A stretch of 52,848 bases of DNA, from assembly GCA_964202365.1 (NCBI GenBank), contig CAXNIN010000001.1, positions 1 to 52,848 of the forward strand, written 5' to 3'. Positions 1 through 52,848 of this stretch are shown here, piece after piece. Below the pieces are notes generated by a model, which did not search any database, was not told the origin of the DNA, and saw only the letters and a list, made by a program, of their open reading frames with translations. Origin of the DNA: Myxococcota bacterium (GTDB taxonomy: Bacteria > Myxococcota_A > UBA796 > SXON01). Positions within the stretch are counted from its first letter, which is position 1. The number at the start of each line of letters is the position of its first letter. Made by a program: the position numbers and the translations under genes.

Positions 1-118
1 TATAGATGGCCGGTCGCCTTTTTTTGGCCGACCCTTCAGCGGTTGCCATCCGCGAACACGTACCGTATCAAAACCATGTGGTTCCACGCCCGTTCTGCGC
101 CACCCTTGTGCGCCGCGT

Positions 119-769
119 TCAGGCGGCCTGGGCGGGGGTAGGGTTCTGCGCCAGCATCCCGGCCTCGTTGAGCCGCCGCCGGAGGGTGTCCTTCTGGATG
201 CCGGTCGCCTCGCTCACGGCTCGCCATCCCCAGCCCTGGTCGAGCAGGGACTTCGCCGCGACCAGCGCCTTGTCGGCCGTCGCCTTCCGCGGGCGACCGC
301 AGTGCCGCCCGGCGGCCTGCGCGCGGCGAACCCCGGCGATCACGCGCTCTTGGATTAGGTCGCGCTCGAACGCTGCGAACGCGCCGATCATCGCGGTGAA
401 GAGCCGCCCGGCGGGCGTCGTCGAGTCGAGGCCCGCGTCGCGGAGCGAGACGAAGTCCACCCCGTTCCCGGTGAGCTGGTCGAGGACCGCGAGGACGTGC
501 TGGAGGCTGCGCCCGAGCCGGTCGAGCTTCCACACGGCGACCACATCCAGCTTCCCAGCCTGTGAATCCGCCAACATCCGATCCAGCGCCGGGCGCGAGG
601 TCTTGACCCCCGACACGCCCGCATCGACGTACTCGATCACGGTCCATCCCCGCTGGGTGGCGACCTGGCGCAGCTCGTCGAGCTGGAGGCCAACGTCTTG
701 CCCGTGGTTCGTGGTGCTCACCCGGGCGTACAGCGCGGCGCGTCGGGTGGCGGGGGTGGTCGGCGGCAT
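119..769 (-). CDS. Small serine recombinase (resolvase/invertase family)
   Basis: 216 aa. N-terminal 'ALYARVSTTNHGQD' carries the catalytic-Ser motif. 'VWKLDRLGRS' and 'FERDLIQERV' are also present. C-terminal HTH 'GWRAVSEATGIQKDTLRRRL'. Composition is normal, unlike the overlapping Arg/Pro-rich frames. Confidence 0.9.
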   Translation of the reverse strand: MPPTTPATRRAALYARVSTTNHGQDVGLQLDELRQVATQRGWTVIEYVDAGVSGVKTSRPALDRMLADSQAGKLDVVAVWKLDRLGRSLQHVLAVLDQLTGNGVDFVSLRDAGLDSTTPAGRLFTAMIGAFAAFERDLIQERVIAGVRRAQAAGRHCGRPRKATADKALVAAKSLLDQGWGWRAVSEATGIQKDTLRRRLNEAGMLAQNPTPAQAA

Positions 770-879
770 GGCGGCTCCTCCCGATTTCTACCCCGAGAAC
801 CAAGGACGAGGGCGGAAAATCGCTTACAGCGGCCCGCTCGCGGCACGTCATCGGGGAATTGGACCGATCCTCTCGACTT

Positions 880-904
880 AGTAAAGGTATAACGCCAGTA
901 AAGG
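880..904. promoter_or_regulatory. Direct repeat AGTAAAGG (2 copies, 17-bp start-to-start spacing) upstream of the resolvase gene. Candidate res-like recombinase binding site or promoter
   Basis: agtaaagg occurs at 880-887 and 897-904, inside the unusually low-GC 770-990 spacer just upstream of the recombinase start (769). Confidence 0.2.
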
Positions 905-990
905 CTATCCATCGGTTCTGGCGGGTTTCGCGGCGTCTGGGCTGTACGAGAGCACGTTTGACGAGCCACAGCGGCCCCTGGAGCGCACGA

Positions 991-3477
991 TCATCCCGTC
1001 GAGAACGCCCCGCGCACGATCCCGAGCAGCGCCCCCCGGTTCCGAGCGAGGAACCCGTCGATGTACGCGACCTCGACGCCCAACGGGGGCCGGGCGCGAA
1101 GTGCGCCGATGGCCACCTCGAGGAGCCGCTCAGCCGAGGTCGCCGGCGGCGACGGCGCCGCCTGAACCCTCGCCGCCCGTTCCCGCTCGCGCACGAGCGC
1201 CGCGTTCGCCGCCTTCTCGGCCTTCACCGCGTCCCGCGCCGCCGCGAGCTGCTTCTCAAGCTTGGCGATCCGCCGGGTGTCCTCGGTCTCGCGCTCGGGG
1301 AGACGCAGCAGCTTCGTCGCGAGGACCGCGATGGCCGGGAGCAGGTGCGCGGTCGCGGCTCCCAAATCCTCCCTTCGGCTCACGAATTCTTCCGTGTGGC
1401 CTTCCCCCATGAGGCCGTCCAGGTGGGTCAGTTCGTGGACGGCGACGCCGTGCAGGAACGCCGCCAGAGCGAGGGGGCGATCACGATGCGCCTTCACCAC
1501 CTGCGCCATCCGGTCGGGGTGGATGAACACGAAGCGTCGGCCGCCGGGGCGCTCGACGGCCTCCCCCACCACGTTGTCGTCGAGCACGAACCCGGGCCGG
1601 AACGAGCGCCGGATGCGCGCCTCGGTCGCCACCATCCGTAGGGTGCCGTCCCACGCGAGCAGGAAGGGCACCCACTTCGCGTAGTTCTTACGGAAGCGCC
1701 GCGCCCGGTCGCGGTCGTAGGTCTTCTTGCTGATCCGCATCCCGGCGAAGCGGCCAAACGGGTTCTTGATCCTACGTTCGGCCTTGTCGAGCTGCTTCGC
1801 CCACGACGGGGTGATCGCGTCGAGCGCGCTCGTGGCCTTCGAGACCGCGACGGCCTGGATGAGCCCGCCACCGCCGGGCGCGAGCGCGGCCTCGGCGGCG
1901 CGGTCGATCGCTGCCTCGACGGCCTGTGTCTGCCACCCGTCGAGCGTCTGCCCTGCCTCGGCGCGCCGGAGCGCCTGATCCACCTGCTCGGTGACGATCA
2001 CGACGCGCACGCCGCCCGCTGCTTTCCCCTGTTCGTCGGCGTCGGCGAGCATCCTGCGGATCACGACCGCCGCCTGCACGTCGGATGGAGCGGCGATGTC
2101 GGTCGCGATCCCCCCGCCCGAGGCTGCGGCCTCCATCCCGGCGGGCAGCACCCAGCCGCGCTCGGGGGCGTCGCCGTCCGCGACGGCCTTCGTCCCACGC
2201 GGGGCGGCCGAGGCGATGGCCTCTTCGACGCCGCCGTACTTGGCCTGCGCCCCGTAGAAGTCGCGGATGCCCCCGGCAGCGTCGGCGATGGCTCGCTGAA
2301 CGTCGGCATCCCCGAACGCCTCGGCCATCTGGTCAGCGATGTCGGCGCCGCCGGTGTCGTCGTCACCCTCGGGGTCGATCCACTCGTCCTCGGTGCTGTT
2401 CCCGACCGACTCGTTCTCGCGTTCCACCTCGTCCACCAGGTCGGAGAAGGTCCACGCGGCCTGGTCCTGGAGCCCGTCGCGGGCGGCGTTCATGGGGTAG
2501 CCGCGCTGGCCAGGTCGCACCGTCGTCGCGAGATCCACCACGATGTCGGCCTTGAGCCCACCGCGCTGGGCGGGAGCCTTGATCTGGAAAAGGCCCCCCA
2601 GACGCAGGTAGTAGGCTCCGCCCCGGTCGCCCGGCGCTCGCCGGTACGCCTTCACCGCGGCGGTCGTTCCGTCTCCCCACGAGCCCTCGACGGCAACGCG
2701 AGAGCCACCGCGCCGACTGAACATGGGCTTCACCTCGACCCCGTTGAACATCAGCCGGATCCCGGGGAGGTCGTTGGCGGCGAGCAGCTCGCGGAGGCGG
2801 TCCTCGATGCCGACGTACACCCCGCGGGCGCGGTCCCAGTAGCGCACGAAGTCAGGGTCAACGTCGGATACGGTCAGGAGGGTACCCTGCCGGAACGGAG
2901 CGTCGAACACCTGCACGTCGGCGTCCGCGCCGTCCGCCACGGCGAGGTTGTCGCGGCTGTGCATGGTCCACTTGAAGCTCCTCGACACGCCGAGGATCAC
3001 CGCCTTCGCTACGCCGAAACCGCCTGCGGCCTCGCCCGAGTTGGCGGCGTCCCGCTTGCCGCTCTCGCCGATGGACAGGAACCTGCCGATGATGGTGTCG
3101 GCGTCCATCGCGATGCCGTTGTCCTCGAAGGTCAACGCGCGTAGCGTTGGATCCCATGAAACGCCGAAGAAGCCATCGTCGGCCTTGATCTGCCGGGCGC
3201 GGATCGCCGCCTTGATCGCATCGACGGAATTTTGCATGGCCTCCCTGGTGGCGAGCCACGGGAGGTCACCCGATTTGTAAACGGCCTTGGTGAAGTAGCC
3301 CCATAGTACCGACACATTCGCCGACGGGCGACCCGACGCCTTCGCCGTCATAGCCTCCCGGATCTCCGGCTGTCCACCCAGCTCGCGACGGAGCGCGTGG
3401 TGGTCCAGGCGTAGCCGGGCCGTCGCCTTCTGCGTGCCGGGGGCGGGCATCGGCCGCGAGCAGGGACAGGGCTTCAT
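991..3477 (-). CDS. GHKL (Bergerat-fold, MORC/HATPase_c_3-like) ATPase with a C-terminal HExxH metallopeptidase-like motif
   Basis: Same frame as track ORF 991..3978. Start placed at ATG 3477, which overlaps the TGA of the upstream methyltransferase (ATGA); an alternative ATG is at 3351. N-box 'REAMQNSVDA', G1 'FEDNGIAMD', G2 'AAGGFGVAKA'. C-terminal 'VAVHELTHLDGLMGEGHTEEF'; HELTH is encoded at 1423-1437. Confidence 0.7.
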   Translation of the reverse strand: MKPCPCSRPMPAPGTQKATARLRLDHHALRRELGGQPEIREAMTAKASGRPSANVSVLWGYFTKAVYKSGDLPWLATREAMQNSVDAIKAAIRARQIKADDGFFGVSWDPTLRALTFEDNGIAMDADTIIGRFLSIGESGKRDAANSGEAAGGFGVAKAVILGVSRSFKWTMHSRDNLAVADGADADVQVFDAPFRQGTLLTVSDVDPDFVRYWDRARGVYVGIEDRLRELLAANDLPGIRLMFNGVEVKPMFSRRGGSRVAVEGSWGDGTTAAVKAYRRAPGDRGGAYYLRLGGLFQIKAPAQRGGLKADIVVDLATTVRPGQRGYPMNAARDGLQDQAAWTFSDLVDEVERENESVGNSTEDEWIDPEGDDDTGGADIADQMAEAFGDADVQRAIADAAGGIRDFYGAQAKYGGVEEAIASAAPRGTKAVADGDAPERGWVLPAGMEAAASGGGIATDIAAPSDVQAAVVIRRMLADADEQGKAAGGVRVVIVTEQVDQALRRAEAGQTLDGWQTQAVEAAIDRAAEAALAPGGGGLIQAVAVSKATSALDAITPSWAKQLDKAERRIKNPFGRFAGMRISKKTYDRDRARRFRKNYAKWVPFLLAWDGTLRMVATEARIRRSFRPGFVLDDNVVGEAVERPGGRRFVFIHPDRMAQVVKAHRDRPLALAAFLHGVAVHELTHLDGLMGEGHTEEFVSRREDLGAATAHLLPAIAVLATKLLRLPERETEDTRRIAKLEKQLAAARDAVKAEKAANAALVRERERAARVQAAPSPPATSAERLLEVAIGALRARPPLGVEVAYIDGFLARNRGALLGIVRGAFSTG

Positions 3478-4565
3478 GGCGTTGCTCCAAGGTGGGCGGG
3501 CACGGTGAGCCGGTGACGCCGAAGCACGTCCGTGAGGTCGGGCGAGTCGAGGCCACCTGCCCGCAGGGCGGTCCACGCCCGGTGCGCCCCGGCCACCAGA
3601 CGGGCGCACACCTCCGCGAGCACCGGCGGGACGGCGTTCCCGACCTGGGTGTAGTGGTCGTGAACGGTGCCCTGGAGCGGCCAGTCGTCGGGAAAGCCCT
3701 GGAGCTTCAGCCCCTCGGCCACGTCGATCCGGCGGATGCCGGCGACGAGAAAGGCCGCGTCCGAAGCGCGGTCGGGACCGCCGTTGAACGTCCACCCGGC
3801 GAGGCCGTTGGCGCGGGTGCCCTTCTCGTCCGTGGTGGTGACCGTAGGCGCCGGGGCGTCCAGTCGCCACCGCTCGCTGCACGCGCGCCCGTGGTCCTCG
3901 TCGCAGGGGTAGCAGACCCGGCGTTCGCAGGTGCCTCGGTGCAACGTGTCGCCGATGGCGTCGCCCATCGTGATCCACGGTTCGAGGTCGCGGACCTCGG
4001 CAGCGGCCGGATGCGCGTGGGTCGGCGTCGGCCCGTCGTCAGGGAGCGGGAGCGGCCCGCCCCACAGGACGAGTCGCCGCCGGTTCTGGGGCACGCCGTA
4101 GTCGGCGGCATCGAGCAGCCACGTCCCGGAGAAGGCGAACCGCGTCGCGAGTGCGCGCTGGATGCGGGCGAGGTCGCACGCCGGGCAGGCTACCCCCTCT
4201 GCGCCGCAGCGATCCGCGTGGTACGACCAACCAAGTACGTTCTCGGCCAGGAACCACGTCGGGCGGCAGGCGTCGATGGCGCGCAGGGTGACGGGCCAGC
4301 CGTCGCGCTCGTCGCCGGCGCCGAGGCGCTTCCCCGCCGTGCTGCCCGGCTGGCACGGGGGGGAGGCCCACAACAGATCGACGGCGCCGAGCCAGAGGGC
4401 GAAGTCCACCGACCGGACATCGGCCGCCACGGCGGGGAACCCCGCAGCGCGCAGGGTGTCGGCCGCAGAGCCGTTTCGCTCCACTGCGGCGGCGTGCTCG
4501 AATCCGGCGCGGTGCAGGCCGAGCGCGGCACCGCCGGCACCAGCGAAGAGTTCGAGCGCGCGCAT
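3474..4565 (-). CDS. DNA (cytosine-5)-methyltransferase
   Basis: Real start is ATG 4565 within track ORF 3474..5687; the upstream 374 codons are Arg/Pro-rich read-through. Motif I 'LELFAGAGGAALG', motif IV 'ASPPCQP', motif VI 'FLAENV', 'QNRRR', and C-terminal 'GNAVPP'. Confidence 0.92.
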   Translation of the reverse strand: MRALELFAGAGGAALGLHRAGFEHAAAVERNGSAADTLRAAGFPAVAADVRSVDFALWLGAVDLLWASPPCQPGSTAGKRLGAGDERDGWPVTLRAIDACRPTWFLAENVLGWSYHADRCGAEGVACPACDLARIQRALATRFAFSGTWLLDAADYGVPQNRRRLVLWGGPLPLPDDGPTPTHAHPAAAEVRDLEPWITMGDAIGDTLHRGTCERRVCYPCDEDHGRACSERWRLDAPAPTVTTTDEKGTRANGLAGWTFNGGPDRASDAAFLVAGIRRIDVAEGLKLQGFPDDWPLQGTVHDHYTQVGNAVPPVLAEVCARLVAGAHRAWTALRAGGLDSPDLTDVLRRHRLTVPAHLGATP

Positions 4566-4579
4566 CGCGTCGTCCGCGG

Positions 4580-4921
4580 TCAGGCGCGTTCGGCGGATAG
4601 CCGACCGAGACCGCCGCTCGCGCGCCGGAGCTTCCCGAGGGCCGCTGCGAGCTGGCCGCTCGTCGGCTCCTCCCGTTTGAAGTGGAGGCTCCAGATCGCT
4701 TCGATGAGCATGTCGAGGATCGCCTCCCGGTGAGGGTGAGGCACGCAGAAGCTCTCGCGATCGAGGCTTTCGAGCGTACCGAGCGCGTTGAGCATCGCGT
4801 CGCGCACCCACGCCTTCTTGAACGAGCCGGTGTGACGCCCGAACGTGCGCTGCGCGGTCTCCATCAGGTCGCGGAGGATGGGGGTGAGCCACTCGGGGAG
4901 GTTGACGGTGGAGAGGTCCAT
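4580..4921 (-). CDS. Hypothetical small protein
   Basis: 113-aa ORF with balanced composition. It fits the gap between the lysozyme-like gene (stop 4958) and the C5-methyltransferase (start 4565). No motif recognised. Confidence 0.5.
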   Translation of the reverse strand: MDLSTVNLPEWLTPILRDLMETAQRTFGRHTGSFKKAWVRDAMLNALGTLESLDRESFCVPHPHREAILDMLIEAIWSLHFKREEPTSGQLAAALGKLRRASGGLGRLSAERA

Positions 4922-4957
4922 GTGGGTGTCCTGGGGTGAGGGTCGGATCGGAAAAGG

Positions 4958-5962
4958 TCAGGCCGCACGCCGCGTCGCCGCGAGGTCCACGGGCGTGTCG
5001 CGCAGGAGGGGATCGGTGAGGATGTCGCTCGACCGCTTCGTGATCAGGTCGTAGAGGCTCCACGGCTTCGACGGGGGGCCGGTGACGGCGTGCCACACCC
5101 CGGAGACGCTGACCCGCCGGACCCGGTAGGCGCCGAGCGCCAGTTCCGACCACTCCGTCGCGACGGGCGACCACCAGATGTTGCCGTCGTCGTTGTAGTT
5201 CCGACGCTCCGGGGCTGAGGTGCGCCGGAACTTCGACGCGCACGTCCATGCGTACTGCGCCACCACGTCGTTGGGGGCAGCGGGACGGCGGCGAGGATCT
5301 TCGGCGTACCAGGCTACGAGCCGCTTGGCTGGGCCGAGGGCGCCCGTCGCGCCCTGGTGGACGGTGCGGTTGTAGTACAAAACCATCGCCCGCTCGGTGT
5401 TCACCCCGAGCAGGCCGGCGATCTCGACGGCCCCGGCCATGTATTCGGACTCGGCCGCGACGCGCGCCTGGGTCTGCTGGAACGCCGGCCAGCGGCCTGC
5501 GGCGGCGAAGCGGGACACCCACGGCTCGGCCCACAGCGCGACGCCATCGACAGCTTCGAGGCTCGCGCGGCCGGTCACGTCGAGGAGCTTCGCCCAGCTC
5601 GCGCCGAAGATGCGGCCGAAGGCGGCGGGGTCGGTGACAGCCATCTCGCGGAGCAAGCGGCCGAGCGAGCCCGACTTCTGCGTCCACTGGAGGATGCCGT
5701 AGCTGACGCCGTTGCCGTCGAGGTTCTGCTGGACCGACCAGAAGTTGCCCTCGTGCTCGCTCGTCTTGCGGAGGAGCGTCGGGATCCAGTCCGTGATGAG
5801 TTCTTCCACCTTCTCCTCCAGTTTCTTCGCCGCCTTCCCGGCGGATTCAGCGGTCTGTTGCGCGGCGCGGCGCGCCGACGGCGACGAGGCTGCCGCTGCG
5901 AGCAGGAGCAGCCCGAAGGCACCCGCGCCGAGCAGGAGCGGGGTGTTGTTGGCGCGGCTCAT
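4958..5962 (-). CDS. Membrane-anchored lysozyme-like protein (putative peptidoglycan hydrolase)
   Basis: 334 aa. N-terminal hydrophobic anchor 'LLLGAGAFGLLLLAAAA'. 'EHEGNFWSVQQNLDGNGVSYGILQW' resembles the E...D-G-x-G-x-S/T-x-G catalytic region of lysozyme-superfamily enzymes. ATGA overlap (5959-5962) with the upstream giant gene. The functional call is tentative. Confidence 0.55.
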   Translation of the reverse strand: MSRANNTPLLLGAGAFGLLLLAAAASSPSARRAAQQTAESAGKAAKKLEEKVEELITDWIPTLLRKTSEHEGNFWSVQQNLDGNGVSYGILQWTQKSGSLGRLLREMAVTDPAAFGRIFGASWAKLLDVTGRASLEAVDGVALWAEPWVSRFAAAGRWPAFQQTQARVAAESEYMAGAVEIAGLLGVNTERAMVLYYNRTVHQGATGALGPAKRLVAWYAEDPRRRPAAPNDVVAQYAWTCASKFRRTSAPERRNYNDDGNIWWSPVATEWSELALGAYRVRRVSVSGVWHAVTGPPSKPWSLYDLITKRSSDILTDPLLRDTPVDLAATRRAA

Positions 5963-8900
5963 TTCGCCACCGCCGCGCTACCACCGAACGGCGGCACCCC
6001 GGCCAGGGGCTCGATGTCCTCCTCGTCGGCCTCGCCGGAGAGCAGGTTCCGTGGGATCGACCGACCCCACCACCAGCGCCCGGCCTCGGCCAGCTCGCCG
6101 AACTTGAGCCCCGAGTCGGGGGCCTGGGCGAGAAACGCCTGCCATCCGGCTTCGGTCGGCGGGAGCACGTCCACACCCGCCGTGCCGGACGCCGCGCCCG
6201 CGTTGGCGACGCGCAGCCCAGCCGGCGAGACCACCGGGATCTTCTGGCCCTGCTGGTTGTAGTACGACACCTTCGCCAGCGCGCCGATCACGGTGTCGGC
6301 CACCTGCGGCCAGGTGCGCTCGACCCACCCGTCGGTGGCGTGCTGCCAGCCGAGGCCGGGCCAGTCGCCCGAGTACCGGAGCCGGTCGTTGGCGGCCTGG
6401 GTGACGGCACGGACGGTGGACGGCTCCTCGTCAGCCGGGAACGTCGCGCCGTAGTTCTCCGGCTTGAGCGACGCGAACTTGCCGTCGTCGGCCTTGGCCA
6501 GCTTCCACCCGGCTTCTCCCGCCGAGCGCAGCGCGATCTGCCCGTCCTTCGTGACCTTCCCGAACTCGATGTAGTCGATGCGCGAGGTGTTCCACGCGCT
6601 CGGGACGCCGACGCGGAGGCCCTCGTACACGGGGCCGCCACCCTCGGCGACGAGCACGGGCCGGTCGCGCACCACGACGGCGGACGCCGCCCAGGGCCAC
6701 GCCTCGACGTTGACGCGGGTGAGGTGCTTCAGCCGCTCCTCGGCCTCGCCGCGCAGACGAGCGGCTTCGGTGCCGTCTCGGGTGCGCTCCGCGTTGCGGA
6801 AGCGGGCGTTGATGGCGCGGAGGAGCTTCGACGCCTCGGCGCCGATCTTCTTCTTCGCCTCCGCCTCCCGCTGGGCGCGCTCGGCCTCGAGTCGGGCGCG
6901 GGTCTGCTCGGGGTTGCGGCTGATGAGGAGCAGGATCTCCTCGGGCCCCATGTCCATCTGCGCGCCCGGGTTGTTGGTGTCCCGGTCTTGGGACTTCAGC
7001 AATTGCGTCATCCAACCCCGCTTTCCCTGGATGAGATTGAAGCGGAGCCCGTCCTGGCTGCGACGCGAGAAGTAGTAGTAGATCGAGATCGCCGCGAGGG
7101 TGTTGCCCTGCCGGACGCCGCGCCCGTTGCGCTGCTGGAGGGTGGCGGGCTCCCACGGGAGATCGAGGTGGTGGATGGCGCAGGTGCGCGTCTGGAGGTC
7201 GATGCCCTCGTAGGCGACAGCGTTGGCGATCACCACGTCGAACTTGGGCTTCGTCTCGCTCTCGGGCTCGCCGTTGAACTCCTTGGCGATGCGCTGCCGG
7301 TCGGCCGCGTTGGGCGCGACCTCGGCATTGAGCACGCCGATCCGGTCGGCGGCGATGCCCGCGTTCACGAGCGTCATCTTCACCCAGCGATGGGCGGCGA
7401 CGTTGTCCACGAACACGATGTGGCCGCACGTCCGGTTCGCCAGCACGCGCTCCGCGAGCGCGTCGAACTTGGGCGACGACGGGTCGTTCACCTGGTCCGC
7501 GTTCTTCCACGAGTAGCCCTGGTCGAGCTGGGCGTGGACGGCGACGAGCGCCATGCGGGCGAGCAGGCCGAGGATCTTCGCCTTGTCGCTCGGGTCGTCG
7601 GACTTGAGCGCCGCCTCGATCTCGCGGACGTAGCGGTCGTACTTGGCATCCTGGGCCGCGTCCATATCGACCTCGACCATCTCGACCTTCGGTTCCGGGA
7701 GCTTCAACCCCACGTCCTCGGCGGTCTTGAACTCGCCGTAGCGGAGGATGGTGTCGCGCAGCTCGTGAAGGTTCTGGAACCCGACGACGGCCCCGCGCTC
7801 CTCGACCTCCATGGTGGGGGTCACGACGGGCTTGATCTCGATGCGGAGGTAGCGGTCAATGAACTGCTCGGGGTCGCGGATGCCCATCCGGCGCCACGCC
7901 TCGGGATCGACGTACTGGATGAGGTTGTAGAACTCCAACGGGCTGTTCTTGGCGGGCGTCGCGGAGAGGAGCACCACGCCGGTCCCGCCGGTCTTCTTGC
8001 GGACGGCCGCGCACCGGAAGTCGAGTTGCCACGCGCGCTTGCTGCCGTCGCCCGGGTTCCCCATGAAGCGGGGGACGCCGCCTTCGCGATCTTCGGGCAG
8101 GTACAGATTCTTGTAATTTTGAGCTTCATCCACGATCAGCATGTCCACGCCGATGTCGTCCCAGGCGATGCCGGGGTCGTACTCCCAGCCCTCGGCCAGT
8201 TCCATCTGCTGGGCCACCCACGCGGCGATGCCTTCGCGGAGGATCGCCTCGTCGCGCTCGGAGAGCTTTTTGCGCTTGGCAGCGTTGCGACGGCGCAGCG
8301 CGACCTCGCGCTGGATCGCCTCGGTCTTGTCGGCGTAGGCGCGCACGGCCTTCTCGTTCATGCGCGTGCGCCCGAGCGCGGTGTAGCTGAGCAGCACGGC
8401 GTCGTACTCGCCGGCCTGGAACCGGGTCCACTTCTCGGCCCGCTCCTGCGGCGTGTCGGTGTCGCTCGTGGCGAGCCCCTTCCGGTCGCCTCGGGTGATC
8501 GTCTTCTTCTTCGAGCCGATGACCGCCACTCGATAGTCGGGGAGCGCCGTGGCGAAGTCGTCGTACCACTTCCACACGATGGAGTTGGGCACGAGCACGA
8601 CGGGGCGCTTGCACCACCCCTCCTGGCGAGCGCGGGCGAGCACAGCGAGGCCGGTGTAGGTCTTGCCGACGCCCACGTCGAACGCCAGCAGTCCGCCCCG
8701 GTTCGCGAGGATGCGGCGGGCGCCCGCCACCTGGTGCGGATCGAGGCGCACGGGGCGCTCGCCCGGCCGGAGCGCCGAGGCGGGCCGGTGGCCGCGACCG
8801 CGCGTCCAGCGGGCGACTGCGAGCGGCTCGGCGGTGTAGCTCGGGGCGATGTAGCCCCGGAACTGCCGGTTGTAGGCGTGCTCGATGGCGAGGCGACGCT

Positions 8901-11181
8901 CGGGGGTCGCGCCGGCCCAGCCCTTGAAGCTGGCGTCCCACTCGGCCGCCTTCTTCATCCGGATCTTGTCGATGTCTTTCTCGTTGTCGTCGTCGAACTT
9001 CTTGGACGGGGCGAACAACGTCTTGTCGTGGTTGATCCAGCCGAGGATGAGCAGCACCTCGGGGTGCATCTCCCCGGCGTTGTCCTTCTTCGACAGCTTG
9101 TCGTACTGCCAGCCCTTCGGGGCCAGAAGCCCGCCCTGACGGACGAATTCCACGTCGTCGTAGCCGGTGTAGGTGGCGTTCACCCACTGGGCCACGAGGT
9201 CGAGCGGGAGCCATCCCTGACGGGCGCTGACACCCTCGATGTCGTCGAAGATGGCCGGCTTGATCACGTCGAGCAGCCGCGCGACCTGGGCCTTCGCCTG
9301 GGCGTCGTCGGGACGCGCCATCGCCCGATCCATCTTCGGCCAGAGCGACCCGGAGAGGTACACGTCCGCCGGGACCAGCTCGGTGAACGTGTCGCCGTCG
9401 AGGCACCAGCCCGCAGCCAGCACCTTCGCGCGCACCTGGTAGGGCGCGAACGGCCCGCCGAGACCGGCGTGGTAGTCGAGCAGCTCACGGAGCGAGAGCA
9501 TCCGAGCGTGCCGGTAGAGGTGCTCGGCTTGGGCCACCACATCGTCGGCGCGGCCCGTGAACCGGGGTTCGATGGCGGGCGGCTTGCGACGGAGCCCGTC
9601 GATGAGGTGTCCCGCGCGGTCGAAGGCGGACAGGAACCGCTCGGCCCCCGTGTTGCCGGCGCGCGCGAGCTTCACCAGATCGATGATCGCGTGCGGGTTG
9701 CCGTTGGTCGTGTGCCACGCGGTCAGCCCCTCGAACAGCTCCGGCCAGAGCATCTGGGGCTCCTCGGCGTTCTCGGCGGCGACCAGCGCGAGGTACTTGT
9801 CCACCCGGAGCCCGAGCAGCACGGCCGACGCGAGCTCGCGGGGGAGGTCCGTGACTTCGGCCTCGGTGACGCGGGTGACCCCGACGCGACCGCTGCCCTG
9901 ACTCGCCGGATCGGCGGCCTGCCGAGCGGGGAAACCGATGACCTTGCAGTCGCCGCAGATCGGGCGCTCGACGAGCGCGGGCAGGCCCGTGAACTCGCCC
10001 TGCACCTGGTAGCCCCACCGGGGCTTCGCGGTCTGGTCGTCCTCGCCGTGGTCGTCGCCGACCTCGCGGCCGAGGATGTGCCGGGGGTACTCGCGGAAAT
10101 ACCCACCGGAGACGATGGCCTCGTCGGCGTTGTCGATGGCGTCGAGCTGGCCCCCGCGTGCGCGGAAGAACAGCAAGTCGGTGACGAGCATCGCGCCGGG
10201 GAAGATGGCCTCGCGTCGCTTCTCGTTGATGCTCGGGAGCCGGAACGCCGCCGCGAGGTGGTGCCGCTTGAGCACCTTCTCGCGCAGCGCCACGAACTGC
10301 GAGGTCCGAGACGTGAGGAAGCCGCCGGGGACGAGGAACACGCCGAGGCCGTCGGGAGCGAGCAGATCGAGGCCGCGACGGAGGAAGTAGTGGTAGGCCA
10401 TGCGCTCGCGATAGACCCGGTCGGGATCCTCCGCGATGGACGCGCCTCGGATGCCGTAGGGCGGATTCGAGACGACGAGGCCCAACCGACCCGCCGCTGC
10501 GGCGCCCTTCTCGCGCACCCAACGCTCGAACGGAGCGAGCATGAGGTCCACGTCCGGGCGGAGAACGTGCAGCATCCGGGCGGACAGCTCCGACCACTCG
10601 ACGGCGTGCCAGGTAATCCCAGGCACGGGCTCGAAGGCCCGGAGGAAGCGCCCGATGCCGGCCGAGGGTTCGAGCGCGTGGACCGTCGGCCCGTCGTGGG
10701 GGAGGCTTGGGACCAGCGGCGCCACGAGGCGGGCCACTTCCTTGGCGACCCTGCTCGGCGTATAGAATTCGTGAATGAGTCCGCGAGTTTCCGGCGGCGG
10801 GAACCCCGGCGGGAACTTGCCGGCGGCGTGTTCGATGGAAAGCCCGCCCCAGCCCGAGTAGCCCGCGAGAACCACACGCTCGTCGTTGTTCGGCGCGCGC
10901 TTCTGGGCGTACAGGTTCGCCGCCGTCGCCATCGCGGCGACGTTCGCCGCGGTGCGCTTCGAGGCCGTCCAGAACTCCGGGATGTCCTCGACGGGAAAGC
11001 GGGCGTTGTTCGCCGTCTCCATCTTGCGGAGCATCGGCCCGAGGTTCTGCTCGATCACGGCTTCGAGCGCGAACCGGTTCCTGTCGAGGAAGTCGTCGAG
11101 GTAGTCCACGTCCACGCCGCGCGGCAGGCGGGTGCGGACGATGGGTACGATGGCGTCGAGGAGCTGGGCGGCGGCGTTCAC
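5959..11181 (-). CDS. Giant fused N6-adenine DNA methyltransferase / SNF2-family helicase (DarB-like architecture)
   Basis: 1740 aa with a GTG start at 11181. SAM motif 'ALEPSAGIGRF' and catalytic 'VVSNPPYG'. SNF2/DEAD helicase motifs 'FDVGVGKTYT' (motif I), 'LIVDEAQNYKN' (motif II) and 'QQRNGRGVRQGN' (motif VI). The C-terminal ~450 aa carry no recognisable motif. Confidence 0.9.
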   Translation of the reverse strand: MNAAAQLLDAIVPIVRTRLPRGVDVDYLDDFLDRNRFALEAVIEQNLGPMLRKMETANNARFPVEDIPEFWTASKRTAANVAAMATAANLYAQKRAPNNDERVVLAGYSGWGGLSIEHAAGKFPPGFPPPETRGLIHEFYTPSRVAKEVARLVAPLVPSLPHDGPTVHALEPSAGIGRFLRAFEPVPGITWHAVEWSELSARMLHVLRPDVDLMLAPFERWVREKGAAAAGRLGLVVSNPPYGIRGASIAEDPDRVYRERMAYHYFLRRGLDLLAPDGLGVFLVPGGFLTSRTSQFVALREKVLKRHHLAAAFRLPSINEKRREAIFPGAMLVTDLLFFRARGGQLDAIDNADEAIVSGGYFREYPRHILGREVGDDHGEDDQTAKPRWGYQVQGEFTGLPALVERPICGDCKVIGFPARQAADPASQGSGRVGVTRVTEAEVTDLPRELASAVLLGLRVDKYLALVAAENAEEPQMLWPELFEGLTAWHTTNGNPHAIIDLVKLARAGNTGAERFLSAFDRAGHLIDGLRRKPPAIEPRFTGRADDVVAQAEHLYRHARMLSLRELLDYHAGLGGPFAPYQVRAKVLAAGWCLDGDTFTELVPADVYLSGSLWPKMDRAMARPDDAQAKAQVARLLDVIKPAIFDDIEGVSARQGWLPLDLVAQWVNATYTGYDDVEFVRQGGLLAPKGWQYDKLSKKDNAGEMHPEVLLILGWINHDKTLFAPSKKFDDDNEKDIDKIRMKKAAEWDASFKGWAGATPERRLAIEHAYNRQFRGYIAPSYTAEPLAVARWTRGRGHRPASALRPGERPVRLDPHQVAGARRILANRGGLLAFDVGVGKTYTGLAVLARARQEGWCKRPVVLVPNSIVWKWYDDFATALPDYRVAVIGSKKKTITRGDRKGLATSDTDTPQERAEKWTRFQAGEYDAVLLSYTALGRTRMNEKAVRAYADKTEAIQREVALRRRNAAKRKKLSERDEAILREGIAAWVAQQMELAEGWEYDPGIAWDDIGVDMLIVDEAQNYKNLYLPEDREGGVPRFMGNPGDGSKRAWQLDFRCAAVRKKTGGTGVVLLSATPAKNSPLEFYNLIQYVDPEAWRRMGIRDPEQFIDRYLRIEIKPVVTPTMEVEERGAVVGFQNLHELRDTILRYGEFKTAEDVGLKLPEPKVEMVEVDMDAAQDAKYDRYVREIEAALKSDDPSDKAKILGLLARMALVAVHAQLDQGYSWKNADQVNDPSSPKFDALAERVLANRTCGHIVFVDNVAAHRWVKMTLVNAGIAADRIGVLNAEVAPNAADRQRIAKEFNGEPESETKPKFDVVIANAVAYEGIDLQTRTCAIHHLDLPWEPATLQQRNGRGVRQGNTLAAISIYYYFSRRSQDGLRFNLIQGKRGWMTQLLKSQDRDTNNPGAQMDMGPEEILLLISRNPEQTRARLEAERAQREAEAKKKIGAEASKLLRAINARFRNAERTRDGTEAARLRGEAEERLKHLTRVNVEAWPWAASAVVVRDRPVLVAEGGGPVYEGLRVGVPSAWNTSRIDYIEFGKVTKDGQIALRSAGEAGWKLAKADDGKFASLKPENYGATFPADEEPSTVRAVTQAANDRLRYSGDWPGLGWQHATDGWVERTWPQVADTVIGALAKVSYYNQQGQKIPVVSPAGLRVANAGAASGTAGVDVLPPTEAGWQAFLAQAPDSGLKFGELAEAGRWWWGRSIPRNLLSGEADEEDIEPLAGVPPFGGSAAVAK

Positions 11182-11579
11182 GGCATCCCTCCGCTCGGGG
11201 CGTCAGTCGGCAGGCCGGGCGTCAACACCTTCACGGCCTCCGCCGCCTTCACGGGATCGACGCCAAGCTCCATCGCGAGGATCGCGATGACGAACATGTT
11301 GAGGAGCCAGAGCAGGAGCATCACCCAGGGCACCCACCGGAACGGCGGGTTGTTGCGGACCTCGCGGATCTCGGTCTTCAGCTCACCGAGCGCGGAGACG
11401 ACGGCCGCGCCGTTGCCCCTGATCTCGGCCACCAGCGCAGCTTCCAGCGGAGTGAGGAACCCCTCGGCGAGCTGCGGGTCGGGGACGAGGCGCGGGCCGA
11501 CGGCCGGCGCGGACGCGGGCGGGATCTGGCCCGCCGGGGTGGACGGCTCGATGAGGGTTGCGATCTCGGGGGCGCTCAC
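11178..11579 (-). CDS. Small single-pass membrane protein (hypothetical)
   Basis: GTG start at 11579 overlaps the TGA of the upstream gene (GTGA). Its own TGA overlaps the GTG of the giant gene (11178-11181). TM helix 'WVPWVMLLLWLLNMFVIAILAM'. Confidence 0.5.
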   Translation of the reverse strand: MSAPEIATLIEPSTPAGQIPPASAPAVGPRLVPDPQLAEGFLTPLEAALVAEIRGNGAAVVSALGELKTEIREVRNNPPFRWVPWVMLLLWLLNMFVIAILAMELGVDPVKAAEAVKVLTPGLPTDAPSGGMP

Positions 11580-13078
11580 GACGCACCCCCCATCTGCGAC
11601 GCCGCCTGCTTGATGGCGTCGGCGAAGGCGTTGACCAACGCCTGGTCCTTCGCGGGATCGACCTCGGCGGCCTTGGCCCTCCGCGTGCGCGGGGCCTTCG
11701 TCGTCGGCACGGCCATCGGCGGCGCGGCGGGCGGCCACACCGGCTGCATCGACACCGTGGGCGCCGGGGTCTCGCGGCGGGAGATCCCGGCGGCGATGTC
11801 ATCCGGCGAACGCGGCGCAGGATTCAGCTTCTGCTGGCCTCCGGCGCACGACTTCGCCGCCCTCGCCGCGGCGAGCGACACCCGCTCCGCGATGCGCCGG
11901 AGCGTCGTCACGATGTCGGGCTTCTCGCCCCGCACGATGGCGTCGCGCGCCTGCGTGTAGGCGTCCGCAGCCCGTCGCAGATCTTCCCACGCCATCTTCC
12001 GCTCCTTGCCGGAGCAAAGGGGCGACTTCACAAGCGCCTCGGTGTGCCGCAAGAGCTTCCCGGCCCGGTTGAGCAGGTCAGGGGCCTCGGTCGAGCCCCA
12101 GAGCGACTGCGACAGCTCCTGGAGCGCCGCAGCCTCCTTGTCCATCGCGGACGCGATGTTGGCGACGCTCAGCGGGCACGAGGGCGACTCCGGCAGCGGG
12201 ATGGCCGAAAGCGGTGGCGCAACGGTGACTCCCGGCATGCTCCGGAGGCCGAACCCATCCGCGATGTCCTGGGAGACGGTCGCGGCTGGAGCCTTCCCCC
12301 GCGTCAGCGCGCTCGCGTGCTTCGTGGCCTTTCCCTTCTCGCGCGCCCCGAACTTCGCGACGGTCGCGCCCACGTCGTTGACGACGGCCCAGCCGTCCGC
12401 CAGCTCGACGGCCCGGAAGCTCGACTTCGGCTGGTAGCGGTCGGTGGGATCCTTGCCCTGCTTCGGCGGACTGTAGGGGTGCTGCGCGGCGTAGTCGGCA
12501 TCCACCGTGTTGCGACGGTGCGTGTCGCGGAAGCTGCACGCCTCGCTCACGAGCCCGACGACGAGGCCCATCCCGGCAGTGATCGCCTCGGCCAGCCCGC
12601 TGCGCTCGACGCTCTCCTGCTTCGCCTGCGTGAACCACTTGCCGGCGCGGTCGAACGTCGCCATCCAGCGCCCGTCGGGCTTCGACGAGAGGCGAAGGGT
12701 GCCGTAGGCGGCGACCTTTCGTTCCAGCTTGACGGACGGGTTTCCGTCGGTGCAGAACAGCGTGCCCGCCCACTTTCCCCGCAGGGTCGCGGGACCGGCG
12801 GGGGGCGGATTGCTGCGGAGGCGCTTCACCTCGTTCACGGCTTCGGCGGGCGCGGCGTCCAACTCGGGCGGGTGCGACGGCGCGAGCCCGAGGTCGGTGC
12901 GCCACACCTTCGCGGGCTGCTTCTTGACCTGGTGGACGAGCAGCGCGGTGTTGTCGCGCGGGCGCATGACGAAGGCGACCTCGCCACCGCAACCGCGGCC
13001 CCACCCGAGGAGCAGGCGGGGAACGTCCTCGTCGGCACCAGTGATCGTGAGGCGGAACTTCTCGGCGTTGGTGGTCAT
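11576..13078 (-). CDS. Hypothetical protein (500 aa)
   Basis: Long ORF with balanced composition (Lys, Asp, Thr, Trp present), co-directional with its neighbours and separated by 3 nt from the upstream stop. No motif recognised. Confidence 0.65.
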   Translation of the reverse strand: MTTNAEKFRLTITGADEDVPRLLLGWGRGCGGEVAFVMRPRDNTALLVHQVKKQPAKVWRTDLGLAPSHPPELDAAPAEAVNEVKRLRSNPPPAGPATLRGKWAGTLFCTDGNPSVKLERKVAAYGTLRLSSKPDGRWMATFDRAGKWFTQAKQESVERSGLAEAITAGMGLVVGLVSEACSFRDTHRRNTVDADYAAQHPYSPPKQGKDPTDRYQPKSSFRAVELADGWAVVNDVGATVAKFGAREKGKATKHASALTRGKAPAATVSQDIADGFGLRSMPGVTVAPPLSAIPLPESPSCPLSVANIASAMDKEAAALQELSQSLWGSTEAPDLLNRAGKLLRHTEALVKSPLCSGKERKMAWEDLRRAADAYTQARDAIVRGEKPDIVTTLRRIAERVSLAAARAAKSCAGGQQKLNPAPRSPDDIAAGISRRETPAPTVSMQPVWPPAAPPMAVPTTKAPRTRRAKAAEVDPAKDQALVNAFADAIKQAASQMGGAS

Positions 13079-13081
13079 GGC

Positions 13082-13738
13082 TCAACCCTTTCCCAGCTTG
13101 GGAACGATGAAGATGGCGGCGGCGGCGAGGCCAGCGGCAGCAAGGAACCAGCCGAAGCCTCCCCCGGAGTCGGGCTTGGTGGGATCGGGCGGGGCCGAGC
13201 TGGGCGCCGTCTCGTTGAGCTTCGCGAGCGCGTCGGCGAGCGCCGGATTCTGCTCGATGATCGCCACCTCGTCGGAGAGGATGGTGGCCTCCTTGTAGTG
13301 GACGACGGCCCACGCGATCCCGGTGACCGAAACGGCGATGACCGCCCCGGCGACAGCGATGGCGATAATCACGACCGGGGCGACCCCGATGGCGATGGCT
13401 CCGCCCTTCTCGGCTTCGGTGGCGGGACGTTCGTAGGCCGTGTAGCCCCGCGCGTGCGCCGTCCACGCGGTGAGCAGCTCGACCGTGCGGCGTTCCATCG
13501 CGATGAGGGTCGGGTCGGTCGGGTTCTTCGACCGCGCCTGGATCACCTTCACCCGGGTCTGGATGATCCGGCTGCCGGTCTTGGCGACCAGCTCGCGGTA
13601 CGCGGCGACGACACGCGCGAGCGGCTCCGCGCTCTTCGCGAGAGACGCCTGCACGCTGCCCAGCGCGCCCTCGGCCGAGATCCGCATCGCCTGGATGCGC
13701 TCGACCACGGCCTCGGTGCTGATCGGCAGGGTGCTCAT
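13082..13738 (-). CDS. Hypothetical membrane protein (two predicted TM segments)
   Basis: Start taken at ATG 13738, one nt after the upstream stop; an alternative GTG is at 13753. Hydrophobic segments 'AIAIGVAPVVIIAIAVAGAVIAVSVTGIAWAVV' and 'FGWFLAAAGLAAAAIFIV'. Confidence 0.6.
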   Translation of the reverse strand: MSTLPISTEAVVERIQAMRISAEGALGSVQASLAKSAEPLARVVAAYRELVAKTGSRIIQTRVKVIQARSKNPTDPTLIAMERRTVELLTAWTAHARGYTAYERPATEAEKGGAIAIGVAPVVIIAIAVAGAVIAVSVTGIAWAVVHYKEATILSDEVAIIEQNPALADALAKLNETAPSSAPPDPTKPDSGGGFGWFLAAAGLAAAAIFIVPKLGKG

Positions 13739-13739
13739 G

Positions 13740-14558
13740 TCAGCGCCGCTCACGGCAGGGCTCGCAGCCGATGCCGGCGGCGGCCGGCGCGGGCGCGGGT
13801 TGGGCGGCAGGGGCCGGGGCCGGCTGGGCTGCGGGCGCGGGCTTCGGCGCGAGCGCCTTCTGCACCGTGTTCTTCACCAGCGGGAACAGGAGCAGCGGGA
13901 GGATGCCGACGTTGTCGCCCGCGATCTTCTTCCCCGCGGCGTCCGACACGATCTGGACGATGAACAGCCCCGGCTTGACGGTCGTGATCATCGCGCTCTG
14001 GCCCGTGCGGGTCTGGATGCGCGCGTTCTCGCCGAGGTGGTCGAACGGACGCCAGGCACCGCGCACGAGCTTCGCAGCCGCGTCGAGAAAGTTGACCTTC
14101 GGGCGCTTCTTCGCCTTTGGTTCCACGCCGACGTAGCCGTCCAGCCAGTTGCCCTCCATCGCCTCGGGTTCGGGCTCCTCGGGGGAGTCCAGCTCGGGAT
14201 CGTCGTCGCTCTCGCCGGGCTCCGGCTCGGGGATGTCCTCGAGAGCGGCGTCCATCTCGTCCTCGCCGGGCTTCAGCGGCCGGCGCGGCTTCTTCGGCTT
14301 CCACCCAAGCATCTTCAGGTCGCTCATGACCACGCGGAGGTTCACCTTCGCCTGGCGCACCGCGCCCTTCCAGCCGAGCGGCTTGCGGATCGTCAGGTGC
14401 GCGATGCGCTTCTTCAGCACGCGCGCCTTCCGCAGCTTGCGACGGATCTCGCGCTGCTTCGGGGTGAGCTTGCGCTTGGGGCCGGCGACATCGACACGAC
14501 CGAGGCGTTCGCCCGAGAAATCGACGATGGCGGCGGGGACAAATCGAGAGGGGGTCAT
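13740..14558 (-). CDS. Hypothetical protein with a basic N-terminus, an acidic middle and a PAPAAQ-repeat tail
   Basis: 272 aa. 'KRKLTPKQREIRRKLRKARVLKKR', then 'EPEPGESDDDPELDSPEEPEPE', then the C-terminal 'PAPAAQPAPAPAAQPAPAPAA' repeat. ATGA overlap with the upstream gene (14555-14558). Confidence 0.6.
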   Translation of the reverse strand: MTPSRFVPAAIVDFSGERLGRVDVAGPKRKLTPKQREIRRKLRKARVLKKRIAHLTIRKPLGWKGAVRQAKVNLRVVMSDLKMLGWKPKKPRRPLKPGEDEMDAALEDIPEPEPGESDDDPELDSPEEPEPEAMEGNWLDGYVGVEPKAKKRPKVNFLDAAAKLVRGAWRPFDHLGENARIQTRTGQSAMITTVKPGLFIVQIVSDAAGKKIAGDNVGILPLLLFPLVKNTVQKALAPKPAPAAQPAPAPAAQPAPAPAAAGIGCEPCRERR

Positions 14559-15127
14559 GCGTGCTCCCGGCGCCGAGGGCGGCGCGGATGGCGGTGAGAA
14601 GCGGCGAAGTCACGTTCGCGGTGGACGCCACCGAGGCGGACGCGGGCGACGATGCGGGCGTGGCACTCGCGGCCCGTCAGGCGCTCGGGGAGCATCCCCA
14701 GCCGCGCGCTGGGGTCGTCGAACCAGACGGTCTCGCCGACGACATAGCGGACGACGCAGTGGTAGAGCCCGTGGCTCCCCGGTCGAACCTGCGTCGTGAG
14801 CGCGACCTCGCTGGGGATCGTGGTGAGGCGCGCGGCCCTGGCCTGCGCGTAGCCGGGATCGTCGGGAGCGAGCGCGGTCCAGCCGCGCGCCATCAGCTCG
14901 CCTGCGCGAGCGGCGGCCAGCGCGTCACAATCCTCGTCGCCCTGGGCCAACAGTTGGATGTAGTCGGACCAGGTCTCCTCTTCCTCGCGCTCGTAGCGGA
15001 CACGCGAGGCGTACAGCAGCGGCAGCTTGGGCTGGTCCCGGATGAGCCGCGCGTTGCAGCGCGCCAGCCAGTTGAGCAGGCTGACGGCATCGCGTTCGTT
15101 GAAGGTGAGGGCGACCTTGATGTCCAC
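14555..15127 (-). CDS. Hypothetical protein with a possible transglutaminase-like Cys-His-Asp fold
   Basis: GTG start at 15127 preceded by GGAG; the upstream part of track ORF 14555..15433 is Arg/Pro-rich. 'GDEDCDALAAARAGELMARGW' ... 'GLYHCVVRYVVGETVWFDDPS' matches the spacing of a Cys...His...Asp triad in transglutaminase-like cysteine proteases. Confidence 0.45.
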   Translation of the reverse strand: MDIKVALTFNERDAVSLLNWLARCNARLIRDQPKLPLLYASRVRYEREEEETWSDYIQLLAQGDEDCDALAAARAGELMARGWTALAPDDPGYAQARAARLTTIPSEVALTTQVRPGSHGLYHCVVRYVVGETVWFDDPSARLGMLPERLTGRECHARIVARVRLGGVHRERDFAASHRHPRRPRRREHA

Positions 15128-15140
15128 GAGGGCGCTCCGA

Positions 15141-15557
15141 TCAGGACGAGGAGAGGGTGAAAGGGCCGGTCGAAACAATCTCGACGGTCGCGACGGCGCC
15201 GAAGTTGGTGCCGCCGGCCAGGACGAGCTTGGCGCGGACCCACGGGAGCAACCCCACCGTGGTGCTGTCGAGTGCCTCGACGTAGGTGCCCGCCTCGGTG
15301 CGGGCGGTCCCGAGGACGAGGTCCACCCAGCCCATGCCGTCCACGGAGCCCTGGATGATGATCTGTCCGGTCGGCGAAGTGACGCCGCCGGTGAGCACCA
15401 GCGTCGTGATGAACTTGAACTCCTGCACGGCATCGGACTGGCGATCCGACTGCTCCGGCAGGATGCGTTGGCCGCCGCCGTTGGTCGTGACCGTGACGGG
15501 CGTCTGCGGCGGCGTGTTCATCAGGCGGGTCGTGACCCGGTTTGCGTAGCACTTCAT
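15141..15557 (-). CDS. Hypothetical beta-rich protein (possibly structural)
   Basis: 138 aa, Thr/Val/Gly-rich with alternating hydrophobic pattern. RBS-like GAGGG upstream of the ATG. Confidence 0.6.
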   Translation of the reverse strand: MKCYANRVTTRLMNTPPQTPVTVTTNGGGQRILPEQSDRQSDAVQEFKFITTLVLTGGVTSPTGQIIIQGSVDGMGWVDLVLGTARTEAGTYVEALDSTTVGLLPWVRAKLVLAGGTNFGAVATVEIVSTGPFTLSSS

Positions 15558-15575
15558 GGGACGGCCCTCGGAGAG

Positions 15576-16208
15576 TCAAAGGTGGAGGAGGAAAACCACG
15601 CGGTAGCTGAAGTTCCCAGCGGGCAGCACGCACCGGATGGTGGCGGCATCCCCGATGGGTGCCCCGGGCGCGGCCTGCTGGTCGGCGCGGTACCGGCCGC
15701 GCGTGGTCGCGTTCACGTCGAGCAGCTCGACGAACGCGGTGGAGAGGAGGTTGTTGTCGGACAGTTCCAGGCGAACGAACTTGGCCCAGGGCGGCGGCAC
15801 GACATCGACGTTGGTGGGGCTCGCCACCTGGCTGATCGCGCCGCGCACGGTCCACTGGTTCTCGGTGTCGCACTGGCCGTCGGCGATGGCGGCGCGGGCC
15901 TGGATGTTCGCCGAGGTGGACAGGTTGGAACCGAACAGTTGGACCATCGTGGCGTGGACGCAGATGCGCGTACACTTGGGCACGTCGAACAGGGCCGTGC
16001 GCTGCGCGCCGCCGCCACCGGACCACGCCAGCCGAGCTTCCCAGGGGGTCTGCTCGTCCGACCAGAGGTCGATGATGCGCCAGTCGCCGTCGCCGCTGCC
16101 CTCGGAATGGGCCGTGAGTACCTCGCCTTCCGCCCCCGCCGAGCCGGCCACCGTCGAAGCGGTCAGCTTCGCGGTGCCAGAACGACGGGAGAGCTTGCAG
16201 GCACCCAC
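15576..16208 (-). CDS. Hypothetical beta-rich protein
   Basis: 210 aa with a GTG start at 16208, 16 nt after the upstream stop. Balanced composition, no motif recognised. Confidence 0.55.
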   Translation of the reverse strand: MGACKLSRRSGTAKLTASTVAGSAGAEGEVLTAHSEGSGDGDWRIIDLWSDEQTPWEARLAWSGGGGAQRTALFDVPKCTRICVHATMVQLFGSNLSTSANIQARAAIADGQCDTENQWTVRGAISQVASPTNVDVVPPPWAKFVRLELSDNNLLSTAFVELLDVNATTRGRYRADQQAAPGAPIGDAATIRCVLPAGNFSYRVVFLLHL

Positions 16209-16224
16209 GGCTCACCCCCGCCGA

Positions 16225-17022
16225 TCAGCAGCGAGCTTGCTTGACCCGCGCGCGGCCGTAGAAGCTGAGCTTCAGCGACGCGGTGGTCGAGCCAGCCGTG
16301 TAGTTGATCGTGACGGGAACGCCGGCCTTCAGCACGCGGCCACCGAACGACGGACCGTGGTAGGCGGTCGGCGAGATCAGCGCGGCGTCGAGGCTGTCCA
16401 GCACCACGGGGTCGTCGCCCGAGATGATGGTCGTGATCGTCGCGGCGGTGTCCCCCGTGGCGAAGATCTTCGCCAGGTGCAGGCTCGTGCGCGGCGTGAG
16501 CGTCATCGTCATCGCCTGGCCGATGGTGGTCGCGATGGTGCCGATGACGGTGACGTTGCGCTGCACGATCTTCCCCTTGCGAGACTTGCGGATCTTCTTG
16601 TTGACGGCCCGGTTCTTGCGGAGGAGCTTCTTCTCGCGGGCCTTGAGGCGCGCCTGGCGGCGGCGGAGACGCTGGATGCGGCGCTCCTTCGGCGTGAGGC
16701 CAACCTCGTCGCCGAGGTCGTCCCCGAGGTCGTCGCCCAGGTCGTCGCCCAGGTCGTCGCCGAGGTCGTCGCCCAGGTCATCCCCGAGGTCGTCGCCGAG
16801 GTCATCGCCCAGGTCGTCGCCGAGGTCATCGCCCAGGTCGTCGCCGAAGTCGTCGTCGTCGAGGTCGTCGTCGTCGTCGTCCCCGTCGAAGTCCCCGCCG
16901 AAGCTCGGCCGGAACCGCTCGCGGTGACCGTCGAGGAGCGACTGCACCCACGGCGGGAGGGAGGAGCGGTCAACGGCGACGGCGCCGTTGCGGATGGTGA
17001 TGCGGGCCCAGATCTGTGCCAT
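16225..17022 (-). CDS. Charge-block protein: (GDDL)11 acidic repeat, a Lys/Arg-rich helix and a beta-rich C-terminal domain
   Basis: 265 aa. GAGGA RBS upstream of ATG 17022. 'DDDDDDLDDDDF(GDDL)x11 GDEVGL' is followed by 'KERRIQRLRRRQARLKAREKKLLRKNRAVNKKIRKSRKGK', then a Thr/Ile/Gly-rich domain. Confidence 0.7.
   Translation of the reverse strand: MAQIWARITIRNGAVAVDRSSLPPWVQSLLDGHRERFRPSFGGDFDGDDDDDDLDDDDFGDDLGDDLGDDLGDDLGDDLGDDLGDDLGDDLGDDLGDDLGDDLGDEVGLTPKERRIQRLRRRQARLKAREKKLLRKNRAVNKKIRKSRKGKIVQRNVTVIGTIATTIGQAMTMTLTPRTSLHLAKIFATGDTAATITTIISGDDPVVLDSLDAALISPTAYHGPSFGGRVLKAGVPVTINYTAGSTTASLKLSFYGRARVKQARC
16705..16848. repeat. 12-nt tandem repeat, 12 units (gtcgtcgccSag family), in-frame coding repeat
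   Basis: Units can be read directly at 16705, 16717, 16729 ... 16837. A poly-Asp-coding gtc run continues to ~16895. Confidence 0.95.
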
Positions 17023-17091
17023 GTGCGTAGTCCTCGAAGTGAGACGGGTGAGCGGAGAGAAGCGTTGGTTGGAGGGGGAGAAGGGTTGCGA

Positions 17092-24641: not shown

Positions 24642-25889
24642 TCACGCGACCTCGGGGGCGTCGGCGCGCGTCCACATCACGACGCGGCCGTCACCGAGGC
24701 GGACACGGCGCTTCGCATACCCGAGGCGGCCGAGGATCGAGGCCACGCGCATCCCGTCGCGCTTCGTCTGGCGGGCGATCTCCACGGCGAGCGCAGCGCC
24801 CAGCACGTCCGCCACGGTGAACGGCTCCTCGCGCTCCCCGGCCCACTTCTCGATGGGGGCCTCCCAGGCGTCCACCTCGCGGTAGGGCTCGGACGCCTCG
24901 ATGCGCGCCTGCTCACCCTCCGGCGAGAGCCACCACGTCTCTCCCTGGTCGAACCGCCACCGGGCCTCGGCCCAGAGCTGGTCGCGTTCGGCCGCGAGCG
25001 CGTCGAGGTTGATCACCGTCACGGCGACCGGCCAGAAACGCCGGCTTCCACTTGGGTCGCGAAGAAATTCCGGCTCGTTGGTGGTGCCGACGAACACCGT
25101 CTGGCGGGGAACGTCCACCGTGTTGCGCCCGTAGGACGGGCGGTAGTGGTCGATCTGCGCGCTGATGTACGCCTTCACGGCGCTGGTCTCGGAGCGGCGG
25201 AGGCTGTCCAACTCGGCCAGCTCGAAGATCCACACGCCGGGGAGCTGCTGGTAGGCGTCCTTGCTGGCGAAGTCGATGGCGCTGTCGCTGAACCAGTCCG
25301 GCCCGGCAAGCGTCGCGAACGCGCGGCTCTTTCCGATGCCCTGCTGGCCAACGAGGATCAGCACGTTGTCCACCTTGCAGCCCGGCTGCATGACGCGGGC
25401 GACCGCGCCCACGAGGAAGGCCCGGCCGAACTCGCGGATGAGCGGCGTGTCCTCCGCGCCGCAGTGCTCGGTCAGCCAGGTCTCCGTGCGGACGACGCCG
25501 TCCCACGCGAGCGAGTCGAGGTACTCCCTCGGGCCGTGCGTCGGGTGCTGGTTGCCGACGTGGCGCACGGCCTCGCCGACGAGGGTGGATGAAGCACGGA
25601 TTCCGTACATGCGGGCGATCTCCAGGTTGATGGCGGTTTCGTCGTCGTCGCGGACGGGGCTGCCATCGACGACTGTGCGGAGGCGGAACTCGTCGCGCTG
25701 GCACCGACCCGAAAACTTGGGATCGCCCTCCAGGATCGTGACGAAGTTCAGGAGCGTCGCGAGCGGTACGCCGTCCCTGCCTTCCTCCAGCAGCTCGGCG
25801 ACGCCGGGGTGGGGGGCGACGGGCGTGACGCCCGCCACGTCCATCGACGGCGGAAGGTCACTGGACATCGACACCTCCGCACGCGGCAT
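24642..25889 (-). CDS. VirE-family P-loop NTPase (phage/plasmid primase-associated SF3-type helicase)
   Basis: 415 aa. Walker A 'LVGQQGIGKS', 'VWIFELAELD' (Walker B-like), 'FVGTTNEPEFLRDPSGSRRFWPV', typical of VirE/D5-like helicases. Start is ambiguous (ATG 25889, 25868 or 25844). Confidence 0.85.
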   Translation of the reverse strand: MPRAEVSMSSDLPPSMDVAGVTPVAPHPGVAELLEEGRDGVPLATLLNFVTILEGDPKFSGRCQRDEFRLRTVVDGSPVRDDDETAINLEIARMYGIRASSTLVGEAVRHVGNQHPTHGPREYLDSLAWDGVVRTETWLTEHCGAEDTPLIREFGRAFLVGAVARVMQPGCKVDNVLILVGQQGIGKSRAFATLAGPDWFSDSAIDFASKDAYQQLPGVWIFELAELDSLRRSETSAVKAYISAQIDHYRPSYGRNTVDVPRQTVFVGTTNEPEFLRDPSGSRRFWPVAVTVINLDALAAERDQLWAEARWRFDQGETWWLSPEGEQARIEASEPYREVDAWEAPIEKWAGEREEPFTVADVLGAALAVEIARQTKRDGMRVASILGRLGYAKRRVRLGDGRVVMWTRADAPEVA

Positions 25890-26760
25890 CGAGGAGGGCG
25901 TCGAGGAACCCCGACCACCCGCAGGTTTTGCGGTGGGAGCAGGCGGCCTTTCGCTTCCGTCGCGGGTCGATCAGGAACCACACCGACGACCGACCGCACG
26001 CGGGGCACGGGATCTCCTTCGCGCTCACCGCCCCGACCCGCGCGCCGAGCCGTTGCGCGGCGCGCTCGCGGACCTCGGGATCGTTGTTCAGCCGGTACTG
26101 GGCCACACGACGGGCCTGGTCCATGCGCACGGGCACTGGCGGCAGGGGGCGTCGGGGCGTGGGCGGGGCGTCGTCCTCGGGCACGAGGCGCGGACCGGCG
26201 AGCACGCCGTCGACATCGACGGCGTGACCGTCGCGGTGCTCGTAGACCGCCAAGTGCAGGCGCTCGGCGGGGCAGGCGGGGATGTACCAGAGCCGGGCGA
26301 CATCGCGCGCTTTCCGATCAGCGTGGCCGCCGAGGTCGGAGTCGAGCGCCGACCACACCTTCGCGTACTCGCGCGCCGACAACGGACGCGAAAGCACGAG
26401 CACGACGCGGAAGCAGTTGTCGTCGTCGCCCGCCGTCTTGTGGCTGAACGACGTGTAGAGCAGGTAGGCGTAGCCGAGCCTTCGCAGCGCGGAGACGATG
26501 GCCCGCGCGACGGCGGCCGGCAGGTGGTCGAAGTCGAACACCAGCGCCGTGACGGACGTGACCCCGGCCTTGCCACGCCCCGCGCCCTCCGCGTAGGTGG
26601 CGAACGACACTGCGGGCGTGCCCTTCTTCAGCGCGCGCTCGATGTGGCGACGGAGGGCCCGAGGCAGCGGGGCCGCGTCGGGCCGGGGGATCGCGTCCAG
26701 CTCGTTGTCGAAGTGGACGTAGGCCATGACGTGCTCGGAGACAGACACGAGCACGCTCAT
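25858..26760 (-). CDS. Primase-polymerase (AEP superfamily, VirE-N/BT4734-like) with a C-terminal zinc ribbon
   Basis: ATG 26760 ('MSVLVSVSEH') within track ORF 25858..26931. 'ALVFDFDH' (DxD), 'LLYTSFSH', 'FRVVLVL'. C-terminal 'CPACGRSSVWF...CSHRKTCGW'. Confidence 0.7.
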   Translation of the reverse strand: MSVLVSVSEHVMAYVHFDNELDAIPRPDAAPLPRALRRHIERALKKGTPAVSFATYAEGAGRGKAGVTSVTALVFDFDHLPAAVARAIVSALRRLGYAYLLYTSFSHKTAGDDDNCFRVVLVLSRPLSAREYAKVWSALDSDLGGHADRKARDVARLWYIPACPAERLHLAVYEHRDGHAVDVDGVLAGPRLVPEDDAPPTPRRPLPPVPVRMDQARRVAQYRLNNDPEVRERAAQRLGARVGAVSAKEIPCPACGRSSVWFLIDPRRKRKAACSHRKTCGWSGFLDALLDAACGGVDVQ

Positions 26761-26912
26761 CGGCGACCTCCGCGACGGCCCTGCGGGCGGTAGGGGCAGG
26801 GCGGCGGGCCGACGTGCAGACCGCGCCGGTCGAACTTCGGCGGCGACGGCGGCTTGTGCGGCGAGGGCGGCCCCTTCGGGCTCGGGGGCTGCGCCGGTGG
26901 ACGCTTCTTCAT
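26757..26912 (-). CDS. Possible small Pro-rich basic protein
   Basis: 51 codons. ATGA overlaps at both ends (26909-26912 and 26757-26760) argue for translation. The Pro/Arg-rich composition could equally be a GC artefact. Confidence 0.3.
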   Translation of the reverse strand: MKKRPPAQPPSPKGPPSPHKPPSPPKFDRRGLHVGPPPCPYRPQGRRGGRR

Positions 26913-27136
26913 CGGGCACCGCCAGCGGCACGGGCGGCGGCTTCGTCTTCGCGGTGCCACGAGAGAAGCTCGCGGCAGAAGCCGAACAGGTTCGACCGCA
27001 TCGCGACGGCCCGGTCGCGCGAGATCCGTTCGTGGGTACGGGGCTGGAAGACCCGGATGATCGGGTCGAGGGACGGGTCGGCCGTCGCCGTTGAAGCGGG
27101 AATTCTGGCGCTTGGCAAAGGGAGCCTCTTGAGCAC
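26909..27136 (-). CDS. Possible small protein; first gene of the replication operon
   Basis: 75 codons with a GTG start at 27136. Partly balanced composition ('MRSNLFGFCRELLSWHRE'). ATGA-coupled to the next ORF. Confidence 0.35.
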   Translation of the reverse strand: MLKRLPLPSARIPASTATADPSLDPIIRVFQPRTHERISRDRAVAMRSNLFGFCRELLSWHREDEAAARAAGGAR

Positions 27137-27146
27137 CCCCTCTGGC

Positions 27147-27185
27147 GGTACCTTTCAGGTACCGGGCCGGTACATTCGGAGTACC
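27147..27185. promoter_or_regulatory. GGTAC(C) repeat cluster / hairpin; candidate operator or terminator between the defence operon and the replication operon
   Basis: ggtacc 27147-52 and ggtacc 27158-63 can form a 6-bp stem with a 5-nt loop. ggtac 27169-73 and gtacc 27181-85 form an inverted pair. The cluster lies in the 61-nt gap between stop 27198 and start 27136. Confidence 0.3.
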
Positions 27186-27197
27186 AACGTCAGCCCG

Positions 27198-29237
27198 CTA
27201 CGCCCCCAAGTCCCAGACGGTCGACGGCGACACGTAGCTCGGATGGATCCCGTGGATGTTCTTGATGTTCTCGCTCAAGTGTTGCACCAGGCCGCTGTTG
27301 TCCGCGAGCTTCTGGAACGCTGTCGCGATGTGCTTGCGGGTACGCTGCCGAGCGGCCTCCATAGCGGGGTTTTCCTTCTTGATCCGCCCCCCCGGTACCA
27401 CGCTCGCGTTCCGATAGGTGGCGAGTGCCGCCAGCTCACGCTTGATGTCGATGATGGCGTCGGCGTCGGTCATCTCCTCGGCCTCGGCCAGCTGCTCCTC
27501 CAACGCCTCCCGTCGCTTCTCCACGGCGCCGAGGGTCTTCGCGTCGGTCTTGTCGCCGAGGTCGCGGGTCGCCCGTCTCGGAAGCACGTTCCCAGCAAGA
27601 TCGAGCACGCTCACCCGCTTCCCGTTCGCAGCGAGCAGCTTGTGGAGCACTCCCATCCCCAACGTGTCTGGAATGTGACCACCGGGATCGCCAGGAAAGC
27701 AGATGAACCAGGTACTACCATCTTTCTTAAAGACGTGCGTTGTGGTTGCCGAACTCGCGGATGCTCCGGACTCGGGGCGGTCGCGGCCGATCAGCAGCAT
27801 CGGCAGAGAGGTCGCCGGAAGCCCGCGCGAGGTGATGCTTCGGCGTTGCTCGCCGAACACCCTGTCAAGCACGCCAGCGACGGTGTTCCCGTGCCGGCGA
27901 TGCAGATCGAAGAGCGCCCGCAGCGTCTCGTCGGTGCTGGGAACGGTGGCCTCCAGCGCCCCGCTGATCGCCCTGGCGGCTTCGCCAAAACTCTGGAGGA
28001 AGGTGGCAGGGTCCTTCATAGTCGCCCACCGGTCGGCGGCGTCCACGTAGGCGACGGCGTACAGGCGGTCGACCTCCTTCGCGATCGGATCGCTGAAGAG
28101 CTGGTGGCCGTAGGTCTTCTTGTCCTCCTCGAAACGCAGCCCGAGCGACTCCAGCGCGACCCGCCGATCAACGCATTGCGAGCAGATGCCACAGTGCGGC
28201 TCGTCTTTACTCCGGTTCGTGACGTGCGCGCAGCTATTGGTTGCCAGGATGGCGTGCGTCATCTCTGCGGGGATCAGGCGTCCAATCACCTCGGCGCGGG
28301 TCAGGTAGAGGAAGGGGTTCTCGATGGTGAAGGGCCGGTCAAACACGCACGACAGCAGCCGGGCGAAGTCGCGGATGCCAAGGGGGTGGGTCGTGCGAGA
28401 TGCGGCTGCGCCAATCACCTGCTGGGAGACAGGCAGGTTGAACGAGACAATACCATTCTCATAAAACGTGAACCGGTCCTTGCCCGTCAGCGCTGCCACC
28501 GCGCCTGCCAGGGCGGTGAACAGGAACGACCGGGTACGTTGCGAGCGCTCACGGTCCATGCCCTTGCCGTGCCGGGGCGTGCGGATCCCGACGCGTGCGG
28601 CGGTGAGGCCGGGGTACCGCTCGTTCAGTAGGCGCAGCGCGTTGTCCTGCGACGTGATCGGGATTGGCGACGGACGATGGCTGACGAAGATGACTCTCCG
28701 ACCCTGCGATAGCTGGTCCACGGCCCCTGAGAACGAGTCCAGCCCCCCAGAAAGAAGGGAGATGGAATCGACGTGATCCCACGGAAGGTAGGTCGCGCGG
28801 TCGGGCTGGCGAAGCGAAAGCTGGCGGGAGTCGCGCACAAGCCGGGGCACGAACTCGAATCCGAAGGTCTCGTCTGCGACAAATCCGAGCGCCCTGCAGA
28901 GGGTGTCGGTGACTTCGCGCTGCCGCCAGAATTCGACGTCGAGCACAGGAATTCGGAACTGCCAGTTTCTGTGCCAGGTCGCGCCGAGATTGACTGCGTC
29001 CAAGTCACCACGGAACACCATCCCGTCGGCGGTGAGCACGTACGCTGCGATCAGCAGAAGATCTTCAATGCGCGGCGGAAGTGTCCCGGTGAGGCACCGT
29101 TCGATCCCGTCGATACCGACGGTCAGATTGCAGCCGTCGGCAGATGTCGGTCCGGCGCGCACGCGGACGGCGTCCTCCGGTCCCGCGCCGGCCGCGAGCT
29201 CGCCGCAGAGAACCAGCCGCGTCCGGGGCTGGTTCAC
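27198..29237 (-). CDS. QueC-like PP-loop ATPase with extra N- and C-terminal domains (679 aa)
   Basis: GTG 29237 overlaps the upstream TGA (GTGA). PP-loop 'LLSGGLDSFSG' is encoded at 28734-28751. 'TRSFLFTALAGAVAAL...FYENGIVSFNLP' is also present. QueC-type Cys cluster 'SCAHV...HCGICSQCVDRR'. The N-terminal ~155 aa and C-terminal ~250 aa have no recognised motif. Confidence 0.8.
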   Translation of the reverse strand: MNQPRTRLVLCGELAAGAGPEDAVRVRAGPTSADGCNLTVGIDGIERCLTGTLPPRIEDLLLIAAYVLTADGMVFRGDLDAVNLGATWHRNWQFRIPVLDVEFWRQREVTDTLCRALGFVADETFGFEFVPRLVRDSRQLSLRQPDRATYLPWDHVDSISLLSGGLDSFSGAVDQLSQGRRVIFVSHRPSPIPITSQDNALRLLNERYPGLTAARVGIRTPRHGKGMDRERSQRTRSFLFTALAGAVAALTGKDRFTFYENGIVSFNLPVSQQVIGAAASRTTHPLGIRDFARLLSCVFDRPFTIENPFLYLTRAEVIGRLIPAEMTHAILATNSCAHVTNRSKDEPHCGICSQCVDRRVALESLGLRFEEDKKTYGHQLFSDPIAKEVDRLYAVAYVDAADRWATMKDPATFLQSFGEAARAISGALEATVPSTDETLRALFDLHRRHGNTVAGVLDRVFGEQRRSITSRGLPATSLPMLLIGRDRPESGASASSATTTHVFKKDGSTWFICFPGDPGGHIPDTLGMGVLHKLLAANGKRVSVLDLAGNVLPRRATRDLGDKTDAKTLGAVEKRREALEEQLAEAEEMTDADAIIDIKRELAALATYRNASVVPGGRIKKENPAMEAARQRTRKHIATAFQKLADNSGLVQHLSENIKNIHGIHPSYVSPSTVWDLGA

Positions 29238-30013
29238 TTCGCCCCCATCGTCAACTCGTCCCTGATCTTCTTCAGGGAGTAGGCGACGAATCGACTCGCG
29301 TGCTCCTCATCAAGCTTGCCCTCGAAGCGCGCCTTGGAGATCCATCCCGACGCGAACTTCTCCACGATCCGGGCGGCTTCCTGACAGTGTGTTCGCAGCC
29401 CTTCCTCGAAGGCTCGCTGGCCAGCCAACCCGGCGTGAGCCTGGTCGGGGCCGGAGTGCAGCGGGAGTTCGCGGGCGATGAAATGGGCGAGCGTCTTCTC
29501 GGTGAGCCGGGCGAAGAACGCGCGCGCAAGCCCGCCAAACTCCTTGTCCGTGGATCGCGCCGCCAATGCATCCTGCGCGCTCTCGACGTTCCGGTCGGGA
29601 AAGAGGCCCATCTTCCGCGGCTGGCTGAACTCGGCGAGCGTCTCGGCCGCCGCCATTTCCGCCATCTCGCCGAGCGCGGACCGCGACCCTTGCGAGGCCA
29701 CCCAGGCATCCACCGCGGTCGTGAGGCCGGAGGCGAGATCGGCAGCGGTGGGCGCAGCCGCCGCCACCGACACGCCCGCCTCGGACAACGCGGCGGCGAA
29801 GTTGCCCTCCTTCCGCGACGCCTGAGAAACCTGGAGAAGGAGCCAGAACGAGCGAACGAGGGCCGGATCATCCGAGAGCGCCTTCAGATTCTCTTGCACC
29901 ACGTCCATCGTGGCCGCCGCCACCTGCGACGCTTCCGCGCCCGCCCCCACGAGCGCGACGACCTGCTCCCACTTCTGCGACTTGGGCAGCGTGCCGAGGC
30001 GAACGTGGCCCAC
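29234..30013 (-). CDS. Hypothetical alpha-helical protein coupled to the QueC-like gene
   Basis: Start placed at GTG 30013, 31 nt after the Res stop. Upstream codons of track ORF 29234..30136 overlap the well-supported Res C-terminus. About 259 aa, Ala/Glu/Leu-rich. Its TGA overlaps the QueC-like GTG. Confidence 0.55.
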   Translation of the reverse strand: MGHVRLGTLPKSQKWEQVVALVGAGAEASQVAAATMDVVQENLKALSDDPALVRSFWLLLQVSQASRKEGNFAAALSEAGVSVAAAAPTAADLASGLTTAVDAWVASQGSRSALGEMAEMAAAETLAEFSQPRKMGLFPDRNVESAQDALAARSTDKEFGGLARAFFARLTEKTLAHFIARELPLHSGPDQAHAGLAGQRAFEEGLRTHCQEAARIVEKFASGWISKARFEGKLDEEHASRFVAYSLKKIRDELTMGAK

Positions 30014-30044
30014 TACGGCACCCGCGGGGGACGCGCGTCGGTGC

Positions 30045-33000
30045 TCACAGCGTCCCCTGCACCACGAGCACCTCGACGAACCGGGCGACGAACTTGAGTC
30101 CCTCCACTTCTGCCGGGAGCGGGCGGTGAGCGGCATTCGCGCTCTCGGGGCTCAGCCACGAGCGTCCTTCACGGTCTCGGGTCCAGCGTTTGAACGTGAA
30201 GCCTCCGAGTTCTGGGTCACCCGCCTCCTCCAGCCGTGCGATGAGCCGGTCCCCCAGGACCGCGGCCGCCACTGACGGTTCGCCGAAGTGTTGCCACAGG
30301 CACCAGGCGCCGTCGGGTGCCACCTTGTCCATCGAGTCGCCGATGATCTGGGCGGCAAACAGGCCCTTCCTCACTCGATGCGTGAGCACCTCGACGTAGC
30401 CCAGCAGCTCGGGCGGCTCGCCCGTGAGGAACGCTCCCGCCGCGGCTTTGAGCGAGTAGGCGGGCACGGCCACCGTGTTCCGGTCGTCCACGATCTCGTC
30501 GCGGCGAAGGAGCCGCAGCGCGGGCCGTCTCCCGGGCGTTGGGACAGGCAACGACTCCCACCACGCCTCGGTCTTGCCCGTCACCACGCGATAGTCGATG
30601 CCCAGGGCGGCGAAGTACCGCGCGGCGATTCGGACCTTCCTCCCCTCGTTGGCGAAGCGCAGCTTGTCCAACTCCACGCTGCCCTTCGTCTCTCGGACCA
30701 GCTCCAGACTTGGCGGCCCTCCGCCCGGAAGGCGAACGAGCCCCCAATCCGGGTTGTACTTGTGGATCACCTTCGGCATCTCGATCTTGAACTTCGGGGG
30801 GAACTTGAAATACACGGCGAGGTCGCCCGTGACCGGCTCCAGGCGACGCTGGACGAATTCTCGCTCAACGTCCGAGTCCACCTGAACGAGATCGTAGAGC
30901 GAGGCTGGACCGCCCTGCACCACTTCCTTCTGCGGATAGGGAATCGTCGGCGTGAGGAGGTCTTCCGGCCCGTGGGGATCTCCGAGCAGACCGCCCGCCG
31001 GGGTGTACCGCACACGGTCGGCAACGTGATCGGCCAACCCTTCGTTCACGCCGTCCACGAAGGTGTTCGCCCATCCCTCCGGGTTCTTGAAGATCCCCGC
31101 CTTCTTCTCGGGCAGAAGGCCGTCGAAGATGCGGATGAGCGTCTCCCGCGTCAAGAACGTCTCCTCCGCCGCCCGGGTGATGAAGTCGGGGACGGGCTGC
31201 CTCTCGGTCGCGATGCGCTGGTCGGGTGAGCGGACGTTGTCCACCCCGGTCGCCTGGAACGTGTACACCTCGCTCTCGCTGACCTCGACGTCGTTGGCGA
31301 ATCGGACCCGACGCTCGCCGAACTGGTCCCAAATCTTGGTGACTCGAAACCCCCGAAGCTGCTGGTTCTTCTTGCCGAGGTCGTTGCCGACCGCGACCGT
31401 GACCTTCCACTCATCCGGCTTCACGAACCCGAGCGTGACTTCCACGCCCGCCGAGGAACGCATCTCGATCAGGAGCTGCGCCTGGCCCGGGCCCGCGGAC
31501 TTGGCGACGCGGACAACGTACTCGGTCACCACGAAGCGACCCCGCGACACCGTGATGACGGGCTCCGGAAAACGAGCCGCGTTCAACCGGGAGATGCACT
31601 CGGCCACCAGCGCGTCCGTTTCGACCGCGAGGTCGTAGACGAGCCGCTGATTGAGGCGCTTCCAGAACACCTTGAACTCAGGAAGGTTGTACAGCTTCTC
31701 GCGGCGGCGGGCCGTCGCCTCGTCCTTCCTTTTCGGCGGCGGCGGCGGAGTCTCGCCGTCGTTGACGTAGTCTTGCTGAAGGTTGCGGACGTAGTTCTCG
31801 TAGCTTTCGTTGGCCACCACGGTGAGGACGTTGATGCTCGCGCCCTCGGGCCGGTTTCCCTTCTGGTCCACGCAGAGTCGGAGTCCGCGCCCGATCTCCT
31901 GGCGCTTCTTGGTGGTGCTCGTGGTCTGGTTCAGCGTGCAGATTTGGAACACGTTTGGGTTGTCCCAGCCCTCCTTCAGCGCGGAGTGCGCGAAGATGAA
32001 CGCGACGTTCTTCTTCTCCTCCTTCCCATCGGGAAATGAAAGCAGAATCTCCTTCTCCCGCATGATCAGGTTGAAGGCCGCCTTGACCGCTGCTCGCGCC
32101 TCCTCGGAATCGGCACCCTCGTCCTGAATGTAGACGTCGCGCTCCTGCTTGGTGTCCTTGTCCTTCTTCGTCGTCTTTGCGAAGTAGGCGGCTCGGACGT
32201 TCGCCGGTTCGAGGCCCGACCAGTGCGGCCGACCAACCTTCAGCTTGTTGAACGTCTCGTCGAAGAGGCGGCGGATCGTGCCGTTCTCATCGACGTAGTT
32301 GGCCACCCGGTCGATGAAGAACAGGGACAACACCTTCACGCCGCGCTCCCGAAGCTCGTCCTGACGCTTCATGTGCGCGACCAACGTCTCTTCGATCTGG
32401 GCTCGCCACACGTCCACGCGGCTGCCCACCACCTCGTCGTTGGTGGTGAGCGTCAGTCCGCCTTCGGAGCCGCCGAGGAGCTTGACCGAACTGGCCTTGC
32501 CCTCCGCGTCGTAGTTGATCTCCGCGACCTTCATCCCTTCGTGCTCCGCCAGCCCCGTGAGACGCATCAGGTCATCGTTCTGTCTGAGCGTCACCGACTT
32601 CTCGGCGGTCTTGCCGTCTACGAGCGTGAGAACCCGGACCTTGGCCGAGATCGGTGGGCCCCGGTGGACCTCCTCCAAACGAAGCAAATTCGCGGAAAGT
32701 GAGCCGAGTTGAGCCACGCCGACCACCTGGATCTGCTTGACCAATCCATGCCTGAATGCCTGGACGGGGGTGAGCCGGTACACGGGGTTCGGTTGCTGCC
32801 CCTTGCGGTGCGTGGCGGAGTACCGGAGAACGAACAGCGGCTTGAGCGTGCGGATCGCCTCCTTCGAGGCTTCGGACCCCATGTTCTGAGGTTCGTCGAG
32901 CACCACGACCGGCCTGGTGGCTTGCACCCACTCGAACGGCCTGCGCTTCCCCGTCAGCTTCTCGGTTCCCTTGTAGAAGTTTCGCGACGCGGAGTTGAAC

Positions 33001-33584
33001 GCCTGCTGGGTCATCACCATGATGATCGGGAAGGTGCTCTTCGCGAAACTCCCGATGCGAGCGATCTGCGCGCCGTCGTACTCGAACAGGTGGAAGTTGG
33101 TAACACCGTACAGCGCGGCGAAGTGGGCCTTGGTCACCTCGAAGCTCTTCTTCACGCCTTCGAGGATCGCCACGGAGGGCACGACGATGATGAACTTCCG
33201 CAGCCCGTACTTCTGGTACAGCTCGATCATCGTCCGGAAGTACACGTAGGTCTTGCCGGTACCTGTTTCCATCTCCAGCGTGAAGTGGTGGCACCGGTAG
33301 GAGTCGTTCGACACGCCGTTGAGGAGCGTCCCATCGTCGGGTTCCAGATTCCCGACGGGGACGAGAGCGTCCGGGTGAGCCTCGTTGTGGCGCTCCTGTA
33401 CCGCGCGCAGGTTCTCCTCCAGCCAGTAGTCAGCGAGGTCGTCGGCCTCCGGCGCGTTCGGGACGATTTCGTCGAGAAACGTCCCCAGCGCCGACTTGTC
33501 GAGGCCCACGAAAAGGTCCACAACGGCCGCGATGCCCTCGATCTGGTGGGGTTGGTTCGGAGAAAATGTGAATTGGAATGCCAT
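30045..33584 (-). CDS. Type III restriction enzyme Res subunit (SF2 helicase plus PD-(D/E)XK nuclease) with a C-terminal S24 (LexA/UmuD-like) domain
   Basis: ATG 33584 ('MAFQFTFSPNQ'), 10 nt after the Mod stop. 'LEMETGTGKTYVY' (motif I), 'VVVLDEPQNMG' (motif II), 'RQEIGRGLRL' (motif VI). Nuclease 'YNPDWGLV...LVRETKG'. C-terminal 'KAAAGAF...IIGDSMDKVAPDGAWCLW...FTFKRW'. Confidence 0.88.
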   Translation of the reverse strand: MAFQFTFSPNQPHQIEGIAAVVDLFVGLDKSALGTFLDEIVPNAPEADDLADYWLEENLRAVQERHNEAHPDALVPVGNLEPDDGTLLNGVSNDSYRCHHFTLEMETGTGKTYVYFRTMIELYQKYGLRKFIIVVPSVAILEGVKKSFEVTKAHFAALYGVTNFHLFEYDGAQIARIGSFAKSTFPIIMVMTQQAFNSASRNFYKGTEKLTGKRRPFEWVQATRPVVVLDEPQNMGSEASKEAIRTLKPLFVLRYSATHRKGQQPNPVYRLTPVQAFRHGLVKQIQVVGVAQLGSLSANLLRLEEVHRGPPISAKVRVLTLVDGKTAEKSVTLRQNDDLMRLTGLAEHEGMKVAEINYDAEGKASSVKLLGGSEGGLTLTTNDEVVGSRVDVWRAQIEETLVAHMKRQDELRERGVKVLSLFFIDRVANYVDENGTIRRLFDETFNKLKVGRPHWSGLEPANVRAAYFAKTTKKDKDTKQERDVYIQDEGADSEEARAAVKAAFNLIMREKEILLSFPDGKEEKKNVAFIFAHSALKEGWDNPNVFQICTLNQTTSTTKKRQEIGRGLRLCVDQKGNRPEGASINVLTVVANESYENYVRNLQQDYVNDGETPPPPPKRKDEATARRREKLYNLPEFKVFWKRLNQRLVYDLAVETDALVAECISRLNAARFPEPVITVSRGRFVVTEYVVRVAKSAGPGQAQLLIEMRSSAGVEVTLGFVKPDEWKVTVAVGNDLGKKNQQLRGFRVTKIWDQFGERRVRFANDVEVSESEVYTFQATGVDNVRSPDQRIATERQPVPDFITRAAEETFLTRETLIRIFDGLLPEKKAGIFKNPEGWANTFVDGVNEGLADHVADRVRYTPAGGLLGDPHGPEDLLTPTIPYPQKEVVQGGPASLYDLVQVDSDVEREFVQRRLEPVTGDLAVYFKFPPKFKIEMPKVIHKYNPDWGLVRLPGGGPPSLELVRETKGSVELDKLRFANEGRKVRIAARYFAALGIDYRVVTGKTEAWWESLPVPTPGRRPALRLLRRDEIVDDRNTVAVPAYSLKAAAGAFLTGEPPELLGYVEVLTHRVRKGLFAAQIIGDSMDKVAPDGAWCLWQHFGEPSVAAAVLGDRLIARLEEAGDPELGGFTFKRWTRDREGRSWLSPESANAAHRPLPAEVEGLKFVARFVEVLVVQGTL
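30048..30482 (-). other. S24 peptidase-like (LexA/UmuD-type) domain fused to the Res C-terminus
   Basis: The last ~145 aa contain: an 'AAAG' Ala-Gly candidate cleavage site (30435-30440); 'GDSM' with Ser at 30333-30335; and 'FKRW' with Lys at 30189-30191. The codons were checked against the plus strand. Confidence 0.65.
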
Positions 33585-33594
33585 CTCGTGCCCC

Positions 33595-35547
33595 CTACAG
33601 CGTCTTGACGCGGTTGAGGACGTCGGCGATGCGGACCTTGGTCCGGTCGGTGAGCGCGTGCTCGCGACAGACGAAGAGATCGTGCTCGAACGCGGCCAGC
33701 GCATCCACCGTCGCTCCGGCGATCTGGTCGTCGAGGCAGACGAGCAGCCGCGACGGGATCGACAGGTGCTCCACTCGGGTGACGACGTTGTCGAGGAACT
33801 CTGGCGCGGGCGAGCGTGCGGAGTCCAAGGGGTAGCCCTCCAGGAGCATCACCTCGACGAGGAGTCCGTCAGTGGTCCACCCCGCCATCAGCCCGTTCTG
33901 TGCGCGGAACAACGCAGTGAGCGTGAGGGCGTCCTCGCCGTCGTAGGGTACCCATCGCTGGACGTTGCTCCGGTCTTCGCGCAGAACGCGGAATCCGAAG
34001 TCGCCCTTCGGATTCTCCTTCTTGAGCTGCTTGGAGACGCGACGCAGGCGCTCCTTGGTGATCGCGTCGATGGTCTTCAGGCCCAGTGCGGCGGCGTTCT
34101 TCCCGGACTCGACTTCCTCGTTCACCTCCACGTCGAGCTGGACGAGGATGAAGCGCCGGTAGGTCGCGAACCTCTCATTCGCGAGCCAAACCCCGTGCCC
34201 GGTAGAGCCCGACCCGGCGAAGAAGTCCAGCACGATGTCATCGGGGCCGGTGAGATAGTCCACGAGGCGCGCCAGATCGTCGAACGGCTTCGGGTTGTCG
34301 AAAACCCGCTTACCTCCGAACAGGTCGTCGAATCGCTGCGCTGCGGTCTGCGCGTAGCTGTACGCCACGGAGGGGAGCACCTGAACCGCCGATTCGAACA
34401 GGTTGGAACGAACCCGGGGGACTGTCGTCTCGTCTGGCCCAAATACTACCCGACCTGCCGCTACCTCCTCCCAGAATCGCTCGGGCCGCGGGTAACGCCA
34501 TCCACTCCTGGGTTTCTTGCAGGACCGCTTCGTCGTCGGATGGATCACGTCATAGGTGGGGCCACCGCCGCCGGGCCAGTTGATGTTGCCATCGTCTCGG
34601 TACGGCCCGCGGTCGTCCACCTTGGTGTACCTCGCGAGGGGCTTCCGCGGATCATCGGCGGCAAGGCCATCGAGAAAGCTCTTCAGGCCCGTCGCGACCT
34701 TGGCCCAATCGCTCAAGTGCTGCGCCTTGAGGCGCTCGAATAGCTCCTTGACCTCCTCGACGCCCTCTTTGGGAGCACGGAGTTGGGTGTCAAGTTCGCC
34801 GAGCTTCTCCTTACTCTTGGCGTAGACCAGCATGTACTCGTGCCCGACCGAGAAAAACTTCGCGTCGTTCTTCCGATTCCGGTCCCACACCAACGTCGCG
34901 ATGAAGTTCTCCTCGCCCATGATGGCGTTGAGTAAGAGGCGGAGGTTCGCCACCTCGGCGTCGTCGATGCTGACGACGAGGAAGCCGTCGTCTCGAAGCA
35001 GATGCCGCGCCAACGAAACGCGCGGGTACATGAAGTTGAGCCAGTTCGAATGGAACCTTCCGCTGCTCTTCGGGTTGCTGGTGAGGCGACCGTGAAGGTC
35101 GGCCTGCCGCGTGTCCAACAGGTAGAGTTCGAGGTCAACCGCGAATTTGTCCTTGTAGACGAAGTCCTCGCCCGTGTTGTAGGGGGGGTCGATGTAGATC
35201 AGCTTCACCCTTCGGGCGTAGCTTTTCTGGAGGAGACGGAGGATCTCCAAGTTGTCGCCGACCAGCAGGAGGTTCTGCGTCGACGCCTCATCCACCCCCT
35301 CGCCGGCGAGCGGGCGGAGGGTCGCCGAGCCGGCGAGCGCTCCCAGCCGTCGAGCGGTCTGGTGCCCCGGCCAGGCGAGGCCATAGTGCTCGTCGTCCGC
35401 GCCGAAGTCCGCCGCAGTGCCCTCCAAAGCGGCGCGGAGGTGGTCCATGTCCACACCACCATCCGTGAACACCTCGGGAAACAGCTCCTGGAGCTGGGCC
35501 AACCGGCTGGCGTCAGGGGACTCGCGTTCGATTCGTTCAACGGGCAT
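33595..35547 (-). CDS. Type III R-M Mod subunit (beta-class N6-adenine/N4-cytosine DNA methyltransferase)
   Basis: ATG 35547 ('MPVERIERE') preceded by GGAG, 2 nt after the nuclease stop. 'LIYIDPPYNTGEDF' (motif IV DPPY) precedes 'VLDFFAGSGSTGHGV' (motif I), the beta-class order. Confidence 0.88.
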   Translation of the reverse strand: MPVERIERESPDASRLAQLQELFPEVFTDGGVDMDHLRAALEGTAADFGADDEHYGLAWPGHQTARRLGALAGSATLRPLAGEGVDEASTQNLLLVGDNLEILRLLQKSYARRVKLIYIDPPYNTGEDFVYKDKFAVDLELYLLDTRQADLHGRLTSNPKSSGRFHSNWLNFMYPRVSLARHLLRDDGFLVVSIDDAEVANLRLLLNAIMGEENFIATLVWDRNRKNDAKFFSVGHEYMLVYAKSKEKLGELDTQLRAPKEGVEEVKELFERLKAQHLSDWAKVATGLKSFLDGLAADDPRKPLARYTKVDDRGPYRDDGNINWPGGGGPTYDVIHPTTKRSCKKPRSGWRYPRPERFWEEVAAGRVVFGPDETTVPRVRSNLFESAVQVLPSVAYSYAQTAAQRFDDLFGGKRVFDNPKPFDDLARLVDYLTGPDDIVLDFFAGSGSTGHGVWLANERFATYRRFILVQLDVEVNEEVESGKNAAALGLKTIDAITKERLRRVSKQLKKENPKGDFGFRVLREDRSNVQRWVPYDGEDALTLTALFRAQNGLMAGWTTDGLLVEVMLLEGYPLDSARSPAPEFLDNVVTRVEHLSIPSRLLVCLDDQIAGATVDALAAFEHDLFVCREHALTDRTKVRIADVLNRVKTL

Positions 35548-35549
35548 TC

Positions 35550-36392
35550 CTAATCTCCGAGGTCCGCCGCCCGGTGGAGCGTCGGGAGGTTGGCTTCGAT
35601 CCATTCATCGCGCTGCTGGTCGGCGCCGAAATCCGACATCGAGGTGGCGAGTACGGTGTCGGGCCGCGCGCCTTGCTGCGCGCGCAGCACGAACTGGCGG
35701 TAGCTCGTGCAGGAGAACCGCACGTCGCAGTTGAGGCACACGTCAGTCCCGAAGGGCACGCGACCCCCGGGCCGCGAGGGGCCGCGCAGGACGTCCACCG
35801 GTGGCGGCTTGAAGTCGTGCGCCTCGATGGCATCGACGACCCGCCCGAAGTCGGCCACCACGTCCGCGACAATCTCCTGCCGCACCTCGATGTCGAGCAC
35901 CGGCTGCCAGGTCGCCATCGCGGCCTCGATGCGCTTGGGGTCGCCGGTACTGATGGCGTGCTTCAACGCCCGCGGTGGGCGGGTTGCGATGACGGCGACC
36001 TTGTTGAGCGGCTGGCTTCGGAGGGTCTGCCAGATGTGCGCGTAGAGGTTGAGCTGCCGGTAATGCGGCTCGACGTGCTCCCGCGCCGCTTCGGCATCGA
36101 GATAGGTTTTCAGGTCGTACATCGTGGCGGACTCGTCGTCCCGGACGATGTCTACGATGCCTTCGAGGGTGTACCTCCGCCCCGCTGGGCTGCGCTGCTC
36201 CGGAAGGGTCAGCCGGACTTCGGTCTCAGTGACGGTCTCCGCCAGCTCGCGAAGGCGGCGCCAGTAGAGGAGCACCTGCTCCAACGCCGACGCCTTGACG
36301 TCGGGCGTCACCGCACGCCCCGTCTCCTCGCGAAGTCGCTCGAAGTTGGCCTCGAATGCTTCGAGGATGAAGCCCTCCAGGTCATCGGTCAC
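35550..36392 (-). CDS. PD-(D/E)XK nuclease, Cas4/RecB-like, with a C-terminal CX2CX5C cluster
   Basis: GTG 36392 overlaps the UvrD-like TGA (GTGA). 'LEGIVDIV', 'MYDLKT', 'YRQLNLYAHI' (D / D-x-K / QxxxY). 'CLNCDVRFSC' is encoded at 35709-35738. Confidence 0.7.
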   Translation of the reverse strand: MTDDLEGFILEAFEANFERLREETGRAVTPDVKASALEQVLLYWRRLRELAETVTETEVRLTLPEQRSPAGRRYTLEGIVDIVRDDESATMYDLKTYLDAEAAREHVEPHYRQLNLYAHIWQTLRSQPLNKVAVIATRPPRALKHAISTGDPKRIEAAMATWQPVLDIEVRQEIVADVVADFGRVVDAIEAHDFKPPPVDVLRGPSRPGGRVPFGTDVCLNCDVRFSCTSYRQFVLRAQQGARPDTVLATSMSDFGADQQRDEWIEANLPTLHRAADLGD

Positions 36393-38968
36393 GGTGCGGC
36401 TCCTTCCGCACGCGCGGCGATCAGGCGGTTGTGGAGGTCCTCGATCGTCTGGTGGACGAGGCTTCCGAAGAACATGCTCTGCGTACGGCTCGGCGCGAAC
36501 CCGTACTTCCGGAACAGCATGTATTGGCGCGGGCAGCGAAGGTAGCCGAGGTAGTCCCCGGTGTAGCTGAACGCGCGTGCGACATCCCCGATCTCTTCCT
36601 TTGCGGCTGGAATAGCGCCGATATCGAGATCGGGAATTCGCCGAATGTCCCCACCGAGGATCTCGCGAAACGCCGGGTCAACCTGCTGGCCGGCGCCCAC
36701 GAGATGCGGCAAGACAAGCAGGTTCTTCGCCCGGGAGAGCGCCACATAGAACATCCGCATCGCGTCAAAGTCTCCCATGCGGTCGAGCGGCTCGCCGCCC
36801 GCGCGCCCGAACGGGCGGACGATCTCCTCCACGCGCCGCACGCGGCGGTTCGCGGGCCGGACGTTGCCGAGCACGACGACCGGGAACTCCAACCCCTTCG
36901 CCTGGTGCACTGTCAGAAACGGGATGCGCCCCTTGGGGAAGGGATCGTCAGCGTCCTCGTACTCACCCTCGCCGAGACGGAACAGTGCGAATAGAAAGCC
37001 AGCGTAGAAGGTGCCTTGCAGGACGCCGCTCTCGACGGCGCTCGCTGTCACCACGGAGGGGAACGTGTCGATGTAGCGGGCGAGGTATCCGCTCGTCAGC
37101 GCGAGGTTGCAGACCGGGCCCTCGTCGGTCCCGACTTCGGCAAGGTCGAACATCGCCTTGAAGTGGTCGAAGCCGACGAGGCGGTAGAAGATGTCGAGCA
37201 CTCCCCAGTCCACCGAGGTGGCACGGTTCAGAATGTACTGGAGCGACAGCGGTTCGCCCCGTGTCAACCGGTCCTCCGCGATCCGGTCGAGGTAGCTGGT
37301 CCCGATCCCCCGCTTTCCCCGATCCGACAGTCCGCCCGCCGAGAGCAGCGCCCGCTTGTGGATGCTCGGCTGGTACGGCGCTGTCAGGGACCACTTCTTG
37401 GCCTCCACCGCTTTCACCAGCGACGCATAGTCCTTGCGGATCGTCAGCAGTTCGGCCTGCCGCTCCTTCACGAAGGCGGCGAGCCGGGCATCGGACTTGA
37501 CGAGCGCGTGGGCCGCGGTTCCACAAGCATCCAGCCAGTCGTGGAAGTCTCGGTAGCCGCCCTTGTTGAACTCCTCGTCTCGGGGGGGGCGGCCGAGGAC
37601 CATTCCGAGCAGCCCCACCACGGCGGTGGGCTCCTCCGCCTCGAGGAAGCGCTTGGCCCGCGGCGCGTAGATCTTCAAGCCGTGCTGTTCAAGGGCGGCC
37701 TGCAGGCGTCCGACGGCCACGCTTTTCAGGGACGGGAAAAGGACCGCGATTTGGTTCGGATCGGCCACCCGCTTCTTGCGGATGAGCCCGTGGATCAGCC
37801 CGGCGAGTTCGGCCGCGACCTCCTCTGGGCCGCCGGGCGTGCTCGCGACGACCGCCACGCCCCGGTCGACGCGGTGGGCATGGATCCCCTTGTCGTGCAG
37901 CCGAAAGGAGCCGCCGCCTGGCCTTGACCAGTCTGCGCGTTCCATGAACTGCGTGTACAGACCGACGATCTGGTCCCGCGAGCGGTAGTTCGTCGCCAGC
38001 TCGATCCGCCTCGGGGCGGTCGAGAGCTTGGCGACGCACCGCTCCGGGAACTGGACGAAGTTCTCCACAGTCGCGCCTCGGAAGCGGTAAAGCGCCTGGT
38101 CGTCGTCGCCGACTACGCAGAGGTTCTTGCTCCCCGCGGCGAGTTGGAAGAATAGCAGCTCCTGGATCGCGTTGGTGTCTTGGTACTCGTCCACGATTAC
38201 GTGGTCGAACGGGGTGTTCTCGCCCGCAGCCCCCCCGAGCGCCGAATACGCAGCCTGCTGGAGCAGGGCGAGGTCCACGCGCTTCGAGCCGAGACGGTCG
38301 CGGTAGAGCGCGTACAACTCGACGAGGGAACGCGCGTCCTCCCCAACCTGCGCGAGCAGGGCCTCGGGCTGGAGGTTCTCCTCCGAGAACCGGTTGAACA
38401 GCGCGAGCAGGTTGGACACAGCCTTGTGCTTGCTCGGCGTGGCGCCCTCCTCGAACTCGCTATTGATGCGCTCCCGAAGGGCGGGCAACTCGCCTTCGTG
38501 AGCGAGGCGCTCCACGGCTGCGCGCCAGAATCCCCCCGCCGCCACGAGGAAGTATTGGTCGAGCGCATCCACCACGGCGGGCGCGACGACACGAGAGCGC
38601 CCATCCGAGAGCTGACGGTCCCGAATCAGCCGGTGGCAGAGCGAGTGGACAGTTCCGACGTACATTTTTGAGAGGTCGAAGGTTCGGCCAGTCCGGTTGG
38701 TCACGAGCCCGAGCAGCGAGATCAAGCCGTCCTTGAGCTGCTTCGCGGCCTTCTCGGTGAACGTGCTGAGGAAGATGCGCTCGGGGGCGATGCCGTGGAC
38801 GACGATGAGGTTGACCGTCCGCCAGAGCAGCACTCGCGTCTTCCCCGATCCCGGGCCCGCGACGAGGAAAAGGGGGCCATTATCGTGGAGGATTGCGGCG
38901 AGTTGGTTCGCGTTGGGGGTGAAGTCCGCAGCTTGGAACAGCTCGGACAGCAAGGGGTCGGTATTCAT
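36389..38968 (-). CDS. UvrD/Rep/PcrA-type SF1 DNA helicase
   Basis: ATG 38968 ('MNTDPLL') overlaps the TGA of the upstream gene (ATGA). 'LFLVAGPGSGKTRVL' (Walker A), 'HVIVDEYQDTN' (motif II), 'ATNYRS', 'LTVHQAKGLEFPVV', 'MFYVALSRAKN'. Confidence 0.9.
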   Translation of the reverse strand: MNTDPLLSELFQAADFTPNANQLAAILHDNGPLFLVAGPGSGKTRVLLWRTVNLIVVHGIAPERIFLSTFTEKAAKQLKDGLISLLGLVTNRTGRTFDLSKMYVGTVHSLCHRLIRDRQLSDGRSRVVAPAVVDALDQYFLVAAGGFWRAAVERLAHEGELPALRERINSEFEEGATPSKHKAVSNLLALFNRFSEENLQPEALLAQVGEDARSLVELYALYRDRLGSKRVDLALLQQAAYSALGGAAGENTPFDHVIVDEYQDTNAIQELLFFQLAAGSKNLCVVGDDDQALYRFRGATVENFVQFPERCVAKLSTAPRRIELATNYRSRDQIVGLYTQFMERADWSRPGGGSFRLHDKGIHAHRVDRGVAVVASTPGGPEEVAAELAGLIHGLIRKKRVADPNQIAVLFPSLKSVAVGRLQAALEQHGLKIYAPRAKRFLEAEEPTAVVGLLGMVLGRPPRDEEFNKGGYRDFHDWLDACGTAAHALVKSDARLAAFVKERQAELLTIRKDYASLVKAVEAKKWSLTAPYQPSIHKRALLSAGGLSDRGKRGIGTSYLDRIAEDRLTRGEPLSLQYILNRATSVDWGVLDIFYRLVGFDHFKAMFDLAEVGTDEGPVCNLALTSGYLARYIDTFPSVVTASAVESGVLQGTFYAGFLFALFRLGEGEYEDADDPFPKGRIPFLTVHQAKGLEFPVVVLGNVRPANRRVRRVEEIVRPFGRAGGEPLDRMGDFDAMRMFYVALSRAKNLLVLPHLVGAGQQVDPAFREILGGDIRRIPDLDIGAIPAAKEEIGDVARAFSYTGDYLGYLRCPRQYMLFRKYGFAPSRTQSMFFGSLVHQTIEDLHNRLIAARAEGAAP

Positions 38969-39354
38969 CGGCGGGTTTGTGCGCGCCAGAGGCTCCACGC
39001 CGTCGCCGCAGTCACGGGACCCCACCCGTGCACCGCGGCCAGCTTCGTCTTGAACTCGGCCTCGCGGCCCGCGCTCGCGAGGGTCGGCAGGCCGTCGAGT
39101 AGCCCCTTGGAAACGGCCTCCATGAGCTGCTGGTGGCGGTACCAGAGGATCGGGAGGAACCCGCCCCGTGCGTAGCCGGCGTCCGTCATCGCTGCGATCA
39201 GCGCGTCCCTGTCCATGCCCGCGGCGCGGGGTGCATCGAGCAGCCCCCGGGTCTGGAACGCCGGGAGCAGGGCGGCCGCCCGGTCGGTGCCGAAGCCGTT
39301 GACGGCGAGCATGGCGGTCACCAGGTGACCAATCTGTTCGGAAGTTAGGGACAT
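38965..39354 (-). CDS. Small helix-hairpin-helix protein resembling the N-terminal part of HhH-GPD (EndoIII/OGG-type) glycosylases but lacking the catalytic loop
   Basis: ATG 39354 ('MSLTSEQIGH'). 129 aa, helical. HhH-like 'LAAVHGWGPVTAATAWSLW' lies ~7 residues from the C-terminus, so no GPD/Asp segment follows. First gene of the coupled operon. Confidence 0.45.
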   Translation of the reverse strand: MSLTSEQIGHLVTAMLAVNGFGTDRAAALLPAFQTRGLLDAPRAAGMDRDALIAAMTDAGYARGGFLPILWYRHQQLMEAVSKGLLDGLPTLASAGREAEFKTKLAAVHGWGPVTAATAWSLWRAQTRR

Positions 39355-39427
39355 GGGGCTTCGAACCAGGAAAGAGATGGTGTCGGGGCGGCGAGGGGGC
39401 TCGCGGCGGCGGGGGTGGAGAGCGTCG

Positions 39428-39637
39428 TCATGCGGCACCGCCCGGCCCGCGGCCACGGGATGCCTCGGCGTTGCCGGCGCGCACCCACTCGTCCACCTCG
39501 GCCCGCTTGAACTTCCAGAACCGGCCGACCTTGTGCGCTGGCATCGAGCGGTCGGCGATCCAGGAGTACACGGTGTCGCGGCTGACCCCGAGGTACTCGG
39601 CAATCTCGTCCACGTTCAGCCACCGGTCGTCGATCAC
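39428..39637 (-). CDS. Excisionase-family (HTH_17/MerR-like) DNA-binding protein
   Basis: 69 aa. 'WLNVDEIAEYLGVSRDTVYSWIADRSMPAHKVGRFWKFKRAEVDEWV' is the classic excisionase-type winged HTH. Divergent from the integrase gene. Confidence 0.85.
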   Translation of the reverse strand: MIDDRWLNVDEIAEYLGVSRDTVYSWIADRSMPAHKVGRFWKFKRAEVDEWVRAGNAEASRGRGPGGAA

Positions 39638-39784
39638 GCGCGCTCCGCAACGGGCGAGAGCGTACCGGCGCAGCGAACGCGGGTCAACCCGGTCGAACCG
39701 GAATAGTATGGGGTTAGCCGGAGTCAGGGCGTGCTAACCCGCCCGCCTTATGGCAACTTGATCCGGCCCAACTCGGAGTAGTCG

Positions 39785-41452
39785 ATGCCCCCCCGCCGAA
39801 ACGCCGCGAACAACCGCAAGACCGCTTCCCTGGGCTCGGACGGGCCGCGTCCGTTGCGCGCGCCCGCCAACGGCACCCCCGCGCTCCCGCCGCGCACCTC
39901 CGTCGTCCTCTACACCCGCGTGTCCTCGAAGGACCAGGAGAAGGAAGGGTTCAGCATCCCGGCGCAGGAGAAGCTGCTCCGCGCTTATGCCGACGACCAC
40001 ACGATGCGCGTCGCCGGGGAGTACAGCGACGTGGAGACGGCGAAAAAGGCAGGTCGTACCAACTTTGGCAAGATGATCGCCTACCTGAAGAAGCACCCCG
40101 ACTGCCGCACCATCGTCGTGGAGAAGACCGACCGGCTGTACCGCAATCTCAAGGATTGGGTCGAACTCGACGCCATGAACCTGGAGATCCATCTCGTGAA
40201 GGAGAACATCGTGCTCTCCGAGGGCTCGCGCTCGCACGAGAAGTTCATCCACGGGATCAAGGTGTTGATGGCCAAGAATTACATCGACAACCTGTCCGAA
40301 GAGACGAAGAAGGGGATGCTGGAGAAGGCGGCGCAGGGCATCTGGCCGGGCGCGGCCCCGCTCGGCTACCGCAACGTCGAGGGCCCCCACGGCAAGCGCA
40401 TCATCGACGTGGACCCCGTGGCCGGGCCGCTGGTGTCGAAGATGTTCGAGCTGTACGCCAACGGCGAGATGAGCGTGAAGGCGCTCGCGACGTGGGGAAA
40501 GGCGAACGGGCTGCCTTTCAAGCGGTCGCACGCCGAGGTGCCGATCTCGTCGGTCCACTCGATGCTCTGCAACCTGCTCTACACCGGCGAGTACACCTGG
40601 GACGGCACCCTGTACCGGGGCACGCATCCAGCCCTCGTCTCCCGCGAGCTGTGGGAGCGCGCACAGGACAAGATGGCCAGCCGGAACCCCCACTCCAGGC
40701 ACGACACGAAGCTCAGCTTCGCCTTCTCGGGGCTGGTGCGATGCGGCACCTGCATCGACGAGGGCGGCAGCGAGCGGCGCCTGCTCATCGGCGAGATCCA
40801 GAAGGGTCGGTACATCTACTACCACTGCGCGGGGTGCCAGCACCAGAAGCGGGCGGTGTACGTCAGGGAGGAGGTGATCGAGGCCGAGGTCCAGCGCGCG
40901 CTCCGTGCCCTCCACATCGATGACGAGGTCATGGCGATGGTGCGCGAGGGCCTGCGCGGGAGCCACCACGACGAGCAGCGGTGCCACCACGAGGCCACTC
41001 AGCGTCTCTACAAGCAGCACGAGACTCTCCAGAAGCGCATCGACCTCGCCTACGAGGACCGCCTGGACGGCCGCATCACCGCGGAGATGTTCGAGCGCAA
41101 GTCCGTGGAGTGGCGGGCCGAGCAGGGCCGCGTCCGGCGCGAGCTGGAGCGGCACGAGCAGGCGAACCAGTCCTACATCGACGAGGGCCTCGCACTCGTG
41201 GAGGTCGCGAACAAGGCCGCGGAGATGTACGTCGGCCGAACGCCCGAGCAGAAGCGACGCCTGCTGAATTTCGTCCTGTTGAACTCGACGTGGCGCGGCG
41301 GCGCGCTCGAAGTCGAGTGGCGAGAACCCTTCAATCTACTTGCCGAATCCATCGCCGTGTGCAAGGCACATGACGCCGCCAGCGTCGCAACCGGCGGCGT
41401 TCGTCCAAAATGGCTCCCGCTCCCTGACTTGAACAGGGGACCCACGGATTAA
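39785..41452 (+). CDS. Large serine recombinase (integrase)
   Basis: 555 aa. 'VVLYTRVSSKDQ' (catalytic Ser), 'VVEKTDRLYRN', recombinase domain 'GAAPLGYRN', zinc ribbon 'VRCGTC...YYHCAGC', then a long coiled-coil. The last 14 codons are antisense to tRNA-Asn. Confidence 0.92.
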   Translation: MPPRRNAANNRKTASLGSDGPRPLRAPANGTPALPPRTSVVLYTRVSSKDQEKEGFSIPAQEKLLRAYADDHTMRVAGEYSDVETAKKAGRTNFGKMIAYLKKHPDCRTIVVEKTDRLYRNLKDWVELDAMNLEIHLVKENIVLSEGSRSHEKFIHGIKVLMAKNYIDNLSEETKKGMLEKAAQGIWPGAAPLGYRNVEGPHGKRIIDVDPVAGPLVSKMFELYANGEMSVKALATWGKANGLPFKRSHAEVPISSVHSMLCNLLYTGEYTWDGTLYRGTHPALVSRELWERAQDKMASRNPHSRHDTKLSFAFSGLVRCGTCIDEGGSERRLLIGEIQKGRYIYYHCAGCQHQKRAVYVREEVIEAEVQRALRALHIDDEVMAMVREGLRGSHHDEQRCHHEATQRLYKQHETLQKRIDLAYEDRLDGRITAEMFERKSVEWRAEQGRVRRELERHEQANQSYIDEGLALVEVANKAAEMYVGRTPEQKRRLLNFVLLNSTWRGGALEVEWREPFNLLAESIAVCKAHDAASVATGGVRPKWLPLPDLNRGPTD

Positions 41453-41487
41453 CAGTCCGTTGCTCTAACCAACTGAGCTAAGCGGGA
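41411..41487 (-). tRNA. tRNA-Asn (anticodon GTT), CCA encoded
   Basis: The reverse complement folds by hand into a cloverleaf: acceptor TCCCGCT/AGCGGGA, D arm GCTC-AGTTGGTTA-GAGC, anticodon arm ACGGA-CTGTTAA-TCCGT, variable loop GGGTC, T arm CCCTG-TTCAAGT-CAGGG, discriminator G plus CCA. 77 nt. Confidence 0.93.
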
Positions 41488-41501
41488 AAAGCACGACCCT
41501 C

Positions 41502-41945
41502 TTATCGACCCCCCTCCCCAGCGTCAACCCCCTCCGCTACGACTCTCACCTCTTCCCGCTCGCTCCTCGCGATTCGCTTCGCGATCCGCACCCGGGTCGC
41601 GACGTCGCTCCCGGCCACCGCCGCCTTCGCGATCGCCACGCCGTCCTCCGGCGCGAAGGCGTCGATGCGCCCAGCCACGACAATCCCCAGTCCCGCCCAG
41701 CGCTTCTCGGCAACCCAGCCCTGCGCCCGCTCCACCACCACCGGGTCTCCCGCGAAGCTCTCCACGAGGCATCCTGCCGCTCGAACCGGCACATACGAAG
41801 GCGCGACATCGCCCTCCGCGAGCGCCAGCAGCTCGTCGCGCACGGCCGCGCCCGTCCCGAGCTGCGCGCAGTCCGCGCCATCCCGCAGCTTGAGCACGTC
41901 GTACGCGCCCGCCCACACCCCAGAAACCAGCGCGATCACGAACAT
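41502..41945 (-). CDS. Hypothetical protein
   Basis: 147-aa ORF, Ala/Val/Gly-rich but with plausible composition. No motif recognised. Confidence 0.45.
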   Translation of the reverse strand: MFVIALVSGVWAGAYDVLKLRDGADCAQLGTGAAVRDELLALAEGDVAPSYVPVRAAGCLVESFAGDPVVVERAQGWVAEKRWAGLGIVVAGRIDAFAPEDGVAIAKAAVAGSDVATRVRIAKRIARSEREEVRVVAEGVDAGEGGR

Positions 41946-42209
41946 TTCCTACCTCCACGTCCCTTCGACACCGCGTGTTGCCCGCTCATTCGATCCCGCC
42001 CGATCCGGGCGCGCCCCCCGCGCGGACGCGGGGGTCGGTCCCCTCCGGGGTCGGGGCAAAGCCCCTCGCCCCGCTCCGCGCGGGCCGACCGGCGCGCGCG
42101 ATGCACCGTGTCCCTCGCTGCGTCCGCCAACCGCGCGCGCCGCCCTCCGGCGCCCTCGCGGAAGCGCGGCGCAGCCGCGCTCCCCCGAGCGGCGCAGCCG
42201 CGCTCACCC

Positions 42210-42239
42210 GGGGCGTTGCGGGGCAGAGCCCCGCCCCAA
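42210..42239. repeat. GC-rich REP-like hairpin element (GGGGCGTTGCGGGGC-AGA-GCCCCGCCCCAA)
   Basis: A near-identical element lies at 51756-51792 and a related GGGGC-AAA-GCCCC hairpin at 42053-42072. There is also a 17-nt direct repeat gcggcgcagccgcgctc at 42166-82 and 42189-205. Confidence 0.4.
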
Positions 42240-42245
42240 ACTCCC

Positions 42246-43352
42246 TCACTCCACCCCCACATACCGCTGCAACACCCCGGTCTGGTCGCCCGAGAGCTCG
42301 TCCTGCCGCGTGCAACTGCCGGCGTTCATGCCGGTGCATACGGGGTAGGGGAACATGAGGTTCGCACCCAGGGCGTCTTCGCACGGGGTGTAGCCGCGGC
42401 ACGCCTCGGTGTCTTCGAGGGCGTCCCAATACTCGAACCCGTCCTCCACGGGGTGGTAGAGGCCGAGGTAGTGGCCCACCTCGTGCGCCATGGTTTCGCC
42501 CATGAGCAGGATGTCGGCGTCCTGAAACTCGGCGTCCGCGCCGGCGTTCGCGATCCAGGCCACCTCCACCGCAGCGTGTTCGGCGGGGGCGTAGGGGCCG
42601 GGAATGGCGCCGGCTTCGCCGTACGTCCATTGGTCGCCGGCGATGTCCTCGCCGATGACCATGAGCACGGAGCGTCGCTCGGCATCCTCGTGGAACGCCT
42701 TGAACTCGTCGAGACCCTCGTAGGTGTCGGGCAGGGCGGGGTCTACGGCGATGTCGGTGTAGGTCACCTCGAGCTCGATGCCCACGGCGGCGTAAAGCTG
42801 CACCCAATACTCGGCGGCGGCCTCCACGGCGGGGGCCACACCTTCTTCTTCGCGCACGCCCTCGGCGTAGGCGATGACGGCGTACAACTTCCCGGCGTCG
42901 AAGGTGGGGTCCGGGCGGGTGAGCACCTCTACGGTCACGTCCTTGCCGCCGGCGTAGTTGCCGCGGTCGTACGTGCCGATGACAACCTCCCACGTGCCCT
43001 CCGCGAGGGGGCCGTCCTCCGCGCGCACGGGCCAGTTGGTCGTGCTGGCGAATTCGGTAGGATAGAAGGCGTCCGTCAGGGAGAAGGACGAGTCGTACCA
43101 GTCCTCCCAGTCGAGCACCTTGGTGCCGTCGGGCGCGTACATGTACTCGAGGCCGCTGGTGCCCGAGTCGCGGTGCACGACCACCTGGAAAACGCCCATG
43201 TCTGCGGTGACTTTCACCGGGACGGTCAGGTAGCCGTCGCGATCGGAGGTGTCGTCGTACACGGTGGAGGTCACCGAGCTGGTGGGACCGGGCCGCTCGG
43301 CGGTCTCGGTCTTGTCGGTGTCGGGTTGGACACACGCAAGAAGCAGGATCAT
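42246..43352 (-). CDS. Metzincin-type zinc metalloprotease lipoprotein (M43/pappalysin-like motif)
   Basis: ATG 43352 ('MILLLACVQ', lipobox LLAC) overlaps the upstream TGA. 'MAHEVGHYLGLYHP' = HExxHxxGxxH. Confidence 0.8.
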   Translation of the reverse strand: MILLLACVQPDTDKTETAERPGPTSSVTSTVYDDTSDRDGYLTVPVKVTADMGVFQVVVHRDSGTSGLEYMYAPDGTKVLDWEDWYDSSFSLTDAFYPTEFASTTNWPVRAEDGPLAEGTWEVVIGTYDRGNYAGGKDVTVEVLTRPDPTFDAGKLYAVIAYAEGVREEEGVAPAVEAAAEYWVQLYAAVGIELEVTYTDIAVDPALPDTYEGLDEFKAFHEDAERRSVLMVIGEDIAGDQWTYGEAGAIPGPYAPAEHAAVEVAWIANAGADAEFQDADILLMGETMAHEVGHYLGLYHPVEDGFEYWDALEDTEACRGYTPCEDALGANLMFPYPVCTGMNAGSCTRQDELSGDQTGVLQRYVGVE

Positions 43353-44038
43353 GGCAGAATCTCCACGTTCGCGGGAAGCCGCGGGTCGTTCTGGACGCCT
43401 CCCTGCACGGTCCCGCCCGTCACGCGCACGGTCGGCGCGCGGGTGGTGGTGCCGCGCGCCTGGACGGCGCCGCCCACGTTCACGGCGTTCAACGTCAGGT
43501 GGGCGCCTTCGCGCGCCACCACGTCTCCGGCGAGCGGGGTGTTGGTGACGATGGCCTCCGCCACGCCCGTCACAAAGAGGTCGCTGCCGAAAGCGGCGCG
43601 GTTGGTGCGAAACATCCCGCCTTCGATGCGGATGGTTCCGCGGGTTGCGTACACGCCGCCGCCGCCGCCCGCGGAGTCGCCGAGGCCGCGCGCGCGGTTG
43701 CCCTCGACGACACACTGGAGCAGGAGCACGTTGGAGTAGCCGGTGAGCGCGAGGCCGCCGCCCGACTCGGCGCTCCCGCCGCGCAGGGTGAGCGCCTCCA
43801 CGCGCACGACGAGGTCGTCGTCTTCCACGCGTAGAACGCTACCTGTTCCGCCGCCGTCGAGCACCGCGCCAACCTCGCCGCGGAGTGTCACGCTGGTCTT
43901 GAGCACGAGGGGGCCGGCGTGTACGCCGGGGCCGAGGCACACGACACCGCCCGCCGCGAGGGCCTCGGCGAGGGGCTGGCCCGCCTCGATGCGCGCGGAG
44001 CAAGCGGGGACGTCGCGGGGGATATCGTCCACGTTCAA
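43349..44038 (-). CDS. Right-handed parallel beta-helix repeat protein
   Basis: 229 aa with a TTG start overlapping the upstream TGA (TTGA). Repetitive 'GGG..L.....V.L..C.V.GN.A...GGG' segments typical of pectate-lyase-like beta-helices. Confidence 0.6.
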   Translation of the reverse strand: MNVDDIPRDVPACSARIEAGQPLAEALAAGGVVCLGPGVHAGPLVLKTSVTLRGEVGAVLDGGGTGSVLRVEDDDLVVRVEALTLRGGSAESGGGLALTGYSNVLLLQCVVEGNRARGLGDSAGGGGGVYATRGTIRIEGGMFRTNRAAFGSDLFVTGVAEAIVTNTPLAGDVVAREGAHLTLNAVNVGGAVQARGTTTRAPTVRVTGGTVQGGVQNDPRLPANVEILP

Positions 44039-45522
44039 CCTTGCGTCTTCTGGGAAGGCGGCGTGTTTGTGGTGAGGCTGTCGAAGTGGCGGAGGAACTC
44101 GGCGGGGGTGATCGGCTTGGGTTGGTAGGTGCCCCAGGGGTTGTAGAACTGGAGCTCCTTGCCGCCCACCACGCCCTCGAAGGCGTAGGCGTGGTTGCCG
44201 ATGATGAACTTGTTGGTGTCGAGCACGCCGTGGTACTCGAACTCGAGCTTCAGATCACCGGGCTTTGCGGGGCCTTTTCCCTTGCCGTAGGTGAGCTCGA
44301 GGGCGTCCTTCGTCTCGCCCTTGTACCCCACGGTGCCGCGGCCGCCGCCGGCCAGCTTCGCCGACTTGTCGCCCTCGGCGCCGGTGTCCCACACGTCGTC
44401 GGCCTTCCCTTGGGAGTCGGTCACGGACACGGTGCCGGGCACGATCTCGTTCCAGCGGTGCGTGTGGCTCGCCTTGGCGCGGAGAGGGCCGTCGCCGGTG
44501 CCGCCGAACGGAGTTTGCGCCTCGGTCTTCAGCGAGTTGCGCACGCCCGCGTAGATGGCCTGGCCGTCCTTCTTGGCGGCCTCGAAGAAGGGGATCACCT
44601 CGGCCTCCTTCATGTTCGACGGGCTCTTGTCGCGCGAGCGCGCGCCGGTGATGGCGGTCATCGCCTCTTCCCCGGTTCCACCCTCGCCAATCACGTCGTA
44701 CCCGCCCTTCCACTGTGCGTAGGCCTTCTCGATGATGGCCGACCACATCGGGCCGCCCTGGTCGCCCGCGTACGTCGGGTCCTTGCGGTTGTCCTTGGCG
44801 GTGGGGAGGTAGCCGTCCACCTCGATGTACACGGGGGTGAACTTCCCGCGCCCCTGTTCCTCGTAGAAACGTACGGTGTAGGCGCCCTTTGCCTTGTCGT
44901 ACTTCACCATGTCGCGAATGGCGCCGGGCGCGGCGTTGGCCACCGCCGCCATGGACGCGATGAGGAAACAGTCCCCGGCCGCGCCCTGGGCGGTCTGCTT
45001 GCCGGTGGGCGATTCGGGGCTGTGATCGCCGTCGATCTTGCTGTAGACGTAGTCGTCGGCGAGGGCGGAGTCCTCCTCGTCGCGGGTCAGCGCGGGTTGG
45101 TTCGAGAAGATCGCGGCGTCCACCCAGCCTTCGACGTTCTTCGCGCCGTCGCGCACGGCCACCTTGATGCGGCCGCCCTTCACCTTGCGCACCTCGGCGG
45201 CCACGCCGTCGGGCACGGTGGCCGCGGCCTTGCCGGTGCCGTCCTCCGACTTCGAGAGGGTGACCGTGGCGTTCGATCCGATGAGCGCGCCCTTCTGGCC
45301 CGACCGCACCGACTTCGGGCGGGTGGGCTGCTGGGCCTCGGGGGCCTGGAGCTCCTCCCCGTCCGGGAACGTGTTCGCCTCGCTCGCGACGGGTGCGGGC
45401 GCAGTTCGCTCCTGCACCGCCGCGTTTCCGAGGCGGGACTGCCGGTTTCCGGGGGCGGAAGAGGGGCCGTCGCCCCCCACCTTCTGGGCGCGCGCGGTGG
45501 GGCGGAGCTGTCGCTGGAGCAT
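44035..45522 (-). CDS. Calpain-like (C2 family) cysteine protease with an N-terminal SH3-like region
   Basis: ATG 45522 preceded by GGAGG; the remaining 807 codons of track ORF 44035..47943 are artefactual. 'QGAAGDCFLIASMAAV' (Cys), 'GNHAYAF' (His), 'FYNPWG' (Asn). Confidence 0.8.
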   Translation of the reverse strand: MLQRQLRPTARAQKVGGDGPSSAPGNRQSRLGNAAVQERTAPAPVASEANTFPDGEELQAPEAQQPTRPKSVRSGQKGALIGSNATVTLSKSEDGTGKAAATVPDGVAAEVRKVKGGRIKVAVRDGAKNVEGWVDAAIFSNQPALTRDEEDSALADDYVYSKIDGDHSPESPTGKQTAQGAAGDCFLIASMAAVANAAPGAIRDMVKYDKAKGAYTVRFYEEQGRGKFTPVYIEVDGYLPTAKDNRKDPTYAGDQGGPMWSAIIEKAYAQWKGGYDVIGEGGTGEEAMTAITGARSRDKSPSNMKEAEVIPFFEAAKKDGQAIYAGVRNSLKTEAQTPFGGTGDGPLRAKASHTHRWNEIVPGTVSVTDSQGKADDVWDTGAEGDKSAKLAGGGRGTVGYKGETKDALELTYGKGKGPAKPGDLKLEFEYHGVLDTNKFIIGNHAYAFEGVVGGKELQFYNPWGTYQPKPITPAEFLRHFDSLTTNTPPSQKTQG

Positions 45523-45801
45523 GCTGCCTCCGGGAGGATGGTAAAGCGGTGGCCCGTCCGCCGCTACCGAGCGCGCCTGCGTTGCGCCGTGTTCCGCCCG
45601 CGGAGCCCGGTCCGCTTTGGCGCCGCGCGCCTCCGTGCCGTGCCGTCCCGCCACCCCGCGTCGAGCACGTGCGGCGAGAGTGGCCGTAAAATCGACGCGA
45701 TGGTCGGTTCCGCCCTTGACCTGGCAACAGCAGTCGTGTTCAACTGCCGCGTCCTCTCGGGTTCGCCCCGCCTCCGCCGACCCCACACGTCTGGTCGTTT
45801 C

Positions 45802-46875
45802 GTGAAGCTCGCCCTGCGCCTCATCTCCACCGCCCTCGTCGCCAGCGGTGCGGCTCTCACTGCCTACGTCGCCCAGCCCGTCCTCGCGTCGGTGCCCGAC
45901 GTCGCGTCGCCCGTCGCCTCCCTGGCGCTCGGCAACGTCGGTCGCGCGTTCCGGCCCGCCTCCGTCCCCGTCGAAGCGGCGGTCGCCGACACCGGCGATT
46001 CCGGCGTAGATGCCTACGGTTCCCCCGATCCCGACGCCGCGGTGTGGAGCCGCCCCACCTGGTTCCCGCCCGTCGGGGACGTCGACGCCGTCGCGCTCAT
46101 GGGCGGCCCCGCCTCCGGCGGCCGCGGCCCCGCGCTCCGCTCGCGCTCGGTGTTCGTCTACGACCTCGACGCCGGCGAGGTCCTCATCGACAAGAACGCC
46201 GACGTCGTGCGCCCCGTCGCCTCGCTCACCAAGCTCGTGTCGTCGCTCGCGCTCATGAGCGCTGAGCCCAACCTCGACACTGAGCTCTGCGTCGGCGCCG
46301 CCCAGTACCCCACGCGCTCCGGCGCGCGCAGCCGCCTCTCCACCGGCGATTGTGTAGGTGGATGGGACGTTCTCGGCGCGGCCCTCGTCGCCTCCGACAA
46401 CCGCGGCGCGTACGCGCTCGCCGCCGTCGCCGGCATGGACATGGACGACTTCGTCGCCCGCATGAACGACATCTCGGCCGATCTCGCCATGGATCACTCC
46501 TCCTGGTCCGATCCCTCCGGCCTGGAAGACGAGAACCTCTCCACCGCCCGCGACATGGCCCGCGCCACCGTCGCCGTCGCGTCCCACCCGGTGCTCGGGC
46601 CCGTCTCCACCGCGCCGTATTGGGACATGCACCGGTCCAACAAGGAAGCCCCGCGCCGCCTCTTCACCACCGATCGCCTCTCCGGCCGCGAGGACATGAC
46701 CATCCTCGCCGCGAAGACCGGCTACACCGACACCGCGCGCTACTGCTTCTCGACCGTCCTCCAGACGCGCGATGGCCGTCGTCTCGCGATTTCGCTCCTC
46801 GGCGCCGAAGGCAAGCTCTCCCGCTGGGCCGACATCGACCGCATCCTCTCCTGGGTCCACACCACCTCGAGCTAG
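45802..46875 (+). CDS. D-alanyl-D-alanine carboxypeptidase/endopeptidase (S11 low-molecular-weight PBP)
   Basis: 'ASLTKLV' (SxxK), 'VASDNRGA' (SxN), 'AAKTGYT' (KTG). Start taken at GTG 45802 ('VKLALRLISTALVASGAAL' signal/anchor); an alternative ATG is at 45700. Confidence 0.85.
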   Translation: MKLALRLISTALVASGAALTAYVAQPVLASVPDVASPVASLALGNVGRAFRPASVPVEAAVADTGDSGVDAYGSPDPDAAVWSRPTWFPPVGDVDAVALMGGPASGGRGPALRSRSVFVYDLDAGEVLIDKNADVVRPVASLTKLVSSLALMSAEPNLDTELCVGAAQYPTRSGARSRLSTGDCVGGWDVLGAALVASDNRGAYALAAVAGMDMDDFVARMNDISADLAMDHSSWSDPSGLEDENLSTARDMARATVAVASHPVLGPVSTAPYWDMHRSNKEAPRRLFTTDRLSGREDMTILAAKTGYTDTARYCFSTVLQTRDGRRLAISLLGAEGKLSRWADIDRILSWVHTTSS

Positions 46876-46989
46876 CGGCGGCGAGCCCGAGCGCGGGCGC
46901 GGACCTCCCGGAGGCGGGGGGGAGCACGGCGAGCCAGGGCCAGCGTCGGCGGCGCGTCCGATCCCGGCGCCCCGCGATACATCGCGCGG

Positions 46990-48279
46990 ATGCCTACGCC
47001 CGTACACGTGATCTCCGGCTTCCTCGGCGCCGGAAAGACCACCACCATCCGCGCGTGGATGGCCGCGCACCAGGGCCGCGAGCGCGCGGCGGTGATCGTG
47101 AACGACTTCGGAGAAGCCGGGGTTGACGCCGCGCTCCTCGAAGAGGGCGTCGCGATCACCAACATCCCCGGCGGGTGTGTGTGCTGCACGGCCCCGGCGG
47201 GCCTCGCGCGCGCCGTCGCCGCGATCCTCGACGAAGTCCGCCCCGATCGGCTCTTCATCGAGCCGTCCGGCCTCGCGCGCCCGCAAGATGTCGTCGACAT
47301 GCTCTCCCGCGGCGGGCTCAAGGAGCGCGTGGCGCTCGGGCCCACGGTTGTCGTCGTGAACCCGGCGGCGCCCGGCCCCGCCGACCTCTCGCATGTGTTG
47401 CTGGAGGCCGCCGACGTGCTCGTGCTCAACTACGCCGATCAGGCGGACGCCGCCGCGATCGCAGCGGTGCGGGCGCGTGTCGCCGCACTGTGGCCCGGGC
47501 CCGCGCGCGTGCTCGAAACCAGCTTCGGCGCGCTCCCGGAAGACGCGCTCGGCTGGCCGGAGGGCGCGGGCCCCGCGGTGCGGTACACGCGGGTGCACGA
47601 CGCGCCGTCCACGGAGGGGTTTCGGGCGCGCTCCTGGGTGTTTCCGCCGGAGACGCGGTTTTCGTGGGACCGGCTCCGGCCCGCGCTCCGCGCGCCGGGC
47701 ATCGCGCGGTTCAAGGGGCTCTTCACCGGGGATGTCGGCTGGTTCCGGGTGGATGTCGCGGGGGGCCAGGTGCACTTCGCGGCCACCGCGTGGCGGCGGG
47801 ACAACCGCGCCGATCTCATCGTCGACGCCTCGGCCGATCTCGACGCCATCGCGGCCGGCATCGAAGCCGCCATCGTCGTGGAGGACACGCCCGCGCCCCT
47901 GGACGGCGTCACGCTCGTCGACGCCGACGGCTTCGAGCTCCACGTGTCGCGCGCCGCGCTCTCGGCCATCCCGGGACAGGTGCCCGACGTGGGGGTGGTG
48001 GTGGCCGGGCGCGCGGGCGCAGGGGTCGCGCTCGCCGACCTCCTCGCGCTCGTGCCGGCGGTGCGCGGCGCGTCGTTCGTGGTGGTCGCTTCCGACGGCC
48101 TCACGACGCCCCCCGCGCCCGTGGCCGGGGTGGACGGCGTGCTCGTGTACGCGCTCGACGGCGGCCCGCTCCCCGAAAGCCAGGGCGGGCCCTACCGTTT
48201 GCTCGCCCCCAAGGGGTCGACGTGCGCCAACGTGAAGGGGGTCGTGCGCATTCGCGTCACGCCGCCGCTCGCGGGCTGA
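46990..48279 (+). CDS. COG0523 (CobW/G3E family) GTPase with an extra C-terminal domain
   Basis: 'VISGFLGAGKTTT' (P-loop), 'GGCVCCT' (CxCC metal motif), 'IEPSGLA'. The C-terminal ~130 aa ('GGPYRLLAPKGSTCANVKGVVRIRV') resemble a molybdopterin-oxidoreductase-type fold; this is tentative. Confidence 0.8.
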   Translation: MPTPVHVISGFLGAGKTTTIRAWMAAHQGRERAAVIVNDFGEAGVDAALLEEGVAITNIPGGCVCCTAPAGLARAVAAILDEVRPDRLFIEPSGLARPQDVVDMLSRGGLKERVALGPTVVVVNPAAPGPADLSHVLLEAADVLVLNYADQADAAAIAAVRARVAALWPGPARVLETSFGALPEDALGWPEGAGPAVRYTRVHDAPSTEGFRARSWVFPPETRFSWDRLRPALRAPGIARFKGLFTGDVGWFRVDVAGGQVHFAATAWRRDNRADLIVDASADLDAIAAGIEAAIVVEDTPAPLDGVTLVDADGFELHVSRAALSAIPGQVPDVGVVVAGRAGAGVALADLLALVPAVRGASFVVVASDGLTTPPAPVAGVDGVLVYALDGGPLPESQGGPYRLLAPKGSTCANVKGVVRIRVTPPLAG

Positions 48280-48292
48280 CGCCCCGGCCCGG

Positions 48293-48754
48293 TCACTGGA
48301 TTCCGAGGAGCTCCACGTCGAAGATCAGGGCGGCGCCCGGCGGGATCACGCCGCCCGCGCCGTCGGCGCCGTAGGCGAGGTCGGCCGGGATCTCGAACTG
48401 GCGCTTCTCGCCCACCTTCAGCAGCGCGACGCCCTGGTCCCACCCCGGGATCACCTCGCCCGCGCCGAGGCGGAACGTGAACGGGCGCTTTCCGACGCTG
48501 GAGTCGAACCGTTCGCCGTTGTGCTTCAGCCAGCCCGTGTAGTCCACCTTCACGGTCTGGCCGGGGGCGGGGGCCGCGCCGGTGCCGGGCTTGATCACCC
48601 AGGAGTTGAGGCCGTTCGGGTGGCGCTGCACCTCGAGCCCGGCCACCGAGGTCGGCCCGCCGGAGGCCGGCGCCGCGGTGGTGCTCGAGGGCGAGGTGGC
48701 GACATCGCCGGTGTTCGGGGAGCAGGCGAGGGCGAGCAGGAGCGGGAGGATCAT
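48293..48754 (-). CDS. FKBP-type peptidyl-prolyl cis-trans isomerase lipoprotein
   Basis: 'LLLALACS' lipobox. '[17 protein letters not shown]....[35 protein letters not shown].....[15 protein letters not shown]' is the canonical FKBP domain. Confidence 0.92.
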
Positions 48755-48819
48755 GCCGCCGAGGTATCGCCCACGCCCGTGCCCGGCCAGCGGGGTACGT
48801 TGCCGGGCCGGAGGTCAGG

Positions 48820-50346
48820 ATGGGGCTTTCTCGGATGGACGCGCTTTGTTGGCGAAACACCGAGCTCGGTGTCTGGCTCGATCTCTCCACCACCTCGTTG
48901 ACGCCGGCCGATCTCGCCGCCGCGGAGTCCGACTTCGCCGCCGCGTTCCGGGACATGGCGGCGCTTGAGGCCGGCGCGGTCGCCAACCCGGACGAGGGGC
49001 GTCGGGTGGGGCACTACTGGCTCCGCGCGCCCGAGCGCGCCCCGGAAGGCCTCGGGGCCGCCATCCTCGCCGCGCGGGAAGCCGCGCGCGCCATCGCCGC
49101 CGAGATCCACAAGGCCGGCGCGCTCCGCACCGTGCTCGTGCTCGGCATCGGCGGGTCGGCGCTCGGCCCGCAGTTCATCGCGGACGCCCTCGGCGAGCCG
49201 CACGACCCCATGCGGGTGCTCTTCCTCGACAACACCGATCCCGACGGCATCGCCCGGGTCCTCGGCCCGCTCGACCTCGAAGAGACGCTCGTCGTCTGCA
49301 TCTCCAAGAGCGGCGGCACCGCCGAGACGCGGAACGCCCTCCTCGAAACGCAGGCCGCCTTCGAGCGCGCGGACGTGCCCTTCGCGCCGCACGCCGTCGC
49401 GGTGACGGGGGAGGGGAGCGCCCTCTGGAACGCCGCCGCGGGCTGGCGGGCGCGGCTCCCGATGTGGGACTGGGTCGGCGGGCGCACGAGCCTCGCGAGC
49501 GCCGTCGGCCTCCTCCCCATGTTCCTCCAGGGCATCGACGCCGACGACTTCCTCGACGGCGCCGCCGCGATGGACGCCGCCACGCGCGTCCCCCGCGTGG
49601 CCGACAACCCGGCGGCGCTCCTCGCGCTCGCGTGGCACCACCTCGGCCACGGCAAGGGCGACCGCGCGATGGTCATGCTCCCCTACCGCGACCGCCTCGT
49701 GCTCCTCTCCCGCTACCTCCAGCAGCTCGTGATGGAGTCCATCGGCAAAGAGCGCGACCTCGCCGGCAACGTCGTGCACCAGGGCCTCGCGGTGTACGGC
49801 AACAAGGGCTCGACCGACCAACACGCCTACGTCCAGCAGCTCCGCGACGGCCCGGACAACCACTTCGTCACCTTCGTGGGCGTGCTCGACGACGGCTACC
49901 ACGGCGGCATCGACGTCGATCCCGGCCTCGACGCCGGCGACTATCTCCAGGGGTTCCTCCTGGGTACCCGCCGCGCGCTCGTCGAGAACGGGCACCCGTG
50001 CCTCACGTTGCTCCTCTCCCAGGTCGACGCCTTCCGGCTCGGCGCTCTCGTGGCGCTCTACGAGCGGGCCGTGGGGCTCTACGCCGCGCGTGCGGGCATC
50101 AACGCCTACCACCAGCCGGGCGTGGAAGCGGGCAAGAAGGCCGCGTCGGCGGTGCTCGCGCTCAAGCCGCGGCTCCTCGCGGCCCTCGACGATTCGCCCG
50201 CCACCGTGGCGGAGATCGCCGCGCGGGCGTCGGTCACCGACGAAGAGGCCGCGTGGTTCCTCCTGATGCGGCTCGCCGCCAACGGACGCGTCGCGCACGA
50301 AGCCGGCGCCACGCCGTCCACCGATCGCTTCTCGGCGGGGGATTGA
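48820..50346 (+). CDS. pgi: Glucose-6-phosphate isomerase
   Basis: 508 aa. '[14 protein letters not shown]', '[12 protein letters not shown]', 'WDWVGGRTS', '[10 protein letters not shown]', '[15 protein letters not shown]' are PGI signatures. Start could be ATG 48835. Confidence 0.92.
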
Positions 50347-51719
50347 CGGCGCGGCCGCTCCCGGTCGCGCTCCTCCTCGCCGCCTGCGCGGGCGCGGAGG
50401 AGTCGCCGGGCGTCTGCGCCGACTACGTGCCCGAAGCGTGGGACCCTCTCCTCGAAGACGACCCGCGCGTCGACGAGGCGAGCGCTGTCTGGGTCACGAC
50501 GGGCGAGGGCGCGATCGACGCGGCCGCCACGGCGTGCGCGGCGCCTCCGTGCCTCGGGCTCGCGGGCCCCGTGTCCGCGTCGACCACGTTCCGGGTGAAC
50601 CGTGGCATCGCGCATCGCCTCGTCGGCACGCTCGTGAGCGACGTCCCGGTCGACCTCCTCGTCGAGCAGGACACCACCCAGGGCACCACCCGCCCCCTGC
50701 TTCGGGTCACCTACCCGGCCGGCACCACCGCCCTCGCGGAGACCTTCGACCTCACCGTCGCCGGCCCCGACATCCGCGTCGCGTTCACCCTCGCAACCGC
50801 CGGCACCGCCACGCTCGACGGCTTCGCCGTGCTCGGCGAACGCTGGGCCGCTACCGACGCCGCGCCCACCGGCACGGTGCGCCTCGGCGTGCTCGTGCAC
50901 CTCGAAGACGAGCCCTTCTTCGATGTCGACGCCGCCGCCTGGGAGCGCCGCGCCCGCGTGATCGAGGGGCTCTCCGCAACCCTCTCGGGGCGGGGCGCGG
51001 CGCTCGGCATCCAGGCGGACGCGAGCTTCATCCGCGGCGCCGGGGTGTGGGACCCCGCGTGGGTCGACGCCCGCACCGCGGAAGGAGCCGGTTGGTCGGT
51101 GCACATCCACGACGAGTCGGACGCCGCCGCCGTGGAGCAGGCCACCCGGGACGGCCGCGTCGCGCTCCGCGAAGCGGGGGTGACCACCACCGATCTCAAC
51201 GGCGGGTTCCTCACGGGCGACTGGTCGGGGGCGGCCGCGGCGGGGTTCACCAGCCTCACGGCCTTCAAAGACCCCGAGACGCAGCTCGGGCTCCCCCGCG
51301 TTCAGCTCCAGCCGTGGCTCCCGGCCGACGGCGCCACCGCCGCCGATCCCGAGGCGTTCCTCGCCCACGATCCCGCGGGCCCGCTCGTGTACCTCCCCGG
51401 CCACTCGCTTCGCGAGGCCGACCACGCGCGTTTCCCGGCCGCCGCCGCGAACGTGATGACCCAGGTGCTCGCCCACGCGCACCCGGACCGCGTGAACACC
51501 TGGTACTTCGTGCTCCACGTCGATGGGTTCGGCGCCGCCGCCGACGACCCCGCCGCGCTCGACGCCTACCTCGCCGAGGGCCTCGCGGACGATCTCGCCG
51601 CGTACGACACGTTCCTCGCCGCGCTCGCGCCGCACGTGGCGTCGGGCGCGGTCGTGTTCGACACGCCGGGCGGCATGGCGGACGCCTGGTACGCCCGGTA
51701 CGCGTGCCCTACGAGGTGA
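50343..51719 (+). CDS. Hypothetical lipoprotein
   Basis: TTG 50343 overlaps the pgi TGA (TTGA). '[12 protein letters not shown]' is a lipobox. The remaining 450 aa have balanced composition. The upstream part of track ORF 49464..51719 overlaps pgi and is Arg-rich. Confidence 0.55.
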
Positions 51720-51728
51720 CACACCCCT

Positions 51729-51792
51729 GATACATCGCAGGATGTATCGCCTCGGGGGGGCGTTGCGGGGGGGCGGAGCCCCCCTGCCCCAA
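51729..51792. terminator. Hairpin (gatacatc-gcag-gatgtatc) plus a REP-like GC hairpin between convergent genes
   Basis: 8-bp perfect stem at 51729-36 / 51741-48, 10 nt after the stop at 51719. It is followed by gggggcgttgcgggggggcggagcccccctgccccaa (51756-51792), related to 42210-42239. The next gene's stop is at 51796. Confidence 0.35.
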
Positions 51793-51795
51793 GCC

Positions 51796-52518
51796 CTACA
51801 ACCAGCCCAACGAACGCACGTTTTCGAGGAGCACGCCGCGGACATCCTCGCCGCGGAGGCGCTCCATGGCGTCCACGATGTGCCCGAGGTAGCTCGGCTC
51901 GCTTCGGCCGCGGCAGGGGCGCGGGCACTGGTCCGGGCCGTCGGTTTCGGCGAGGAGCCGGTGGAGCGGCACGCGAAGCAGCGCCGCCACGGGCTTGCGG
52001 GCGGTCTCCCAGGTGACCGCACCCGCGAAGGAGATGTGCAGGCCGAGCGCCGTGTAGATGTCTACCAGCTCGGGGCCACCCGAGTAGCTGTGCATCACGC
52101 CGCGCACGGGGGCCCAGCGCTGGAGTACGGGCACCATGCGGTGGTGCGCGCGGAAGCAGTGGAGGATGACAGGGAGGCCGCTCTCGCGGGCGAGGGCGAG
52201 GTGGGCGTGGAGCACGCGCTCCTGGTCGTCCATTGGCACGGGGGTGGGGCCGTCGAGGCCGCACTCGCCGATGGCGGAGGCGCCGTCGAGGTCGGTCGGA
52301 ACGGCGCGGCTCACGGGCAGGTTCTGCGGGTGCGTGCCGACGCCGAAGCGCAGGCCATGTGTTTCCGCGAGCCGACGCACCGAGGGCCACTGCGCCTCGA
52401 GCACGCCGGGGACGAACATCCCGGCGAGCCCGGCGGCGGCGGCGCGCGCGACGACGTCGTCCCGGTCCGCGTCGAAGCGCGGGTCGTCGAGGTGGCAAGG
52501 CGTGTCGAACAGCGCCAC
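51796..52518 (-). CDS. TatD-family metal-dependent hydrolase (DNase)
   Basis: 240 aa with a GTG start. 'FDTPCHLD', 'IGECGLD', 'PVILHCFRAH', 'GVMHSYSG', 'LLAETDGP' match TatD/amidohydrolase metal-ligand motifs. Confidence 0.85.
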   Translation of the reverse strand: MALFDTPCHLDDPRFDADRDDVVARAAAAGLAGMFVPGVLEAQWPSVRRLAETHGLRFGVGTHPQNLPVSRAVPTDLDGASAIGECGLDGPTPVPMDDQERVLHAHLALARESGLPVILHCFRAHHRMVPVLQRWAPVRGVMHSYSGGPELVDIYTALGLHISFAGAVTWETARKPVAALLRVPLHRLLAETDGPDQCPRPCRGRSEPSYLGHIVDAMERLRGEDVRGVLLENVRSLGWL

Positions 52519-52530
52519 GGGGGCGCCGGT

Positions 52531-52848
52531 TCAGTTGGCGGTGCCGCGGACCGGCGCGTCGCCGCTCCACGTGATCACGAACTCGGCGCGGCGGTTCTGG
52601 GTCCACGCGGTCTCGGCGGTGCGGCCGTCGAGGGGGCGCTCTTCGCCGTAGGACACGCTCTTCACGCGGCTCGACGAGACGCCGCCCGCGAGGAGGTAGC
52701 GCACCACGGCGTCCGCGCGCTTCTGGCCGAGCGCGATGTTGTAGTCGGTGGTGCCGCGCTCGTCGGCGTGGCCCTGGACTTCGAGCTTGATGTCCCCGTA
52801 TTCCTTCTTGATCGCGGCGTTCGCGTCGAGCGCGGACTTGCCGTCGGC
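52531..52848 (-). CDS. OmpA/Pal-family peptidoglycan-binding protein, C-terminal part (5' end outside the window)
   Basis: Hand translation of the minus strand gives '...LEVQGHADERGTTDYNIALGQKRADAVVRYLLAGGVSSSRVKSVSYGEERPL...NRRAEFVITW...*' with the stop at 52531-52533. This ORF is not in the supplied track because it is open at the window edge. Confidence 0.85.
   Translation of the reverse strand, partial: ADGKSALDANAAIKKEYGDIKLEVQGHADERGTTDYNIALGQKRADAVVRYLLAGGVSSSRVKSVSYGEERPLDGRTAETAWTQNRRAEFVITWSGDAPVRGTAN

What the first reader, a model, noticed from the sequence alone, without database searches (positions are those of the whole stretch)
27198..39354. Seven-gene start/stop-coupled operon joining a type III R-M to UvrD/Cas4-like, HhH and QueC-like modules: candidate composite or undescribed defence system
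All seven genes lie on the minus strand with almost no intergenic space.
- HhH protein to UvrD-like helicase: ATGA overlap at 38965-38968.
- UvrD-like to Cas4-like nuclease: GTGA overlap at 36389-36392.
- Nuclease to Mod: 2-nt spacer (stop 35550, ATG 35547).
- Mod to Res: 10-nt gap.
- Res to ORFan: 31-nt gap.
- ORFan to QueC-like: GTGA overlap at 29234-29237.

Each module alone is familiar. I do not recognise this combination as a named system: an SF1 helicase with a PD-(D/E)XK nuclease, Mod/Res, a Res-fused S24 domain, and a QueC-like PP-loop enzyme with no TGT, QueD/E or FolE partner.

The operon sits in the cargo position next to the integrase and excisionase of a mobile element. It also looks lower in GC than its surroundings. 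Hand counts of single 60-nt lines gave about 53% at 27661-27720 and 28441-28500, against about 72% at 6001-6060. That pattern suggests nested acquisition.
Basis: partly seen in the sequence, partly recalled or inferred. Interest (0 to 1): 0.85.

Follow-up and report, generated by a model that had tools for sequence, protein, structure and literature searches.

The report
Three defence modules stacked, not one
The seven tightly packed genes are real, but they are separate anti-phage modules stacked in a mobile element: a restriction system with its own helicase-nuclease, an unnamed two-gene relative of the QatBC system, and one small unassigned gene.

Summary
Seven minus-strand genes sit at the stated coordinates with the stated overlaps and gaps, beside a serine recombinase, an HTH_17 Xis-like gene and tRNA-Asn. 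GC is about 5 points below the flanks.

The "one composite system" reading is not supported.

- **g2-g5** (UvrD-like helicase, Cas4-like PD-(D/E)XK nuclease, type III Mod, Res) is a conserved four-gene cassette. Helicase adjacency holds in 64/66 loci, Mod downstream in 43/43 and Res in 24/28, in Deinococcus, Geobacter and metagenomes, never with g1, g6 or g7. This link was predicted in 2017 (PMC5704561). I found no experimental test.
- **g6-g7** is a separate two-gene module, adjacent in 80/80 genome loci across many phyla and without the helicase-nuclease/Mod/Res cassette.
  - g7 is a QatC-family enzyme (Foldseek to the QatC structure, E 7e-20).
  - g6 is not an orphan. It has at least 154 homologues with an invariant N-terminal Met-Gly-His.
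  - g6 shows no detectable homology to QatB. QatA and QatD are absent.
- **g1** is a rare small protein. Three of the four relatives I could place lie next to other restriction or modification loci.

Only a 92%-identical sibling element repeats the whole array. A 90%-identical g6 follows a type I restriction gene instead.

Verdict: a defence-island stack. The QatBC-like pair is a new variant of a known kind.

The parts
41411..41487 (-). tRNA-Asn (GTT); likely integration site. Its 3' part overlaps the end of the recombinase ORF.
   Evidence: ARAGORN; Rfam tRNA, 67 bits. No second copy of its 3' part in the window.
39785..41452 (+).
   Evidence: Pfam Resolvase 2.7e-22, Recombinase 3.7e-15, Zn_ribbon_recom. 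Same gene in the 92%-identical sibling contig.
39428..39637 (-). Xis-like helix-turn-helix gene (69 aa), 73 nt upstream of g1 on the same strand.
   Evidence: ORF and translation. The equivalent 68-aa gene in the sibling contig is PF12728 HTH_17.
38965..39354 (-). g1: 129-aa protein of a rare family with a C-terminal G-x-G-P helix-hairpin-helix-like motif. Not a fixed part of either module.
   Evidence: No Pfam, PADLOC or NCBIfam hit. 76 clusters among 1.84 billion representatives. Alignment A6. Weak Pol beta HhH match, E 0.03. Absent from all g3-anchored loci and from 79/80 g6-anchored loci. Relatives lie beside MmeI-like/McrBC and a DUF499/DUF1156 system.
36389..38968 (-). g2: UvrD-like SF1 helicase (859 aa). 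Its last ~55 residues are the N-terminal segment of a Cas4-type nuclease domain, including the first cluster cysteine.
   Evidence: Pfam UvrD-helicase 5.5e-51 and UvrD_C; PDDEXK_1 profile positions 10-56 at aa 809-852. Cys conserved in 78/78 homologues.
35550..36392 (-). g3: stand-alone Cas4-like PD-(D/E)XK nuclease core (280 aa) with CxxCx5C.
   Evidence: PDDEXK_1 profile positions 66-246, 3.4e-09. Cas4 models. 463 homologues; the 120 listed are 225-296 aa. Invariant D81, D93, K95, Q113, Y117, C219, C222, C228.
33595..35547 (-). g4: type III Mod methyltransferase (650 aa; DPPY and FxGxG motifs).
   Evidence: PADLOC MTase_III 1.9e-150. Pfam N6_N4_Mtase 9e-30. Motifs read in the translation.
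30045..33584 (-). g5: type III Res (1179 aa) with helicase motor, PD..ExK endonuclease and a C-terminal LexA/S24-like domain.
   Evidence: PADLOC REase_III 1.1e-165. Pfam ResIII and RE_endonuc. NCBIfam type III endonuclease 3e-81.
30045..30497 (-). S24/LexA-like C-terminal domain of Res, with GDSM serine, FKRW lysine and a KAAAG stretch upstream.
   Evidence: Pfam Peptidase_S24 E 1.1e-3 on the fragment. Profile A5 hits LexA 6a2r at 1.2e-4, with Ser and Lys invariant. Present in 5 of 28 related cassettes.
29234..30013 (-). g6: 259-aa all-helical partner protein with invariant N-terminal Met-Gly-His, Pro10 and Trp15. Predicted substrate of g7.
   Evidence: At least 154 homologues. Alignment A1. 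AF2 model pLDDT 84, ten helices, floppy residues 1-7. No match to QatB by hmmsearch, hhalign or Foldseek. Followed by a g7 homologue in 80/80 loci.
27198..29237 (-). g7: QatC-family PP-loop enzyme (679 aa): QatC-like body (about aa 1-480) plus an extra C-terminal module.
   Evidence: PADLOC QatC 7.6e-52. NCBIfam QatC 1.2e-54, 186 bits against a cutoff of 280. PDB QatC 9vlk 3.4e-31. Foldseek 9y01_B E 6.8e-20, TM 0.75. Invariant SGGxDS, RTTHP and CGxCxxCxxRR.
27201..27740 (-). Extra C-terminal module of g7 (about aa 500-679): three strands plus two helices, then four long helices. No family assignment.
   Evidence: Secondary structure of the model. Only weak coiled-coil-type Pfam hits. Relatives carry other fused domains: PF18742 nuclease, PF00486, PF00149, PF12802.
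25858..26931 (-). Primase-like gene of the mobile element (context).
   Evidence: No Pfam hit. By eye it resembles the N-terminal part of the large ORFs that I read as P4-type primases, which follow g7 in 17 other loci.
24642..25889 (-). VapE-like replication-module gene of the mobile element (context).
   Evidence: Pfam VapE-like_dom 1.8e-80.

Best explanation
The 12-kb co-directional array is a stack of independently evolving anti-phage modules. They sit in the cargo slot of an integrative element made of tRNA-Asn, a serine recombinase, an Xis-like gene, the cargo, and primase-like and VapE-like genes.

**Module A (g2-g5): a type III restriction-modification system with a dedicated helicase-nuclease.**
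- Mod methylates host sites. Res-Mod cuts unmethylated incoming DNA. This follows from what is established for type III enzymes.
- The UvrD-like motor and the Cas4-like nuclease form a two-polypeptide enzyme. Its nuclease domain and four cluster cysteines are shared between the subunits.
- Inferred: this enzyme unwinds and degrades DNA from the breaks that Res makes, as AddAB or RecBCD would.
- In this clade Res also carries a LexA-like self-cleaving domain. That could tie restriction to RecA-sensed DNA damage (speculative).

**Module B (g6-g7): a self-contained relative of the QatBC core.**
- Inferred by analogy with QatC/QatB and Cap9/CD-NTase: g7 uses ATP at its SGGLDS loop to activate a carboxylate, possibly a 7-deazaguanine acid. 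It then joins it to the free amine of Gly2 of g6 after Met removal.
- The modified complex then blocks phage by an unknown step.
- The variable C-terminal module of g7 may act as sensor or effector.

**g1** is a small DNA-binding-type accessory with no fixed partner.

The modules are probably co-transcribed here, but they do not need each other.
For: **Module B is independent**
- A g7 homologue directly follows g6 in 80/80 loci from Myxococcota, Acidobacteriota, Planctomycetota, Alphaproteobacteria and other phyla. None of these carries UvrD or PDDEXK, and one has Mod/Res on the other strand.
- Start/stop overlap between g6 and g7 is the rule.
- QatA, QatB and QatD give 0 hits in 82 loci, while QatC hits all of them.
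- The gene immediately upstream varies: SNF2/ResIII helicases 8, DUF2924 7, serine recombinases 6-7, integrases 5, type I S subunits 3, BrxL 2, DUF499 2.
- Recurrent neighbours are defence genes.
- The 90%-identical g6 follows a type I HsdR/YgjP pair. The 79% one follows a different Res. The 54% one follows an SNF2 helicase.

**Module A is a unit**
- Order and strand are conserved in Deinococcus and in a Geobacter conjugative element, and in metagenome loci. Helicase adjacency is 64/66, Mod 43/43, Res 24/28.
- The association was described in PMC5704561.
- The split nuclease is family-wide.

**g7 is QatC-like:**

**g6 has substrate-like features:** invariant M1 G2 H3 and a floppy N-terminus.

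**QatBC alone can defend, and Gly2 of QatB is essential:** PMC13279940.

**The whole array recurs only in a 92%-identical sibling element**.

**The widest internal gap (31 nt) is at the A/B boundary**.
Against: - No function was tested. Defence roles rest on homology and neighbourhood.
- The 31-nt g5/g6 gap, with no terminator-like site in any gap, fits a single transcript. Functional cross-talk in this element therefore cannot be excluded.
- About 13 of 67 g6-g7 pairs sit within 50 nt of the 3' end of another restriction- or BREX-type operon. That could mean more than hitch-hiking.
- g6 is not detectably related to QatB, so the substrate role is an analogy.
- The chemistry of QatC itself is unresolved. 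No activity has been reconstituted, and the CDG-binding Tyr/Asp are replaced.
- The role of the helicase-nuclease has never been shown experimentally.
Confidence: 0.78

Rival explanations
1. The seven genes are one integrated, undescribed defence system. The QatC-like enzyme and its partner would regulate or arm the restriction enzyme and the helicase-nuclease.
For: The genes are co-directional with gaps of 31 nt or less, and no terminator-like site lies in the gaps. The same array occurs in a second contig.
Against: That contig is a 92%-identical sibling of the same element, so it is not independent evidence. g6 and g7 are found in 0 of 81 nuclease-anchored loci. None of 80 g6-anchored loci has the helicase or nuclease. 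A 90%-identical g6 sits in another context.
Confidence: 0.05
2. g6-g7 is a plug-in accessory for DNA-modification-based defence operons in general (type I, type III, BREX, DUF499 systems). It is not an autonomous system and needs some upstream restriction-type partner.
For: In the four closest relatives, g6 starts 4-31 nt after a restriction or helicase gene. About 13 of 67 loci show a gap of 50 nt or less to such genes.
Against: Most loci have 250-600 nt of non-coding DNA upstream, or a divergent recombinase or integrase as neighbour. The partners are unrelated to one another. The canonical QatBC works alone against some phages.
Confidence: 0.12
3. g7 is a metabolic QueC-type enzyme that makes a 7-deazaguanine base for DNA or tRNA modification, which is how many databases label its relatives.
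For: Pfam QueC hit at 6e-06. Several sources name homologues '7-cyano-7-deazaguanine synthase'.
Against: - Only the C-terminal Zn-ribbon part matches the QueC profile.
- The best matches by far are QatC.
- The residues invariant in the g7 family correspond to the QatC-specific motifs, which replace the QueC substrate motifs in QatC.
- The seven products show no TGT, QueD, QueE or DpdA domain, and no such gene recurs beside g6-g7 in other loci.
- QatC fails to complement a queC deletion.
Confidence: 0.03

Closest known systems
QatABCD anti-phage system, specifically its QatB-QatC core (Gao et al. 2020; PMC13279940, PMC13376578, PMC13639016)
   Same: - g7 shares the whole QatC body: N-terminal extension, QueC-like Rossmann core and C-terminal helices (Foldseek TM 0.75 over 488 columns).
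- g7 keeps the SGGxDS loop, the RTTHP loop and the Zn cysteines.
- A ~260-aa all-helical partner is encoded just upstream with start/stop overlap.
- The partner has an invariant Met-Gly N-terminus on a flexible tail with conserved Pro and Trp.
   Different: - No QatA (KAP NTPase) and no QatD (TatD) in 82 loci.
- The partner is not detectably homologous to QatB by profile or fold.
- Its motif is MGH, not MGTS, and its tail is about 12 residues rather than 30-90.
- g7 is about 200-250 aa longer, with a variable C-terminal module.
- g7 scores below the NCBIfam QatC cutoff (186 against 280 bits).
- A RefSeq plasmid copy of the pair (Leptospira, L082) is annotated 'hypothetical protein' for both genes.
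UvrD-Cas4-like helicase-nuclease associated with type III Mod/Res (Hudaiberdiev et al. 2017, PMC5704561)
   Same: An SF1 UvrD-like helicase plus a Cas4-like PD-(D/E)XK nuclease with four cysteines, sitting directly upstream of type III Mod and Res. The authors predicted an ancillary role in defence.
   Different: The paper describes a fused protein. In this window and in the 463 g3 homologues found, the nuclease core is a separate 225-296-aa protein. The helicase keeps only the first segment, with the first cysteine. This clade's Res adds an S24/LexA-like domain.
Type III restriction-modification (EcoP15I/EcoP1I type)
   Same: Mod (beta-class N6-adenine methyltransferase motifs) is followed by Res (SF2 motor plus PD..ExK endonuclease). 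Both give strong model hits.
   Different: The system carries two extra conserved upstream genes (helicase and nuclease) and a C-terminal S24-like domain on Res.
Type IV CBASS Cap9/CD-NTase deazaguanylation (bioRxiv 10.1101/2025.04.06.647259)
   Same: A QueC-family enzyme is paired with a protein whose Gly2 amine is the acceptor. This gives a mechanistic template for g7 acting on g6.
   Different: There is no CD-NTase, Cap10 (TGT-like) or effector. Cap9 keeps the QueC substrate motifs, whereas g7 has the remodelled QatC-type site.
AddAB / AdnAB / RecBCD helicase-nucleases
   Same: A UvrD-like motor is combined with a RecB-family nuclease. AddB and Cas4 share the Fe-S cluster staple (own knowledge of these families).
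   Different: There is a single motor and a single nuclease domain, split across two chains. The genes are embedded in a restriction operon on mobile elements, not in a housekeeping repair locus.

Membership tests
QatABCD | QatC: QueC-family PP-loop enzyme with QatC-specific extensions and motifs | tested here: met
   PADLOC QatC 7.6e-52. PDB QatC 3.4e-31. Foldseek 9y01_B E 6.8e-20. Motifs invariant in A4. However, NCBIfam gives 186 bits, below its cutoff of 280.
QatABCD | QatB: partner protein homologous to QatB with an N-terminal MGTS motif | tested here: not met
   g6 against a QatB profile: hhalign probability 3.8%. No PDB sequence hit. No Foldseek hit although the library holds the QatB-QatC entry 9y01. 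tblastn with four QatB sequences finds nothing in 82 loci. The N-terminus is MGH. Only the Met-Gly feature and the gene position are shared.
QatABCD | QatA: KAP-family NTPase in the operon | tested here: not met
   None among the seven products. tblastn with five QatA sequences gives 0 hits in the window and 82 loci.
QatABCD | QatD: TatD-family nuclease in the operon | tested here: not met
   0 hits in 82 loci. The only window hit is a TatD-like ORF at 51811-52512, 22 kb away and beyond the tRNA.
Type III restriction-modification | Mod methyltransferase of the N6_N4_Mtase type with type III architecture | tested here: met
   PADLOC MTase_III 1.9e-150 over aa 12-641.
Type III restriction-modification | Res with ResIII helicase motor and C-terminal endonuclease, adjacent to Mod | tested here: met
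   REase_III 1.1e-165; ResIII and RE_endonuc. 10-nt gap to Mod.
Type III restriction-modification | Site-specific hemi-methylation and ATP-dependent cleavage between inverted sites | not testable with these tools
   Needs methylome sequencing and enzymology.
UvrD-Cas4-like / type III association (PMC5704561) | UvrD-like helicase and Cas4-like nuclease next to Mod and Res | tested here: met
UvrD-Cas4-like / type III association (PMC5704561) | Helicase and nuclease fused in one polypeptide | tested here: not met
   Separate ORFs with a GTGA overlap. Homologues of g3 are stand-alone proteins. The domain is split family-wide.
Gabija | GajA (OLD-family ATPase-TOPRIM nuclease) next to the GajB UvrD-like helicase | tested here: not met
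   g2 hits GajB models only through the shared UvrD fold. No GajA hit among the seven products.
Type IV CBASS | CD-NTase, Cap10 (TGT-like) and an effector together with the QueC-like Cap9 | tested here: not met
   None among the seven products in Pfam, PADLOC or NCBIfam. Cap9 is only a distant structural match, E 6.8e-5.
Dpd 7-deazaguanine DNA-modification island | DpdA (TGT-like) and DpdB/C with preQ0 synthesis genes | tested here: not met
   No such domains in the operon. DpdE-like helicases appear beside g6-g7 in other loci, but without DpdA.
Peptidase S24 (LexA/UmuD type) | Ser-Lys dyad in the S24 fold | tested here: met
   The profile hits LexA at 1.2e-4, with Ser55 and Lys103 of the fragment invariant. 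The single sequence is below Pfam threshold. Self-cleavage was not tested.

The most novel reading that the evidence does not exclude
g6-g7 founds a third branch of QueC-family protein-conjugating immune systems, after Cap9/CD-NTase and QatC/QatB.
- It would be a widespread, self-sufficient two-gene system.
- A QatC-like enzyme would modify Gly2 of a structurally new partner (MGH family).
- Interchangeable C-terminal or fused domains (wHTH, PD-(D/E)XK, metallophosphatase) would act as sensor or effector.

Separately, the type III cassette may be a restriction enzyme that brings its own end-processing nuclease and, in this clade, a RecA-responsive LexA-like switch.
Probability: 0.45. Interest if true: 0.65.

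Novelty: new variant of a known kind. Interest (0 to 1): 0.5.

Why it matters
The finding should be split rather than pursued as one exotic seven-gene system.

**The QatBC-like pair.** It is compact and found in many phyla. It is absent from PADLOC v2 and falls below the NCBIfam QatC cutoff. It also offers a second, unrelated partner protein on which to work out what QatC-type enzymes attach to an N-terminal glycine. That question is still open for QatABCD.

**The helicase-nuclease/type III cassette.** It has been a prediction since 2017. It is very widespread and could show how a restriction system secures destruction of cut DNA without relying on host RecBCD.

**Side features.** The nuclease split over two chains with shared cluster cysteines, and the LexA-like domain on Res, are concrete hypotheses that can be tested at the bench.

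Tried and rejected
- **Source record.** Exact look-ups of g6 and g7 found no contig and no name. The organism is unknown. The closest relatives are Myxococcota-type MAGs.
- **g6 as a diverged QatB.** Rejected at current sensitivity: PDB hmmsearch, hhalign against six QatB sequences, Foldseek and tblastn were all negative. I first suspected that the Foldseek library lacked QatB. The g7 search showed that it holds 9y01.
- **g2/g3 as a frameshifted pseudogene of a fused helicase-nuclease.** Rejected: the split is conserved in hundreds of homologues.
- **Short (~470 aa) g7 variants.** These were suggested by tblastn extents. ORF lengths show that 560-780 aa is the norm.
- **A conserved third gene beside g6-g7.** Clustering of all neighbouring ORFs found only antisense shadow ORFs, mobile-element genes and assorted defence genes.
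- **att repeats.** No second copy of the tRNA 3' part was found, which is expected for a serine recombinase.
- **Promoter and terminator scan.** Uninformative.
- **Literature.** I found no experimental paper on the UvrD-Cas4/type III cassette. I found no description of an MGH-partner QatC family.

Full report
**Observation**

The seven minus-strand ORFs exist as described. The junctions are exactly as reported: ATGA, GTGA, 2 nt, 10 nt, 31 nt and GTGA.

An eighth co-directional gene lies 73 nt upstream of g1. It is a 69-aa Xis-like helix-turn-helix ORF at 39428-39637. Its counterpart in a sibling contig is HTH_17.

A large serine recombinase at 39785-41452 diverges from it. The end of that ORF overlaps tRNA-Asn at 41411-41487. 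Downstream of g7 lie a primase-like ORF (no family hit; similarity noted by eye) and a VapE-like gene. The array is therefore cargo of an integrative element.

GC is 65.4% across the operon and 70-73% in the flanks. GC3 stays at 81-87%.

**What the proteins are**

- **g2** is a UvrD-like SF1 helicase.
- **g3** is a Cas4-like PD-(D/E)XK nuclease.
- **g4** is a type III Mod and **g5** a type III Res, both with very strong model hits.
- **The last ~150 residues of Res** are LexA/S24-like. The single sequence is sub-threshold. A profile of eight homologues hits the LexA catalytic domain at 1.2e-4, with the Ser and Lys invariant.
- **g1** has no family hit. It belongs to a rare family (76 clusters in 1.84 billion representatives). 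Its C-terminal G-x-G-P motif gives only weak helix-hairpin-helix matches.
- **g7** is not a generic QueC.
  - It matches QatC models at 1e-52 to 1e-54 and solved QatC at 3e-31.
  - Its AlphaFold model (pLDDT 81) superposes on QatC of the QatB-QatC crystal structure at E 7e-20, TM 0.75, over 488 columns.
  - The QatC signature residues are invariant in its family (compared with the motifs listed in PMC13329287).
- **g6** is not an orphan.
  - It has at least 154 homologues of 255-261 aa.
  - M1, G2, H3, L6 and W15 are invariant, and P10 is nearly invariant.
  - The model is a ten-helix protein with a floppy N-terminus.

**Is it one system?**

I anchored searches on two genes.

*g6 anchor.* A profile of g6 retrieved 80 loci from species-representative genomes of many phyla.
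- In all 80, a g7 homologue follows directly on the same strand.
- None has the helicase or nuclease. Only one has a related Mod/Res, and that is on the other strand.
- The start of g7 usually overlaps the end of g6.
- Clustering every neighbouring ORF found no conserved third gene.
- Canonical QatA, QatB and QatD give no hit in 82 such loci, whereas QatC hits them all.
- The gene immediately upstream varies among SNF2/ResIII helicases, DUF2924, serine recombinases, integrases, type I specificity subunits, BrxL and DUF499.
- Recurrent neighbours match DpdE/DrmD-like helicases, type I and type III restriction-modification, DUF499/DUF1156 and SoFic models.

*g3 anchor.* Homologues of g3 are stand-alone proteins (the 120 listed are 225-296 aa).
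- In Deinococcus, in a Geobacter conjugative element and in 80 metagenome loci, they sit between a UvrD-like gene and Mod-Res in the same order.
- Helicase adjacency is 64/66, Mod 43/43 and Res 24/28 where enough flank exists.
- None of these loci has g1, g6 or g7.

*The whole array.* The full seven-gene array recurs only in a contig whose nuclease is 92% identical, inside the same kind of element. The nearest other g6 relatives sit elsewhere:
- the 90%-identical g6 follows a type I HsdR C-terminus and a YgjP-like gene;
- the 79%-identical g6 follows a different Res-like gene;
- the 54%-identical g6 follows an SNF2 helicase.

The array therefore decomposes into g1, a four-gene cassette (g2-g5) and a two-gene module (g6-g7). 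The widest internal gap marks the boundary between the last two.

**Comparison with what is known**

*The four-gene cassette.* It matches an association described computationally in 2017. A monophyletic UvrD-Cas4-like helicase-nuclease has type III Mod and Res as its most common neighbourhood, and was predicted to be ancillary to defence (PMC5704561). I found no experimental follow-up.

The difference here is that the nuclease is split.
- The helicase ends with the first segment of the Cas4-type domain, including the first cluster cysteine. That cysteine is conserved in 78/78 homologues.
- g3 carries the catalytic D..D-x-K and Q-x-x-x-Y motifs and only the CxxCx5C cysteines.
- This implies an obligate two-chain nuclease with a shared metal cluster (inference).

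*The two-gene module.* Its closest known relative is the QatB-QatC core of QatABCD. [quoted passage not shown]

g6 occupies the position of QatB and has the Met-Gly start. It is not detectably homologous to QatB:
- hhalign probability is 3.8%;
- there is no sequence hit;
- there is no Foldseek hit in a library that does hold the QatB-QatC entry 9y01.

g7 is about 200-250 aa longer than QatC. Its relatives carry different fused domains among the 120 listed: PD-(D/E)XK nuclease PF18742 in 7, OmpR-type winged helix in 7, metallophosphatase in 2 and MarR-type in 1. That pattern is typical of exchangeable sensor or effector parts.

PADLOC v2 has no model for g6. NCBIfam places g7 below its QatC cutoff. 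A RefSeq plasmid copy of the pair is annotated 'hypothetical protein' for both genes. The papers I read do not describe this branch. One notes that only about a third of QatC-cluster genes have qatA or qatD nearby.

**Mechanism**

*Shown by sequence and structure prediction*
- The enzymes are of the stated kinds and their catalytic motifs are intact.
- The two units are inherited separately.

*Inferred*
- Mod/Res restricts unmethylated DNA.
- The g2-g3 enzyme processes the resulting ends.
- g7 adenylates a carboxylate and transfers it to Gly2 of g6.
- The modified complex interferes with phage through an unknown step.

*Speculative*
- The LexA-like domain lets RecA-sensed damage switch Res.
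- g1 is a DNA-binding accessory. Three of the four relatives I could place sit beside other restriction or modification loci: MmeI-like/McrBC and a DUF499/DUF1156 system. The context of the fourth was uninformative.

**Verdict**

The composite-system interpretation is largely refuted.

What remains of interest is a widespread, unnamed QatBC-like pair with a new partner family, and an untested but very common helicase-nuclease/type III cassette with unusual architectural details. I rate this a new variant of known kinds, of moderate interest.

Noticed in passing
window 36389-36560 (g2 C-terminus) and 35550-36392 (g3): The Cas4-type nuclease domain is split over two polypeptides. The helicase tail (SYTxDYLxYxxCPRQYM...LVHxTxEDLH) holds the first cluster cysteine in 78/78 homologues. 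g3 holds only CxxCx5C. This implies an inter-subunit metal cluster.
   Followed up: partly
window 30045-30497: Type III Res carries a C-terminal LexA/S24-like domain with an invariant Ser-Lys dyad. A KAAAG stretch upstream resembles the LexA self-cleavage site. The domain is present in only one clade of the cassette (5 of 28 loci).
   Followed up: partly
window 38965-39354; L178 10001-10393; L003 87-434: The small g1 family turns up beside unrelated restriction loci. One relative lies 75 nt after two MmeI-like methylase-nucleases plus McrBC. Another lies beside a DUF499/DUF1156/SNF2 system that is itself followed by a g6-g7 pair.
   Followed up: partly
L173, L174, L175; L003, L011, L037, L051, L055: The g6-g7 pair often sits within 50 nt of the 3' end of another DNA-modification-type defence operon (type I, type III, BREX BrxL, DUF499). 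That is about 13 of 67 loci, including all four closest relatives.
   Followed up: partly
L082 5069-7713 (Leptospira noguchii plasmid NZ_CP091938.1): A cultured-strain plasmid carries the same two-gene module (260 aa plus 621 aa) next to IS elements. Both genes are annotated 'hypothetical protein'. It is a convenient source for experiments.
   Followed up: no
window 41411-41487 and 39785-41452: tRNA-Asn overlaps the last ~40 nt of the serine recombinase ORF on the opposite strand, which probably marks one end of the element. The other end was not found.
   Followed up: partly
window 51796-52518 (-): A TatD-like ORF matches QatD at 29% identity. It lies 22 kb from g7, beyond the tRNA, so it is most likely the housekeeping TatD.
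   Followed up: no
window 16670-16909: A 12-nt tandem repeat (about 20 units of GTCGTCGCCSAG) that probably encodes a long acidic repeat. The coding strand was not checked.
   Followed up: no
window 44035-47943 (-): A 1302-aa ORF with a calpain-family cysteine protease domain (Peptidase_C2, 2.9e-15), which I believe is uncommon in bacteria.
   Followed up: no

What the first reader, a model, noticed from the sequence alone, without database searches (positions are those of the whole stretch)
27198..30013. ORFan plus QueC-like pair resembling the QatB-QatC core, grafted downstream of Res without a QatA ATPase or QatD TatD
The 679-aa protein has the PP-loop 'SGGLDS' (28734-28751) and the QueC-type cysteine cluster 'SCAHV...CGICSQC'. 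It also carries about 155 N-terminal and about 250 C-terminal residues that ordinary QueC lacks. It is GTGA-coupled to a ~259-aa helical ORFan.

The published Qat defence system (QueC-like associated with ATPase and TatD) has the order ATPase, unknown protein, QueC-like, TatD. Here the position of the ATPase/nuclease partners is taken by a type III Res (ATPase plus nuclease).

The QueC-like module may therefore be a portable sensor or effector that can be plugged into different ATPase/nuclease chassis. No 7-deazaguanine biosynthesis or insertion genes are present in the window.
Basis: inference. Interest (0 to 1): 0.75.

Follow-up and report, generated by a model that had tools for sequence, protein, structure and literature searches.

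The report
New two-gene QatC-like defence pair
Two overlapping genes behind a restriction enzyme belong to a large, unnamed sister family of the QatB-QatC phage-defence core: an ATP-using QueC-like enzyme with an extra tail domain, paired with a helical protein whose start is always Met-Gly-His and is probably the enzyme's substrate.

Summary
A 259-aa gene (30013-29234, minus strand) overlaps by GTGA a 679-aa gene (29237-27198) that carries SGGLDS and a four-cysteine cluster.

The large protein belongs to the QatC clade: PADLOC QatC 7.6e-52, and Foldseek to the solved QatB-QatC complex 1e-18. It lies outside NCBI's QatC equivalog (185.7 bits against a cut-off of 280). It also carries an extra ~180-aa C-terminal domain.

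The "ORFan" is not an orphan. It has about 1,800 representative relatives, all ~255-261 aa. The N-terminus MGH is invariant, and R5, L6, G7, L9, P10 and W15 are nearly so.

In 59 of 64 informative genomic loci this gene is followed directly by a long QatC-like gene. No QatA, QatB or QatD occurs nearby.

Homology to QatB is only suggestive (hhalign 42%; no sequence-model or Foldseek hit). The analogy to QatB's essential Gly2 is strong.

Res is not a conserved partner. In all eight members of the nearest subclade, however, the pair sits next to a restriction-type system, and the type differs between loci: type III, BREX, McrBC, methylase/SNF2. In seven of the eight it lies directly downstream, and in every locus that extends far enough a small protein and a primase follow.

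Verdict: a new variant of a known kind. It is probably an autonomous switch that conjugates a group onto an N-terminal glycine.

The parts
27198..29237 (-). Long QatC-like PP-loop enzyme, 679 aa, GTG start
   Evidence: PADLOC QatC 7.6e-52. NCBIfam QatC 1.2e-54, but 185.7 bits is below the 280 cut-off. PDB QatC 9vlk_A 3.4e-31. AF2 model pLDDT 90.2. Foldseek 9y01_B E 1e-18, TM 0.74.
28773..29237 (-). QatC-type N-terminal extension (aa 1-155) with invariant D59, R76, W88 and R90
   Evidence: It aligns to the N-extension of solved QatC. The motif list D63 and D(x)4R...WxR is from PMC13329287.
28143..28772 (-). QueC-like Rossmann core (aa 156-365)
   Evidence: Pfam QueC hit at aa 291-364. HMMER alignment to QatC. 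It carries RxRxxF (234-238), ENG (260-262), S-R-T-T-H-P (280-285) and PxxxxTR (308-314).
28734..28751 (-). PP-loop SGGLDS (aa 163-168)
   Evidence: Read directly from the sequence. S163, G164, G165, D167 and S168 are invariant in 94 relatives.
28173..28232 (-). Zinc-type cysteine cluster C336, C349, C352, C355, followed by R358 and R359
   Evidence: Read directly from the sequence. Invariant in 94 and in 55 relatives. It corresponds to C334/C354/C357/C360 of Pseudomonas aeruginosa QatC (PMC13279940).
27783..28142 (-). Helical C-terminal extension shared with canonical QatC (aa 366-485). In QatC this region forms the QatB-binding base.
   Evidence: The AF2 model has helices at 388-484. The Foldseek alignment to 9y01_B covers 485 columns. 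The role of the extension is taken from PMC13279940.
27201..27740 (-). Extra C-terminal domain (aa 500-679): three strands, three helices, a long helical hairpin, two helices, then terminal strands. Family unknown, possibly a winged-helix DNA-binding domain.
   Evidence: AF2 secondary structure with pLDDT mostly above 90. No Pfam or PDB sequence match. Sister clades carry Trans_reg_C, MarR_2, DpnII-MboI nuclease or Metallophos at this position.
29234..30013 (-). 259-aa all-helical partner of the 'MGH family', the probable substrate of the enzyme
   Evidence: 154 relatives, all ~255-261 aa. 1,805 representatives. AF2 pLDDT 91.1, 12 helices, first ~12 residues unstructured. A long QatC-like gene follows directly in 59 of 64 loci.
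29969..30013 (-). N-terminal motif MGHVRLGTLPKSQKW. M1, G2 and H3 are invariant. R5, L6, G7, L9, P10 and W15 are at least 90% conserved.
   Evidence: Alignments A1 and A2. Counts of MGH starts. The comparable QatB motif is MGTS...P16.W18 with an essential G2 (PMC13279940).
29234..29237 (-). GTGA overlap: start codon of the enzyme gene and stop codon of the partner gene
   Evidence: Read directly from the sequence. 26 of 65 other loci show ATGA, GTGA or TTGA at the same junction.
30045..33584 (-). Context only: type III Res (1179 aa from MAFQF), ending 31 nt before the partner gene
   Evidence: PADLOC REase_III 1.3e-165. Pfam ResIII and RE_endonuc. No terminator-like site between Res and the pair.
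33595..35604 (-). Context only: type III Mod methyltransferase
   Evidence: PADLOC MTase_III 2.1e-150. Pfam N6_N4_Mtase.
26909..27136 (-). Small conserved 75-aa ORF directly downstream of the pair
   Evidence: tblastn matches to the 70-73-aa proteins at the same position in L143 (2.6e-9) and L001 (2.8e-6).
24642..26931 (-). Backbone of the mobile element: PrimPol-like gene (26931-25858) and VapE-like gene (25889-24642)
   Evidence: PADLOC PrimPol and Pfam BT4734-like_N, both weak. 88.7% and 92.6% identical to the genes at the same position in L001. VapE Pfam annotation comes from L001.

Best explanation
The two genes form a self-contained, two-gene relative of the QatB-QatC core of the Qat anti-phage system. 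They are carried as cargo on an element integrated at tRNA-Asn.

Shown:
- The 679-aa protein is a QatC-clade PP-loop ATP pyrophosphatase with the full set of QatC-specific residues and the QatC fold, plus an extra ~180-aa C-terminal domain.
- The 259-aa protein belongs to a large family whose only strictly fixed feature is its first three residues, Met-Gly-His. Its gene almost always overlaps the 5' end of a long QatC-like gene.

Inferred, by analogy with Cap9-CdnD and QatC-QatB:
- Methionine aminopeptidase removes Met1.
- The short, flexible N-terminal tail places the free amine of Gly2 in the enzyme's active site.
- The enzyme adenylates a carboxylate. 7-carboxy-7-deazaguanine from the host queuosine pathway is the leading candidate.
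- The enzyme transfers that group onto Gly2.
- This modification switches the complex between a resting and an active state during phage infection.

More speculative:
- The variable C-terminal domain is the sensor or output module. Here it looks like a winged helix with a coiled-coil hairpin. In sister clades it is an OmpR- or MarR-type winged helix, a PD-(D/E)XK nuclease or a metallophosphatase.

The pair is probably co-transcribed with Mod and Res, but it does not depend on them.
For: Enzyme identity:
- QatC models match at 7.6e-52 and 1.2e-54.
- Solved QatC chains match at 3.4e-31.
- Foldseek gives 9y01_B at E 1e-18 and TM 0.74. Cap9 gives 5.5e-5 and QueC gives 1.5e-4 to 3.6e-4.
- The QatC signature residues D59, R76, W88, R90, R234, R236, E260, G262, R281, T282, T283, H284, P285, C336, C349, C352, C355, R358, R359 and Y376 are invariant in 94 relatives. 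Position 280 is T (73%) or S (26%), and the window has S. The motif list is from PMC13329287.
- The (T/S)-R-T of QatC replaces the Tyr/Asp of QueC and Cap9 (PMC13279940).

Partner as substrate:
- MGH is invariant, as is expected only if the extreme N-terminus is functional.
- Gly2 permits Met removal. In QatB, Gly2 is essential, is the N-terminal residue by Edman sequencing, sits in the QatC active site, and was found carrying the deazaguanine group (PMC13279940, PMC13376578, PMC13639016).
- AF2 leaves the first ~12 residues of the partner free.
- The two genes overlap.
- A long QatC-like gene follows the partner gene directly in 59 of 64 loci.
- The same partner family accompanies long QatC proteins with every C-terminal domain type examined.
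- hhalign of the MGH family against QatB gives 42%, E 2.6e-4. Two control comparisons give 0.2% and 1.3%.

Autonomy:
- No QatA, QatB or QatD occurs in 120 loci.
- Res and Mod are absent from the other loci.
- Canonical QatBC alone defends against lambda-vir (PMC13279940).

Defence context:
- Neighbours include type I and type III R-M, BREX, McrBC, DUF1156/SNF2 systems and OLD nucleases, together with integrases and recombinases.
Against: - No experiment exists on any member of this clade. The chemistry of even canonical QatC has not been reconstituted in vitro (PMC13279940).
- The partner matches no QatB model, and Foldseek does not link it to the QatB chain. That chain should be in the library because entry 9y01 is there.
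- The partner's tail is ~12 residues, against 30-90 in QatB, so the docking geometry must differ.
- His3 has no counterpart in QatB (MGTS) or in the CBASS cyclase CdnD (MGGS).
- The C-terminal domain has no detectable family.
- The constant position just upstream of a small protein and a primase also fits a role in the life cycle of the mobile element.
- No copy was found by tblastn in sequenced phages.
- I could not model the complex.
Confidence: 0.55

Rival explanations
1. One reading: the pair is a sensor or effector module that works through the adjacent helicase-nuclease. Res (or BREX, McrBC or an SNF2 enzyme in other loci) takes the role that QatA and QatD have in QatABCD.
For: In the window and its seven nearest relatives that I looked up, the pair always lies next to a restriction-type system.
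- In seven of the eight it is on the same strand, 0-78 nt downstream: window 31 nt, L001 32 nt, L139 13 nt, L141 0 nt, L142 78 nt, L143 21 nt, L144 12 nt.
- In L140 the neighbouring system is divergently transcribed.
- No terminator-like site lies between Res and the pair.
Against: - The upstream systems are mechanistically unrelated to one another, so no common interface is evident.
- In the broad sample the pair follows recombinases, small regulators or core genes, and Res/Mod homologues are absent.
- QatA and QatD are dispensable for canonical QatBC against some phages (PMC13279940).
- Clustering of unrelated defence systems in islands is common (established knowledge).
Confidence: 0.15
2. 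The pair is a regulatory switch of the mobile element rather than a defence system. Glycine conjugation would control a DNA-binding protein, which in turn governs induction or replication of a P4-like or primase-bearing integrative element, for example on sensing a helper phage.
For: - In the seven of the eight subclade loci that extend past the enzyme gene, the pair sits directly upstream of a conserved small protein and a primase. L142 is cut off inside the enzyme gene.
- L141 carries a Phage_P4_cII gene.
- In other clades the pair lies between a serine recombinase module and a replication module.
- Many C-terminal domains are winged-helix DNA binders.
Against: - Some clades carry a PD-(D/E)XK nuclease or a metallophosphatase instead of a DNA-binding domain. 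Those look like effectors.
- The window and L001 share backbone genes at 89-93% identity, yet their pairs are only 47% and 32% identical. The pair therefore behaves like exchangeable cargo, not backbone.
- The only tested relatives (QatBC, Cap9) are defence components.
Confidence: 0.12
3. The locus is a decayed remnant of a complete QatABCD, type IV CBASS or Dpd locus.
For: QatA and QatD are missing. A TatD-family ORF exists elsewhere in the window.
Against: - Both genes are intact, and the two-gene arrangement recurs in 59 of 64 loci across many phyla.
- None of 120 loci holds QatA, QatB or QatD.
- The enzyme forms a clade separate from 13 canonical QatC proteins.
- The TatD ORF is of the housekeeping type and lies outside the element.
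Confidence: 0.02
4. The enzyme makes a free 7-deazaguanine base or a DNA modification that serves the neighbouring R-M system. It would then be a metabolic QueC or Dpd-like role rather than protein modification.
For: The PP-loop and zinc cluster of QueC are retained. The gene lies next to a methylase and restriction pair.
Against: - TIGR00364 QueC scores 16.5 bits against a cut-off of 150.
- The QueC substrate motifs are replaced by the QatC set (PMC13329287).
- Canonical QatC cannot complement a queC deletion (PMC13329287).
- No TGT/DpdA-like transglycosylase appeared among the annotated neighbours of the subclade loci.
Confidence: 0.03

Closest known systems
QatB-QatC core of the QatABCD anti-phage system (Gao et al. 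2020; structures 9Y01/9Y02, 9VLK/9VLL, 9ZEE/9ZEF)
   Same: - The enzyme has the QatC fold, including both extensions, and all QatC signature residues.
- The partner gene lies directly upstream and overlaps the enzyme gene.
- The partner is a helical protein of ~260 aa with a free N-terminal tail that begins Met-Gly, followed by conserved Pro and Trp.
- The unit has two genes, like the minimal active QatBC.
   Different: - The enzyme forms a separate clade: 25% identity to canonical QatC, and 185.7 bits against a cut-off of 280.
- It carries an extra, variable C-terminal domain.
- The partner belongs to a different sequence family (no QatB-model or DUF5610-chain match) with MGH instead of MGTS and a ~12-residue tail instead of 30-90.
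- QatA and QatD are never nearby.
- RefSeq calls both proteins 'hypothetical' (L128).
Cap9-CdnD of type IV CBASS (N-terminal deazaguanylation; 9NTO)
   Same: A QueC-derived enzyme that acts on the Gly2 amine of a partner protein. The logic is ATP-dependent carboxylate activation.
   Different: - Cap9 is a minimal ~185-aa enzyme that keeps the QueC Tyr/Asp base-binding residues.
- Its substrate is a nucleotidyltransferase.
- Cap10 (TGT-like) and an effector are required.
- None of these is present here. The Foldseek match to 9nto_B is only 5.5e-5.
[quoted passage not shown]
   Same: The PP-loop SGGxDS and the Cys4 zinc site.
   Different: It lacks the YxQxHxxE, VPxRN and YPDC motifs, is three times longer, has no queD or queE neighbours, and falls far below the TIGR00364 cut-off.
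QatB + QatC-QatD fusion (Bradyrhizobium ottawaense plasmid, L132)
   Same: A two-gene locus with a ~700-aa QatC carrying a C-terminal add-on.
   Different: There the enzyme scores 489 bits as true QatC, the add-on is a true QatD TatD nuclease (338 bits), and the partner is a true QatB.

Membership tests
QatC (QueC-like protein of Qat systems) | PP-loop SGGxDS | tested here: met
   SGGLDS at aa 163-168. Invariant in 94 relatives.
QatC (QueC-like protein of Qat systems) | Zinc cluster C...CGxCxxC followed by RR | tested here: met
   C336, C349-G-x-C352-x-x-C355, R358 and R359, all invariant.
QatC (QueC-like protein of Qat systems) | QatC-specific motifs: D63, D(x)4R...WxR, RxRxxxF, ExG, T-R-T-T-H-P, P(x)4TK, Y376 (PMC13329287; PMC13279940) | tested here: met
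   D59, D71/R76, W88-x-R90, R234-x-R236-x-x-F, E260-N-G262, S280-R-T-T-H-P285, P308...T313-R314 and Y376. Conservative changes: S for T at 280, R for K at 314, and E/F for D/W in the DxWxxxF motif.
QatC (QueC-like protein of Qat systems) | Fold with the QatC N- and C-terminal extensions around a QueC core | tested here: met
   Foldseek 9y01_B: E 1e-18, TM 0.74 on the target, 485 columns.
QatC (QueC-like protein of Qat systems) | Score above the curated equivalog cut-off (NF041925, 280 bits) | tested here: not met
   185.7 bits. Controls: canonical QatC 547 and 489 bits; another long form 187.6 bits.
QatC (QueC-like protein of Qat systems) | ATP-dependent modification of the partner's N-terminus | not testable with these tools
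   Needs biochemistry and mass spectrometry.
QatB (DUF5610 / PF28083) | Match to QatB sequence models or to solved QatB chains | tested here: not met
   No PADLOC hit at E up to 10. No NCBIfam QatB hit at E up to 1. A profile search of PDB sequences finds nothing, while a control QatB finds 9zee_A and 9vll_A.
QatB (DUF5610 / PF28083) | Remote homology by profile-profile comparison | tested here: inconclusive
   hhalign gives 3% with 6 QatB sequences and 42%, E 2.6e-4, over 93 columns with 22. Controls give 0.2% and 1.3%.
QatB (DUF5610 / PF28083) | Same fold as the solved QatB | tested here: not met
   Foldseek of a pLDDT-91 model against the PDB gives no hit below E 1, although entry 9y01 is in that library. 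Foldseek is weak on all-helical folds, so this is not decisive.
QatB (DUF5610 / PF28083) | Conserved N-terminal Met-Gly with an exposed Gly2 | tested here: met
   MGH is invariant. The third and fourth residues differ from MGTS.
QatB (DUF5610 / PF28083) | Long disordered N-terminal tail of 30-90 residues | tested here: not met
   The first helix starts at residue 13 in the AF2 model.
QatB (DUF5610 / PF28083) | Gene directly upstream of, and coupled to, the QatC gene | tested here: met
   GTGA overlap. 59 of 64 loci.
QatABCD system | QatA KAP NTPase and QatD TatD nuclease in the operon | tested here: not met
   No QatA hit in the window. The only TatD ORF is of the housekeeping type and about 22 kb away. 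None is found in 120 related loci.
Type IV CBASS (Cap9/Cap10/CD-NTase) | Minimal Cap9 with QueC-type Tyr/Asp base recognition, plus a CD-NTase and a TGT-like Cap10 | tested here: not met
   The enzyme has the QatC-type S-R-T. The Cap9 structure is a far weaker match than QatC. No such neighbours appear in the annotated loci.
Housekeeping QueC | TIGR00364 equivalog score and queD/queE neighbourhood | tested here: not met
   16.5 bits against 150. The match covers only the C-terminal third of the model.
Type III restriction-modification (context genes) | A Mod methyltransferase plus a Res helicase-endonuclease | tested here: met
   MTase_III 2.1e-150 and REase_III 1.3e-165. ResIII and RE_endonuc.

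The most novel reading that the evidence does not exclude
The MGH protein and long QatC form a conjugation-controlled DNA-binding switch that sits at a fixed slot of primase-bearing integrative elements. It would link phage sensing to the element's own induction, or to control of whichever restriction-type cargo is inserted just upstream of it. N-terminal nucleobase conjugation would then be a general regulatory modification in mobile elements, not only a defence trigger.
Probability: 0.12. Interest if true: 0.8.

Novelty: new variant of a known kind. Interest (0 to 1): 0.6.

Why it matters
QueC-derived enzymes that attach a nucleobase to a protein's N-terminal glycine were discovered only in 2025-2026, in two settings: Cap9 and QatC. 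What the modified protein then does is still unknown.

This locus points to a third setting, and a large one:
- about 1,800 representative partner proteins;
- many phyla, with hits in MAG contigs labelled Akkermansia and Klebsiella and in isolate genomes of Ralstonia, Stenotrophomonas and Leptospira.

None of the annotation libraries checked names the pair. PADLOC, Pfam and NCBIfam have no model for the partner, NCBIfam scores the enzyme below its QatC cut-off, and RefSeq labels the one copy I examined 'hypothetical protein'.

Three features make the family useful for study:
- The substrate motif (MGH) is invariant but different from QatB, which gives a natural comparison for working out how the enzyme recognises its substrate.
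- The tail is short.
- The enzyme is fused to swappable C-terminal domains (winged helix, nuclease, phosphatase), and these hint at the output step that is missing for QatBC.

The family would also explain part of the two-thirds of 'QatC-cluster' proteins that a published network analysis found without QatA or QatD neighbours (PMC13329287).

Tried and rejected
- The search for related loci with the partner alignments failed because no stretch was conserved enough. I replaced it with a back-translated DNA pattern of the N-terminal motif, which proved highly specific: 109 of 120 loci were true hits.
- Foldseek of the partner model against the PDB and against viral structures gave nothing.
- A Pfam scan of all 112 partner sequences at E up to 10 gave only noise. 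The local Pfam copy may not contain PF28083.
- The C-terminal domain profile against PDB sequences and Pfam gave only coiled-coil noise. My reading of it as a split OmpR-like winged helix rests on predicted secondary structure and on the sister clades. It is inference only.
- tblastn of the partner against phage and plasmid collections found nothing, although a divergent pair exists on a Leptospira plasmid.
- Exact look-ups of the window's own two proteins found no contig, so the source organism stays unknown.
- I considered the TatD ORF at 51.8 kb as a hidden QatD and rejected it.
- I considered the 709-aa Bradyrhizobium QatC as a bridge form. It is a QatC-QatD fusion with a true QatB.
- The last large protein search, with QatB as query, returned only close relatives (above 80% identity). 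It added little depth to the QatB profile.

Full report
**What is there.** The window has about 70% G+C, dipping to 63-68% between about 27 and 41 kb. On the minus strand a run of genes reads as follows:
- a UvrD-like helicase (39025-36389);
- a PD-(D/E)XK, Cas4-like protein (36392-35550);
- a type III Mod (35604-33595);
- a type III Res (33584-30045).

After a 31-nt gap comes a 259-aa gene that starts at GTG 30013. A 679-aa gene starts at GTG 29237 and overlaps its stop codon as GTGA. SGGLDS is at residues 163-168 (28751-28734). The cysteines are C336, C349, C352 and C355.

**The 679-aa protein.** It belongs to the QatC branch of the QueC superfamily.
- PADLOC QatC matches at 7.6e-52, against QueC at 1.8e-5.
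- NCBIfam QatC matches at 1.2e-54, against TIGR00364 QueC at 16.5 bits with a cut-off of 150.
- Solved QatC chains 9vlk_A and 9zee_B match at 3.4e-31 and 9.7e-28 over residues 58-362.
- An AlphaFold2 model built from 94 sequences has a mean pLDDT of 90.2.
- The best structural match of that model is the QatC chain of the QatB-QatC complex, 9y01_B (E 1e-18, TM 0.74, 485 columns). Cap9 (5.5e-5) and QueC (1.5e-4 to 3.6e-4) follow far behind.

The residues that a published analysis lists as the QatC signature are invariant or nearly so in 94 relatives (PMC13329287). The base-recognition Tyr/Asp of QueC and Cap9 is replaced by the QatC-type (T/S)-R-T (PMC13279940).

The protein is not an ordinary QatC in three respects.
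- It scores 185.7 bits, below NCBI's equivalog cut-off of 280. Canonical proteins score 547 and 489, and another long form scores 187.6.
- In a neighbour-joining tree, 55 long proteins separate cleanly from 13 canonical ones. Identity is 25% between the groups and 35-37% within them.
- Residues ~500-679 form an extra, confidently folded domain. Its order is three strands, three helices, a long helical hairpin, two helices and terminal strands. It has no Pfam or PDB sequence match.

Relatives carry other domains at that position: Trans_reg_C, MarR_2, a DpnII-MboI-type PD-(D/E)XK nuclease or a metallophosphatase.

**The 259-aa protein.** It is not an orphan.
- A word-indexed search found 154 relatives, the best 120 nearly all 254-261 aa at 98-100% coverage.
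- A full profile search of 1.84 billion representatives found 1,805 hits at E up to 1e-3 and 605 at E up to 1e-30.
- Invariant columns include M1, G2 and H3. R5, L6, G7, L9, P10 and W15 are at least 90% conserved.
- 113 of 120 database entries start MGH, and the other seven look like start-site miscalls or truncated reads.
- All 87 intact genomic copies start MGH, 80 with ATG and 7 with GTG.
- The AlphaFold2 model (pLDDT 91.1) is a 12-helix bundle with a free tail of ~12 residues.

Canonical QatB is also a helical protein of about 240-300 aa encoded directly upstream of qatC. It has a conserved MGTS start and conserved Pro16 and Trp18, and Gly2 is essential (PMC13279940). Gly2 is the N-terminal residue by Edman sequencing and sits in the QatC active site (PMC13376578). 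It was detected carrying the 7-amido-7-deazaguanine group (PMC13639016).

The analogy is therefore close, but homology is not established.
- No PADLOC, NCBIfam or Pfam model matches the partner.
- Its profile finds no QatB chain among PDB sequences, while a control QatB does.
- Foldseek finds nothing, although entry 9y01 is in the library.
- Profile-profile comparison rose from 3% with six QatB sequences to 42% with 22. That alignment has E 2.6e-4 and pairs residues 65-162 with QatB 107-199.
- Two unrelated controls gave 0.2% and 1.3%.

I treat the partner as a functional analogue of QatB and a possible distant relative.

**The pair is a unit.** 109 of them hold a true family member. They come from Alpha-, Beta- and Gammaproteobacteria, Planctomycetota, Acidobacteriota, Chloroflexota, Verrucomicrobiota, Bacteroidota and others.

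Of 64 loci with an intact partner gene and at least 1.5 kb downstream, 59 have a QatC-like ORF directly downstream on the same strand, usually overlapping. The full-length ones are about 570-920 aa as called. One of the five exceptions is interrupted by an insertion.

The same partner family precedes long enzymes with Trans_reg_C, nuclease and phosphatase tails, and a pair on a Leptospira plasmid. RefSeq annotates both Leptospira proteins as hypothetical.

Six sets of canonical QatA, QatB and QatD proteins find nothing in any of these loci. The locus is therefore not a decayed Qat, CBASS or Dpd remnant.

**Relation to Res.** Res and Mod homologues are absent from the other loci, apart from one weak ResIII match. 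In the broad sample the flanks vary:
- serine recombinase with DUF2924 (24 loci);
- tyrosine integrases (11 loci);
- a 77-aa LexA-like winged-helix gene 33-38 nt upstream (about 10 loci);
- type I R-M genes, a DUF1156 methylase, an OLD-family nuclease, or core genes such as gyrA.

The nearest relatives tell a more specific story. The seven I looked up are 47-53% identical in the partner for the five aligned pairwise and 46-50% for the other two. In the window and these seven, the pair always adjoins a restriction-type system, and the type differs each time:
- type III R-M in the window;
- DUF499/DUF3780/DUF1156/PLD-SNF2 in L001;
- an SNF2 helicase in L139;
- a methylase plus SNF2 helicase, divergently transcribed, in L140;
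- methylase, ResIII and a 295-aa gene in L141;
- BREX in L142 and L143;
- McrBC in L144.

In seven of the eight the intergenic distance is 0-78 nt. In the seven loci that extend past the enzyme gene, a conserved 70-91-aa protein and a primase or VapE module follow. L142 ends inside the enzyme gene.

The window's PrimPol and VapE genes are 88.7% and 92.6% identical to those of L001. The two pairs are only 47% and 32% identical, and the upstream systems are unrelated.

The element ends at a tRNA-Asn (41411-41487), which the 3' end of a large serine recombinase gene overlaps.

My reading is that the pair is exchangeable cargo at a fixed slot of a family of integrative elements, next to a hotspot for restriction-type systems. 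It gives no evidence that Res replaces QatA or QatD.

**Mechanism.**

Shown:
- a QatC-type ATP-binding enzyme with intact catalytic residues;
- a tightly coupled partner whose extreme N-terminus is under absolute constraint.

Inferred from the solved and tested relatives:
- Met1 is removed.
- The Gly2 amine enters the active site.
- It attacks an adenylated carboxylate, most likely 7-carboxy-7-deazaguanine from host queuosine synthesis. QatC's altered pocket leaves room for another acyl donor (PMC13279940, PMC13376578).
- The modification gates an anti-phage response.

Speculative:
- The C-terminal domain binds nucleic acid and acts as sensor or output. The nuclease and phosphatase variants in sister clades argue for an output role.

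**Limits.**
- I could not search the C-terminal domain by structure alone.
- I could not identify the source organism.
- I did not scan the whole window for queD, queE or tgt.
- The 8-of-8 adjacency to restriction-type systems rests on eight loci, with no background control.

**Novelty.** Five 2026 papers on QatABCD and the QueC superfamily describe canonical QatB and QatC, seven arrangements of the canonical genes, and a QatC network cluster in which only about 34% of members adjoin qatA or qatD (PMC13279940, PMC13376578, PMC13639016, PMC13434339, PMC13329287). I read only parts of them. In those parts, and in two full-text searches, I found no description of a long QatC clade with an MGH-type partner. 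The pair is best filed as a new variant of a known kind.

Noticed in passing
window 30078-30446 (minus strand), C-terminus of Res: The type III Res carries a ~130-aa C-terminal extension with a full-length but sub-threshold Peptidase_S24 (LexA-like) match: E 1.4e-3, 18.7 bits against 23.3. It includes a GDSM motif and a later Lys (FTFKRW). A self-cleaving or LexA-like domain fused to a restriction subunit is unusual.
   Followed up: partly
window 35550-39025 (minus strand): A UvrD-like helicase (878 aa, with a weak C-terminal PD-(D/E)XK match) and a Cas4-like PD-(D/E)XK protein with a cysteine cluster (280 aa) overlap each other and the start of Mod. They may form a four-gene unit with the type III R-M, or be a separate helicase-nuclease defence pair.
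   Followed up: no
window 39785-41487: A large serine recombinase gene (plus strand, 555 aa) runs into a tRNA-Asn gene (41411-41487, minus strand). G+C rises to 72-75% beyond it. This is probably the integration site and right end of the element that carries the whole defence cluster.
   Followed up: partly
window 24642-27136 versus L001 5955-8440: The PrimPol-like and VapE-like genes are 89-93% identical to those of a metagenomic contig. That contig's upstream cargo is a DUF499/DUF1156/PLD-SNF2 system instead of type III R-M, and its MGH/QatC pair is only 47% and 32% identical. This shows a defence hotspot with cargo exchange in one element family.
   Followed up: partly
window 26909-27136 (minus strand): A 75-aa ORF directly after the enzyme gene is conserved at the same position in L001, L139, L141 and L143. 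The shared motif is roughly (Y/F)QPxTxR...(D/E)(G/A)RE...NLxGF...W(K/R)R. Its function is unknown.
   Followed up: partly
window 51799-52530 (minus strand): A TatD-family ORF matches QatD proteins at 1e-14 to 1e-8. It scores best as a general YchF/TatD exonuclease (132 bits; QatD 50 bits against 230). It lies outside the island and is not part of the system.
   Followed up: yes
P0340 (1079 aa, from the representative search): A single protein fuses an MGH-family domain, a long QatC and a metallophosphatase. Its start reads MHPVRF, without the glycine. It is either a natural fusion or a frameshift or assembly artefact, and it bears on whether the two proteins act as a complex.
   Followed up: partly
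L132 743-3522 (Bradyrhizobium ottawaense plasmid): A canonical QatB is followed by a 709-aa QatC-QatD fusion (QatC 489 bits, QatD 338 bits), with no QatA annotated in the 4-kb stretch I fetched. This is another compact form of the Qat system.
   Followed up: partly
L002, L018, L048, L049, L054, L060, L064, L092, L116, L117 (15-38 nt upstream of the MGH gene): About ten loci have a ~77-aa gene for a LexA-type N-terminal winged helix ('GITEPQ..TLR.ICQI.D..GLPPTVKELA..LGISHASAHEQIAQLVRKGYL') just upstream of the pair. It may be a dedicated regulator. It echoes the S24-like tail on Res in the window.
   Followed up: no
L065 (candidate division NC10 contig), oriented coordinates 1-6806: The pair sits directly after the hsdM and hsdS genes of a type I R-M. 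The enzyme gene is separated from the partner gene by about 1.7 kb that holds an opposite-strand 362-aa ORF, probably an insertion.
   Followed up: no

What the first reader, a model, noticed from the sequence alone, without database searches (positions are those of the whole stretch)
30048..30482. Type III Res subunit carries a C-terminal LexA/UmuD-like S24 domain with an intact Ala-Gly site and Ser/Lys dyad
The canonical helicase and PD-(D/E)XK nuclease ('YNPDW...VRETKG') are followed by a linker and about 145 further residues. These read 'VAVPAYSLKAAAGAF...IIGDSMDKVAPDGAWCLW...GGFTFKRW'.

The order matches self-cleaving S24 proteins: an Ala-Gly candidate scissile bond (30435-30440), a nucleophile Ser in GDSM (30333-30335) and a general-base Lys (30189-30191).

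This suggests the restriction endonuclease could be regulated or activated by RecA*-type or damage-triggered autoproteolysis. Alternatively the S24 fold may serve only for dimerisation. Either would be an unusual control layer for a type III enzyme.
Basis: partly seen in the sequence, partly recalled or inferred. Interest (0 to 1): 0.75.

Follow-up and report, generated by a model that had tools for sequence, protein, structure and literature searches.

The report
Self-cleaving LexA-like tail on restriction enzyme
A type III restriction enzyme ends in a real, apparently active copy of the self-cutting domain of the SOS repressor LexA; the same module sits on hundreds of other restriction and defence enzymes, which suggests an undescribed way of coupling DNA cutting to DNA-damage signals.

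Summary
The last ~155 residues of the 1179-aa Res protein (window 30045..33584, minus strand) are a LexA/lambda-CI-type S24 domain. They align with LexA A84-G85/S119/K156 and CI A111-G112/S149/K192.

The evidence is a weak Pfam hit for this sequence, strong hits for its relatives, an hhalign probability of 95% and a confident AF2 model whose 23 best PDB matches are all LexA or CI.

The domain is not peculiar to this gene. A profile finds 1737 clusters at 50% identity. In the top 150, Ser and Lys are invariant and P1-P1' is Ala-Gly in 132 of 158. The partners are type I (HsdR/M/S), ISP, IIG and III enzymes, Mrr, AlwI, LlaJI and defence helicases. HTH repressors are rare (5 of 83 short members).

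Locally, Res-S24 closes a conserved four-gene cassette (UvrD-like helicase, split Cas4-like nuclease, Mod, Res-S24) on a tRNA-Asn island.

My best explanation is inferred, not shown: RecA*-stimulated self-cleavage detaches the S24 core and leaves Res ending in -Ala-Ala, which shuts down restriction during DNA damage. Ten literature searches found no description of this.

The parts
30045..33584 (-). res gene: type III restriction subunit with a C-terminal S24 domain, 1179 aa. An upstream in-frame ATG at 33704 is probably not used.
   Evidence: ORF. Pfam ResIII, DEAD and RE_endonuc. PADLOC REase_III at 1.3e-165. The exact 1179-aa product is on record. The homologue P0019 starts at the same MAFQF.
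32808..33296 (-). SF2 helicase/ATPase core of Res (Walker A METGTGKT, motif II LDEPQN).
   Evidence: Pfam ResIII covers residues 137-299 in 1219-aa ORF numbering, E = 2.1e-13.
30579..30902 (-). PD-(D/E)XK endonuclease domain of Res (YNPDWG ... VRETKG).
   Evidence: Pfam RE_endonuc PF19778, E = 2.1e-21, ORF residues 935-1042.
30519..30572 (-). Predicted flexible linker between the nuclease and the S24 domain (Res residues ~1005-1022).
   Evidence: AF2 model of the last 300 residues has pLDDT below 50 for model residues 126-143.
30054..30518 (-). S24 (LexA/CI-like) autopeptidase domain, Res residues 1023-1177.
   Evidence: Family HMM envelope WIN_Res/1063-1217 in ORF numbering. PF00717. Foldseek. 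hhalign.
30435..30440 (-). Candidate scissile bond Ala1049-Gly1050, in LKAAA|GAF.
   Evidence: Sequence. Aligns with LexA A84-G85 and CI A111-G112. AG in 132 of 158 family members, and P2 is Ala in 141 of 141.
30333..30335 (-). Nucleophile Ser1084 (GDSM).
   Evidence: Aligns with LexA S119, CI S149 and UmuD S60. Invariant in the family.
30189..30191 (-). General-base Lys1132 (FTFKRW).
   Evidence: Aligns with LexA K156, CI K192 and UmuD K97. Invariant in the family.
33595..35604 (-). mod gene: type III N6/N4 DNA methyltransferase (DPPY, FAGSGS). The likely start is Met20 at 35547.
   Evidence: Pfam N6_N4_Mtase at 9.7e-30. PADLOC MTase_III at 2.1e-150. tblastn alignments begin at residue 20.
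35550..36392 (-). Cas4/RecB-type PD-(D/E)XK nuclease, conserved upstream of mod.
   Evidence: Pfam PDDEXK_1 at 3.4e-9, profile positions 66-246. PADLOC Cas4. 60-61% identical in L001, L003 and L007.
36389..39025 (-). UvrD-like SF1 helicase, the first gene of the conserved cassette. Its tail carries the first segment of the nuclease profile.
   Evidence: Pfam UvrD-helicase at 5.7e-51, UvrD_C, and PDDEXK_1 positions 10-56 at residues 828-871. 59-62% identical in L001, L003 and L007.

Best explanation
The C-terminal ~155 residues of this type III Res subunit are a catalytically competent LexA/lambda-CI-type S24 autopeptidase. A disordered linker tethers the domain to the PD-(D/E)XK nuclease.

Proposed mechanism, step by step:
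1. The domain cuts its own chain at Ala1049-Gly1050, using Ser1084 and Lys1132. The fold, the dyad and the site are shown. Cleavage itself is inferred.
2. As in LexA, CI and UmuD, cleavage is probably slow on its own. It is probably stimulated when the domain docks in the groove of a RecA-ssDNA filament, that is, when the cell carries DNA damage or has cut its own chromosome (inferred).
3. Cleavage separates the enzyme from the 130-residue S24 core, which is a dimerisation module in LexA and CI. It leaves Res(1-1049) ending in ...Leu-Lys-Ala-Ala-Ala-COOH, which resembles the ClpX degron exposed on the LexA N-terminal fragment (inferred).
4. The net effect is down-regulation of restriction while the chromosome is being repaired. 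This would be an enzyme-encoded form of restriction alleviation and a negative-feedback fuse against autoimmunity (inferred).

The module belongs to a large clade that has been shuffled onto many restriction and defence enzymes. It therefore seems to act at the level of the whole complex rather than on the type III nuclease specifically.
For: Domain identity:
- PF00717 hits.
- hhalign gives 95.4% to LexA, with AAG, Ser and Lys in register. CI and UmuD give about 90%.
- The AF2 model (pLDDT 83.8) has LexA or CI as all of its 23 best Foldseek hits.

Catalysis is under selection:
- In 158 family domains Ser and Lys are invariant, and P1-P1' is AG in 132.
- The P1'-to-Ser spacing has a median of 35 and is 34 in this protein. 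LexA is 34, UmuD 35 and CI 37.

RecA* docking determinants (Gao et al. 2023, PMC9926225) are LexA F111/L113/V153 plus the acidic patch D150-E152. They are partly kept:
- Ser-8 is Phe in 158 of 158.
- Lys-3 is Tyr or Phe in 155 of 158.
- A DPE/DPD motif lies at Lys-10..-8, with at least 2 acidic residues before the Lys strand in 155 of 158.

Degron logic:
- P2 is Ala in 141 of 141 and P3 is Ala, Val or Ile, so the new C-terminus would be -[AVI]-A-A.
- LexA-like proteins carry ClpXP C-degrons next to the cleavage site (PMC5742171, citing Neher 2003).

Biological rationale:
- Proteolytic shut-off of restriction to prevent self-cutting is established for type I systems, through ClpXP and Lon-like proteases.
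- The partners are overwhelmingly nucleases or RM complexes that can harm the host.
- The local cassette includes an AddAB/RecB-like helicase-nuclease pair, the kind of enzyme that produces RecA-loading substrates.
Against: - No cleavage has been observed; everything past the fold, dyad and site is inference.
- This sequence's own Pfam score (19 bits) is below the gathering cut-off of 23.3.
- LexA's Leu113 position is Ala in 142 of 158 members. The acidic patch is displaced by about 3 residues by a conserved xGG insert. RecA* docking is therefore not assured.
- 23 of 158 modules have Thr or Ser at P1', including the closest full-length Res relatives (P0017, L003, L005, L007). By LexA rules, where G85D is non-cleavable, these should cleave poorly.
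- The module also sits on HsdM and HsdS, where loss of the subunit would stop protective methylation as well.
- The direction of the effect (off versus on) cannot be read from sequence.
Confidence: 0.5

Rival explanations
1. Activation by cleavage (UmuD-like or pro-enzyme logic). The S24 domain holds Res, or the whole complex, in an inhibited or sequestered state. A signal made during phage infection, such as RecA* on phage ssDNA or replication intermediates, triggers self-cleavage and releases a fully active nuclease.
For: The same structural evidence for a competent S24 domain applies. UmuD is a precedent in which S24 cleavage activates (and established knowledge). Proteolytic activation of defence effectors is common (abstracts listed). 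The module also occurs on non-RM defence NTPases such as the SLFN-g3 helicase, nSTAND3 and SNF2, which are usually infection-triggered.
Against: Classical RM enzymes are constitutively active and need no trigger. Activating nucleases during SOS would endanger a chromosome that then carries unmethylated repair tracts. Placement on HsdM and HsdS is hard to read as nuclease autoinhibition. The -Ala-Ala end left on the enzyme resembles a degradation tag rather than a mature terminus.
Confidence: 0.2
2. Non-cleaving scaffold. The S24 fold serves mainly as a dimerisation or RecA-filament-binding module. It could, for example, pair two Mod-Res complexes that must cooperate to make a double-strand break. 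Self-cleavage would be rare or irrelevant.
For: LexA, CI and UmuD C-terminal domains dimerise (established knowledge; dimers). All main partner classes (types I, ISP, III, IIG) need two cooperating complexes to cut. About 15% of modules have Thr or Ser at P1'.
Against: Ser and Lys are invariant and Ala-Ala-Gly is kept in 132 of 158 diverged members, with LexA-like spacing. A pure scaffold would be expected to lose these. Even the Thr-P1' clade keeps the dyad.
Confidence: 0.17
3. Trans-acting protease. The domain cuts another protein, such as a phage anti-restriction factor, a neighbouring gene product or a partner subunit, rather than its own chain.
For: UmuD cleaves in trans within dimers.
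Against: A conserved LexA-type site lies at the canonical distance upstream in the same chain. No neighbour outside the cassette is conserved.
Confidence: 0.08
4. Chance resemblance or degenerate remnant with no S24 function.
For: The single-sequence Pfam score is below threshold. Single-sequence phmmer against the PDB finds nothing relevant.
Against: Profile, fold and family-wide conservation all point the other way.
Confidence: 0.02

Closest known systems
E. coli LexA C-terminal domain (MEROPS S24; PDB 1JHC/1JHF/7OCJ/8GMS)
   Same: The fold is the same (Foldseek probability 1.00). The Ser-Lys dyad and the V/A-A-A|G site are in register, and the Gly-to-Ser spacing of 34 is identical. The Phe at Ser-8 that forms part of the pocket for RecA F203 is kept. 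The P3-P1 end resembles LexA's VAA degron.
   Different: There is no winged-helix DNA-binding domain; the N-terminal 'cargo' is a 1000-residue helicase-nuclease. Leu113 is replaced by Ala. The Ser-to-Lys spacing is 48 here (family median 45) against 37 in LexA, with a conserved DPExGG insert before the Lys strand. Sequence identity is about 20%.
Phage lambda CI repressor C-terminal domain (PDB 2HO0, 1KCA)
   Same: It is the best structural match (E = 2.6e-5, TM 0.71 normalised to the target). The local motifs are almost identical: YPVFSHVQA|GMFSPE versus VPAYSLKAAA|GAFLTGE, GNSM versus GDSM, and FTFKKL versus FTFKRW. The Ser-to-Lys spacing is similar (43 in CI, family median 45).
   Different: CI is an HTH repressor, and its cleavage inactivates repression. 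Here the domain is attached to an enzyme.
UmuD (S24 without a DNA-binding domain)
   Same: The S24 core has the dyad in register. It shows that S24 modules can regulate something other than a repressor, and that cleavage can change activity rather than simply destroy the protein.
   Different: UmuD loses only a 24-residue arm and is activated. Here the 'arm' is the whole restriction subunit.
Canonical type III Res (EcoP15I/EcoP1I; NCBIfam PRK15483, PADLOC REase_III)
   Same: It has the helicase core, the C-terminal PD-(D/E)XK domain and an adjacent Mod.
   Different: The canonical models are 986-989 residues long and end at the nuclease, with no S24 tail. The NCBIfam score of 273.5 is below the equivalog cut-off of 564. 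Here the operon also carries a UvrD-like helicase and a Cas4-like nuclease.
Proteolytic restriction alleviation of type I systems (ClpXP on EcoKI HsdR; Lon-like proteases in P. aeruginosa)
   Same: This is a functional analogy. Restriction is shut off post-translationally when the chromosome is at risk.
   Different: Those systems rely on host proteases that recognise the enzyme. Here the protease and the sensor would be built into the enzyme itself. Nothing comparable is described for type III systems in the 2025 RM review.

Membership tests
Peptidase family S24 (LexA/CI/UmuD) | LexA-type beta-barrel fold of the C-terminal domain | tested here: met
   The AF2 model has pLDDT 83.8. All 23 best Foldseek PDB hits are LexA or CI with probability 1.00, and signal peptidase I (clan SF) comes next.
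Peptidase family S24 (LexA/CI/UmuD) | Ser nucleophile (GxSM) and Lys general base at homologous positions | tested here: met
   hhalign places S1084 with LexA S119, CI S149 and UmuD S60, and K1132 with K156, K192 and K97.
Peptidase family S24 (LexA/CI/UmuD) | Ala-Gly (or Cys-Gly) self-cleavage site about 34-37 residues upstream of the Ser | tested here: met
   A1049-G1050 lies 34 residues before S1084 and aligns with LexA A84-G85 and CI A111-G112.
Peptidase family S24 (LexA/CI/UmuD) | Score above Pfam PF00717 gathering threshold | tested here: inconclusive
   This sequence scores 19.0-19.3 bits against a cut-off of 23.3. 11 of 12 close relatives, 50 of 65 long representatives and 79 of 83 short ones match PF00717 at the E-value limits used, the best at 4.6e-16.
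Peptidase family S24 (LexA/CI/UmuD) | Actual self-cleavage, stimulated by RecA* or alkaline pH | not testable with these tools
   This needs biochemistry. Only indirect support is available, from partial conservation of the RecA*-contact positions.
LexA orthologue / SOS repressor | N-terminal winged-helix DNA-binding domain and repressor function | tested here: not met
   The N-terminal 1000 residues are ResIII helicase plus RE_endonuc, and no HTH was found. NCBIfam finds no LexA model on the tail.
Type III restriction-modification Res subunit | SF2 helicase core plus C-terminal PD-(D/E)XK nuclease, next to a type III Mod | tested here: met
   Pfam ResIII, DEAD and RE_endonuc. PADLOC REase_III at 1.3e-165 and MTase_III at 2.1e-150 for the neighbour.
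Type III restriction-modification Res subunit | NCBIfam equivalog PRK15483 above its cut-off | tested here: not met
   The score is 273.5 bits against a cut-off of 564, and the match covers only model positions 5-578. This is a divergent Res, not an EcoP15I equivalog.

The most novel reading that the evidence does not exclude
The S24 tail is a general, portable, RecA*-sensing 'fuse'. Many unrelated restriction and defence enzymes (types I, ISP, IIG and III, Mrr, AlwI/LlaJI, YprA- and Schlafen-type helicases) would have acquired it so that the enzyme destroys or uncouples itself when the cell's own DNA is damaged or self-cut. That would be a widespread, enzyme-encoded form of SOS-coupled restriction alleviation that has not been described.
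Probability: 0.35. Interest if true: 0.85.

Novelty: new variant of a known kind. Interest (0 to 1): 0.7.

Why it matters
How restriction systems avoid killing their host during DNA damage and repair is understood only for some type I systems, where host ClpXP or Lon-like proteases remove HsdR.

A LexA-type self-cleaving domain built into the restriction enzyme would give a direct, testable link between the RecA/SOS signal and restriction activity. That link would cover type III and many other enzyme classes.

The experiment is simple: S1084A, K1132A and G1050D alleles, with and without DNA damage, with and without recA. The module occurs in at least 1737 sequence clusters, so the answer would generalise.

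It would also extend the biology of the S24 family beyond repressors and UmuD. And it would offer a natural, portable, damage-responsive degradation switch for engineering.

Tried and rejected
- Single-sequence phmmer of the tail against the PDB gave only noise (CobT at 0.13, Cas1 at 0.38).
- The 12-sequence profile against PDB sequences reached only E = 0.06 for M. tuberculosis LexA. Fold search and hhalign were needed to settle the question.
- NCBIfam has no model that hits the tail. PADLOC has none beyond REase_III.
- tblastn of the tail found nothing in 50,697 phage records. It found one weak hit in 72,556 plasmid records: a Halomonas chromid, unannotated, with the helicase and S24 in different frames.
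- The genome-contig scan recovered only 8 close relatives, because it depends on one peptide pattern.
- The exact-match contig look-up for the window's Res found nothing.
- The promoter/terminator scan of 26900..39800 gave fewer hits than shuffled sequence.
- Ten full-text searches and targeted reads found no mention of S24 or LexA-like domains on restriction enzymes. The reads covered the BREX, YprA, Schlafen, defence-island and His-Me papers and the 2025 RM review.
- The Mo et al. 2014 LexA specificity paper could not be fetched.
- I rejected the idea that the short 'stand-alone' S24 proteins are independent genes. Those I could place are contig-end fragments (L009), a start called at the Met of GxSM (P0012-P0015), or frame-shifted or remnant copies (L001, L008).
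- I rejected the downstream 300-aa ORF, the QatC-like gene and the ORF at 38965..39603 as parts of the system. None is conserved beside the cassette.
Full report
OBSERVATION.

The region lies in one uninterrupted minus-strand ORF, 30045..33704. The likely start is MAFQFTF at 33584, giving 1179 aa. The homologue P0019 starts at the same motif, and this exact 1179-aa product is on record in NCBI/ENA.

I read the codons. GCG-GGA (Ala-Gly) is at 30440..30435, TCG (Ser in GDSM) at 30335..30333 and AAA (Lys in FTFKRW) at 30191..30189. In protein numbering these are A1049-G1050, S1084 and K1132.

Upstream of the tail the protein is a normal, apparently active type III Res. It has Pfam ResIII/DEAD and RE_endonuc domains and hits PADLOC REase_III at 1.3e-165. 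A type III Mod lies next to it.

IS THE TAIL AN S24 DOMAIN?

- On its own the tail gives a sub-threshold Pfam hit: PF00717, E = 1.1e-3, 19 bits against a cut-off of 23.3. The hit spans nearly the whole profile.
- Single-sequence and small-profile searches of PDB sequences were uninformative or borderline.
- Three stronger lines agree:
  - 11 of 12 close homologues hit PF00717, down to 9.5e-11.
  - A family profile aligned by hhalign to E. coli LexA gives probability 95.4% and E = 1.9e-8. KAAAGAF aligns with RVAAGEP (A84-G85), GDSM with GMSM (S119) and FTFKRW with VTVKRL (K156). Lambda CI gives 89.7% (A111-G112, S149, K192 in register) and UmuD gives 89.8% (S60, K97).
  - An AF2 model (pLDDT 83.8, pTM 0.79) has as its 23 best Foldseek PDB hits only lambda CI and LexA C-terminal domains, at probability 1.00. 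Signal peptidase I, the sister family, follows.
- A second model of the last 300 residues is weaker (pLDDT 68). It shows a low-confidence stretch, probably a flexible linker, at Res 1005-1022 between the nuclease and S24 domains.

A LARGE, SPECIALISED CLADE.

The 12-sequence profile was searched against 1.84 billion representatives clustered at 50% identity. It finds 1737 proteins at E <= 1e-3 and 816 at E <= 1e-10.

Conservation in the 158 domains I could align (top 150 representatives plus the hits):
- Ser and Lys are invariant wherever the region is present.
- P1-P1' is Ala-Gly in 132, Ala-Thr in 19, Ala-Ser in 4, and Cys-Gly and Ser-Gly in 1 each.
- P2 is Ala in 141 of 141 and P3 is Ala, Val or Ile.
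- The Gly-to-Ser spacing has a median of 35 (LexA 34, UmuD 35, CI 37). The Ser-to-Lys spacing has a median of 45 (CI 43, LexA 37).

The domain is nearly always C-terminal, and the partners are telling.
- Among 65 long representatives: Type_ISP_C 10, ResIII 9, SLFN-g3 helicase 7, N6_Mtase 6, Eco57I 5, HsdR C-terminal domain 4, RE_endonuc 4, MrfA Zn domain 4, Methylase_S 2 and SNF2 2. AlwI, LlaJI, MmeI MTase, PLD, HNH and a subtilisin also appear.
- HsdM+S24 fusions were confirmed individually.
- Among 83 short representatives, many of them contig fragments, only 5 carry an HTH.

This clade of S24 is therefore a module of restriction and defence enzymes, not of repressors.

The window's S24 domain is more similar to that of a YprA/DUF1998-type helicase fusion (P0001, 53%) than to other Res-borne copies (P0019 46%, P0017 42%). 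The Res bodies, by contrast, are 50-54% identical. This points to module exchange between enzyme classes.

LOCAL CONTEXT.

Res-S24 is the last gene of a four-gene cassette: a UvrD-like SF1 helicase, a Cas4/RecB-type PD-(D/E)XK nuclease, Mod and Res-S24. The cassette is conserved in order and sequence in L001, L003 and L007, which are Myxococcota and 'Deltaproteobacteria' MAGs and a JGI metagenome contig.

The downstream 300-aa ORF, the QatC-like gene and the small ORF at 38965..39603 are not conserved with the cassette.

The cassette sits in a 69% G+C island. A large serine recombinase and tRNA-Asn mark one end. The island also holds a VapE-like gene and a 1740-aa Eco57I-MTase/SNF2 fusion. Housekeeping genes (PGI, CobW) lie beyond the tRNA.

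HOW IT MOST LIKELY WORKS.

Shown:
- the fold;
- the dyad;
- a LexA-type site at LexA-type spacing;
- strong purifying selection on all three across the clade.

Inferred:
1. Self-cleavage occurs at A1049-G1050.
2. RecA* stimulates it. The cryo-EM work of Gao et al. (PMC9926225) defines a hydrophobic pocket for RecA F203 and an acidic patch just before the Lys strand.
   - The pocket is LexA F111/L113/V153, CI F141/L143/F189 and UmuD Y52/L54/F94.
   - In the clade, Ser-8 is Phe in 158 of 158 and Lys-3 is Tyr or Phe in 155 of 158.
   - A DPE/DPD motif precedes the Lys strand, with at least 2 acidic residues in 155 of 158.
   - But the Leu position is Ala in 142 of 158, and the acidic motif is shifted by an xGG insert.
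3. Cleavage detaches the enzyme from the S24 core, which is the dimerisation element in LexA and CI. It leaves Res ending in -Lys-Ala-Ala-Ala, like the ClpX-recognised end of the cleaved LexA N-terminal fragment. Embedded degrons next to the site are a general LexA-family feature (PMC5742171, citing Neher 2003).
4. The outcome is a shut-off of restriction when RecA filaments signal damaged or self-cut DNA.

This matches a known need. Type I enzymes are removed by ClpXP or Lon-like proteases to prevent self-restriction. Nothing equivalent is described for type III in the 2025 RM review, which mentions neither S24 nor LexA.

RIVALS AND PROBLEMS.

- Cleavage could activate rather than inactivate, as it does for UmuD.
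- The domain could be mainly a dimerisation or RecA-binding scaffold.
- It could act in trans.

The main internal problem is the P1' residue. 23 of 158 modules have Thr or Ser at P1', including the nearest full-length Res relatives (P0017, L003, L005, L007). LexA G85D is non-cleavable (PDB 1JHF appears; the stringency of P1' in LexA is from my own knowledge of Mo et al. 2014, which I could not fetch). Yet these variants keep Ser and Lys.

A second puzzle is that the module sits on HsdM and HsdS as well as on nuclease subunits. That argues it acts on the whole complex rather than on a nuclease active site.

RecA-independence is also possible. IrvR is a precedent (PMC7101444).

COMPARISON AND NOVELTY.

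By fold, dyad and site, the tail is a member of family S24. It is not a LexA orthologue, because it has no DNA-binding domain. The host protein is a divergent type III Res that scores below the NCBIfam equivalog cut-off.

The S24 family and the type III enzyme are both known kinds. What is new is the combination, and the finding that it is one case of a large module clade on restriction and defence enzymes.

Ten full-text searches and six targeted reads found no description of it. Database annotators have only labelled fragments as 'LexA' or 'phage repressor', and a full-length example as 'DEAD/DEAH box helicase family protein'. The paper library misses most subscription journals, so an earlier mention cannot be excluded.

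VERDICT.

The function is inferred, and I favour a damage-coupled self-inactivation fuse at about 0.5. I rate it a new variant of a known kind, with interest 0.7.

Noticed in passing
window 35550..36392 (-) and the 3' end of 36389..39025 (-): The RecB/Cas4-type nuclease appears to be split over two polypeptides. Pfam PDDEXK_1 positions 10-56, including the 'RCPRQY' cysteine, lie in the helicase tail. Positions 66-246, with D..DLK, QxxxY and CxxCx5C, lie in the next ORF. The two ORFs overlap in GTGA. The same split is kept in L001, L003 and L007, so an iron-sulfur cluster may bridge the two chains.
   Followed up: partly
window 27198..29237 (-) and 29234..30136 (-): A QatC-like PP-loop protein (NCBIfam QatC 185.7 bits, below the cut-off of 280; PADLOC QatC 7.6e-52) carries a long C-terminal extension. 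It is preceded by an unknown ORF of about 260-300 aa. No QatA, QatB or QatD was seen. The pair is not conserved next to the Res cassette elsewhere, so it is probably a separate, unclassified two-gene defence module.
   Followed up: partly
window 5959..11181 (-): A 1740-aa fusion of an Eco57I-like methyltransferase with an SNF2/ResIII helicase. It is another large defence-type gene on the same island.
   Followed up: no
window 39785..41487: The large serine recombinase ORF (39785..41452, +) overlaps tRNA-Asn (41411..41487, -) at its 3' end. Housekeeping genes follow. This is the likely integration border of the island, which also carries a VapE-like gene at 24642..25889.
   Followed up: partly
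L001:7940-8003; L008:2041-2672; L011:4959-7429: These are damaged or split copies of the module. In L001, Res and S24 are in different frames, with the shift near 7947-7952. L008 is a remnant that joins UvrD residues 25-119 directly to the S24 C-terminal half. In the Halomonas chromid (L011), a Schlafen-type helicase ORF and the S24 ORF overlap in different frames.
   Followed up: partly
P0037, P0030, P0024/P0026/P0027 (representative proteins): These are unusual architectures. P0037 is a Res-like helicase-nuclease with an internal S24 domain followed by a subtilisin (S8) domain. P0030 has tandem S24 domains, the first of them degenerate (GNAL / LTIRRL). P0024, P0026 and P0027 are type I HsdM methyltransferases with a C-terminal S24 domain.
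   Followed up: no
window 33585..33704 and 35548..35604: The longest ORFs for res and mod extend upstream into the preceding genes. Homologue alignments and the recorded gene call indicate the real starts at 33584 (res) and about 35547 (mod).
   Followed up: yes
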